A stretch of DNA of 64,000 bases from Tubulanus polymorphus (lineage: Eukaryota; Animalia; Nemertea). Shown in pieces: positions 1-64,000 of the stretch. The stretch's first letter is position 1. Each line of letters begins with the position of its first letter. The notes beneath the pieces are model-generated. The model did no database searches and was not told where the DNA came from. It saw only the letters and a program-made list of their open reading frames with translations. Where the stretch lies: NCBI RefSeq assembly GCF_964204645.1, contig NC_134028.1, positions 7,130,001-7,194,000 of the forward strand. The letters run 5' to 3'. The translations under genes were made by a program, and so were the position numbers.

Positions 1-83
1 AGTCTCACTAAATCAAACAGTTGCAATGTGACTCGTCACTATGACTGACTGACCCAACCTCTTGGGGTATGAATGTTGATTAC

Positions 84-3000
84 CTTCATAAGATAGTTAA
101 TAATAGCACTTTCATCCAAGTCTGAGGCTGAAACAGTGAATATCGTCGAACCCACAGGAGTACTCTGAAAAATACAAATAAAATCATGAATCATGCTTAG
201 TTAAAACTAAATTGAAACTAGAATGTGGAAATGCCGCATACATCTCCCGGGGTAAAGAGACAAAGATGGGGGAAGAAATTAAGGACAGGTAACATTATTG
301 CGTACTTCACAGAAAGCAGCAAACTTTACTTAAATGTTCATTAACTTTTTAAGAATAGTCGGTTCAAGTCTGGAATAGATGAACTCGTCGAAACCCTCTG
401 ATCAAGTTTAGTGGAAATCCATCTAGAATTGTATCGTGCTAATAAGAAATTCAAGAATGATGGCTGATAACTTCCATTTTCCATAGGGGAGGACATCTAA
501 CCTGCCCCCTCCTCACACCAAGTTTCATAGAAATCCATCAAGATGTAGGTATCGTGCTTATTAGAAATTCAAGATGGCCACTCTGGTGGCCATATCAAAT
601 AGCTGATAACCTCTATTTTCGATACGGGTGGAGTGCTCACTTGGCCTCTAATCCTCAAACCAAGTTTCAGGGAAATCCATCAAAAATTTTTATCACCATT
701 ATTCAACACATTGGAATGAATTTACATATATTTTGAAACAATTCTTCCTTTAGATCACAAATCAAATCTTTCTTCTTCATCAAACGCTTACCTCGGATAT
801 TTCTGCTTCGTAAGGAAGATTGACGAACAACGGATTGTTGTCATTGACGTTTTGAACGAATAAACGAAATTGCAAAATCGGCTACAAAATAAAACGTAAA
901 ATTATCATTCAAGCAGAGTACACATAGAATAACACTTGTTTTGTGTTGCAGATGGGCTCAACAGTTGTTAATCATGTTCCTGCTACCACAAAATATTTTG
1001 TTGTTCCTTAAAGGTTATGTATTCATGAATGAGAACTGACTAAACAGCCTTAACCCTTTCGATGCCGACTTATTAACACCCCAAAGTGCTGGAGATAATT
1101 TCAAATTTTAAAAGATTCCACCACAATGTTTTGAATAACAGGCATACTGCTTTAGTGTATCTACACCACAGCCCGGTGTTTTGTTAGTCACTGATATCTA
1201 ACTGTTTTTGACAGGCACTGCCATCCTTCATTAGACAAAAACTAATCACATCAATACGCTGCAATGCGGCGTACTAGCCAAGTACATGAGCGATTTACAC
1301 ACCGCACCGCGGAGAAGATGCAATGAAAGGGTTTATGATTACAAACACAACAGGTTCTATTTCGCCAGAAAAAAGAATCCAATCAATTGAATCGAAACCT
1401 TATCAAAAATATATAATCAATTATCAATGGAGAATTTGAAAAGAAATCTTTCTCCAACTGAGCCAGGCGTCAGGTATGACAGAACGGTTTCCTAGCAACT
1501 GAAATAAGTGTCAATATCGCTCGTCGCTATCGTAATGAATTCGGGTTGATTTTCACATGATTAGAGAAATGTAATACTAATACAATGCTGGATGGAATTT
1601 ACTTCATCGAAGTCAGTAGTCGGTTAATTGGGGTAACGTAAGACTTCATCAAATAGTATTATTCATCGAAAATGATATCAACTGCGAATGATTTTCAGGT
1701 ACGAAGGTTTTTGTATGTAATACACAAGATCATTTAAAAGGAACCCAGTAAAAATGCCGCAAGTAAATTCATTCTATTCTAAAGTTTGAATCCACTTCTG
1801 TATATTAAACAGCTGAGTTTTGCCTAGTCCTATTTAGTTGGATTTTGGATGTCTTCAAATAAATTTCTTAATTCTTAATTTCTAATTTTCGATGCCAATT
1901 TCCAGTCTAACCATGGACTCTTAAGCTAAGGGATGGAGAGACCATGCATAAACTATAGCTACGATCACATTTCTAATTTTCGATGCCAATTTCCAATGGG
2001 TAATTTTAACTATGGACTCCTAAACTAAGGGATGGAGAGACCATGCATAAACTATAGCTACAATCATATAGATGATTTTGCCCGGGCCAAAACGGTAAGG
2101 ATCAGGCCTGAGTTAAATTTGGCGCGTGCTTAATTATTAGTTCACACATAAACCACTCACTCGATACTTAACAATGATTAAACAAAGCGAAGTGAGTCAT
2201 TTCCAGAACCAGTTCCAATTCAAAGGCAATCCGGGCCTGTTCCAACGTTTTTGGTCGGGCCAAACCGGCACGGGTCCATTTGGCACCCGTATGAACAGTT
2301 GTTCCAACCAAAAACTGCAGCCTGGATCCACTATCACCATTCAGAAATTGAACACTAATCATCCAGTTTTTGATCATCCACCGCGGCGTAATTTTCAAAT
2401 GAAAATAAAACATTAGACCACATGATCAACCAAAGGTATAAAAGTATCTGAAGGGTGATTGTAGGCTGCATATTTGTACCCCTGTTATCGAGATGCATTA
2501 ATGTATTGTTCTCATGGCTAATCTGAGCCTGTACTTATGGTCTCATCATCAGAACTAACATCAAAAAGATAAAAGCCTAAAAACGACGTAAGCTAAAATA
2601 ATAATCTAAGGTATACCTAGGGTGACGAGACAGATAGATGAAAAATACACATGAGACAACATTCATTACATAATCTAAATTAAACAGATTGATAATTATG
2701 TTGATAAATTGAAAAACGAAAATATTGGCTAAAAGTGTTTTATGATTATTATATTTTACTAATCACTCGCTATAACGTATATTTCACTAAAACAAAAATG
2801 TCCCAAAAGATTCTCAATTAGTATTTAAAGGACTTTTAAAATGAACTTTTTATCTTTTGTTCACAAACAGACTCATAACGCAATGAGGGGTATTGGTGCT
2901 ACAAAACACTGGGTCATTCGTAGTGAAAATCAGTTTATTTTCAATGAAATTCAAACTTGATTTATAGGCGTACAAATCTGACAATTATCAAACAAGTCTT

Positions 3001-6000
3001 TCAATGGACATAAGATTAGCCTTCTCACTCAGTGCATGGTAGGCGATTGATTTCACCCATTTACTTTATGAGAAAAGTTGACTCGAATTTGAATGGAATG
3101 TAGAAGGAAATTGAAGCGCAGTAACCCATTGCCATTAGCAATCCTGGCGGAATCCCGTTTGTGAAACTAAATAGCCTGAATATACAAATCTTTTGACTGG
3201 AGTCAATTCAGTTAATTGGTCATCGGCTGATTAAAACTCTTGATCAAACATGATCAAAAATTGGGTCTATATCGATTTCAGGGTTAACCATAGTTTTAGA
3301 AGAAACAGTAGCAAGTTTAACTACGAAAAAAAACCAACTAAAGTCTCCATAGAATCTTTTTAGATATTCAGATAAATTGAAGACCCAGATATGTGGAGAT
3401 GACAGATCTATCTTTCGGGACATTTTCTAGCTCAAAAAGTTAACAAATCATAATTATGAATAGCGGTAATAATCGTTATATGTATATATACAGGTTTTAA
3501 TCTGAAAATGTAAAAATATTTGCCGATAAAATTCGAAACGAAACACTAAAGCATTAATTGATATAGAAAATGACTGCAATCATGGACTATTAACAGCCCA
3601 CAACGCAATCTACTTACTCCACTGAATTCAGAACACAACCAATGTTGCTTTACATAAATTAATATAATTAATTTCAATGTATTGATAACAAAACTATCTT
3701 TTTATCTATTTATATGCAAATCATTTCATTCTCGGTTCTATCTTATTAAACATAGGCCTTCACATTCTAATAAATTTCGTTATTAACTTAATTATTAACT
3801 CAATTTAAATATCATCTAGATAATCAAATGTGTTTCTATACTAAGTCCCTACAGGTCAGTCATTCGAGTTTTCAACGAGTTTTAAAGGAAAAAATTTCAA
3901 TTTAAAGGAAATGTCTGCATCAATTTCATATCTCAATTGCTGTAGACTCCTCCTAAATCGGTACTGTTTTTCTCGGTAAATCATTAATTCAGTGGTTTTG
4001 TAAGCAAATCTCAACTCAGTTTCTAATTTGCCAACCACATAATTGGGTAAAAAAAATCCGGGTCCCAACTGTACCGATTTAGGCGTAGTTTTCTGTACAA
4101 CTATGTACAAACATTTCTTATCGCCTATTTCTCAAAATAGAGTTTTGAAAGAGTTTTTGCTCAAATTAAAGGAGTTTCAAGCACCTTTAAAATCATTTCT
4201 ATTACGAGTGAGTTTTTAAGGAGGAATCAAGTTGTAGGGACCCTGCTATAATCCATGTTCATGTTTAAAATGGAAATAGAAACTCGTATGAAAATATCTG
4301 GCGATAGAGGGCCCTTCAATTATGCAAAACATCCATGAAGGTGCAAAACAATTTTCTCATATATCAACGCTGATTAGTCAAGATGATTATTAGACAGTTC
4401 AGACGGAGATAAAACAGACAGACGAAAACAGACAGGACAGACGTGTGCACATTAACATGCCCGAAACAATTTTTTGACATCGACTAGATTTAACTTTTCT
4501 CGTAAATGATTTCAGGGCCAACTGTGGCAATCTATACCGGTAAGATCATAAGCAAGATACAACCTCCTCTCGAAAATGGGGGAAACAACCGCCTAAGTGC
4601 TACGTACCTCATTATTTTTGAGATCTTGCGCTTTGATCCGAATTGTATATTGTTTAATTTGCTGTAATGAAAATAAACGTAGAATAGGTAATGACGAACC
4701 ACGCTAAAAGGGAAATAATCTATTAACAATTACTGACGCAAGCAACAGGGACAGTTCAGCTCCAGAGTTAAGACATAAGACAAGAACTAAGACTCAAAGA
4801 ACTAAGAGTAAAATTCAGCTCACTTGTGTATGAATAAAGACAATATTCAGGTATCATTATCCAAAACAACCTCCAAAATAAAGCATTTATATAATTTTTT
4901 TTTCAAATTCCCCTCCTGATCGGTGATGGATTCAATGTTTTAAGACTTTTTAAATATTTTCCGCCCTTCCCCAATTATTTCAAGTTTACCAAATCCGTAA
5001 TCCAACTCATGATAAAAAATCGGCCTAAAGAAGTCATTCTCTGAAACGAGACCCCTTCACCCTGACCAATATAAAACTGATGAATGTTTCGATACGAACC
5101 TCATAATCCAATGGTTCGCGTAATTTCAAATGGTAATGGTAGTTATCCTGGTATCTTTCTAAACGCACAAGTTTGTTGTTCAAATCGCCGAGTATCGTCA
5201 CGGTGACCGGATCATTCTCTTTATCCGTTATGCTTATATTTGTTATCGTGTGACCTGAGGAAAAAAAGGAAGAACATCAGCCTGTGGGAGAGGTTGTTAT
5301 GGAAAACAGTGTTTCTTGTTTCAAGCAATGTACCAACATCTAAGAAACAAGAAACAAGCCAGAAAAACCTTTCGCTTCTTGTTTATTTCACAGTGGGTTA
5401 GGCTAGCCGTCAAATCACCTGTATCCACCCTGCTTATTACCCCTGAAGCAGCCCGAATCCGCCCTGACTCTGAGATCAATCCGTTGCAGTCTAAGTGCAC
5501 TCATGTCGATAAAAGATTTCCGATTAAAAAGTCGCAGACTTCATCGCTTACGATCTGATGGTCTCATCAGATCTTAGTTGACCGGAGTTAGGCCTTACTC
5601 ACCTATAGGAAGGTCTTCTAGGACTACCAGCGGTACCTTTTGACTTGATTTAATATGCGGTGGGTCATTGCTGACAACTGAAAAAACGATGTTTGAGAAA
5701 TAAGAAATTGATACACATTAGAATACACAAACTGGTACTTAATTTGATTCCCTCCCGACCTTGTAAATGTATTTCATTTTATAGTAATCAAATTTCTGAT
5801 ATCACCATTTATTTCAAGTTAAGCCGAATGCACTTGATGCAGGGAAATGCAGATAGAAATATATTTCCAAGTTTCCAACAACGTTTCCGAGATAAAACAT
5901 ATTTGATTGTGTGTTTCCCTGCATCGTATGCATTCAGCCTCAGTAATAGGTTTGAAAGAAACAAGTTAACAATTTTCTTTTCTTTTTTTGAACTGTTCTT

Positions 6001-9000
6001 GAGACTTGATACTATCTATCAAGAAAATTGCATCTGCAGAGAATTTGGAAGAGCTGCCCAGTTAATAATTAGATGAAACCAAGAAGTTATGCACTCAGGG
6101 AAAAGAGTTATAAAATGTCCATGATGCATGAAATGCATGACCCAATTGTTTAAATAGATAGACAATAATCTTTTATATCAACTTTTTCAGTGCGTCTACA
6201 CCACAGTGCGGAGTATAAATCAGCGATGGACTTTGCTTGTGCACTGCATCACAGAGTATTGATTAGTAATCGATTTTTAACTCTCAACTGTCACTGTCGA
6301 ACAGTGAAATAAGTCACTAATGATACACCGCACTGCAGTTGCGGTGTAGACGCACTATAGTGGTATGCTCGTTAGTAAACTGGGTTGAACTCTTACGATT
6401 TTAAAAAATTTTGAAATTACTCCACTTTCGGGAATTAATTCAGTTCAGTTCAGCACTGAAAGGATTATATGTTAAAACTATCATAATAATTGCTTCATTA
6501 TCTGACTAGCAAAGGATTTTAGAAAATACTTTTGTTTATCGAGTTAATAGTTAATTACCCAGTCACCTTTCAGCAACGACTACATCATCATGTGCAATGA
6601 AATTCATAGATTTCACTCAGCGTGATACTCAGTATGCTATTCACGGTGCATTCATTTCGCAGTGCTTTTTTTCCAACAGTACGCGATCAAAAGATACTTA
6701 AACCGATCAAAAGATACTTAAACCGTAATGAAAAAAAAAACATCTGTCGTTCTAGAGAGCTTGAATTATCATGAACGCAGTACAATACAATGAAATCAAA
6801 CTCGTCATACAATATCGACACTGTAAAAAATATTATTCATGTTTTTTTTTTATATCGTGGAATGCAGTGTCATATAATGTATCATCGTTAGCTAGCGTCA
6901 TCAGTTTTATAGATACGTACGGTTGTTTTTCAATAGGAAAGTTAAAATAAGCGGAACGCTTTCACTGGGTTAGGTTCATTTTCATTATTCATGAAATAAT
7001 GCAACGTGAAAGAATGAAAAATTTCATGATTAACCTATTTCGCGAAAACCGGGCCCAAAATGTGTTAAGTTTGAGCTCGATAACCAAACTAACAAACTAA
7101 CTAACATATCAGTGTTCGTCGACTCACTGATTAAAAAAAAAAAGACGCTGTGGGACAATGCCCAACTACGGGTCCTCCACATTACTCTAAAGAAGAAGAA
7201 GAAGAAGAACAGTGTTGATGATATAAAAGTTAATTAGTTTCAAAGTTTTGACCAAACTCTATCATCAGGGAAACAAAAATAATACGTCAGAAAGCTAAAG
7301 GGTAAAACTGACTTGGGACAGTATTCCCATACTATTCTTTGCCTCTTGGATGTTGCAGATTAAGGTATTCACACTATCTGCGACAACCTGGTGCAACTCA
7401 TATTTGTTAAGCTAAGGGAGAGTCAATCTTGGGAAGATTGCCTAACGATTGGAGCAATACATAGCCGCGGTCACACGGACACGATTTGGCCCAGAGTTAA
7501 ATTGGCCCGCATCAGACCCAAGTCAAATTAGGCTTGTGCCTAATTAAAGAGCGCGTTCACAGGTACACCACTTACTCGATACAAAACAATATTGTGACAA
7601 AGGCGGCGGGTCACTTCTGGAACTAGTAAGCAATTATCTGACCTATGCTCAAATCAGTGAATGGATAGGCTGGGCCTTATCTGGTACGGACCGAATGCCG
7701 TGGTGAAAAGGCTCATGCGATTGCGGCTTACATATTCAGTCTATGAAACCAATCCATAACGGAAATGCAAACTCTAGTATGGCTACTGAACGTGTTGTTA
7801 AGGACACAGCTCACTGATCCGTTGCTAAGGAAGCAGCTTCTTAACACAGGAAGTTGTATCATAAATTTCTTCATCAATCCGTCATTGGACTTATGAGCAT
7901 GACCACTGAGAACATGCATCAGTCTGTGTAACATTTAAATTGAAAAAATATTCCCCAATAAAAACACTTATCAGAAGGTCTTCCCCATTTAACAGGTTTA
8001 ATTTGTTAGATTGGTTATTATGGCCAACAAAATGGGCTTAACCAACTAGCGCAGGTGGTTTCTAAAAAATATTTTGGTAAATCAATTTTTAAGTGAAGGT
8101 AATTTCGAAAGTTTTCTGAATAACATGGGCTTAAAGTCATGTCAAATCAGCCTTCAGATTTCTTTTTTGTAATCATTTTACCAAATGATTTTGTAAGAGG
8201 GAGGTGTTAGCAAAAGTTCATCCACAACTTCTTTATGTGCATCGTATCCCACAATGATTTTTACTATTCCTGTCTTAAAGTCAGAATTTGTCTGACACTT
8301 CAACAGAAGTATCACTAACTGACAAGCAGATAAGCAGAGCTATTTATCTCCCTCGTTCTTATCAGGTTATTAAATCCATCATTGGTCTCTATACGTCAAC
8401 GAATCACTGGGAAAAAATACATTTTGCCCGGAAATTCCAAAAAAACACGTCACAGTTACTTTATTTCCCTTGCAAATGGTGCAACCTCAAATATCCAAAC
8501 ATTCACACAATTTCAAAAAAATCTCAATCATTCAGAGTTAAACGAAATCAAAACACTGTTAAAGGCAGTATTTTCAAGCAGTTAGTTTTAGATTAAAAAC
8601 GTCTACATTATATTTTGCATCTACCGTAGTTTACACGAGGCAGATTTCAATCACAAGCCAGGCTGTTGTTATTCAGGGTTAATTTTGAGCTCAATTAAAA
8701 TTTCGCTTAAAAAGTTCTCTCTCCATTTAGAGAGAGCTTCATTTTTCTCTTGCTGCGGTAAGTAAACACATACCTGGGTTATCAGAACTCGCTGAACAAA
8801 CAAAATAATAAACAAAGACATGAAATATTAATGAAACGCGAATTGGGAAAAAGAACAACATGCAAATAGGAAAAAATGAGAGAAAATAATGATTTTTCAC
8901 ATCGGTTAATGGAAATTAAGTAGAACATGCCACGAGGTATTGATAAAATAATATTCACGTCATTCATCAAAGCAGGGAGTCACCCCGATCTAAGGAATCA

Positions 9001-12000
9001 TAACCAAACCTAGGCAATTTTAAAAACAACATGGTGAGCTATAATGCCCAGTGGTCAACTAGCAAGATTGGATTGCTTTTGAGAGTCAGTGTGGTGAGCA
9101 GCCCTAGTAATCTAAGATAGATGAATTGTTTCTATAGAAGATTCCTGGAGTAGCCATGTTAACTGGGTTTAGAATAAATAACAAGACGAATAGTTCTATT
9201 AGGTTAACTATTTATTTGACGCACGAGCTTTCGCTACTTATGTATAGAAACTTCATCAGGTGAATGAGTCGTTTCTATAGAAATGAATGAATTGTTTCTA
9301 TAGAAAATATGAAAACTTCGTTTTTCACTGAAGATTTGGTTGGAATCGATTGTTTTCTACTTGAGTATCAATTTAATATGCAGCACAATAATTCATATGA
9401 AAAATATTATAGTATAATACATATTCAGTGTTTATCATGATGTAGCATGCGCAAACTCTATAATGTTGTTCCGATGAATTATTCATTAAACCGACCAAAG
9501 TAATGGACTGCAAGTCGTTTCATTGGCATGAATGCTTTGAAACATATCAAACAGTATTAATCAAACATCACAGTTATCAATTAAACATAATTAATTCCCA
9601 CTAGGGCATCTCAGGATCCTACAGAAATTTCAGTTGGGCATTTAGCTATGGGTCTTAATATTGGTTCCATGGTAGAGCGGAACCTCGTTACATCAGTGTT
9701 ATTGAAATGCGGAGCAAAACTAGACAAGGAGACAATTTTACATGGAGAAAAGAAGCTAAAATCAATTGCTACCTAGCTGATACCTAGCTAGATGTACCAA
9801 GGCATTGAATCTTAACCCTGGTGTCCAACATTGTCGCTAAGGTTAATGAATTAACTTCTGCTAAATTAATTATACTTAATTCGCTCCATGTTACCCAGCC
9901 TAAGATGGCTTTTAAAAATTCTGGGGCCAGTTACTCAAAAGTTGGTTATAGATAACCAGTGGATAGTTGGACATTTTTGAGTAAACTGGCCCCTGATTGT
10001 TACAAATGCCTAACTGTTTGTTATGAAGTATGAAATAAACAAATTCCTCGTTTTGGTCAAAATTCTAATGAGGTTCCACTAATTCTAAGATTTTTCAGTA
10101 TGAGTGCATTTGAGTGGGTTTACTTAAAAAGCCCGGTCTTCAAAAGGGATATCATTAGGTAAATCAGGATTCCATTGGCGAATTGATAAATGAGTCATGT
10201 TATTACGACATTCATATGGGCAGAAAAGAAATTCTACCTAAGGCAAAATGCACCGTATACAGTACATATGCACGACAAACGATAAGGAACCTGAAATGGT
10301 ATATACAGTTTGCTACGATCATTGCAGAATAGTATTAATTATAATGACATATATACCAGCAGGTGTACTCGAATACTGGACATATAGCATTATTATTATC
10401 AAACCTCAAAGCTTTGATCTCAACAATGAATTCCATATAGTACATATACAGCCGTGTAGCTCGTCCATACAGCTGGATTCATTAATTAATGCATTCAACT
10501 ATGTTTTTCGACGTATATTAATATGCCATTACTTGCATAAGATCTTACAAGTTTCTTTCACTTTTTTATCACCAGTTCCTTATATACCATCTTTATCTCT
10601 AATCATTGTTGCTTATGCTTGTTTGTTTACCGTATATACTTGATTTCACAATGTGTCAGTTGCAATGTTTTAGACAAAAGTTTGAATTTGATTTTGTACA
10701 TACTAATTTCCAGTTGGCCAAAATGGTTTCTAAACATGCCAAAAAGGCTGGTGACAAGCTGACCCTGATTCAAAAGGAATTTGATTGTATATATTGTGTA
10801 AAATGACCAAAGGTTTCAGATCTTGACTCTATGGTTGAATAACTTGAAATGAACTTGCTTTTAACTATAAGTGAAAACAAAAATTTAAGAATTTTTGGTG
10901 AAAAGTAATTCCCACTTGTGCAACGTGGTCCAACAAATTTTTTCCAAATGTTCAGATTAGTGCTAATAAATTCTACAATAACGATTGCACGCTTCTTATG
11001 TTTACGTTTACGGGCTGATCTGTTTTCATGTTTTATTCGCTGATTATGTTTATATTTGGACGGCGCAAATAGCCGGGAAAATTGACAGTGAGTTTATGTT
11101 TGGACGGAGCAAATGGAGCTGTAAAAATTGACAGCAAATTTTTCAATAAATGCGTCTCTGTATGAAAAGATACCGTAATTAATGGGTTTTTATTCGGATC
11201 AAAAATCCGCGTTCACAAGCAATTAACGTGGACCCAGTTCCATGATCGTGGGACAAGATTTGACTCAAGAGTCGACTCATATAACAAGTTTGACACATTT
11301 AACTCGCAAAACATCGGAACTGGTTTGAAATTGAGTCAAATTCTACCTGGACCGATGGAACTAAGTTCACTATCAAATCAAAACCATTAACCATAAAATA
11401 AAACCCCGAAATTTCAGCTCACATTTAATTCATACTGATGTTAAGCGCACTGATTACAATTTGTAGCAGCGCGCTATATAAGAAAATAATTATTACTATG
11501 ATAAATATTATTAGAATAATATCTACCGCTAACCTATTCTTCTTAATGGGTCCCGAGGCAAATGATTCTTTTAGAATTAGGTGGTAGTGTTTCAAATCCC
11601 ATATTCTGTTATATTTCTAAATGAGCAGTAGTGGTAAGCCTAAGATTTAAAGGCTTATATATGTGTAATACTATCCGGATATTTCAAGGTTTATGAAACT
11701 GAAAACTGATCAATGATTTTCCAATGATTACGAATGAAGTGGTTGGCATAGAATCAAGTATGTATCAGAAATCGAAATTCACGAAGGCAGACATTTTATA
11801 GATCTAAGCACAAGGTATTTGGGTGGAGTCCGCTACTGCAATATGACGTTTAACCCGCGTAGGCCTGCAAATAACATGCAGACATTTAATGCGATTTTAT
11901 ATTTAGAATTTCTAAAAATTCATCTCAAATTAGAATATCTCCTCGCTGTAAAAATTCAAGAAAACGATGAATTTTACCCTCCAAGATTCCGTCGAATGTA

Positions 12001-12688
12001 AACTTTGACAAAAAAATTCATACGACGGCGGAAAACTTTTCCTAGAACATTTCCTAGAATTTTCCTAGCAGCATGCCAGGGCTAGGGTAGATATCTTGGA
12101 GTTATAGATCTTGAGTTAAAGTTATTCCGGACTATAGACTATTTCGATAGAATGCGAACAAAATTATATCTATGAGGACCACAAACTCTGAACTTAAAAC
12201 TTTCAGGGTTCAGCAAAATCTATCATCATATCTGTAAAGAATCGAAAAATGATAGAATCTAGAGTGTAGAAGTGTTACGCAAATACGACGTCAAGCTGTA
12301 CAACCAATGGCCAAAGGGACTGGTACTAGTGGTCTACTGGTTAACACACTCGCTTTTTATGCACGAGACCCGGGTTCGATCCCGTCTCTGTCACTTCATA
12401 ATTCATAAATCATTGTAAATTCGAAAAAACCTACGATATAAATACGAAAAAGGAATTAGAAAAAATTGATTTTTCTTTTGTCAATGAGGCACTAGAAATA
12501 ATAAGGAGCTAATGATAAATGATAGGACTGAAATAGAATAATAAATTAATACCTGCTACGCGGAGATAAGAGAGTAGGAGAGTAAGTCCGCAGAAATTGA
12601 TAATTTCGTATATCTTACCTGGTCGAAATAGTAAAGAAATAAGTGCGAGGAATGTAACAGCGGAAATGGAATGTTGTAAGTGTGTCAT
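84..12688 (-). CDS. Cadherin-repeat protein (cadherin-related family), N-terminal part; continues beyond the window start
   Basis: Minus-strand exons with GT-AG sites and matching phases: 12619-12688 (GCCACG-ATG, signal peptide MTHLQHSISAVTFLALISLLFRP), 5603-5677 (VSNDPPHI..LEDLPIG), 5100-5254 (..DKENDP..EPLDYE), 4608-4661 (QYTIRIKAQD), 792-881 (VQNVNDNNPLF..PYEAEISE), 84-164 (STPVGSTIFTVSASDLD). LDYE, A-x-D and NDNxPxF are cadherin EC calcium-binding motifs. An acceptor at 12749 implies a further 5' UTR exon. Confidence 0.9.
217..760. repeat. Interspersed repeat with about three degenerate ~120-140 bp internal units
   Basis: Core CAAGTTT..GAAATCCATC..GTATCGTGCT.AT.AGAAATTCAAGA recurs at ~402, ~518 and (partial) ~660. 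Confidence 0.6.
1054..1331. mobile_element. piggyBac-like non-autonomous element (MITE family A)
   Basis: TTAA|CCCTTTC...GAAAGGG|TTTA ends; internal sequence shared with copies at ~6180, ~39620, ~47320, 50367 and 51124. Confidence 0.75.
1878..2069. repeat. Tandem duplication, two copies of a ~91-101 bp unit
   Basis: ATTTCTAATTTTCGATGCCAATTTCCA...GGGATGGAGAGACCATGCATAAACTATAGCTAC occurs twice back to back. Confidence 0.85.
3841..4245. mobile_element. Non-autonomous DNA transposon, CAGGGTCCCTACA TIR family, 5-bp TSD
   Basis: Degenerate left TIR CTAAGTCCCTACA, right end TGTAGGGACCCTG, perfect CTATA duplication on both sides; similar to 27098-27384. Confidence 0.75.
6180..6464. mobile_element. 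piggyBac-like MITE family A copy
   Basis: TTTCAGTGCGTCTACACC...CAGCACTGAAAGG; aligns by eye with the 51124 and 50367 copies. Confidence 0.7.
7117..7209 (+). mobile_element. 5'-truncated non-LTR retroposon fragment with (GAA)n tail
   Basis: Ends TCTAAA(GAA)n and is flanked by the 7-bp direct repeat CAGTGTT at 7110-7116 and 7210-7216. Confidence 0.6.
9222..9262 (-). ncRNA. Minimal type I hammerhead ribozyme motif (Penelope-like element remnant)
   Basis: Minus strand CAC-CUGAUGA-A-GUUUCU(AUACAUA)AGUAGC-GAAA-GCUC-GUG: complete core, imperfect stem II, palindromic AGCU stem III, 3-bp stem I, followed by AATAAA. Confidence 0.6.
9924..9992. mobile_element. Very short PIF/Harbinger-like MITE (hairpin)
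   Basis: CTG|GGGCCAGTTACTCAAAA...TTTTGAGTAAACTGGCCC|CTG: TIRs plus 3-bp CTG TSD. Confidence 0.7.
12322..12393 (+). pseudogene. tRNA-like pseudogene or tRNA-derived SINE head
   Basis: A-box-like TGGTCTACTGG and B-box/T-arm CGGGTTCGATCCCG at tRNA spacing; acceptor and anticodon stems are broken. Confidence 0.55.
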
Positions 12689-15600
12689 CGTGGCGACCGG
12701 GTTGAAATATCACAGATAATTGTCAGCCGTGTGCAGCAGTTCAAATTCCTGAAAATATACGGGAAAAATTTATAAATTATTAATGAAATTGCTCGAAAAA
12801 CCAGGTTAACACACTAGACATAACTTCTCTAGAAAACATTTCAGAAAAGTTGCCAAGAAAGATCATTTACTGATACTTTTCTAGAAAAGTTCAATATACT
12901 TTCATTTCATTTCTTATGGAACAATTCCTAGAATTTTCCTAGCTTCATACCACGGCTAGGGTAGATATCTTAAGTTTCAGACAATGAATTCTGGCGTTTT
13001 AGATCTTGAGTTGAGGCAGGATTTCTAAAGATCGACTTATGCTTCCGAGCGGAAGCTTGTTTCTCAGTGATTGAGGCAGGAAAGAAAAGGAAAATTAAAT
13101 CAAAATTTGAAGGGAAATTTTTCAGCATCATTTTCAAAAATTCTCGATATTGACAGACAGAAAATTAATCCATCTTTTTCTAATTCAAGAATAAGAAAAT
13201 TGATGCGTTACTTTTTTCCTTAAAGAAAAACAAATAAAATATACTGTACACATCTTTATAGGTTTTCACACCTGGCAAAATATGGCATATACATCTGTCA
13301 TGGTTGGTATTTAGAAAAAAAAAACTCTTTTCAATATTCAAGTGCCATTGTACATAGTAAACACTATATAAACGCAACGTAGAAATTTTGAGCATTTTCT
13401 AAGTACTCTATAAGAAACACTCGAAAAATTCATAGCAAAAATAACGATCACACATTTAAATGGCAAAGAGATATGAGACATATCAATGATTCAACTTAAG
13501 GCCTATGTAAACCAATGCGTGGTTTCGGAAATCTAAGGTTTCATCCCGTAGCTATGGGTTCGCGTGAACCCCTTTGACAAGAAGTTGGAGACACTTCAAA
13601 ACTTGAAGGAAAACAACTAATACTCAGTACATGTCATAATGTAAATGCATAAGTAAAAATGTATGAAGATGTGTGAAAGCTGAAGCATATATTTCTTGGA
13701 TCTGTATAATTGGTAATGTGTGTTATTGGTCTGTATTGGTAATGTGCTTGACACAGTGGCGGATCTGGCATTTTCACAACCTGGCTTAAGAAAGTCACAC
13801 ATGCGGTGGCAAATTATTGCCTGTCATATTGTTCTACAATCCCTCTAGATGCTCAAAATTTTCTTGGGGGGGGGGACCCTTTAAAATGTACTTAAAGCAA
13901 GGTGTTACGTGCATCTGTGCCAACAGCCCCGACTAAATGGCACAAGAATCCCCTGGCATAAATGTTAGGTTACAAACAAATTGATATATGATTTAAGTGA
14001 CACAAACCTCTTCCGATGAGACAGACATGCGATAATAATCATAGAAAACCTAATCCATCGTTAGAAATATGTAAATCCAAAGTCGACACCAGTTTTTTTT
14101 CAAACTAATGTCAGCAATATAGTAATAATCCAGAGTGTGATATTACGAGGGAAATGTATGTTGACTACGATTAATATATATACTGATTTCCCTTTCTATC
14201 TGAACACCACCACTCCCGTGCTTTTAACTAATGTTTTATTCATATTCAATAGTCAATACTGAAGTCTATGCGAGACCCTGCCACCGCTTATTGGTACTGT
14301 TTTGTGCATGTATATACATTAAGGTTCACCCACGAACATATATACGTTCAACAACAGTTGTATTACTAGTAGTCGGTAGTATTGACAATTATTTGTGTTA
14401 AAAGTGACAGCGAGTGTACTATGTGTGACGCGCAATCGCGAGGTGTGATAATCCTGAGAGCACTGGCGAAATCGGAAATTGCAGTTACATAGGCCTATAG
14501 CGAGCACTGTCTCCCAGACATGAAATGATAGAAACCTGTATTTTCTCTTATCTTGCAATATCTTGCAAAAAACTTACGCAATAACAGAAGAATAGCCACA
14601 CTCCAATGCAGAGTATATATAAGTTTAAAACCCATTATATACAAAATCTAGAAGATTATGTAGAAGTGAATTCTATTAATCAAAAATTAAAATTAAAAGA
14701 CACAACAACCTTTTGAGCTCTCGCTAAAGGTCATCGCCAGGTGACATCTGTTGATGATCTTGCGTCAACCTTTGTCACGTGTTAAGTTCACACCTGACTG
14801 TTCTAATTCTAGTCAAATTTAACTCAGAACTGTGGAACTGGACCCTGACATACAAATTCAGAACGGTATCAATCAGGAATAGTCGACTTTTTCCCTTTTA
14901 TCGTCCTTAAACATCTGTCCTACATAATCATAAATAATAACACAATGCGAAGAATCTACGAATAAACAAATTATTGCGTAGATTACGTGTTATGTTGTTA
15001 CCGCGTGTTATTTCCATGGAAACAGTTTTCATAGAAATGTACGGTTGGTACTCAGGGCGGCTTCAAGTGTTTAAGCAATACTGTGCATTATGAGTTACAC
15101 CCTTATATATTTCATATACAAAAACTTATATGCATTTTATTATTTTTACAGCATTGTTCCCATTGTAACATATATTCAAAATTTCAAATATTTCATGGGC
15201 CCAATTGGAAATGAACAGCTATACCATCATACTACAGGGATGATGTCAACACTTTTTAGTGATAGCTGGTTGATAAATGCAATTTTCAAAAACAATTGCT
15301 GGAGAAAGTTGCCCCGGGCAAACAATTGACATGCCAGAACTATGCTACACGAAGCGTAAAGTAAATTTCCCAAATATTTCCCAGTTTAGAGAAAAATCTA
15401 ATAAAATTCCCAAATATTTCCAGACCGAGAAATATCGTCGTGAAGTTTCTCTCAATTTCCCCGTACGATGGGAACCTCGGGCAGCCAACAGTCATTCAAA
15501 CGAAGTGAGTTCGTACTTGATATAACAAACGTAAGATAAAGAGAATCAAATTAATTTCATACTGGTTTTCAACGTTGATTTTGTTTATAATGAAGCTTTA

Positions 15601-18600
15601 ATTTCATTATATCAAGGTTAAGGTAGGCTACATGCTGACATACCTATGAATAACACAATAACGCAGATGTCAGTTATTTCTATATCATCTGTTTCGCAGC
15701 GATTGTTGGCCGATTCCTGTGACAACAATAATCCACTTGATCGAACGAGATTATTCCATGCATCGTAAGACAAACGTCTTGTGACGATGACGATGAATTC
15801 AGCGCAGTCAATAGAAAATTACTGTCGAAGTCGAAGCCGATACGTTGAGTACCACACCCAGCACGGCGCTTACTGACAGCATATCGCATGACGACGTAGT
15901 ATCGCTGCTACGTGCAAACACCAACCAGGTGAAAGGGAAATCTGTAGTCTTAATGACCTTTACGCGGGGTATCTATCAATCTCTAGCCCTAAACCATCCT
16001 CTGTCAGTAAGAAAATGGCGTCGGTTTTTCATTTTCGTTCAATCAAAATATGTCCTGAAGAAAGGTCAAAGCCTTGCCAATCAGAAATTGGCAAAATAAT
16101 GACGATAAATTATCAAATGTCTGAATGGGTGGATTTGGGCAGCAGCAGCCGCATCGATAGGCTTGTCGCTTACATGTATGGAAAAAGATTGGATCTACAG
16201 GTGTAACCTTCTATGACGGCGTTCACACAAGATTCTAACCAAGTTGCATTCACATGGATTCAACACTTAGGAAGTCATTAGGTCTGATGCTGATTAAGGG
16301 GAGCGTTTTCAAAATGGCATTTCCATAGGAAGGGTAGTTTGAATTGCCAATTCGGCGTAAACTTAACAGTAATATCAAACTCCTTCCAAACATGAACAAA
16401 AATATTTGTCCATGTATTGATTAAAGTGAGCATCAAATCATCTAACTCATACAACTGCCTAAACATTTTCGTTCTTTTTAATGGCTTCTTATTTGTTTTA
16501 AAAGTAAAAAATGATTTTAAAAACATTGGTCATCCCCTCGTTTAGTATCTAAGCTAAGTCTAGTATCTATGTCCAGACTACTGAAAATATGCGGCCATCT
16601 ACAGTAAGTACCCCTACAACTCTAGATCCAGTGTTCTGAGTGGCATCATATCCTGTGCTTGCTAAGTCTGTTAAGCCCTGTATTTCGGTACCTTGCCTTG
16701 AAAAATTCAACTGTGCGAATGCTTAGTACCGTACTGAAATCCCTGAGTGAATGCAACTTATTATTCCTACACTATCCCTCATTTCAAATGCAAAAATTAA
16801 CCAACAAATCTGCTAGTGATGGAACACTTTTGAAAACACATTACCGGTATTTTGTTTTCTGAAGGGACTTTTGGTATTTGGAAATGGAAGTGAAAGAAAA
16901 ATTCATTATACAAAATATGACAAAAATGAAAACTGATACTATATTCGTTTTATTTTGGGAATGAAATTTTCGACAACATGAGAATGTAATCAAACTGGGT
17001 TCATGAAATGGTCATCGCCTAACTGCTATGAACTGCCGTTGCTGGGAGTGACTGATGGGCAAGGCATTTTAAAACCACCACACCCATAGTGTCTGAACAC
17101 TGATACAACAACTGTCATAAACAATAATAGTGATGAAAACAACGATATTTCATGACACAATCGACATATACAATGTATGCATATCCATATCCGCTCAAAT
17201 TTGGAGTTCCATCATATTCAAGCCTAACAAATTGGACTTACTTATCGAATATATCTTACTTATCTTAGCCTACTCATTCAGATAGATTTTGTGATATTTA
17301 ATAAACCAGTTTAAGCTCAGTTCAACAAAATCGAACAAATTGCGGGCAATCTCACATCACAAAAGTAGTTATTCTAATGGTATTTTACTCTTGTCTTAAA
17401 TACATAGATAAAAAACATGGACCCTTATGAAAGTTATCACAAGAAAAGGCCTAAGAACTTAAAAGATTCTGAAATAAAAGTTTCATATGAATATCGCGAA
17501 CTAGCCAGTTCAGTATAATCAGCTATGATTTATTTTCTGAAAAAAAAAGATTTAATCCAATCTAAATTGAACATAGGATCATATGGAGCCTACCTAGATT
17601 AATCAATCCCTATTACACACAAGAGCTGGCTGTATCCATGTACACAGAGAATGAGTAATAATGGTTATCACATTACTGAATTTCCCAAGCATATACTATA
17701 CTACATTACAAACCCTGGTTTCGAATAACCATAGAATTTCACTTTCATTGTTAATAAAGAGAATATTGTTTTGTAGCCCGCAGAAAGTTTCATTTATTAT
17801 TTAAACCTAACCTGGCATGCATATCAAGGCGGGCGTAGTAGGAATACAATACAACTTTTCTATAAACGACACCACAATTGACGTCAGGGGTATCATAGTA
17901 ATCTTGTGAAAATTGAGAGTCCACTTCAGAAGGAACATATGCGCATCCTTGCTTTTGGCGAAAACAATACAAAGTATTCATTGGAAAATGAAAGATCAGT
18001 TTTTAAATTATGATCTAGTTTTGCTAACAGATGTTTGTCGTCGACGGTTTTGATGTTCCGCAGAGAAAATCAATTGAGGCCCAGCTGAGGGTAGTTTGGG
18101 TGAATAGGATCCTAGCATTGATTATCAAATAAACAGGCTTAGCACATACAGTACATAAGCCTAGAAACCTAAACATTGATTTAAAATATTTGAACAAACC
18201 GATTCAATTAGTTCATTCTGACGAACACCCCCAAAGCCTTTTGCCCGTTTTCTGTTCAGCTAAAAACAGTTTCAGCCCAATTATCTTTTATTAGCTTTGG
18301 TTGGGCCATTGAAAATTAAATTAAACAATACCATTGATTAATAGTCGACGTTAATAAAATTATACTAAATTTAGTCACTACAGTTCAGTGGTGTACTGTG
18401 GTACTGGTATGGTTTGTACAACGGAAGATCGTCCCAGGTTTCAATCCATAAACAGTTGGGAGTTCATCAGTGTTAGGCTGGTTTGAGGTTGTATCTATTT
18501 AGATAGAATATTGTTTTAGTTTCGTATTTAACTGCCTTTCTGGCAGAAAAATTCCCATTTTAGAAAAAAAAACGACGGAGAACCTGGAAATTCCATGGGC

Positions 18601-18809
18601 TGTGTCCCATTTTTCTTCTATTCACAATATGATTACAATGATGTCAATGACTGGTCATCAACCTGTAAAAGCGGGGGCGAATCCAAGGGGGCCAACGCCG
18701 CCCAAACCCCCCTATTTTTTGCAAAGACGACCTGAAAGTTTACATGTAGTGGCAGAATTATTGTGGGTCATTTTGTTGTAGAATCACTTGGCTCAAGTCC
18801 ATGTGATGT

Positions 18810-19440
18810 ATGTATACAACTAACGAGGCGTCAGATTCGGAATTGATATTTCTAAAATAAAAACTGTAAAGAATTGTGCTTATGCCGTTCAGGAATAGGT
18901 AGAGTATATCTGGTCGAAATGAACGTGCCTGACATGCCAGCAGTAAAACGAGCCAGAACGGCAGAATCAGAGTACGTACAATCAATCACAAGGGCTGGTA
19001 TCAGAGTTGTAGGTAATGTAAAAACGATGTCTATAGTATATATAAAATAACAATGGTCGGTAAAAGTGCAGATCCGCACCTCTCCGCATAAACGGTTCAA
19101 TCAATTACATGAAATATCATTGTTTCAGATTCAAAATGTCATCAGCAATTCAGTACATTGCCATTGGCTAATTTTAAGATATCTTCACTAGAGAGAGTAG
19201 AAAGATTTTAGCCTGGATTCTGTCATTCAGCAGATTGCGTCAACCACGAGAGTTGCGGATCTGCACTTTTACCCAATGGTCACCTGTCAGTTATTAATAG
19301 TTATTTTATATATACTATAGACATAGGATTAACAGATTATCGTTTTTTATAACCTACAACTCTGATACGAGCCCCTCTGTGCGAGCGTACAATCAGAGAA
19401 ACTTGCGTTTCCGAGCCAGGACCTCATTGACTAATACAGA
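18810..19440. repeat. Long degenerate inverted repeat (foldback element)
   Basis: ~18985-19085 (TATCAGAGTTGTAGG..ATGTCTATAGTATATATAAAATAAC..GTAAAAGTGCAGATCCGCA) is the reverse complement of ~19248-19380, with weaker outer arms. Confidence 0.75.
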
Positions 19441-21488
19441 AATAATTCAATCAACCTTCACTACCTTCTTCTACAAATTTTTAAATTTTTATTTAGGACC
19501 AGTTTTTCATTACCTGATCATGTTATCTGACTTGTTTCCGATTATCCTGTTGATGATCACTGAGACCGAGAGCCGAGCAGCGAACGCGCAGAACGCGGAA
19601 GTGAAACCGGGGGAAATCCATACCAGGAAGTATTAGAGGGAAGCACTGTACGGTAAGCTACTTCAAATGTTTCAGTTACGCGGTTCGAGATTTCGTGCCC
19701 GCGGGATAAACTTTTCATACAAATACTAATGAAAAATAAATAACTATTCGAAATGACCTATAAACATTACAGTTTTCATGGTTTATTTCGGATAGCAAAT
19801 TAGCACTGTTCCTTCTTTAGGCAAACAAATTTATACCTTGTTTCTCATTTCTGCTGAGCTTAGAAGTTGACCCAGCTGGCCACTTACAACAGACCCGGCA
19901 GCTATTGAAATGAAATGATTACAAATTTTATTGCAGTTTACAAAAGTGACCAGCAGTCTCCTTCAAAACTACCTATATGCAGGAATGACTGAACTGTAGG
20001 GACCCTGTATCCATCGTAGGCCCTACACCAGAATAGTTCCATGAAAACGAGACCACAAGAAATAACGACAAAAATACTCAAGTTAAATCGAAAAGTACAG
20101 TATCTTTTAGTTTATTCTACTGCGAGAAATCCACTCCTATCGTCATCATAAATCGATAAATAAATTATTCAGGGGCGGATTTAAAGTCCGATTCAGAGGG
20201 GTGCACCCCAAATGAATCTAAATTTTTTGCTATCAGTTCATTATTTTCAGTGTCCCATAAAATTCAGGGCAACTTGACTTTAAAAGAGGGTAACACACCC
20301 CCTGCACACTCTCCTAGGATCCGTCCCGGTTAACAAAATAATCTCGAAACATTACAATTCATATCTCAACTGGGTGTACTGCCAAAAATTTCGAGCTCAT
20401 GTCGCGAGACCCAGAAAATTATCAAACAAACATCGTCATAGAGTAGTACACTAAAATCATTTTCTGAAAATGTTTAAAATATGAGGTCAGTTCACAAATT
20501 TTGGCAGATGTCAGACATAAACATCAGCGCAGATAGAAATAGTCCATATAGACTACTTTAAATGGCAGATATCGATGAAAGTAACTGCGCTTTATCGACT
20601 ACATAATTCTGTAATGCAGTATATCTTGCGAAAGTCGGATCCTTTGGGACTAAGAAAAATCTGGATATTCAATTCCGGATGTTATAAGTCGGATATTTAG
20701 CCTTTTTTCCCGAAAACTACGAGAAATACTTTCTGTAAATGGAAAAATTATCTACATCTACGAGAAATGATTTAAATACAGGGTTTTTTTTTTCTATTCT
20801 AACACATTAGCCACAACTAAAGTAACGACTGTTGACATGAATCGTCGATTTCAAACCAGGAACAGGGGTTGGGACAGGGAAGAAATCAAACTGCAAGAAA
20901 ATAGCCCTCCAACTTTTGGTGAGTAATTTAACTGATTCTTTATTTTCTTACCAGGAAAAGTACAACAAGATTAGTCTTCTTTTCCTAGGCGAATTTCTGA
21001 CTTATAAAATCCAACTTTGGAGTATTCAAGTTTCTTTGAAAAAAAGAACGAAAAATCAGGACGATCAATATTCATTCGATATAAACGATTATCTGACTTT
21101 CACCGATCCGACTTACGGAAGGCTTACTGTAATTTCTCACACCTGTACAAGCATCGATACTAATCAATTTTATACACAAGCTTCATATGTATACATATAT
21201 GTATATATATATATCTAAATATATGTACAATTATAAAATTAGTATATCGGTTATCATCTTTATTACTGCATTCTACAATGAGCGTTCTAAAATTCTTGTA
21301 GAATGAATGTCTTTTTTTCCATAAACAATTCAATCGTGTTTCCCCCCCAGCCCAGCCATTTTATCTTTAAACCGCCCGATGACCAAATTGATAGTCAACT
21401 AAGCTAATCTATGCAGTCCCAGTTGTTTTGGGAACAAAAACTACGCGGTAAATACTGGAATAAGATTCACAAAATAGGTTTGATTATA

Positions 21489-21665
21489 TAGTAGAACTAA
21501 CTTAATTCGGATTTCTCGATCAGGATTTTCATATGATTCCGATGCTGAAATATTTGATCCGTTTAAAACCTGGAACAACTGTGTTAACTATTATTCAATT
21601 CGGATTATCTGTATTCGAATAAATCGTGGCAGTCCCTAGTCATCCGAATTAACGGAGTTCTACTG
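21489..21665. mobile_element. Tc1/mariner-pogo-like MITE
   Basis: TA|TAGTAGAACT...AGTTCTACTG|TA; related elements at ~34740-34898 and ~54424-54540. Confidence 0.65.
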
Positions 21666-22319
21666 TATTTGCATATCTTCTGAAAATTAGACATCAGTAC
21701 AAATCTATCGGAGTATAATTCCAGTCGAGATTGCCGGTGATTAAAAATAAACCTATCCCCCCTTCCCGTTAATGTCGAAATCACAAATTTCCCGAGTTTC
21801 GATAATAAAACGAGAGTTTCCGAGACTGTACTTGTGACCGTACTCCCTGTACTTGTGCGTCGAGAGCACCAGCCCCTGAACAGTCCAGTCACAGATGCGC
21901 GTGTAAATCAAGGAAACGAATGAAATAAATATCGAATTCATCGAAAAGCATAGGAAATCCTCTCGGCCGTGATACATCTCTGTCCGTATCGACGTTAATT
22001 CATTGCATAGATTTTCTTAAAAAATAATTCCCCGTTTCAAATCGCGTAGACGAACGATGTCTCCGATCACCGCTACCCGACATTCGGTTCTACGTAGCGT
22101 CTCTCAAAGATCAGCGAGGCAGCACGAAACTCAGAACTCCCGGTCATAACAACCGGCGAATCTAAACAACCGGACAGCTGCGCTTTCATACCGGTATACA
22201 CGCGAAAGTGGGTAGTTCTTCTCCACAGTAAAAACACAATAAATAAATAATCCGATTTCGGTAAGAAACAAAGCTGCCATAGTTCAATAAATGTCATATA
22301 CGGTAGCCAACTTCTAATG

Positions 22320-25300
22320 TCACTGTTGCATGGGACTTTGAGCTGAAAAATAGGATAAACGAAAAATTGACACGTAGAATCTTTTTTCTGGTCTGGAATA
22401 AAAAACCACAATTTACTCATAACTGTATATTCCGAAACAAGCCAAATGATTCCACGGAATAACTTGAACATACCTCTCGTCCGGTTCGCCGATTCGACAA
22501 TTTGTAACAAGCACCTTCCGAATTCTTCTAAAATCATTTTTTCTTGCATAGCATTGCTTTGCCTGGTTCGTTCTCCGTCTTCAGCCTGCGCCAGTAAACA
22601 CGCGCACGTGGCCTCGACGACCTCCGGAGTTATAAACGTATATGGCAACCTGAATATATAGATACACAAAAGTCAAAGATGCACTATGGCAGTATGCCCA
22701 TTACAAAATGCGCCGGGGTGGACTTTTTCTGCCATTTTTAAAATATCACAGGTATTTTAAGTCATCGCTGAAAAATTTACCTTTCCCCCGACGAGGTCTG
22801 GTGTTTCACGTCGGACATTTGAGATGATAATTTACTATTAACAGCAGCCTGTTGATTGACGCGAACCTCGGCTGCGTCGGCTAAATTCATCAACGTCTTC
22901 CGGAGCGGACTTTCTTCGTAGTTTTTACAGCCGACGCAACGACACATGTTCGAACATAAAATCTTCGCCTGTAAGCATATCGAGACGTTAGCATTGAAAT
23001 CATTAGAGTTGGAGTTATAACCACAATAACAAAGTACCATGGGTCCAGTAGGATCAACTTAGTACAGTTGTTCTGGGATTTGCAATAAACATGGAATCTG
23101 CGCAACCCCTCTGTAGTAAGAAGGTTCAACTATGATAAGGTTACGTAGTAAGGTTTTCAGGGCACAAGGCAGAACCATCAATACTATGTTTATTCTAAAT
23201 TCATTGAACTTTTGGATGCTGAAGGGCTTTCCCAGTGATGTCATTATCACGAAACAAGGTCAAGCATCCATAAGTAGAATAGGGAAAAATTCTTTGAGAT
23301 TTTGCACATTTTTCCCAAGAACTTACTAAAGACTTAGAGCTGATGGGCGAAACTTCCCATAATTAATTCCAACACCTATTTCCCTCCTAATGTCAACTGT
23401 CAGCTGTGTATATATTTGTGCCACCAAGAGCTAACAGAACGTTACTCTCAGGACCATTCTATGAGGATCAACGCAGTTGGATGTCGAGTAGATAGAACAC
23501 TTACCTCATAACATTCGCAGTAATTTTTCAAACAGCCGGACTTTTTACAATTACAACCTTTATTGTGACGTCTGCTTCCTCCCGTGCTTTTACCAGCACC
23601 TAGAAAATATACGTACATTGTATACATACACGCCTAAAAACTATAGGACCAGAACAATTTAGGAAAACGCAGAATTCTGTAACGTGATCCTAGGCACAAC
23701 GAAGCACTTTTCGAAGTTCAGTTTTCCAGGTTTGCCGGGTCAGTGGCCACATAAATTCATCCATGGTTTCACCAAATGCGAATCATTTCATATAGGATAT
23801 TATCAACTCGACCACGCGTTTCGATTGCGTCATATTTCGGCGCATGATAATAATAATACACATACCGATTTTCGGGTGAAAAGCGAACGGGTTTCGATCG
23901 AGACAAGATTTAATTGCCCGCGATCGTTCCTCCTCGTGTTCGAGATTGTTCGCACACGTCGTACAGTTACAGTTGCTACAGAATTCACCATTCGCGAAAC
24001 AGTCACAATACCTGCCAGAGAGAGAAATCGACGACAATTTTAAATATCAGCAATAGCAATATCATTTCATTATATGTACCCTAATAGAACATGACATCCT
24101 AAGATACTTATTAAAGAACTCAACAAGGCCAAGAATTGCAATGAAAAATGGCAAACCTAAAGTAAACAAGCTACAAGTCTCTAAATTCAGAAATGCTACA
24201 AGTTCAGACAAAAATGACTGTTTTAGGTACAAAAATGATCAATCGCAGCCATCTTTCCTATCGACCTAATTATTCATGGATCATGAAGAAATTAATCTAA
24301 GTGTCTTCAAAATTTCCATTGAAAATTCTGTATCCAATTCAATCTTATTCAAAATGATGTGAAATCAATGTCTTCTATTCCTCATAGAGACTGACGTTTT
24401 TGTCTCATTTTGATAACTTACAATTTAAGACATTGAGATTTGGTACAGTTGCAGGGTTTTCGCGGTCGCTGTCCCGGAGCTGCAGTCTCTGCACTACTCG
24501 ATCTGTAAAGAAAATACATTCAAGCATCGCTAGTATAGACGGGAATTCATTTATAATTGCAGTATCTATGGTTCAAAATGTTACAATTTATTCGCCCTTA
24601 ATGAATTTCTATTAATAAAGAAACGTGGTTAATAACATATCCAAATTCCCTGGATCCAGTTCCACAGTAGTGAGTTAGAGTTAACTCTGAGTTAAAATTA
24701 GTTCATTTTCTATGAGTTATCTCAAATCATAACTCAGAACTGTGGAACTGGACCCTGAGTTTTCTGTGATTCTTTTCCTAGATTTTTCTGATTTCCCCAG
24801 TTTTCCAGGTCAGGGGTCGACCAAGTTAGTCAAGATAGTTGGTGTCTTGGCAATCATGCCCGAGTTAGGCAAGGAAAACTGAGAAATATTGAGCAATGTT
24901 TAGACGAAGTTGCAAGTAAAGATATCTTACCCGTTCGTATGTCGAGACACGCTCGGCGGTTCAGCGAGTGGCAACGATTCGCTCACTATCATTTCAGACA
25001 CCGGAGTAGCTTGCGCAGAGGGCGCTACCGGTCTCACCAATGGCTTCTTCATCTACGAAAAAAAAAATCGAACAACATTCAGACTTCAGAGATTGCAATG
25101 AGCGTATTTAATCTAGCAACAAATGACAACTGTCTCATCACACATGTAACATTTTGGTCCGTAATTTCGTTAATACTAAATTGATCTATGTATTTTATGC
25201 ATCAATTTGTTATGTAAGGAATATGCATTCAAAAACAACTTTCTGATGGCAAATTCCTCACTGAACAAATTGATGCATAATAAAGGTAGATCGACTGATT

Positions 25301-28271
25301 ATTAACGAAACTATGGATCAAAACGTCACGCGGAGAGCGTTGCTCGAGAAGTCTAAATACGCATTACTTACAGGGTTAGTCGAGATATATTGAGCTGGAA
25401 GTAACGTATAACGCGCCGTGTTGCTATCGCCGGTCGATAGAAGCGTCGCGCCGGGAGGAAGCGTGACTATCCCTCCGCCGCTCGGCGGTCGTATCTGAGC
25501 CGTCGTGACGAGCGTCGTTCCCGTCGACCGGACGACCGACGTGGTCGCCGGTAACAGAATACGCTGAGTGACCGGCTGAGACGACTGACCGGTGATCAAC
25601 CGAGCTGCGGCGATCTGTTAATGAGACTAAAGTACATTAGTTACGGTTAAAACAAGAAACGTTTCCACAAGGCGACCACTTTCATCTGTTTTGCTCCCCC
25701 CGACTATTCTCCAACTGTTTATCCAGATTTAACTAAGAATTCGATCATCAATTAATTAGACTGAAACTGTTCGACCAATGGCAGATAAAGGGGGGAGGGG
25801 GCACCTGGATGGATTCAAAATTTAAGTGTGCCCTCCAGTCAATAAATCCAAATGGGTCATGATGAGGGTCAGAAAAGTCCCCTTATGTCCTAATTTTTCT
25901 GTGGAGGGCCTCTAGAAGCCCACACCAATTGTCATCCTTGCAGGCTTCACATTGCCGAATCTTTCCCACTCAAATTTAGTGCCCGTTCCAATTTTCAGGT
26001 TCACCCCCTTCGAAGAATCCTAGATCCGCCCTTGTGGACTATGCACCCAATCTAACTATCTCAACAAATTTCCCTGACTTGATAATTTTTAGCTTTTCTA
26101 CAAAATATTTTCAAAACTATTTTTTCAAGAAAAGAAAATTCCCCGGCTTTTCCCCAATTTCCCAGTAAGTGACTACCCTGATTCCATTCATTGGGAATTC
26201 GCCGGAACTGAAAAGTTATCAATTTCGCCGTTTTCTATTACCTGCTGTTGAGTGACTGAATTCATCGCGACCGTCGCAATTTTCATCGGCGCGGATACCG
26301 GCGCGCCGGTAGCAGGCGCTATCTGTCGAACCTGGTTTATGCTAGCCATCGGTATCGTGGCTACCTTACCGCCTGAAAATAAAATGGAATTACGTCGTTT
26401 AATAATTGCACGAATAAATCGGCCTTTTTCACGGAAAACTCACAAAGCGAAGAGGGTAGAAGTTCGCAATTTAGCGCGAATGATAACTAGTCTCAACTGA
26501 TAAAAAGAATAGTAATTTATTAACTTTAACTGGTCGATGTTTCAAATAACCAGTCAATTGTTAGATTATGGGGTCGGGACTAGATGGTGCATAGCAACCG
26601 CGCCAGAATACATTTCACGGCATTCCAGGTTTAATTCCACCCGTTTCAAAATGAATCAGAATTCGTTTTCACCTCGGAGCTTGGTTTCATTCATTATTAA
26701 TCTATTTCAACTAAATTTGTGCTCAGTCACTTCTTGTTTTTTTTCTTCAATTTAAGACTATTACAATCAAAAACTTATAATCAACCGCTTCAAGCTTTCG
26801 AACTTGCATTTCGTTTATATATTTCTGGCCTGAAATCGTTAAATATCAAACATCATTCAAGATGTACCAACCTTGACTTTGCGTGCCGCTAGCAGGATTC
26901 GATACCAATCGTATATAATTGAATTTCGAGCCGGGTACTTGTATTTGCTGTACTGTATTGCCAGGTATAGGTATAGTTATCTGTTTAATGGTTCCACCCT
27001 GATTGATCGTCGATAACGGCTTCGACTGAAATCAGATCAATACAGATACATATACAAAGTAACGGCTGAATCCCCAAACATAAAATATTGATTACAACAG
27101 GGTCCCTACAGATCAGTCATTCCTTGAGATGAAGAGTTTTAAACACAAAAATTTCAAATTTTGAAGAAGCATCTGCATCACTTTCATATCCAACTATGGA
27201 CTCCTAAATCGGTTCTGTTTATCTCGATAAACCATAAATTCGGTGGTTTTGTAAAGCAAATTTTCATCCTTTACACTACCTAAACTTAAAGGCACTTTTT
27301 ACTCAAATTAAATGACTTTCTAGCACTTATAAAAGCATTTTCTGTTAAGGAGTTATTAAGGAATCAGGAGTCATAGGGACCCTGTACATTCTAGTGTCCT
27401 AGGTTTAACTGGGCAATGTTCTATACATAGTTTTCTCGACTCATCACCGTATAGGGCATAGCATGGTTTTAATACCACTGACTCATTCAAGTATAAAGGG
27501 TATTCCACTGACCAATCCCAATTATAAACCCTTGCACCAACCCAGAGAGGAAAACACTTTCACTGACCCAATAGTCAAACATTTCAAACTTACCAACTGA
27601 ACTATAGATTGTCGCGACTGTGTTTGCTGCGGAGGCTTTAACGCAATCGACCCGGTTCTGCTCGGCGATAACGTCAACATTTTACTACTGCTATCGGTGG
27701 CCACCGACGTCAGTACGGCTCCTTTCGGCAACACGGTCAACGCGCCCGACAGAATCTTCTGCGGCGACTTACCCGCCGAAACGGGAATCATTGTGATTTT
27801 CGTCGGCGTTTTCGACAACGGCAGTTTATTTTTCGGCAGGATGTTCTTCGGCGGAGTCGTCGTCGACGACATGAGGATCTTAGCCGGCGAGATTAGTCCT
27901 CCTTTCGATATCGTGATAGTTTTAGTCGGCGACGCCGCCGGTAGTCCGATCACGGCCGCCGTTTGACTAGTCGACCGTGGCAACGGTAAAACTTGCGGCG
28001 TAATCGGGATCGTCGGTTTTTTGACGATCACCTTCGTAACGTTCCTTTCCGCAGTGGGTGTTGTTTCGTTCGAACCGACGGTCGCCTCGTTGACGTCGTC
28101 GGCGCCCGATTTCGTTTGACCGGTCGCGGAATCGTCCGTCGCGTCCTCACCGACGCTTGCCGACGTCGACACGCCCTGTATTCGATCCAATTCGGCCTGG
28201 ATGTTCTGCAACGCGACCAGTTCGTTTTCCGCCGGCTGGGAGATGGCCCCCAGTGCCAGCGAACTCGTCAT
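22320..28271 (-). CDS. LIN54: Protein lin-54 homolog (MuvB/DREAM subunit, two CXC domains)
   Basis: Exons 27594-28349, 26872-27025 ([16 protein letters not shown]), 26242-26372, 25372-25614, 24931-25052, 24422-24502 ([15 protein letters not shown]), 23866-24011 ([22 protein letters not shown]), 23505-23599 ([21 protein letters not shown]), 22781-22968, 22474-22649 ([21 protein letters not shown]), 22320-22342 (AQSPMQQ*). The start codon is uncertain; 28271 is the first in-frame ATG in the large exon. Confidence 0.93.
24653..24754. mobile_element. PIF/Harbinger-like MITE
   Basis: CTG|GATCCAGTTCCACAGT...ACTGTGGAACTGGACC|CTG; half copy at ~14820-14848 and relatives at ~11230-11365, ~36118 and ~42230-42432. 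Confidence 0.7.
25776..26034. mobile_element. CAGGGGCGGATC-type non-autonomous DNA transposon
   Basis: CAATGGCAGAT...AGATCCGCCCTTG with flanks TCGAC/TGGAC. Confidence 0.6.
27098..27384. mobile_element. CAGGGTCCCTACA TIR family element
   Basis: CAGGGTCCCTACA...CATAGGGACCCTG with flanks TACAA/TACAT. Confidence 0.75.
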
Positions 28272-28392
28272 TTCTGACGACGCCACGTTGAGACGCTGCA
28301 ACACGGAATTCCCGAAAATCAACTCTCCGCGGATATTTCCTCGACAAATCTGCAAAAAAACATTGAAAATTATCCTAAAAATAATGGTAATA

Positions 28393-28670
28393 CGAGATGG
28401 CCACTTTCCATCAGTTACAAATCCCCCGAGTTTTCCCTGTTTTTTTGCATGTGGTTACACAACATTCCCCGAGCATTCCCTGAGTGACAAATGCTTAGAA
28501 TGTTACAATTCATTCACTTTTCATTGAATCACGCGCTGATTAAGAAATTTGGTCAATAGCATCATCCAAATTCTGGTTGTTGGTAAAATTTGTCAAATTC
28601 CTCGAGTTTTCCCAGAATCTTTTAACGATTCCCTGAGATTTCCAGGTTTTCCAGGTCAGTGGCCGCCCTC
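28393..28670. mobile_element. CAGGGTGGCCACT TIR family element
   Basis: Reverse-complement homolog of 45408-45695; flanks TAATA/TATTA. Confidence 0.7.
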
Positions 28671-29802
28671 TATTAGGATAGATATCATAAAGATGACAAT
28701 CAGAAGTAGGTCAATTAACAGTTTCCCTCGGTAGACAAGACCCTGCCGTGGTTCCACATGATAATACAATAGACAGGGTTAATACGTAGAAAAAGTCTTG
28801 ACGTAATCAGGTCTTTTTTTCACCCAGTCCTGGCAGTGTGGCTGTCTCTACGTTGCTCTACGATCCTGTGTAACCACTGTCTGTGGTACATCAGATCATT
28901 AATTAGGTCAAATCTCTTCCCACAAGGCTCAAGATACAAGGCTCGATTTATACAAATCTGTAGAGTATCATCACAGGATATGAGATCCGCAATTGTCAGT
29001 ATTCAGTTTCAAAGCTTTGGATACCAGTTTTGAATTTGCCTTTGATTTTATTTTGTAATCGAAAGCACAGGACGGAAAGAAAGAATGCATCACGGGCCGT
29101 CAGGAAAGTTTCATTTAATTCTTAGTATCCCAACTAAAAATGTAGTACCCTCAAAACGAAGCCATCCTGCCGAGGGGGAAAGGATAAAAAAGTCGTTGGC
29201 AGTGATTTTTGGCCCAGCCCTCCGGCCAATTAGAAAATGTAAATTTAGCAGGCAGGCTATCCCTATCGATTGCGCAGGTCAAATAATATTTGGTATTTTT
29301 CAGGAAAACATAAACAATTGAAAATCTTCCACAATAAAATCATTAACATGCCCAGTTTGTGACGACAAAACGTATTTGTACGACTATAAACGTTGTTTTT
29401 TTCTTCATTGTTTTGATTGACCCGCCATGGCGGCCATATTGGACGCGAAATTTGAATTCGAAGCATATAAACCGATAGCGGAAAATGAGCTAAACCGAAT
29501 CAAAACACGCTATATAAACTTATTCAACCCGAAGATCTAATTAGAATCTAGCATCCGAGTGAATTCTGGCGCTGAAAACGGCGCCCTAAAGAAAATAGAG
29601 CCGATAATCGGGTGGGGTTTTTCCGGACACGATCTTGGTAACGTAAAAATCGTTGATCACCTTTTTATGTCCGTAATCGACGGCGACGCCGGGATCAAAT
29701 ACTCGAATCTCGAATAAACACGTTGGATTATCAATCCGATGAGGTCATTTAAGAGGTTTTTAGTCGGGAACACCTTCAGATCACATTTGAATTTTAGATT
29801 TG

Positions 29803-29818
29803 TTCAAAATCACGCGCC
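29803..29818 (-). promoter_or_regulatory. Candidate CDE/CHR tandem element upstream of LIN54
   Basis: Minus strand GGCGCG-TGAT-TTTGAA: GC-rich CDE, 4-nt spacer, CHR consensus. CCAAT on the minus strand at 29842-29846. Confidence 0.5.
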
Positions 29819-30766
29819 CACCATTACATCCCATAATAGTAATTGGCTCCGCGAAGCTCGACAAATCGCAGATCCGCACTTAATACATAAATACGTAAAT
29901 TAGTTTGAAAATGAGAATAAAATGTCCATTAATAGTTTGGCAATTCAATAGATTGTGCTTTGAAATAAGATGAATTTTCTATTCTAAATGTTTCCCTCTT
30001 CAATTTATATAGGGCCTGCCTAAATAACTATACAGTGAAAATTTACACTTTCACTTTTACTTCGATGGAGTACCGGTACCCGATGCTATGAATAGCTGTT
30101 TTTAAGTGCAGGTTCACGTTTTAAACTATATGGATTTTTTTTCTACGTCAATTGATCAGTAGAATCGTTTGTTAACGAGGGTGCGGAGTTGTGTTTGATT
30201 TCACAAATAGGTTTTTTTAACACATTGATTTTGGAAAGGATTTTTTTTGTTGTAAAACTCATACCGGTATTGTTTTGAGAAAAACTTGAAAATGATATTA
30301 CCGATCCAATGTAAGTAATTTGAAAATTTTGAGAGTTTATAAATAATAACAAAAATGTAACGCCTTTGTTTTTTTCGATTGTACGGAAGTTTTGGCATAA
30401 AAATTGAAGTTAACATAAAAAAACCCGCGTAATGCACTCATGCATGCAGTTAAAGTCAGGCCGTACTGCGCGCACTTTTACCAGAAATTTGTTTACATAA
30501 CATCCCAATCCAGAGAATCATACGTTTTCTATGTTGTCGTCGATTTTGGGATTTCTCGATTTTTTTTAACATAAAAGTAAAAAATGACCTGTGAAAATGT
30601 GGAACCCGTCCTAACCCCGTGGTCAAACTGAGTGAAGAAGACGTGGCAAACTTCCCTTTATCATCGAATTTTAGAATTAGCATAACACCCATTTGATGAC
30701 TCACGGAGCCCCGTTCATCCCGGCCTCAGGTGAAACTTGTTTGTTTTTATTTTGAACTTCGAAAAA

Positions 30767-30767
<1 letters not shown>

Positions 30768-30797
<30 letters not shown>

Positions 30798-30825
30798 ACC
30801 TACTACACTACCACTACAACTACTA
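30768..30825 (+). repeat. (CTA)n microsatellite
   Basis: About 10 perfect CTA units followed by degenerate units. Confidence 0.9.
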
Positions 30826-31283
30826 ATATAATATTACACCACTTTAAATAGTCTAGTAGTAGAAGTCGGGGTCCCTTAGAATTGGGATTAGTCTACTAAT
30901 CACCTTATAATTGTTAATTGCCATAAAATAGGTATTAACTTATCAACAACGGCGCCTTACAAATCGACCCGCGTTAGTGTGATTACCCGGCCCGGCGTGC
31001 CAGATTATGACCGTTAAGTGCTGCCCCATTATATATTAGCGGTGAAAATGTGAAACAACTGGACCACGAAATATTCCCACTATAGCGCGCGAGTAATATT
31101 CACCGCAAACATTTCAATTCAATAAAGTCTATTTATCTTAAAACAAATCAGGTTTCTGGTGAAACAGAAGGGAAAAAGCAAGAAATAATTCATAAGTAAA
31201 CCATGATTAAGAAATTAAAAAAATATGAAGATAATTTAATAGGACTATTGACCAATCACAGCGAGTGGAATATTCAGTACAAA

Positions 31284-35888
<4,605 letters not shown>

Positions 35889-37697
35889 ACCGTGAAAGAT
35901 CGTGCTTTCAACGCGAAAAGATCATTCAAAGACTATATTCTGTTTTGCTTCTGGATGCATATGGCCGAAAGTCTTTAGCTTCGACGATGTGCTAAGATAA
36001 ACCTGTCTTGTAAAATAGGATTGCTGATATTTGTTGATTTACACGTGTAATAAATATATGTATATGTACCATATGTATTACCGTTGAAAATCAATGCTCA
36101 ATCTTGTGTCGCTCTCGATTCCAGTTCCACAGCTTTGTGGGATAAGATTAATTCAACTACGGATGAAGATAATGATTTCTGGGCCCTGGTCTCAAATTTA
36201 ATTCAGATTTGCAGTCCTCTGGTATCCCTTGTGGTAAACATTTGATGCGTACGTAAGATCCAAACCCCTTAACACGTTCGCTACCACCATATTTCCAGTT
36301 GCTACTACAAAACAAGTTATTTTGTAGTTGGCCATAGTGATAGTTCAGTCGGCCATAGTTAAAAATCGATCAATAAGTGTTGAGAATGAAGCAGAGATTA
36401 TTCGCATTGCCAGCCAATCGGGAACTGTGTCATTCCAATTGCCAGAGTGCAAATATCTTAACAGTGAATATGATCAGCTACAAGAGATTACTCATAGTGG
36501 CAACAGTCGCAGAACCGCAGACATCTTGTAGTTGGCAGCAAATAGTGGTAACTGTTAATCTGACATCAAGAAACAAGAAAGCGTATTTCAGAGAAAATTT
36601 TTTTTCGAAACGTGCACTACTACATTACACAAAAAACACTTATAAAATATATAAAATTCTTGATTAACTTGCTCGTACAAGATAAATGTAGCACCTCTAA
36701 ACTTCCTGATCCAGGAATTCGCTATCAAAATCAGTTCTTAATATAATGTATGGTAATAATTTATACTCGGGTAATATACGAAAGTTTTACTAATACTCAT
36801 CGAGTTTTTTGTAAATGAATGAAAATTTGTGACCCAGATGAAAATCAAATATTGTATTTCAAGTTTCGGAGTAACAAAAATAAATACGAGACAAAAGTCA
36901 TTAGAATTAGTACAACATATTGCATACATTTAAACGAGACCAAATACCCTTACTGACTCTACACTTCTTCTTTCTGGGGTAAATTAAATGCACCGTTCTT
37001 GTCTTTCAATGATTGCTCATTCGATAACAGAACACATATCCCAGCACAGAGTTCATTTAAACATAGGTAAAGATCAAGTCAGAATTTTAGGTATCGATCT
37101 GTTTCCCCTACAGACATTCAACACTATTTCAACATTCTTCCAAGCATATTTTTGTCATCATGTGCTCAAGAGACATATTTCTTTAATAACACGTAAAAGC
37201 AATTCCATCACTACATCTTCAGATAGCGGTCAACTAAGAATACATATGGTTTGATACTTGGCTTCACCTACTTATTTCTAATGCAGGAGACTAAAGAGTT
37301 CTACGGAGAGTACAACATTGCAGCACTATGTGTGTTATAGTAGAAAAGAAATGGATGAATAAATAAGAAAAGAATTCTAAAATACACAATGATTCATACC
37401 TGATTGGCACAGGTAAAAGAAAACTGTCTTGATTGACGAATGAAATTTTACTGTATTCACCCTAAAATACTGAATAGAACCAACAGAGTAAGGTATAAGG
37501 GGGACTGGAACTAGTCCACGGATGTAAATATTGTTGAGTCATTGATGACTGCAGAGTCAAATCAAACTCAATATCATGAAATGGTCCTCCTATAGATAAC
37601 TTCTCAGCAGTAGAAAACAGATTCGCAGCAAAGGGACAGAGGAAGATTCTAAAAGAAAAGGGGCTCGGAATGTTTAAAGCTGGTAGTAGTACGGTCA

Positions 37698-40600
37698 TCA
37701 TAGTTCTGTTTTCTTGGTGTCTGGCTTGCCGGTGTCGCCTTTCAATTTGCCCGTAACTTTTCCCTCAACTTCGTAAAGACAGTCTACAGAAAAACAGATG
37801 AATCTTATATGAGTAAGTGTACTTGACTGGATAAATAGGCTGCACGAACAGGGATTAAAGATAACCGGCAGATAAACGCCATAGTAACAACGAACTTTTA
37901 ATTGTTAATATGTCTCAACCATCCATCGGTTTTTACTCAAACGGGTTTTTATTGTTTCAAATGTAATACCAGATGATCTATTAAAGCATAGAATTCAAGT
38001 TCTATGATTAAAGGTTCACTTTGAACCAACGGTTATAACTATATCCTATAGAAAAGATACAACCATAATGAATATCAGTATTGTTTGTAACTTGATGTTA
38101 GCCTGGAGGAACGCATTTGAACTTGCTTTTTTGCATGGAATTAACGCGCCATACAAATTTTATTATCATTACTATCATTATTGCTTAGTGGAACGAACCT
38201 TTATTTGCATTGGTTTGTTTCAGGATACGTTTAGCGCACAGCCAGTCCGCTAAATCTTCATCCTGGTGGTGAAAGTACCATTCTTCAATTTCGTCTTCAT
38301 AATCGCCGACCATTGTATAACACTGAAGTAAAATGGAAAGAGAGAAACTACAAATGACGAATGTCACAGCAATGAGTCGACATGAAAAACAAAGAGAGCA
38401 ACTTTAATTGATAATTCTTCAGTGAAATATCATGTTTAAGTATATAAATATCAAACGCTTTGAGTCCTTTCTAAAAAAAGTTTAGGAGACTTTTAGCATA
38501 CCAACCTAGAACTATTGGAATCTAGAACAACAGAGAACTTTATAGCTTACGTGTTTTTGCATTTCCGTAACTTCGGCTGAAGGTGAATCCCACAAATCGT
38601 GGGGAATTCCTAAATCGACTTTAACGCCTTTATTTCTACAATAATAAACACACTGCACCACAACATTGAAAGCAAACATTACCGGTATTCGAGTTTGTTG
38701 GACTTGGTGATAAGGGTCGGGCATAGAATGCATTTGCGGTTTGTGAAAATAGCCTATTGTAATCTAACCATATTCTGGTTACCAGTAAACAATGCAATGT
38801 ATTTGCAATATTGAAAAAACCTTTTCGGAATATAAATCCTAGTGAAAGCTAGCTGAGAACATGTTGAAAGGTGTCTCAAGTAAAGAAATTCTTTTTCACA
38901 ACACAACTGTGGGACAGTGAAGTGCAATCAGTGTGATGGAAAATATGTATACACCTTCTACACTTCTGAATGTGGTAAATCATCAACAATTTTTTTCATC
39001 TGTGCCTCACATTATTGGTCAGTTCATACGAACAGTATGATTAACAAACATCTTAAGAGTAGTGTGTGTAGTAATGCTGAGTGATGGAGAACCAGTGCAG
39101 TGGAACTCGTGACCTGCCGGTGACCAGAGATTCCATTTACCATGAAATGATACCTTTTTCTGCATGAGAGTCACTTCTGCAGGAGGTTTATCCCATAAAT
39201 CATACGGTAAATCCATTTTCACATTAACGCCTTTATCGCTGATTTAAATTCATCATAAACGAATCATTTATCAGCAGATCATCGGGAAAAATTTCTGGAA
39301 AATTCTCGAAAAAGCTACTTACACTAAACCATGCAGAGTGCGCATGGTTTCACTTTGTCCCTTCGCGAAACGGAGACTGCCTTCTTTCTCTTTATGTACG
39401 TTGTACTGCAGAATTCGGTCGCAAATATGAGGATCGACGAGAGCTTCGGCTAAACGCAATTCACTGAAAAATTATGATAATGCCTACATGAATGCTCATA
39501 AGGAGTACTCACTGAAACTAATGCGGAAAATTTAGATCAACTTCATTAAAATCTCAAGTGGCTCAATAGTTAATCGCAGTTAAACGTTACCACCTCGCAT
39601 ATTAAGATTGAAGGGGGTCTAACCCTCGAGTGCAACTACACCGTGGTGCATCAATCGGTGCTGCACTTTACTAGTACATCGAACCGCGGTGTATTGATGT
39701 TATTACCGTAGTAATTAGTTTTTATCTCTATCAAAAGATGGCAGTATCTGTCAAACAATGTGAAATATTAGTAACTAACAATATATCGCACTGTGATGTG
39801 GATGCACAAAGCGGTATGCCTGCTATTCAACACACTGGGGTGGACATTTTTAAGATGTTCAAATTATCTCCAGCACTTTTGGGTATCAATTAGTGAGCAC
39901 TGTAAGAGCTAACACTATCACAATCTTACTAATGCCCGAATGTTCTAGGTTCTAGCCAAAGTCACATCCCTCATACGCTAGGAATTAATGTCAATGAGAT
40001 AACCTCATCTGGCATAACGGGACTGCTCACTCCCTATGACAAGTGTTTTAGTAATGATTATGAAACTGAGCCTGGAAACATTTTCGATAGTACGCCGTAC
40101 TTACGAAGTTCGATAGTCTATTTTCTTCTTGTTCATGTCGAGGTTATAACCGGTTTCGATAGTTTGTTTGTATTTGCCAGTTTCCCTCAACCGGTCCTGT
40201 AGTTCCGTCACTAAATACTTGCAAACTGCGAATGAAATCGAACCAAAAACAGTGTGAAATGAAATACAACGCGAAGTGTGAATATTACATTTGAAGACGT
40301 CTTCTCAGCAACTGACATTTTAGTCATGTGCTCATTTCTGCAATTTTTCCACGTAGCTTTATTGATGAGTGGGATGAAGATTGAATGAGATAAGGAATGG
40401 GTCGAGATAAGGTTTATTGGTGATAATACGGTATAGGCCTAGACTAGAAGTACAAGTAACTTATACACGTCCAGCATGCGTCGGATGAAATGATGAAACA
40501 TGGGCGAGCTAGAAATATTCGAAGGATATAGGGAGAGGAATTTTCATGGCTTTAGCCATGTCCCAAACTCGATGTTAGATATTCTTGAAGAATTACATAC

Positions 40601-40923
40601 GAAAACTTGCAATTTCCAAAAGTCAAGAGTGTCTAATTGGCAGATTTTAACGATCTCTTTCTAGATAAAAAGGGCAACCTGAGTGGGAAGACAGGGCAGG
40701 AGTCGGCTCATGGGATATGAGTATCAAATCAGTAACTACTGCGGCTCAAATTCAACCTGCTCGACATGCTCGAAAGCGAACAACAAAAAAAGTTGTCTAT
40801 CTTTTTTGTTGAATACATTCACTTACCTTCACATTTTGACGGTGGCTTCACCCAGTTGTCATCAGAGTTAACGTCGAATACCAAAATGGTGATAATTACT
40901 GAACTGATTATCAACTTATCCAT
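37698..40923 (-). CDS. CNPY3/CNPY4: Canopy homolog 3/4-type ER saposin-like protein, 217 aa, two isoforms
   Basis: Exons 40827-40923 (signal peptide, PPSKCE), 40105-40225 ([12 protein letters not shown]), 39323-39463 ([35 protein letters not shown]), alternative 39154-39238 or 38551-38635, 38199-38322 ([29 protein letters not shown]), 37698-37783 ending KTEL* (KDEL-like ER retention signal). Confidence 0.92.
38551..38635 (-). CDS. Canopy alternative exon 4b (CNPY4-like)
   Basis: 85 nt, tgtag|...|gtaagc, phase 2 to 0; [28 protein letters not shown]. Confidence 0.85.
39154..39238 (-). CDS. Canopy alternative exon 4a (CNPY3-like)
   Basis: 85 nt, atcag|...|gtatca, phase 2 to 0; [28 protein letters not shown]. 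Confidence 0.82.
39623..39910. mobile_element. piggyBac-like MITE family A copy (degenerate)
   Basis: CTAA|CCCTCGAGTGCAACTACACC...AAATTATCTCCAGCACT...GCACTGTAAGAGCTAA; same internal motifs as the other family A copies. Confidence 0.65.
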
Positions 40924-42039
40924 GACTAACACCCTTAAATGACTGCTGTCACAAAATGCACCCGAACTGTCAAACTGAAAACAAATCCGGAAGTACGTAT
41001 TACATACTCCAACTGACCTTGGAAATTGGTGCTACTAAATACCGACACCAAGACTAACCTTTGCTTTATTTTAACCAGAAATTAGCTAACGCAAGGGCCA
41101 ATAGTGTCGGGCTGATACCGATCAACATACATTTGACTTCTTCATATCATTTCTTATTGATTATCAAATTAGATAATATGTTAGATTTATACGCCCTATA
41201 TTTTGAATTAATAGACAGATTATTAGTCCATGCCAGCTAACCATAGTTTCTGATTACTTACCAGTCGATAGTGATTGCGATCGAGTCGTATCATCAATAC
41301 AGAAATTTTACAGATTTTTTTTCTCAAGTAATTTTTGATTTCTTCATTCTAATGTTTGCTGTTTTGAAGTTACATCGGCCCCTGATTGTATTGGTCCAAA
41401 AAGTGGCATGTGTGACCATCGATCTTTTAGAAATTATATTGTACCCCTCTTCCCTCGTGTTGTGTTCCATCCAAATGGCCTGCTGCTCACACAGGAGGGG
41501 CTCGTATTTGAAGAAGTTTGGGGGTGAACTGTAGCTTAGATCACCCAGTATCCCTGGTACTATATATATAAAAAGAAAAGATATTCAAAAAACTTCAAAA
41601 TCAAAAAACATCCACCTGCCACAGGAGGGTAGCACGTTACTGACTTAAGCAGGCACGTTGGACGCATCTTTTTATTGCTGCGGCCAAATACCGATTCTGG
41701 ACAAGCCCTAAATATTGCCATGGCGAGTTTACTTAATTTCTTCAAAAACGTGGTTTTCAAAGAAAAAAAGCGTAAATTATTTGTTGCACTTCCGAAGCCA
41801 CTGTTAAGTAAACCCCAAGCTTGATGATAATTGACTCCGAGCCTGCACTGGGGATAGTCACATTTGATACTGCATGGTCTCTATTAACACTAACCAACAA
41901 CTGCGCTGAGCAGATCCGCTTGAATGGAAGGGTTACAAGCCCACACAGTCACAGACCTAAACATTACTATATGTTATGTGTAAATGTTATTGAAGTTGTC
42001 TATCATTGATTTCTGCTTTAAGGAGATTGGAACGAGAAT

Positions 42040-45000
42040 ATGGCCGGAAAGAATACAAAATCTAACACTAACGATATGGCTCTATCGTTGACTGGAATGC
42101 CGGTTACATCAGTCAAAAGACCGAACTCGTCGCGCAGTTCAGTTTCAGGCTCCGGCAGGTTGAAAGAAAAATCTTCATCTCTGGTAAGAAAACGAATCGA
42201 TTACTGGTATTACCAATCTAAACGCAGTTCAACAGTTTGGACTTTGAAACTTAAGATTTGACCCGAGCGTTAACTGATCAGAAATGAGTGAATTTTAACT
42301 CTGACTCACAACTGTGTAGTCGGTAGCGTGTCTGTGGTTTAGTTTCACAATCGGATTAAGCCCATCCGATTATAAAAGCTTAGGCCTACCACCAATGATA
42401 AGGTAGCTAACTAACAACTTTGGAACTGGGTCAAGAATTTTTATCGCTTTTTTCGGGCATCATTTATGGTCCCGCTTATTTTCATTCAGACATCTTTGAA
42501 CATCCAACAGTCGTCTAAATCTAGCGCGGCAGCAGGAGACAGCAGCAAAAAACATATTCGCAGTAAGTAGTTTGTATTTTGTCTCAATTGTGAAATGTGT
42601 GTACGTTCAACGATCGGTAGTTAATCGCAGAGATTTTATTATTTTCAGCCAGCAGCCAAAATCTCGGTTCAATGACACCGGATAACTCAACGCGCAGAAA
42701 TACGGGCAAACTTGATGTCATGAATGATACTACTAGGTACAGTTGGCGTTTTCCAATTGTCTAGAAAATAATGTACTTTGTAAGGTGATGTTGGGCGCTT
42801 CAGAGTTGAACTCTGGCTATCTTCTTCTAGTGAATTTCTGAGTTCTATGGAATCCGATTCAATAATGTCAACTGAAAGTTAAGATATCAATGTCGGTCCG
42901 TATTATCATTAATGTCCCATATAGTTGTAAAATTGTCGGGGTAATCTAAGATTGGCAATCTCTAATAACAGTAACTGATTCATTTATTTTCAGTGATGAT
43001 TTCCTGGCATTGTTTGAAAACAGCGTTCAGCCGAAAATCAAATCGAAACGTCCTCAACCAGGCGCCATGTCATCTTCTGCACTTTCGCGCAAACTCCACT
43101 CATCCAAATCCACAAATTCTGTAAGTGACATTAAGTCGAAGTTTAGGTTTTTAGCCCGCCTCTATTTCTTCAGTTGAAGGAGTATTCATTTGTCAGTTTG
43201 TCTAATGATCAAGTTCATCTTATTTGGATTGCTTTGGTGATAAGTTTTGATATTTTGTTCACACCAAACTTGAGGTAACCCCATAAATCATGTCTCGTCA
43301 ATTTTGTAGTGCCACACGATTTTTAGTTGGATTCACTGGACGAGTATTTAATCTCTGGTATTGAATCATGTGAAAACATGTAACTATGCTCGACATAAGA
43401 GTATGCACTACCCAAATATTTGGCCGATCAGAATCTGACAGCGCTTGTCGGTATGGTAGATTTTGGAGATGCCTCCTCGATCAAAGAGGTTGTGTTGCGG
43501 CTGACCCTAAGATAATCAATACTTCGAGTGGGAGACTCCAGAAGAGGAAGAAATTTGATTGAAAAATAAATAATTTAGGCCTATTTTAATCTTTATTCTC
43601 GTTTATTTAATTGCAGAAAACTGTCCTCACTTCGAATGTCTCTCAAAAATCCGGTAACAAGAAATTTCAACACAGCGTTTTCCAACCGAACAGCGCTCGC
43701 AGTACCAGCTCCGTCGAAACGGATTACATCGATGCGTCGCCTAGCAACAGTCACCGTGCGGTAGGAACGACGCATGGCAACGAATGTCAGAATAACGCGA
43801 CAGCGAACACGCTGAGTCCGAGCATCGCGAATAACATGACCTCGCAGGCGATGTCGCCGACGTTGAAAATGCCTTTCACGGACATCGAGAACGCGTATCA
43901 GAACATCAGACATGACAAAACGCCGGTGAACCTCGTGAAAAACGGAAGCCACAACAGCAGCAGCAGCAACAACGAAGCCGCCGAAAACTACATCAAACGC
44001 GTGAACATGGCGGCGACGCGGATACAGCGGTGGTACCGATGCGCGTCGAGGGAACGACGCGATCGACGCAGCAACGAAACCGCGATGAAACAGCTGTTCG
44101 ACGAGAAACGAACGCGAATGCGCGAACAACGACGATCGCAGCAGATGTCGCCTCGGTCGGACGCCGAGGACAGACGGAAACATCGAGAAGAGAAAGCGCA
44201 GAAAGCGAGACAACAAGCTATAAAGGTTCGCGTTGAGTTGGATCCACGGTTGTAATTTCATTTTGAATTTTTCAGGCCCCCTACAACTGCTTGATTTCAG
44301 TAGGGGCTGAGTATGGTGTCTGCATGGGCGGATCTAGCCTAGGTTTCTGAGTACTGCTCAGCTGTGGCGAAGGGCACCTATATCGTATAGAATTTTGAAT
44401 TTTTAGGGCTCTGAGATGCAATGTTAGCATGTTTGGGGCATAAAATCTATAGTCGTCTATGCATCAACAAAATGAATTTGGCATTTTGACCTGTTAAATG
44501 AAATAGTATTAATAAGTTTACTATTTCGATTATTCAAGTTGACCATTTCAATGACTTAATCGACCAGAACTTGAACAATGGAAGGGCATTTCAATCGTGA
44601 GTACCGCTCAAGCAGTAGCAGCGGTAGGCTGGGTCCGTCCCTAGTCAGGCATTTGCTGCGCAAATTATTTCTACGCAATGTTTTGGTATATTCTTTGTGT
44701 CAATTTAGGAATTGCAGCAAAGACAATTAGAGAAAGCGGCTGAAACTAAACTGAAAGCCGAAGAAGATCTGAAAGCATTGAAAGAGGAGGGTAAACTCGG
44801 TCGAAGTCGCAACAACAATTCAAAATCCAAGTCAAAAAAAGACGAAAAACCGCGGATTAACAAGAATAATTTAGTCGACGATATGGGAGAGGTCGATTCG
44901 ATAAAGAGCGCCGAAGAATCGCGCGCGATGAATCAACTGCTTAATTACGAACAGGTGAATATTTCGATCGAGCAGTCGCTCGTTGTTTTGCAAGGTTGCG

Positions 45001-48000
45001 CAATATCTCATCGACAGTTTTCTATTGATCTAGAACAACGGCGCAGCGGCTGCGGTGGCTGAGGCTAGTGGCGACATCGCGGAATCGAGCATCTCGAAGG
45101 CTACAACGCTCTCCGACTTGATGGACACATTGAAAAAACTGGAAGAGGATGAGATGCTCGACCCCAGCGTGAATGTTGATCAGAAGAAAAAACGAAACAC
45201 GGCTTGGGGTACGTCGTTGTCGCTTTTAGTGTAATAGCTTACGTTAGTAAGAACTTTATGATTCCTGGTGAAAAATCCATAGTCTAATTACGGGCAGTTT
45301 TCACTGCTAACAGTTATTACAGGCTAATGATTTGTAATTACGATCGATTGTTCGTCACATTCAGAATTAGAAGAATTTTATGTCCAAACAAAAAAATTGC
45401 ATTCAGTCATGGTGGCCACTGAACTGGAAAACCTGGAAACTCAGGGAATCAGAAAAATCTCGAAAAAATCAGTGATAACTCATTTTACCAAAAACAACCT
45501 GGAAAATTCAGGGAATTTGGATATTTGATATCGACCACATGTTTCTTTATCAATACATGATTCACTGAAGAATGAATGAGTTGTAACATTAAACCTAGCA
45601 ATTTCTCTGATTTACTCAAGGAATTTTGTTTAGTCACGTGGAAAAATCAGGGAAAACTCAGGGGATTTGTAAGTGGGCGGAAAGTGGTCACCCTGTTAGT
45701 ATTGCGATGATATAAGAGGATCTTTAATAATGAAAAATCCACCGAGAAAAACTCTTAATGTTTGATTGTTTTCGTAGATGACCTCGATAAAACGTTGTCG
45801 GGCAGTGAAGAAAATGATTTCCTGTCTCCGAGAAAACTCGCCAAGCATAACTCTACGAAACCCGACGTCGTCGAACCTCAGCTCATGTCCGATGAAAAAC
45901 TGCGCAGCATTTTCAACTTCCTCGACGAGGTCGACCGCGTCGACCGGTTGACCGTCGTCGAGAACCAGCTCGGTGCCGGTTGCCACGACGACCTGGAGAA
46001 ACCGCCGTTATTGTTGCCGTCGAGCGAGGAGCTGGCCGACATCGAACAGGCGACATCCGCCGCGAACGAGGTGACGGCAACGGTTTTAAAACAGCGGCTC
46101 GAACTCGACGAAAAGAAGCGCTCGGTTACGATTTTACAGAAAGCGCTGGTAAGAATAACATTCAATACTAAACTCCTTAACAAGTAGCTGACACTCTAGG
46201 CAATGCTATCAGGCGACTGAGTACACCGCTGTTGTGAAATAACCATATGCTAGCTAATTGATAATGCTAGCTGATTGCTAAATGATCGATAAGCCCTCAG
46301 AGAATGGATGTATTGGACATAAAGATATGCCCAAAAACCACTACTAATTGAGAGTACCGGTAGTTACTATTCAAGAGCTCAATTACTCACAGAATGCGAA
46401 CCATCCCGATAAGTTTTTGCAAAATTTTGACCCTGAAGTTTAGCTAACTTAGTTATTCGTGAGCGTGATATCAGTGTTCAATTCTATGGTTACATTTCAG
46501 AATCAGCAAAGAGAGCTGACAATTCGACACGCGAAGGAAACGGAAAAAGACATGAAAAAACGTCTGTCCGTGCAAAAGGTCGAATACGAAGAAACGATAA
46601 AACGTCACCTATCTTTCATTGATCAGGTAGATAAATCGATGCGTCATTTCTTGTATTTATATTTTGCGATAGAAAATTGATAATAATGATTTCATGATCA
46701 TTTTTAAGCAAGAGTACCCACAATAATTGTGATAAGTGTCATATATTATTAGTACATGTATAACATTTAACCTCTAGCATGTATCTTTTTAAGTTTTATA
46801 TCAGCATGGGCGTTATCAGTTCTCTCCTTGTGAGATGTGACCTTGGTATTATTACTGAGGAGAAGAAATTATGAACTGATTTAGAGTAATCATCGCTCGG
46901 AATTAGATTTCAAAATTGCTTCTTTATACGCAGTTGATCGATGATAAGAAGATTCTCAGCGAAAAATGCGAAAATCTCTTAAAAGAACTGAAAACGATGG
47001 AGAGAAAGTTCTCCGAGAAAATCAAGCAGATGGAAGAGTCGTAAGTGATGTAAACCGTAGAATATCAGTCGCTTTCATTTTAGAAATTGTCGATTTTCAG
47101 ATGACAAATGTTGTTATTCCTTCTAGGCACGCGGTCGAAATGAGTAAAATCAAGGATATCAACGCGGCGGCCGAAAAACTCAGACGCGAAAAATGGATTG
47201 ACGAAAAAACGAAGAAAATAAAGGTACTGGTTTATACGCAATAGTTAGTGAATATAGCCACTAAATTTCATACATATTTGAAGTGTATATATTTTCTTAC
47301 AGTTAAAATAATCAAAGTTGTAATGCCAGTAGTTTGTTAGTTGCATCTATACCACGGTCCGGTGTATCGTTAGTTACTATTATTTAACTTTTTAAAAGGT
47401 GCTGCAATCTTTCACTAGAGATAAAAACATACTATGAATTACATCAATACATGGCAGTGCAATGTACTAGCAAAGTCCATCACTGATTTATACACCGCAA
47501 GGTGGTGTAGACAGACTGAAAGGGTTGAAATAAAGATAAATCTTTAATGTGAGTCTGAAAATATGATAATTGTATTGGTATTGTAGGAGATGACCGTGAA
47601 AGGCTTAGAGCCAGAAATTCAACGATTGATCGCCAAGCATAAATCCGAGATCAAGAAAATGAAATCGATACATGAAGCCGAGTTGTTAGAATCGGACGAA
47701 CGCGCCGGACAACGATACGTAAAAATGACCGAAGAATTACGAGATCAGTTGGCGATGGAAAAAGAGGCCGCGTGCGCGCGAGAACGAGAACTAGCTAAAC
47801 AAAGGTACGTGCGTCACGGGGCCGGCGGACGCAATTTGAGATCGGTATGACCAGAGGATTAGTGGAACTTCCGAAAGTGGGAAGTGTCACCAGCAAGCGC
47901 CATAAGTACCAAGCCCGGTGGGGGCCTCCCCCAGAGAAATGTTTGAAAATTAGATGCTCATAGATGCATTTTCCTGGCATTTGTACCATAAAATTTCACC

Positions 48001-51000
48001 GACGTTGAACGAGAATTTGGGAGGAAATTGAAAATAACGAATTAAGGTGGATCCGATTTGGGAAGTTATTGGCCGGTTCTGTGTCACACCAGAACCCAGT
48101 TCCATCCTTTCGTGCCAGGTTTTGCTTGGCCCACACAAAAAGCTTCTATTTCACTTTCACTTATTTCGTACATTTTAATGCATCTTTACACAAATCAAAG
48201 GACAAAATGTACATTATTGAGGTTCTGCAGGGTGTGCTGGATACAACCAGATGCAACTATCCACTGGGGCTGGATATAGCAAATCTTTCCCATATATCCA
48301 TCTGCAGTCAGTATCATAAATGAACCATAAGTAATTTCTGCTAAAATGCTCCGTTGTAAATGTCTCATCCTGTTGGCTGAAAATCGTAAATCCAATGCCC
48401 CAGTTTTGTACCGATTTATCGTAGGTACGAAAAACAAATGCAACAAGAAGAAGAAGCGTACCAGGCGCAAAGACGGCGTATGTACAGCGAGATACAGGAG
48501 GAGAAAGACCGTCTGGCTCAACAAGCGATACGTCAGAGAGCCGAAATCGATAAACTACAACGCCAGTTAGAGGATACGCACACACATTCGGTCAGCGCGA
48601 TGAAAGCCGAGTACGAGAAAGCTCGAGAAGAACAAGAACGTCGCCATGCCGTAAGTTTGGACTATACTACTTATTCTGTTGACACCTCGGGACTAAGTTG
48701 AATATTTCACTACGTAAACCTCATACTCATGCATGAATTGTTGACTGATATGAATTTTCTGTTACATGATATGATTACATTTTGTGGGAGAAATATTTCT
48801 TTTCGATAGTAGGATATCAAAAAACTTTTTCTGACCGCTTTATAAAAAAATGTTGTGTTGGTCTGGGGGGGGGGGGGGTATTGTATTGCATGTATTTTTG
48901 GAATCCAGCAGTGAAACTGTAATTGATATTTCAATTAATGGTTCTAATTGCTAGGGTTGAAGTTTATACTGACCTTAGATTTGCAATATTTCTACACATT
49001 CAAAAACTTTCTGCCCTTGTTGGTGATCATCACCATTCTGTAAGTGGTATTAGAACCAGTTTGGGTCCTGTTTGCAACGACAACTCAACGCTTTCTTAAG
49101 TCTCGTGTATCGTGTTATTATGACTGATGGAACTAATTGAAACGGGCTCCTAGATCTATTCTGAAACTGAATCTCTGACCATTGCTTGAAAATCTCATCT
49201 TCTTAGACGGAGACCAAAGAACTGCACGAGAGGCTGCGCATCGAAAAGGAAGCATGGGAGGCGAACTACATGAAAAAACAGGAGACGTGGCTTCTGCAGA
49301 AAGAGAGAGAACTGAAAGAGAACGTGCGGAAAGATCGCGATAAAGAGATCGAACTCGTGATCGGTAGATTAGAGGATGATACGATAGCTGCAAGAGAGGA
49401 GAGTGAACGAGTCGCCGATAATAGAATCAAGTAAGATCATAAATCATAACTAAAAATCATGAAGTTGTAGGTATTAAGGTGTCGTATCTATCCTACGAGT
49501 TTAGTACCGATTGGTTGAGAAATGATGGAGTAGTAGTAGAAGTTCAGCTTGCTGTTTTGAAAGCGGGAAAATAGAATATAGAAAATAGAATAATGATAAT
49601 AATAAGAGGAATAACAATAGGCTTTTCTGCGATAAACGGAAACCCTAATGATAATTCATTTTCTTAAATAGCACTACTAATTCGAATTAAACGCTGATAT
49701 CATTATAAGATATTGAATTTTGAGTTATGTTCTTAAATCGAAAATACCTGTACATGTTTAGTGCTAACGTGAACAAGTAATGTGTCTATCATAAGTTTCT
49801 GACATGCATTTGTTGAGTAGATGAAATGTTCCTATGAAATCCAGACAAGTTTTCAAGTTAGTTTTGAATTTATTTTCGTGTGCCTTTTTCAGGAGGATAC
49901 GAGACAAATACGAATCAGAAATGAGTGAATTAGAACGATCAGAACGGCAAGCGATGGAAAAATATAACGAAATGAAGGTATGTAATGGTTAGATATCTAC
50001 ATCTATAATTTCACAGTGGAATCTTTGGCTATGTATTTGAAGAAAACTTAAATTGAGTATTTTAAGGTTTTATTGCTGTTGTTTTTAAGGCCAAGTTGAC
50101 GGAAGTTGAAGGCGAAAATGAAAGATTGAAAGTGATTATCAAACAAAAGGATCAGGAAATAAAAGACGCTAAAAAGGTTTGTCGGTTTCTTAATTGAATT
50201 CATGAAAAATAATTTAGATATACCAGGGAATAATAGTTCCAACATCCATTTTTGGGGCCCTGTCTTTGTGTGTTATGTTTGAATGGTTGTTTTGTTTTAA
50301 TGTTTGCTCCATCGAATACAGCAAATTCAATTAACCTTTTCTGGATAGATGGTGGCCTCCAATTAACCCTTTCTGTGCTGACTAATCAATACCCTATAGT
50401 GCTGGAGATAATTTGAAAATTTTGAAAAATTCCACCCTAGTGTGTTGAATAACGGGAATAACTCTATAGTGCCTCTACACTGCGGCGCAGTGTATCGTTA
50501 GTTACTAGTATTTCACCATCATTAAATAGAGATAAAAACTAATTACTAATTACATCAATACACCGCAGTGCGGTGTACTAGCAAAATCAATCACATTCAT
50601 TCACTGCACTGCAGTGTAGACGCACTGAAAGGGTTATACCGCAGACACAGAAGGGACAAAACTAATTGATTAATCAATCGAATAAAAACGAAAAATATTC
50701 CCAAATTAAAATCAGTTCTGTCATCAGTGATATCATCGGGATTTAAATGAGGCCTCCATCTTTACGGGATGATGAGCTTTTACTCAAAGCCAGTATTAAT
50801 GAAAGAATTCATCTGTAAATTTGTGAAATACCGATTCAGTCTTTTTCGTTTATAGTCGTCGGAGAAACTGCACTCGGAACGCGACCACGTGTCCGACATA
50901 ATCCGTCAGGAGTTCGCCGACCGAATCGTCGCCACCGACGAGGAGAACAAACGCGTCAAGAACGAAATGTCCGAACAGAAGGCGAAGCACCGCATCGAGC

Positions 51001-51764
51001 TGGAACGAGCTAAATCCGAGATCGAAGTCATACAGAAAGCTAAAGAGGAGGAGATGGAAGAAGTTCATAAAAGGTTCGTGTATCATTCGGAATTATATCG
51101 GCTGAAATGAGATGAATCCTTAACCCTTTCAGTGCGTCTACACCGCAATGCGGTGTATAAATCAGTGATAGATTTTGCTAGTACACCGCACTGCGGTGTA
51201 TTGATGTAATTAGTAATTATCTCTCTTGTAAAATGGTAGCACCTGTCAAACATAGTGAAATATTAGTAACTAACGATACACTGCGCTGCGGTGTAGACGC
51301 ACTACAGTGGTATTCCTGTTATTCACGAACGCCAACAAAATCCTAGAACAGTAATATTCAAGCTCATAGAGAAATATGTTTACTATGTCAACTTTCATAG
51401 TCGTCATTTCGTTATACCTTTGTTATCCCCGGGCTGGCGTTAAAATGAGCTTTGACTGCATGATTCGTGATTAACGATTAAATCTAAAAGTTCTAAAAAC
51501 CAAGTATGTAATTGGTAGAGAGAGGCGCTGTGAGTGTCTTACTCAGGAAGCTTCTGTTATGTACAGGGTCGGAACCCTCGACCTGGCATACCACTGCATG
51601 TCATTCCATGTGAACTATTTTTCTATTTCAGGGTAAAACAGGCGATATTGAAGAAAGAGGACGTAGTAACACAATTACGTCAGCAATATCAGGCAGCCGT
51701 GAAAAGAGCCGATCATTTAGAGGGACTTTTAGAACAGCAACGAAAACAATTACTTAGGAAATGA
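42040..51764 (+). CDS. CEP131: Centrosomal protein of 131 kDa (AZI1)
   Basis: Exons 42040-42183, 42490-42562, 42649-42736, 42994-43120 (DFLALFE), 43617-44225 (IQ-like AATRIQRWYR), 44709-44954, 45034-45208, 45778-46148 (KLRSIFNFLDEV), 46501-46626 (YEETIKRHLSFIDQ), 46934-47040, 47127-47223 (EKLRREKWIDEKTKKIK), 47587-47804 (EMTVKGLEPEIQRLIAKHK), 48425-48650, 49207-49430, 49893-49977, 50090-50176, 50856-51073 (IIRQEF), 51632-51764 (RADHLEGLLEQQR). Confidence 0.93.
44323..44643. mobile_element. CAGGGGCGGATC-type element
   Basis: CATGGGCGGATCTAG...GGGTCCGTCCCTA with flanks GTCTG/GTCAG. Confidence 0.6.
45408..45695. mobile_element. CAGGGTGGCCACT TIR family element
   Basis: CATGGTGGCCACT...AGTGGTCACCCTG with flanks TCAGT/TTAGT. 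Confidence 0.7.
50367..50633. mobile_element. piggyBac-like MITE family A, near full-length copy
   Basis: TTAA|CCCTTTCTGTGC...GCACTGAAAGGG|TTAT. Confidence 0.8.
51124..51325. mobile_element. piggyBac-like MITE family A, truncated copy in inverted orientation
   Basis: TTAA|CCCTTTCAGTGCGTCTACACCGCA...; reverse complement of ~50440-50633. Confidence 0.75.
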
Positions 51765-52430
51765 ATCGTTGAGAGAAGGGAACAGATTCAGTTCCATCGT
51801 TGTGTCGGTCTAATCGGGCCGTCGACCCATTTTCACAGTTGTGTGGGTTGATTTCAATACGGGCTAGCAATCTTTAGTCTGAAAACAGTTGTAAAGTCAA
51901 TAGTTGTCAGTGGAATTCGATGCAAAACTTTATTTATTTACTCAGTATTTGGTCACAATCTTAGATTTCTGTGGTATCCTAATGGAATAAACACCGAATT
52001 AACCGTATTTGGTTTCTTTTTTGTGATACTCATGAAATTGCTCGGATTCTCCAACGTCAGCCTCAGATTTTAATGTTTTAGTATAATATTATTTTAGGCT
52101 TGTTAGAAAATGGTTGATAATATTGTATTATCTGTAATTTGTAAATATGTAGAATGATAGAGAATTTTGTGCTACTGTTTGATGATGTACATGTACAAAT
52201 CTAAGTGAATAAATATTTATATTAATTTCGTAATTATGGGATTTTTTTATTCGCCGATCAAAATTTTGGATGTTTATGGAAAGTTTTAGTGATCTTGACT
52301 TGTATCAAACCTGGGAAGAAGTATGAAGAATTGAACCTGAAGGCAAACGCACAATGTACAGGGAAACCCGAAATCACAGAAACATCGTCAAACTGAATCA
52401 AACAAGTTTGATCTTGGTTGTTTTCTGTTA

Positions 52431-52654
52431 AGCCCAATGCGCAGGACCCAGGGACAGGGTACAGAAACGTGTTTCCGAGCGTTTCCAGTTGAGAACGTTA
52501 ACGAGATCAAACAGGTTAATTAACTCGTTTCCATGTTTACCTTTATCGTGTTTATCGGGATTTAATGCACATGACACTGGGTAACGTCTGTGTAACGTGT
52601 CAGAAACACGTTTCTGTCATCGGTTTCCGTGTCGTGCGTCGCGCGCGTTGGGCT
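52431..52654. mobile_element. Palindromic MITE (Harbinger-like)
   Basis: AGCCCAATGCGC..ACAGAAACGTGTTTC versus GAAACACGTTTCTGT..GCGCGTTGGGCT. Confidence 0.65.
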
Positions 52655-52769
52655 AAAGAAAATTCTTCACTGTAGACCCAAGGAATATTCATTCTAGCCT
52701 AAAGTACGAGAGCATAACCGTTTACTGCATCCATCGCCCATGACCATCCGAATACCCGTAGTAGGCTAT

Positions 52770-53224
52770 CAGGGCGGCTGTAGGGTTTAATTAAGGAGGG
52801 GGAGCAGGTAAAGTTAGGGCACATTTGATGAATAAGGGCATCTAAGCGCTAATACTTCGCGCCGCAGGTGCGAAGCCGAAGTTTGGGGGCTCTCCCCCAG
52901 AAAATGTTCTAAATTTGATGCAATCTTAGAGCTATCTGGGCTTTTCTGGTGGCACCTTGGAGCCTTTGCGAATCCTGTATCTTAGACATGTATAAATTAA
53001 ATACCCAAAGATAAGAGTCGAAAAGGAAGAGTGGCTAGCCCCCCCCCCCCAGTGAAAGTTACCGGAAAACATCAACTATATTTTTGAAACACCGAATTAC
53101 GTATGGTTTTAGTTTTATTTAAAAATTTACTTAAATAAATAAAAGATAAAAAACAAATTTTTTTAGGGCACCTTGAAATTTTGAGGGGAGCGCTCCCCTG
53201 CTCCCCCACTTGAATCCGCCCCTG
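52770..53224. mobile_element. CAGGGGCGGAT-type element
   Basis: CAGGGCGG...AATCCGCCCCTG with flanks GCTAT/GATAT. Confidence 0.6.
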
Positions 53225-54579
53225 GATATATGTGGATGCACCTAAATTTTGATCACCAAACCTTCATAAATGAAATCAACTCGGGGGCCATACCTAGTTT
53301 AAAAGGACAGTTCTATAGGATATAACAATTGTATTTTACTAATTAATAATCATATTACGTATAAGTAGGGCCCTGCAACTCGGGACCAGTACAGCAATGG
53401 GTCCATTGAATGGAGCTGAAAAACTGAACGAATTTGACGTGAGGTCAATCGTAGTGCGGAAAATGACGAGTGATGTTACAAAGCTTTAAACGGTAAAAAG
53501 CGGTATATACGACCACATAGTCTATTGATCCTGAATACTCCAAAAATGTAGATTAAAATTTGTAAGAATTACGAACTTTTGAATGGGATGAGCAATAATT
53601 AAAGTTGAATTATCGGGAAGACGATATCAATGTTTATAATTTCACCAGCGCGCATTGTTGCATTAACTTCATAAATGAATGATATCATGAAAAAGTTTAT
53701 TATCAGCTGAGTTTATCGATATTTTACTTTGTTTCTATCTTAATCCAATCTAGAGATATGCACGAAATGGAAAAAACTAAACCGGAGAAAAATATGGATA
53801 AAAAATTCAACAATGCGGACCCGGCGGGTACACAAAAAATGGCGTCTGGAAACTGTAAAAAGGCTTATTGGACCATCAATTTCCATGATTTAACTGAAGT
53901 TATACCTTAAAAAAATCAATGCACCAACAGACAGAAACGTACGTGAAAACAAACATTGTAAAAAACTTACTTTATTCAGGCCTCAATCTCTATACTATCA
54001 TGTCATGGATTGATTTATAATAATATGTAAACCGTAAAATTCATGAAAAAACCGAAACGTGACTTAAAAACATTGCACTAGAAATATACATCAACTTTCA
54101 AATAAATCAGTTGGTCTATATATCACATCTATATCCTGAGTGGAATATTTGAATACGTAGGCTATACATATAACAAACAAGTTTATATTTTTGCGTGGAG
54201 AGATATTATAACGACAATAACTATTTTTTCATAGCGCCGACACACGCACCCAGTCCCAGTTTTTGAGTCTCCATGGACTCTAAAACGAAGAGTCCATGAA
54301 CGAAGAGTCAATGTTCGTTTTAGAGTCCGTGGTTTATTTTAACAATGGAATCAACTTCTCTGAAATCCGGGACCCGGTCACAAATAGATGAATACCGTAG
54401 AACTTACATAATTCATATGACTATAGGGACTGCCCGGATTTCTTTGAATTAAGCAAAGTCCGAATTATGAATAAGTGTTTATATGGAACAAATATTTCTA
54501 TCCGAATTTAGTGAAAATCCGAATTAAGCGAGTTCTGCTATAAAAACCAGAACAAAAGTTTGTCTCAAAATCAGACTTC

Positions 54580-57500
54580 TCATTCTTTCACACTGTGAAG
54601 ATCCAATCCCATTTCTTTCTGAAGAAATTCGATAGCTTTTTCTTTTTCAGCCTGAAAAAATAATGTCGACGTGGATTAATACATGCATGTAGATTTACAT
54701 ATCCATATATACAAACGAATTTTCGGTTTAGAAGTATGTTTCTTGAAACTCCCTAGATGAGTCGACTCGGCATTCAATTCTTACAAAAGTGACGGATTTT
54801 TCCGTTCAAAAACACGTTGTTCTTTGAAAATTTACGTACCTCGATTCGTTCGGAATTCCAGTTTAATTGTTCCGACATGATTTCTATAACGGTCGGCAGA
54901 CATTCGTACGCTGCACGGGCGTTGATAAACGAAAGTCTAGTTCTACGGGCCAGTACATCTACCGCCGTACATCCATACTCTACAACTGCATATTTCACCT
55001 AAACATTTAAAAAATGGCACATATATATATATATTCATATTTGAATATTATTTTTCATTTGAAAGTAAAAGTATTTCGATCGCCTTCTTTCTTGTATTCA
55101 GCGGTTTGTGTTTCTTGAATCATCGACAGATTTTTAGATCTCATCATTTGTAAAATCCACCCAAATTACGACGAGACATTTGAATTTTATATATTGCAAG
55201 AGTAGCTCATTACGCATTTACGATCCATGTTATGAAAATGAAGATGCTGAAATTTCGAAATATTTGACTTAAGCGCCCCTGTAGGCAAAAAAGAAAAAAG
55301 GTAAAAAAAGGCGAATTCATAACATATAATAGCCCACAACATACCCCGGCTGTCAATTGAGCCAGGATACCAGTTGTTGTAAGCTGTAACAAAGAATGCC
55401 ACGATCGTCGAATTTTTCAGGCTGACCAATAATCCTCCAGTGGAGGTCACTTTTTGAAAGACTTTATGATGACGAATAACTTACTTCAGCTTGTATGTAC
55501 GGATAGTCGGGATGTAAACGTTTTCCGGTCATCGGCCATCGTTTTGTCGTATCACATAGCTTAACCACGTCTTCAGCTCTATCACCGTACGTTTCTACTA
55601 AATGTTCAGCAATCTAGAAATCAATAGTATAAATTAAAACAGGTTACGTTACCATTGTAAAAAACATCGAATGTAGGAAGTAAACGTTAGAGACCTGTTA
55701 ACGATTGATATTGGAAAGATTTCCATAGATTTGTTCCCAGGACACCACGGGGAGTTGCGTGATGAAATGAGGATTTCAAGATTATTTTAGATTTCATCCG
55801 TTTCATTAGTAAGGACATGAGCTTCATATTCATTATTTTGAAATCTTTATTCGTAAAACGAATGACAGAGATTTTTTTCACACGCTGTGCTTTATGTAAT
55901 GTATTTTGACATACTTCGCGAGCTACTCCGTAGTCTTGTACTAATTTCAAAAATAACGTCGGTGACCATCCGTGAGCGCCCTCTATCAGCAGACCATGCG
56001 TACAACATTTTGAAGCTTTGAGATTACACAACTCGACGGCTTTATCTATGGTTTCCTCTGCCATTAGTCGATAAGTTGTCCATTTGCCTCCTGTTTCAGA
56101 ATAGCCACGAAATTCCATTAACCACGATACCCATTATAACAACTACCAGATTCGTCCGGATTTACATACTCAATCATACCCATCAGATCGAACGAAATCT
56201 GAGGATTTTCAATTATTAGCGTTCAAATACATATAAACTTTTGAAAATTTGAAATTGTCACGCGAGTACATACCGGCTATAGTGATGAGATTTGATTTGC
56301 TGACTTCGATCACGTGGTTTCGAGCTATGGATTGAGTATCCTGTTTATTCGGATTTCTGACTAGTGGCCTAATTCCGCTCCAAACTGATAATACGTCCTC
56401 CCTGCGCACTATGGGTGTAATCAAAGAGAAGGATATTCAGGTGAATAAAATTTCATCTCCTTATACATCTTGAAATTATTTCTAGGAATTATTCTCTTTT
56501 TGAGTTATTCTTTATTAGTCAATTTTTTGTCGCAAATAATTTTCTTGAAAAGTATGTCCCATCATCTAGGCTCTCGAGTCTGTTCTGGCTCGAGAGATTC
56601 TATCATAAGTTGGCCCGGGATTTCCTCACAGACAAAACTTACCGCTAATATCTTTTGATAGGTAACGTTTCAATTCGCTGAGAACGAACTTGATTTCAGC
56701 TTCTTGCGGTTCCGGACTTTCTGATATATCACAAGGCGTATCCGTCGTGCCTAAAAACAGATAACATTGGTGTGGAAATCTCTAGCTATAAGAATAAATA
56801 ACTATGGGAAAATAATTCCTAATTTCGAAAAATTCTTTTGGTAGAGCGCTTCTTGGGCGACATTTTGTCCGGTTATCTACAGGGCCGTATTTAACAGGGG
56901 CTGCCTCCAGAAATTTTGGGATTGTGCCCTTTCTGTAAATATTATTGTTATTCCCTATAGAACTGCCCTTTTTCGGGTTTCTCTGCCCCTACCCCTGCCC
57001 CAATTCAAATGCTAGGTACGGCCCTGACTTGCCAGATTTTACTAAAAAAGCGCTTTGGATTTGCACCATAATTTACCGACAACTGTTGAATCGAGCCAGG
57101 GAAGTATGAATAAGATTCGTCCGTCGCTCGTCGAAGGATCCAGTAAACCCAGTGTTGATTCACTGTAAAAGGAGTGAAGTATTTATATTTGGCCACATTC
57201 ACCAAGATCGTCTAAAATATTCAACATTCAACTTTTTCGCAGGAGAGAAATTGATAAAATTGATGTTTGTGAAATTGAATTCATGATAGTTAGCAGTGAA
57301 GTTATTGGTGAGTACGATAGACTTGCGATCGCGTTTTGAATGAATGAAAAAATGCTGGGAATCTATATTTTACCAGTAATATTTAGGTAGGACTAGATGA
57401 ATTCCGGCACTGGGAGCGCAGATCTTTTTAATGCTTGAATCGTCCATCTGTCTGACGCCATCGGTAAATGGCCCGGTCGCGTTGATGACACATTTGGCGC

Positions 57501-60500
57501 GAACGTTATAAGTTTTGTCTGTAAATTGTAATTGTAATTAGGAAAAAAGCTAAACGAAAACTTATCAGAAGATGGCGAAGTTTTGGTATACTTTCTATGG
57601 GAAGCGTCTTAACGATATAAAAGAAATTTCAAAACAATTTATCTGCAACTTTATTTAAAACAATTTTTTCTGTGCGTTTATTTTCTTTATAAACGATTTC
57701 CTGCATCATAATCTGCAATTAAGATTTGAATTTTCTTTGTTTTTTGTCCATTAGACGCTTCCCCGCAATTCACTTCTCTCAGATAGATAGATAATCTGAT
57801 GATTAAGAATCTGATAGATAATCTAATAACTTAAGAAATCAAAAGATTCAGCGGACCATTTTATTTCCTTACCGGTGAATCGATCGGTGACCTTGGCACC
57901 GCTGACGATTTCGGTTCCGTCGTCCTGACGTTGTTTAACGAGATCATCACAGTTTACGTAATTACATACTGTTGCCCCCATACGAGCTGCAGTGACAGCC
58001 AACGACAAACACATTCGAGCATCATTCTGTTGACCTGTATACCGTATATACAAAATATAAAATTTAATATTCTGACATATACACGTATAAAGCTCAGATA
58101 TGTGTAGATTGGAAGCCGAGAAAATTGAAATATTTGCGTTACTGGTAGACTGATATCAATCCCAGTATTCAGTTAAAAAATAAAAACCCATAGTTGACAT
58201 CAAAGCGTTTAGTGTCTGACAGTTTCGGAGTTTATCTAAACTACGTACATCATCATAGAAATGTTATCAAAATGATATCATATCATTTTGGTTTCTCTGA
58301 TGATAGAGTTTAGATAAACTCCCAATAAGGACAATAAGCGCTTTACTATCAACCGTAGGTTTTTACTTGTTAAAACATTTGCGATAGATTATGATGCAGA
58401 AGAGAATTCTCTGTAATTATGCTAACTGCTCGGAAATAATGATACTTCAAATTACCATCGTAATATACAATTCCACCGACTAGATGTTCACTTTTTAGCA
58501 TCGGAAACCTTTCTAACGCTTCGCTTTTGTTTATGTAATAGCTCGTTTTTAGGATCTCCTTGCCAGCGACGAAGTCGTACATTTTCAGACCCAACCAGAA
58601 ATACGGCACCTGCCACCACCTGGAGAAATGCGAAAAATATTCAGAACCATTATTTAATCAAACGTCATCGCATCATCGCATGATTGTGAAGCTGATTCCG
58701 GGTTAAAAAGTTTAGAAATGCACAAGTTCTTGTCAAAACGTAAAGCCTAAGATGATAAGTTTGATAGCTCCGATATCCCATTAAATCCTAACAAATGAAA
58801 TCAAATTTAAAAAAAGCAGTTCACATACGTCCCTCTAGTTTGTCTGAATTGAAATGTCTTTAGATGAGTCTTGAACTACTCCAGAGAAAATATTAACTCA
58901 AATTGGTGGGCGTAAGCTTCGTAAGCGTGGTTGGGAAATTGAACGGGGTTTTACGCAATATATGTTGATGAGCAGAACGGAGCTAAAATCAACCATTTTT
59001 AGCACATCTTTTTTTATACACTTGAAATTCAGTAAATACTTCGAACAAACCGATAACTTACTTGTAAATTGGCAGAAGTATAGGTAAAGAGTGTGAGAGA
59101 TGTGGAGCCACCTCAGTTAAATGGGCTCGTTCGGATAAAGCTTCTTTCACCATACGATACTGGAAAAACATGCTTCTGTTAATCGACATTTATTTCATGT
59201 TCTTTCTGAATGCTGAAACTTTGTATGTGTCTACTGCATGTACTAATGCTGTAAGGTGAATTTCATATTCATGGCACTGTACGGTATATATCATCAAAAA
59301 CTCATGAAGACATTTGAATCTTTGATATCGTTAAACAATATTTTTGGACGACAGGTCGGGGCGGCTACTCACGCACCTGTTCAATGTCGAGGTTAAGTAT
59401 GGCTTTCTGTAGGTATCTTACTCCTCCGTGTACGAGTTTAGTGCTACGGCTACTGGTCCCCGATGCAAAATCGTTCTTCTCAATGATGGCGGTCTTCAAT
59501 CCTGATTTTCAGAAAATAGAAATTGAAATGGGAATCACTTTTGAAATAATCAAGGGCATCGGAGCAGTTAAGCATAATCGGTCGTACCTACGAGCAATGG
59601 AACAGATAATTGCTCGTATATAGCAATGTGCAGTTTTGACTTATGTTGGTCTCATCATTGATCGCATGCTACATATTGTGTCTCATAAAAAACAATGTAT
59701 TTTACTGCAAAACATTTGTTCTTTTTGATCGTGGGTCTTTTGTTTCTACTACCAGCGTAAAACTGTCATCGATAAAATGGAATATCGTAATTTATAAAAG
59801 TGTTTGTATTTTGTATTTTATGTTACATCAACGTTTCATTTAGTGCGGTAAGTTGATCGAAGGTATGTATGTTGATACCGGACGCGAGTGTACTGAACGC
59901 GTACTGAAGTGCATATCCGTAGACAGAAGACCGAACTATTATACTTTGCAATTAACTCCATTTAGATATTTTAATAACAATCGATTGAATGGCGAAATCT
60001 AGTGATTTACCTCGACTGACCGCATCAAGGGCTACTCCCGTGCCAGTGGCCCCTCCTCCGATTACTAAAACATCGTATTGTTGATTTTCCAACTCGTTTA
60101 GATGTTGCTGACGAGTCGGCAGTGGAGAATTTCTCGTGGAATCTTGTTCAACCGAAGCCGCGTATACTTTTCTTAGCTTGTTCTATAGTGGTTCATAAAA
60201 GATTTTCTGAAAACTCATTTTGTAATGGCACGACAAAAAACTGATCAAATTGGCGTATGCTTGATTTTTGAGTTGATTTATTTGATGATTGTCAAAAATC
60301 TGCTGCTGAAAAATCGTTTCTTATATGAATCGTCGTAGTTTTCAAAACAATCCGTCCGAATAAGAACATTACAAACGACAACAACGGCACAAATCAGTGA
60401 GATAAAATTGACTGAAACGTCAGAAATAAATACCTTCATCCTGCATCTTTCCTGGTATTGTGGATATACATATAAAACGGCTGAGACTCCTCCGGTCAAA

Positions 60501-60556
60501 CCTAACCCGATTAGAGAGACCCGTCTCCATCCTAAACCAGCGCGCCAACGAGCCAT
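54580..60556 (-). CDS. GPD2: Mitochondrial FAD-dependent glycerol-3-phosphate dehydrogenase (GPD2-like), 617 aa
   Basis: Exons 60434-60556, 60011-60182 (DVLVIGGGATG), 59377-59501 (DFASGTSSRSTKLVHGGVRYL), 59062-59159, 58456-58619, 57873-58034 (DGQQNDARM), 57374-57518 (VINATGPFTD), 57077-57162 (DPSTSDGR), 56643-56750 (GTTD), 56274-56408 (WSGIRPLV), 55915-56090 (GGKWTTYR), 55485-55613, 54840-54998 (LARRTRLSF), 54580-54651 (FLQKEMGLDLHSVKE*). Confidence 0.93.
58181..58365. repeat. Foldback made of two inverted hammerhead-like motifs
   Basis: Arms pair over ~85 nt (e.g. GGAGTTTATCTAAACT / AGTTTAGATAAACTCC; CAAAATGATA / TATCATTTTG). Confidence 0.75.
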
Positions 60557-61923
60557 GCTAAAACTGTAAAATAAACACCCACTCTCTCTTACGCCCTAAA
60601 ATCTATGGCACGGAAACAACTACTTATATAATTAATTAAACAATATATAAGAGCTCATCTTCAAATCATGAATCCGATGATGCTGATTTACGCACCCTTT
60701 TTCGTTGTCGGTGACTTCTCCGAAAGTTGTACTAAATACTATACGTACACAAGTAGATATATAAATGTATACTACCGCACAGGACTAGACAAGCCGGTTA
60801 ATTGCTGCGATTTTAGGTAAATCGTAGCAACGTACGTAGCTTAACTAATTCATTCTGAATTAAGGCGATTAAATACAGAACCGTTCACACAATATAAAAC
60901 GAGTTATATATACGCATATAAACATGTTTTGTCACGGCAGACCGGCTTGTTCTATTTCTAGATCACGAGGTTACGAATGTTCAGCGCGACTTTATCAGAA
61001 CTTTCCATACCTGTCCATACATAGGTTGATAAAATTTGAACTCGTGTAGCACCTTTAAACTCAGTAAAAACTGACCTCTCCACATAATGAAATCGGATTC
61101 GAATATTGAATCAATATGACATCAACGTCTACTATATTCAATTTATTAATATGTTACTATATACGTTATCAAAAGAATATCATGAGCATACAAATTAATG
61201 TACAATTTGAATTGAAAAATATTACAAAAATCAGCAGTTTCTTTGAAGTACTAAAATGATACTAAAAGTTATCGAACAGCTTAAATTTGAAATATTTCAA
61301 AGCATCGCACAGTGAAATATAACACAAGCTTAAAAGAGTTCACAGTTCAAATATTTCAGTTTGAATTTTTGAACATAAAAAATATGTAAAACATGGTCGT
61401 ATAAACTATTATACGTCCATGATTGCACCAATGGCGGATCTAGGATTCTTTGTAAGGGGTAGCTCTGAAAGTTGGAATTGGCACTCAAAAGAGCAGATTT
61501 GGTAAAATGAGTGCTGCAAGCGAAACTTTTTATGGGTGTTCTCCCACAGAAAGTTTTGAACAAAATTGCGCTTTTTCTGAGGGCCCATTTAGATTCATTT
61601 TTGTCCTTTTTAATTTTTTTGTACATTTGAAATTTGAAGGGGGTGGACCAGTTCACCCCTCTAAATCCCTCATGGGATGATCCCTAACGCACGCGCAATT
61701 ATAAGTGCGCTAGATTAGGCTGTTGAGTGCGGATAACGTCATGAAATGTGTATTCTATTTAGCTTCAGTATCTCGATTTTGTTCGGATCCCGCGCGTATC
61801 TGCGATCCCTTTTATTTCGACCTTGACGACCCCCAGTGTCGCTGAGTTTTTTGTTTGGTTTCGGTAAAACATGTGTGAAATCCTGGTCACAAATACATCA
61901 CTCCACATGCGTTCTATGCGTGC

Positions 61924-62171
61924 CAGGGGCGGATCTAGGATTTTCCATGAGGGGTGTCCAATGAGAAAAAAGGGCACTTTTTACGAAATACCACGTACTC
62001 CGAATACTTCTGCACCATTTTAGGGGGTGCTTTCGGTCATTTCATGCGTTGAAAAAATATTATAGGTGGAAAACCTTGGTCGAAAAAATTTTGGGGTGAC
62101 ATTTTTGAGGGCACTTCAAAGTTGAGGAGGGGGGTCCGGACACCCCGACATCCCCCCTAGATCCGCCCCTG
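61924..62171. mobile_element. CAGGGGCGGATCTAG TIR element with perfect 5-bp TSD
   Basis: CGTGC|CAGGGGCGGATCTAGG...CCTAGATCCGCCCCTG|CGTGC; a relative lies at 61429-61674. Confidence 0.85.
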
Positions 62172-62714
62172 CGTGCATAGTGGATATATTTTCCATACGC
62201 TCAAAGCTTCCTGTTTCATCTCCCGTGATAGATGTCAATGGACCTTGAAAGGTTATATCTCGATCAACAATTTCATTTCACAACATAAAGTTGCTACAGC
62301 TAGTGTGCAATAACCTTTTACTTATCATCTTTTCGTCGTTTCACCTTTCCGTCATTTCATCTCTCTATTTTTTATACCAATCTTATGTCTTAATAGACAT
62401 CTGTGTTTCACTTTCTTTTTATCATCATTTCATCATCATCATTTTATCATCTTTCAAAGCGATTGGTTTCCACTCCGACAAATTCGAAATCACCGTTTTC
62501 GGTCTGAATCCGTCAATTCAAGTTAACTTGTATTGAATAGTCTCACAGTCATATCAGGTTTCATCCCGTCAATGAATAATCTTTTTATTTCTACATTTTG
62601 TATTTATAATTTCCAAATGTTTTGCATATTAATGATGCTGCTAGGCAGAAAACTCGTTATCGCTGCCTTGCATTTTTTGAAATCATGTAATAATTTTTTC
62701 TTATAATATGGAAA

Positions 62715-63792
62715 TTAGATAGTCAGGGTAATATTTCCAATCGGGATACAATAACCGCAGTGCCCGTCACATTGACCAGATGCTTTCCTGTCATCGTCTG
62801 CATTTACGCTAGCCAGACTTTTTGGATACCAACCAGCTGCCTTCCATTTCGTCTACAAGATAGAAATCATTGTTGAAATTTTACAAAACATGCATTCTTA
62901 TAAACAGATCCATACACTGTTAACTGTTATGTACATGTAATATGAAATTGCTCAGCTAAAAAAGCGAAGTGCGTTTCTACTCAATGATTTGATTTTGCAT
63001 TATTATTCAACAGGGTTTTGAACGGCGCGTTAATAGTTGTTTTTCCCACGGGGAAACACTGCGATATCAGAACATCGAAATTTGTTTCTTTCAAGAAGAC
63101 TGCACCAAGTCAACGCACGATCAAGTCAACGCACGTCAAAACTCGAGAAACAATTTACACATTTTCGAGATATTAACACGTGAAAAACAACAAACGTGTC
63201 GTTAAATTCGACCGCCGATCATCAACCGACTGTATCTGTACCGAAGTAACTTACCGCGGCTGTATCGAATACGAAACTAGTTCCGGTCAAATCTAATGCG
63301 AATCCACCAGATACTGATCCAGCTCCGGCGCAACCGCCACCCCAACCATACGGAACTTTTACTGGTCTTGTAGATGTTGAATACGTATAATCGTTCCCTA
63401 TTATTTGGAGAATCTAAAAAAAAAGTGTTTAAAAATTTGTATATTCTATAAACTATGGACTAGTCACTGTAGCTGTCGCTAGATATCGTACTCTCTTGTG
63501 CTTGGAGTCATAGAAAGTCTAAACGTGTCTCAAAAGTCAGTTAAATGCGACGTACCTGCGGGTCTATGCGGATCTTTTGCCAATTAGTTTTACCGCAATC
63601 TTTCCAGTCGTTATTGCATTTGTTTTCGCCGTAGTTACTCGCTTTCAGTGTGATATATTCTTTTCTACACTTGGTGCAGAAGATCGTAACTGGTACACGA
63701 TTCGGCCCAAGATACAGTTTGTAATCGCCCGAAGCAGTGGCACCGGCCTCTGTACAATCATGTCTTTGGACGTAGTTCATCGCAACACCATG
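62715..63792 (-). CDS. GON-domain protein (ADAMTS9/20/GON-1-type C-terminal domain), 3' exons; apparently frameshifted
   Basis: Exons 63556-63792 (GDYKL..IFC..KEYITL..NY..GKTNWQKIRIDP), 63255-63413 (DYTYS..VPYGWGGGC..GGFALDLTGT), 62715-62852 (TKW..G..GQCDGHCGYCIP..*). These match the remembered GON domain pattern. The 5' end is unresolved or outside the window. Confidence 0.75.
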
Positions 63793-64000
63793 CTTAAATA
63801 AAGATTTGATTCTTTTAAAAGGGTGATAGGTAGCTTAGATATCATTTTTTACCTAGTTTCTTTTGGTGATGTGTCAGCACCTAATTTTGATGTTTTATTC
63901 ACACATGAAAATATTCGAAGAAAAGATGCTTTATGCGTTTAGATTTTGAAAATAGATATATGTTATGCGTGTTCCCTGGAAATTAATGAAATTTTTGGCC

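Follow-up and report, generated by a model that had tools for sequence, protein, structure and literature searches.

Canopy proteins and a possible separation of splice isoforms

Splice isoform separation, in which tandem homologous exons are each kept by another paralog, is an established phenomenon, described with an exon-tree test for CALU, MARVELD3, U2AF1, the FYN family, and CACNA1C/D (PMC4494069). A canopy gene of the nemertean Tubulanus polymorphus, located in a window of 64,000 nucleotides of contig NC_134028.1, resembles these cases in carrying tandem homologous exons whose types each correspond to a different vertebrate paralog. The 11 cases of Abascal et al. (2015; PMC4494069) begin at human exon pairs and, in the accessible rows, are dated to chordates or vertebrates, whereas the canopy pair survives in invertebrates only and would be bilaterian in age. 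The string CNPY has no occurrence in the main text of that article.

Vertebrate CNPY3 (PRAT4A) and CNPY4 (PRAT4B) encode saposin-like proteins of the endoplasmic reticulum (ER). Their DUF3456 domain, six cysteines, and KDEL-type end recur in the T. polymorphus protein, for which a saposin-like fold is predicted. The two nemertean exons encode alternative 28-residue blocks that match the two vertebrate genes, one with a CNPY3-like K-M-D motif (M-D type, exon 4a) and one with a CNPY4-like D-L-G motif (L-G type, exon 4b), and two intron positions are held in common with human CNPY3. The nemertean locus differs from the vertebrate pair in being one gene instead of two and in where the exon starts at its 5′ end, its length being 85 nt against 123 nt in human CNPY3. 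Exon 4a also lacks the N-x-T sequon and the majority of the CNPY3-specific residues that follow Trp. Drosophila CNPYb is likewise a single invertebrate CNPY3/4 gene but differs in that all insect blocks obtained, including one from a fly, are of L-G type. RefSeq isoforms X1/X2 of the clams Mercenaria and Dreissena swap the same block between identical flanks; these isoforms are already visible in automated annotation and known only from it. A literature search with most subscription papers outside its reach, which took in bioRxiv 10.1101/2025.10.13.682155, returned no report of this exon pair, although its novelty could be affected by the gene lists in the supplements of PMC4494069 and PMC9741552.

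Gene structure and the alternative exons

The canopy gene runs on the minus strand from 40923 to 37698 and has six coding positions (Table 1). As claimed in an earlier note on this DNA, 4a and 4b are tandem homologous exons of 85 nt each, open, with AG/GT flanks and the same phase (2 to 0), and they encode the peptides written there; the 4a donor is off consensus at +4 and +5. Either exon alone gives a protein of 217 aa ending in KTEL. With both included, translation ends at 149 aa, where a TAA follows one additional K, and with both skipped it ends at 143 aa, which bears out the claim of an immediate stop with both exons and a lost frame with neither. As read from the sequence, either/or splicing alone is productive.

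Exons 4a and 4b are identical at 56/85 nt and 17/28 aa, with 9, 3, and 16 differences at codon positions 1, 2, and 3, respectively. Across 127,828 six-frame positions in the window, 4b scored 93 against 4a and the runner-up 22, and no third canopy exon copy was found within the window. All 17 constrained columns of the family are intact in 4a, 4 of them having been fixed by the pattern used to gather the family peptides. Simulated random change of 4b retained all 17 in 0 of 100,000 trials at 28 changes and in 21 of 100,000 at 14. Because 4a keeps every constrained column and has few second-position differences (3/28), both exons are judged to be under protein-level selection, in agreement with the constraint that the earlier note ascribed to them. 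The AG-free zone of the intron before 4a is 54 nt long, compared with 52 nt before the first alternative exon of an annelid-like locus (L006, below).

Table 1. Features of the canopy locus and its surroundings (window coordinates)
Feature	Position	Strand	Remarks
CXC-domain gene	22000-28500	-	Pfam TCR; presumably lin-54-like
COP9 subunit 4-like gene (presumed)	33200-35900	+	Tail to tail with canopy
E1 coding part	40827..40923	-	Signal peptide and first Cys; matches P0001 aa 1-32; E1-E2 joint CT..AC in run X2
E2	40105..40225	-	Joints on both sides in X2; 3′ intron matches human CNPY3 c.275+1 in place and phase
Repeats in intron 2	39600-39910		High-copy short repeats; in X1, these and those of intron 5 reach summed depths of as much as about 37,000, with many loose ends
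E3, constant	39323..39463	-	Ends in phase 2; 46 aa match P0001 at 100% identity; X2 joint to 4b at depth 172
Intron before 4a	39239-39322	-	84 nt, a multiple of three; contains stops
4a	39154..39238	-	85 nt, K-M-D type, CNPY3-like motif, without N-x-T sequon; donor AAG/GTATCA
4a-4b intron	38636..39153	-	518 nt; unspliced cover in X2, depth 43; read-through stop after 44 codons
4b	38551..38635	-	85 nt, D-L-G type, CNPY4-like; annotated (RefSeq protein P0001) and observed form; joints E3-4b and 4b-E5 in X2
E5, constant	38199..38322	-	Starts with conserved Cys; X2 joints; 5′ intron at the place of human CNPY3 c.495+1
Repeats in intron 5	37855-37906		High-copy short repeats (see intron 2)
E6 coding part	37698..37783	-	Terminates in KTEL-stop; 3′ UTR extends past 37000
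CEP131-like coiled-coil gene (presumed)	43600-51100	+
Glycerol-3-phosphate dehydrogenase-like gene	55700-60600	-	Weak Pfam DAO_C

The 4b isoform is identical, letter for letter, to the RefSeq "canopy 4-like" protein of T. polymorphus (P0001), which forms a single-member cluster. The match to Pfam DUF3456 (PF11938) scores 144 bits (cut-off, 21.1) over aa 30-180, and the gene product is a CNPY3/4-family (DUF3456) ER protein. Its six cysteines (Cys 31, 34, 87, 149, 177, and 191) include a CXXC, and the spacing of the last two is 13 residues, compared with 11 for C194/C206 of human CNPY3. An N-terminal hydrophobic helix (residues 4-16) in the structure model is a putative signal peptide, a call made from the model and not by a predictor, and the KTEL end is a KDEL-type ER retrieval signal. 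The helical model is confident (pLDDT 88; a single-sequence fold reached only pLDDT 35). In it the block occupies residues 121-148, comprising a helix end, the motif loop, and the start of the helix leading to Cys149. The predicted place of the block in a saposin fold is a loop together with the beginning of helix 3. A PDB sequence search gave no match, the best-probability PDB structure match was pERp1/CNPY5 (E 0.5-0.8), Foldseek returned nothing at E<=0.001, and canopy clusters were the sole ones named in an Atlas search.

Expression in T. polymorphus

Five sequencing runs were compared with the locus. No run is on record as RNA; X2, the only one to show splicing, was judged RNA derived from five GT-AG joints (E1-E2, E2-E3, E3-4b, 4b-E5, and E5-E6), and X1, X3, and X4 are without splice joints. 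X5, possibly an RNA run of a different study, yielded 0 contigs on the locus at 85% and at 80%, giving evidence in neither direction. The junctions by which the earlier note would have each alternative exon joined to E3 and E5 were thus recovered for 4b; neither an E3-4a nor a 4a-E5 joint occurs in the contigs of the five runs, with splicing visible in X2 only. Exon 4a is represented by a 633-nt X2 contig (depth 43) that starts at its exact first base and crosses the 4a-4b intron to reach 4b. Upstream of 4a, the 84-nt intron has no X2 cover, and intron 2 and intron 1 are covered at depths of 16 and about 7, respectively. As X2 contigs start in the same exact manner at the used acceptors of E3 and 4b, we infer from this assembly behaviour, not from a junction, that the 4a acceptor is used. 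In the X2 sample, 4b is dominant and 4a is present only with the downstream intron retained.

RefSeq has one isoform for this gene, the 4b form. This, the greater depth of the 633-nt contig than of introns 1 and 2, its lack of a 4a-E5 joint, the off-consensus donor, and the read-through stop after 44 codons all fit a 4a that makes protein no longer, being either a recently silenced exon or a regulatory decoy giving intron-retaining, unproductive RNA. Such a loss is nevertheless unlikely, given that all constrained columns are kept with so few second-position differences and that assembled contigs drop rare junctions, with one spliced run only. It has no bearing on the age of the pair.

The exon pair in other animals

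The exon pair is real and conserved in at least three animal lineages. Mercenaria mercenaria isoforms X1 and X2 (P0024/P0031), named "canopy 4-like" and "canopy homolog 3-like," respectively, by automated RefSeq annotation, have 11 differing residues, all within aa 134-155, and Dreissena polymorpha isoforms X1 and X2 (P0047/P0137) have 10 differences in the block, with all 70 flanking residues identical. These are the only same-species M-D/L-G isoform pairs among the 344 of 465 proteins with full block and flanks. A second Mercenaria canopy protein (P0051) has an M-D block, diverged flanks, and no C-terminal retrieval signal; it is perhaps a recent gene copy retaining only the M-D exon, with isoform separation under way.

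A metagenome contig scan gave 42 loci, 8 of which have E3, exon 4, and E5 as separate exons. In L006, which protein similarity marks as annelid-like, E3 is followed by an L-G exon, then an M-D exon, and then E5; the alternatives are 85 nt each, have AG/GT flanks, and obey the same frame logic. The order of the alternatives (M-D first in the window, L-G first in L006) and the single L-G exon of 7 of the 8 loci, several of them near copies, count against one ancestral gene with an exon choice. The L006 pair is identical at 61/84 nt, with cross-species same-type values of 58-60. The long identical starts within pairs (13 nt in the window and 14 nt in L006) suggest gene conversion, which would yield mosaics such as a 4a that is CNPY3-like in its motif only. 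Insect-type loci (L032-L040) have the same 85-nt borders with a single L-G exon and a downstream intron of 5-6 kb where E5 was seen, which makes the 85-nt exon unit older than Spiralia.

Among 188 distinct block peptides, columns 8-9 are [ML]-D in 25 and [LI]-G in 163. Named proteins of rotifer, acanthocephalan, and trematode origin also carry M-D or L-D blocks, and all named arthropod, echinoderm, and tunicate proteins gathered are L-G; the insect blocks obtained include that of a fly protein named canopy b (P0123). No M-D block was found in named invertebrate deuterostomes among the proteins gathered, which include no named cnidarian, a further point against a single ancestral gene. Clusters for oyster (among 15 of 67 members listed), mussel, octopus, limpet, Lingula, Owenia, Mya, Ciona, and Acanthaster have no annotated M-D isoform. 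The N-x-T sequon is present in 135/137 M-D proteins and 0/207 L-G proteins, mostly vertebrate rows. Three Mytilus proteins (P0413, P0429, and P0430) have L-G blocks with T and V-A after Trp, as in the M-D type, and are possibly converted hybrids. P0379 (48 aa, ENA) has a K-M-D block and, unlike spiralian exons, no intron before it; it could be a deuterostome M-D form. An apparent exon pair in cattle P0150 was rejected, the double match being a repeated stretch followed by unrelated sequence.

Relationship to vertebrate CNPY3 and CNPY4

The block is nearly invariant across 118 vertebrate CNPY3 sequences, and the human CNPY3 and CNPY4 motifs quoted in the earlier note agree with the vertebrate sequences found. 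The Mercenaria M-D block is identical to vertebrate CNPY3 at 24/28 positions and to its own L-G partner at 17/28. The corresponding values for 4a of T. polymorphus are 15/28 to CNPY3, 16/28 to CNPY4, and 17/28 to 4b; 4a is CNPY3-like in the three-residue K-M-D motif only and is without the glycosylation sequon that the clam M-D exons carry. The M-D versus L-G difference is much older than vertebrates, in line with the earlier note, and is present as isoforms of one gene in each of the two clams; L006 supplies an exon pair of matching size and phase from a second animal genome.

Trees were built from 41 and 43 hand-picked rows out of the 465 proteins. The exon tree separates M-D from L-G at 89/87 with the motif columns included, the same columns that define the labels. 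When these three columns were removed, the clam M-D blocks, P0380, and vertebrate CNPY3 grouped at 95/91, which suggests that the CNPY3-type block predates the protostome-deuterostome split. On the same tree, the blocks of flatworms and rotifers, like 4a and the M-D exon of L006, fall outside the CNPY3 group, and the M-D label needs 5 changes, which speaks against one ancestral gene. A clade of 4a with 4b, which the earlier note had named as the sign of a lineage-specific duplication, does not appear in the best exon tree, though it is not rejected (p-AU 0.18). AU tests rejected no rival grouping on either the exon tree (p 0.11-0.18) or the flank tree (p 0.16-0.35). With flanks only, vertebrate CNPY3 and CNPY4 are sisters under LG+G4 (70/93); under a mixture model this grouping was not recovered, and clam, worm, and nemertean flanks stand apart from both (90/94).

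The E2/E3 and exon 4/E5 introns are shared by the window and human CNPY3. The phase-2 intron at the start of the 85-nt exon is replaced in human CNPY3 by one before G125, which is found in both vertebrate types (29 M-D and 13 L-G genomic-type ORFs, assigned by sequence) and is absent from the window. On the ORFs compared, this common pattern ties vertebrate CNPY3 and CNPY4 together. Because both vertebrate paralogs are without the phase-2 intron, descent from one gene with an exon choice would require either two losses of this intron or a remodelling of the exon unit.

Evolutionary origin of the pair

On balance, it is somewhat probable that the either/or pair is older than the protostome-deuterostome split and was later divided, with CNPY3 keeping the M-D exon and CNPY4 the L-G exon. 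The bilaterian ancestor would have had one gene with an either/or exon choice, and the pair would have passed, M-D to one paralog and L-G to the other, in vertebrates. Gene conversion may have made the two copies partly alike, many lineages may have lost the pair or changed its order, and 4a may be a minor or tissue-restricted form. A rather unlikely alternative, by which two genes (CNPY3 and CNPY4) already existed in the bilaterian ancestor and in spiralians the tandem copies fused or one acquired the exon of the other, explains the age of the M-D/L-G difference equally well and offers a route to the differing exon orders. It also accommodates the M-D/L-D blocks of rotifers, acanthocephalans, and trematodes, and AU tests do not reject a placement of the CNPY3 flanks beside clams (p-AU 0.35) or beside the M-D proteins of these animals (0.32). 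In addition, the exon-3 motif is of the same type as the alternative exon directly after it, being H-K-E..R-F in the window, as in CNPY3, and H-A-E-R..R-Y in L006, as in CNPY4, but arthropod proteins pair a CNPY3-like exon-3 motif with an L-G block, which makes the motif an unreliable marker. Among the named records, no invertebrate has the M-D and L-G types as separate genes, the vertebrate intron pattern is absent from the window, L006, and annelid-like loci, and the best LG+G4 flank tree unites CNPY3 with CNPY4 (70/93).

Convergent exon duplication in orthologous genes is common, according to the accessible part of PMC9741552, where common ancestry was found for only 7 of 42 human-fly shared events, and this too weighs against one ancestral pair. 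Independent duplication of the exon in nemerteans, annelid-like worms, and clams, with the M-D motif arising more than once, would account for the reversed order in L006, the long identical starts (13 and 14 nt), the L006 identity of 61/84 nt, which is not below the cross-species same-type values, and the closer similarity of 4a to 4b than to CNPY3, and within-genome clades are not rejected. The clam block, with 24/28 identity to CNPY3 including the N-x-T sequon, is hard to obtain by convergence, however, and the three-column switch would have to recur in several phyla. As a general account independent duplication is quite improbable; for the window's own pair it is possible.

Function of the swapped block

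The swap concerns a part of CNPY3 with recorded mutational effects. In the numbering of mammalian CNPY3, R121, K124, G125, E131, D146, Y149, S156, and C166 agree with published human variants, and M145 is the M of the motif. Human M145, D146, Y149, and S156 are located inside the block, and the swapped motif includes M145 and D146. In the accessible parts of the sources, CNPY3 M145K loses gp96 binding (PMC2982182, in which the species of the numbering is not stated), CNPY3 S156Y does not restore surface TLR2 (PMC13694807), and D146Y, Y149C, and S156Y are patient variants, at least two of them classed as uncertain (PMC13694807). The effects of M145K and S156Y within the block suggest that the swap hits a functionally sensitive surface.

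An on/off switch of GRP94 interaction was considered and set aside, as proteins of L-G type are reported to work with GRP94/gp93. Fly CNPYb is described as the gp93 co-chaperone for TLR folding (PMC6566547 and PMC7503973, accessible parts), CNPY4 is reported to interact with Grp94, and the insect blocks obtained are L-G, so the swap is probably not on/off. It may instead tune the client or partner preference of a putative GRP94 co-chaperone, and in clams it would also add an N-glycan site at the predicted sequon. Human CNPY3 and CNPY4 act differently, and oppositely on TLR1 (PMC6566547, accessible part).

Exclusivity would most simply follow from the reading frame together with nonsense-mediated decay of transcripts with both exons or neither. 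RNA pairing was not supported as the exclusion mechanism, since in each of 10 duplex tests 26-162 of 200 shuffled sequences scored as low. A distant branch point acting by steric block was likewise unsupported, the AG-free zone before the second exon being 15 nt in both the window and L006; the middle intron of L006 is 487 nt long, against 518 nt in the window.

Significance

The division of the pair, if true, would be an unusually old case of paralogs sharing out an ancestral exon pair. It is conceivable, if doubtful, that human CNPY3 and CNPY4 are halves of one bilaterian splicing switch, that the two differ in function through the 28-residue block alone, and that clams and worms still retune an ER co-chaperone by splicing. 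CNPY3 is a TLR co-chaperone and an epilepsy gene, and CNPY4 is its TLR1 antagonist and a lipid regulator. Isoform pairs identical but for the 28-residue block, which holds M145 and the positions of the patient variants D146Y, Y149C, and S156Y, point to that block as the difference between CNPY3 and CNPY4 and offer a ready swap experiment.
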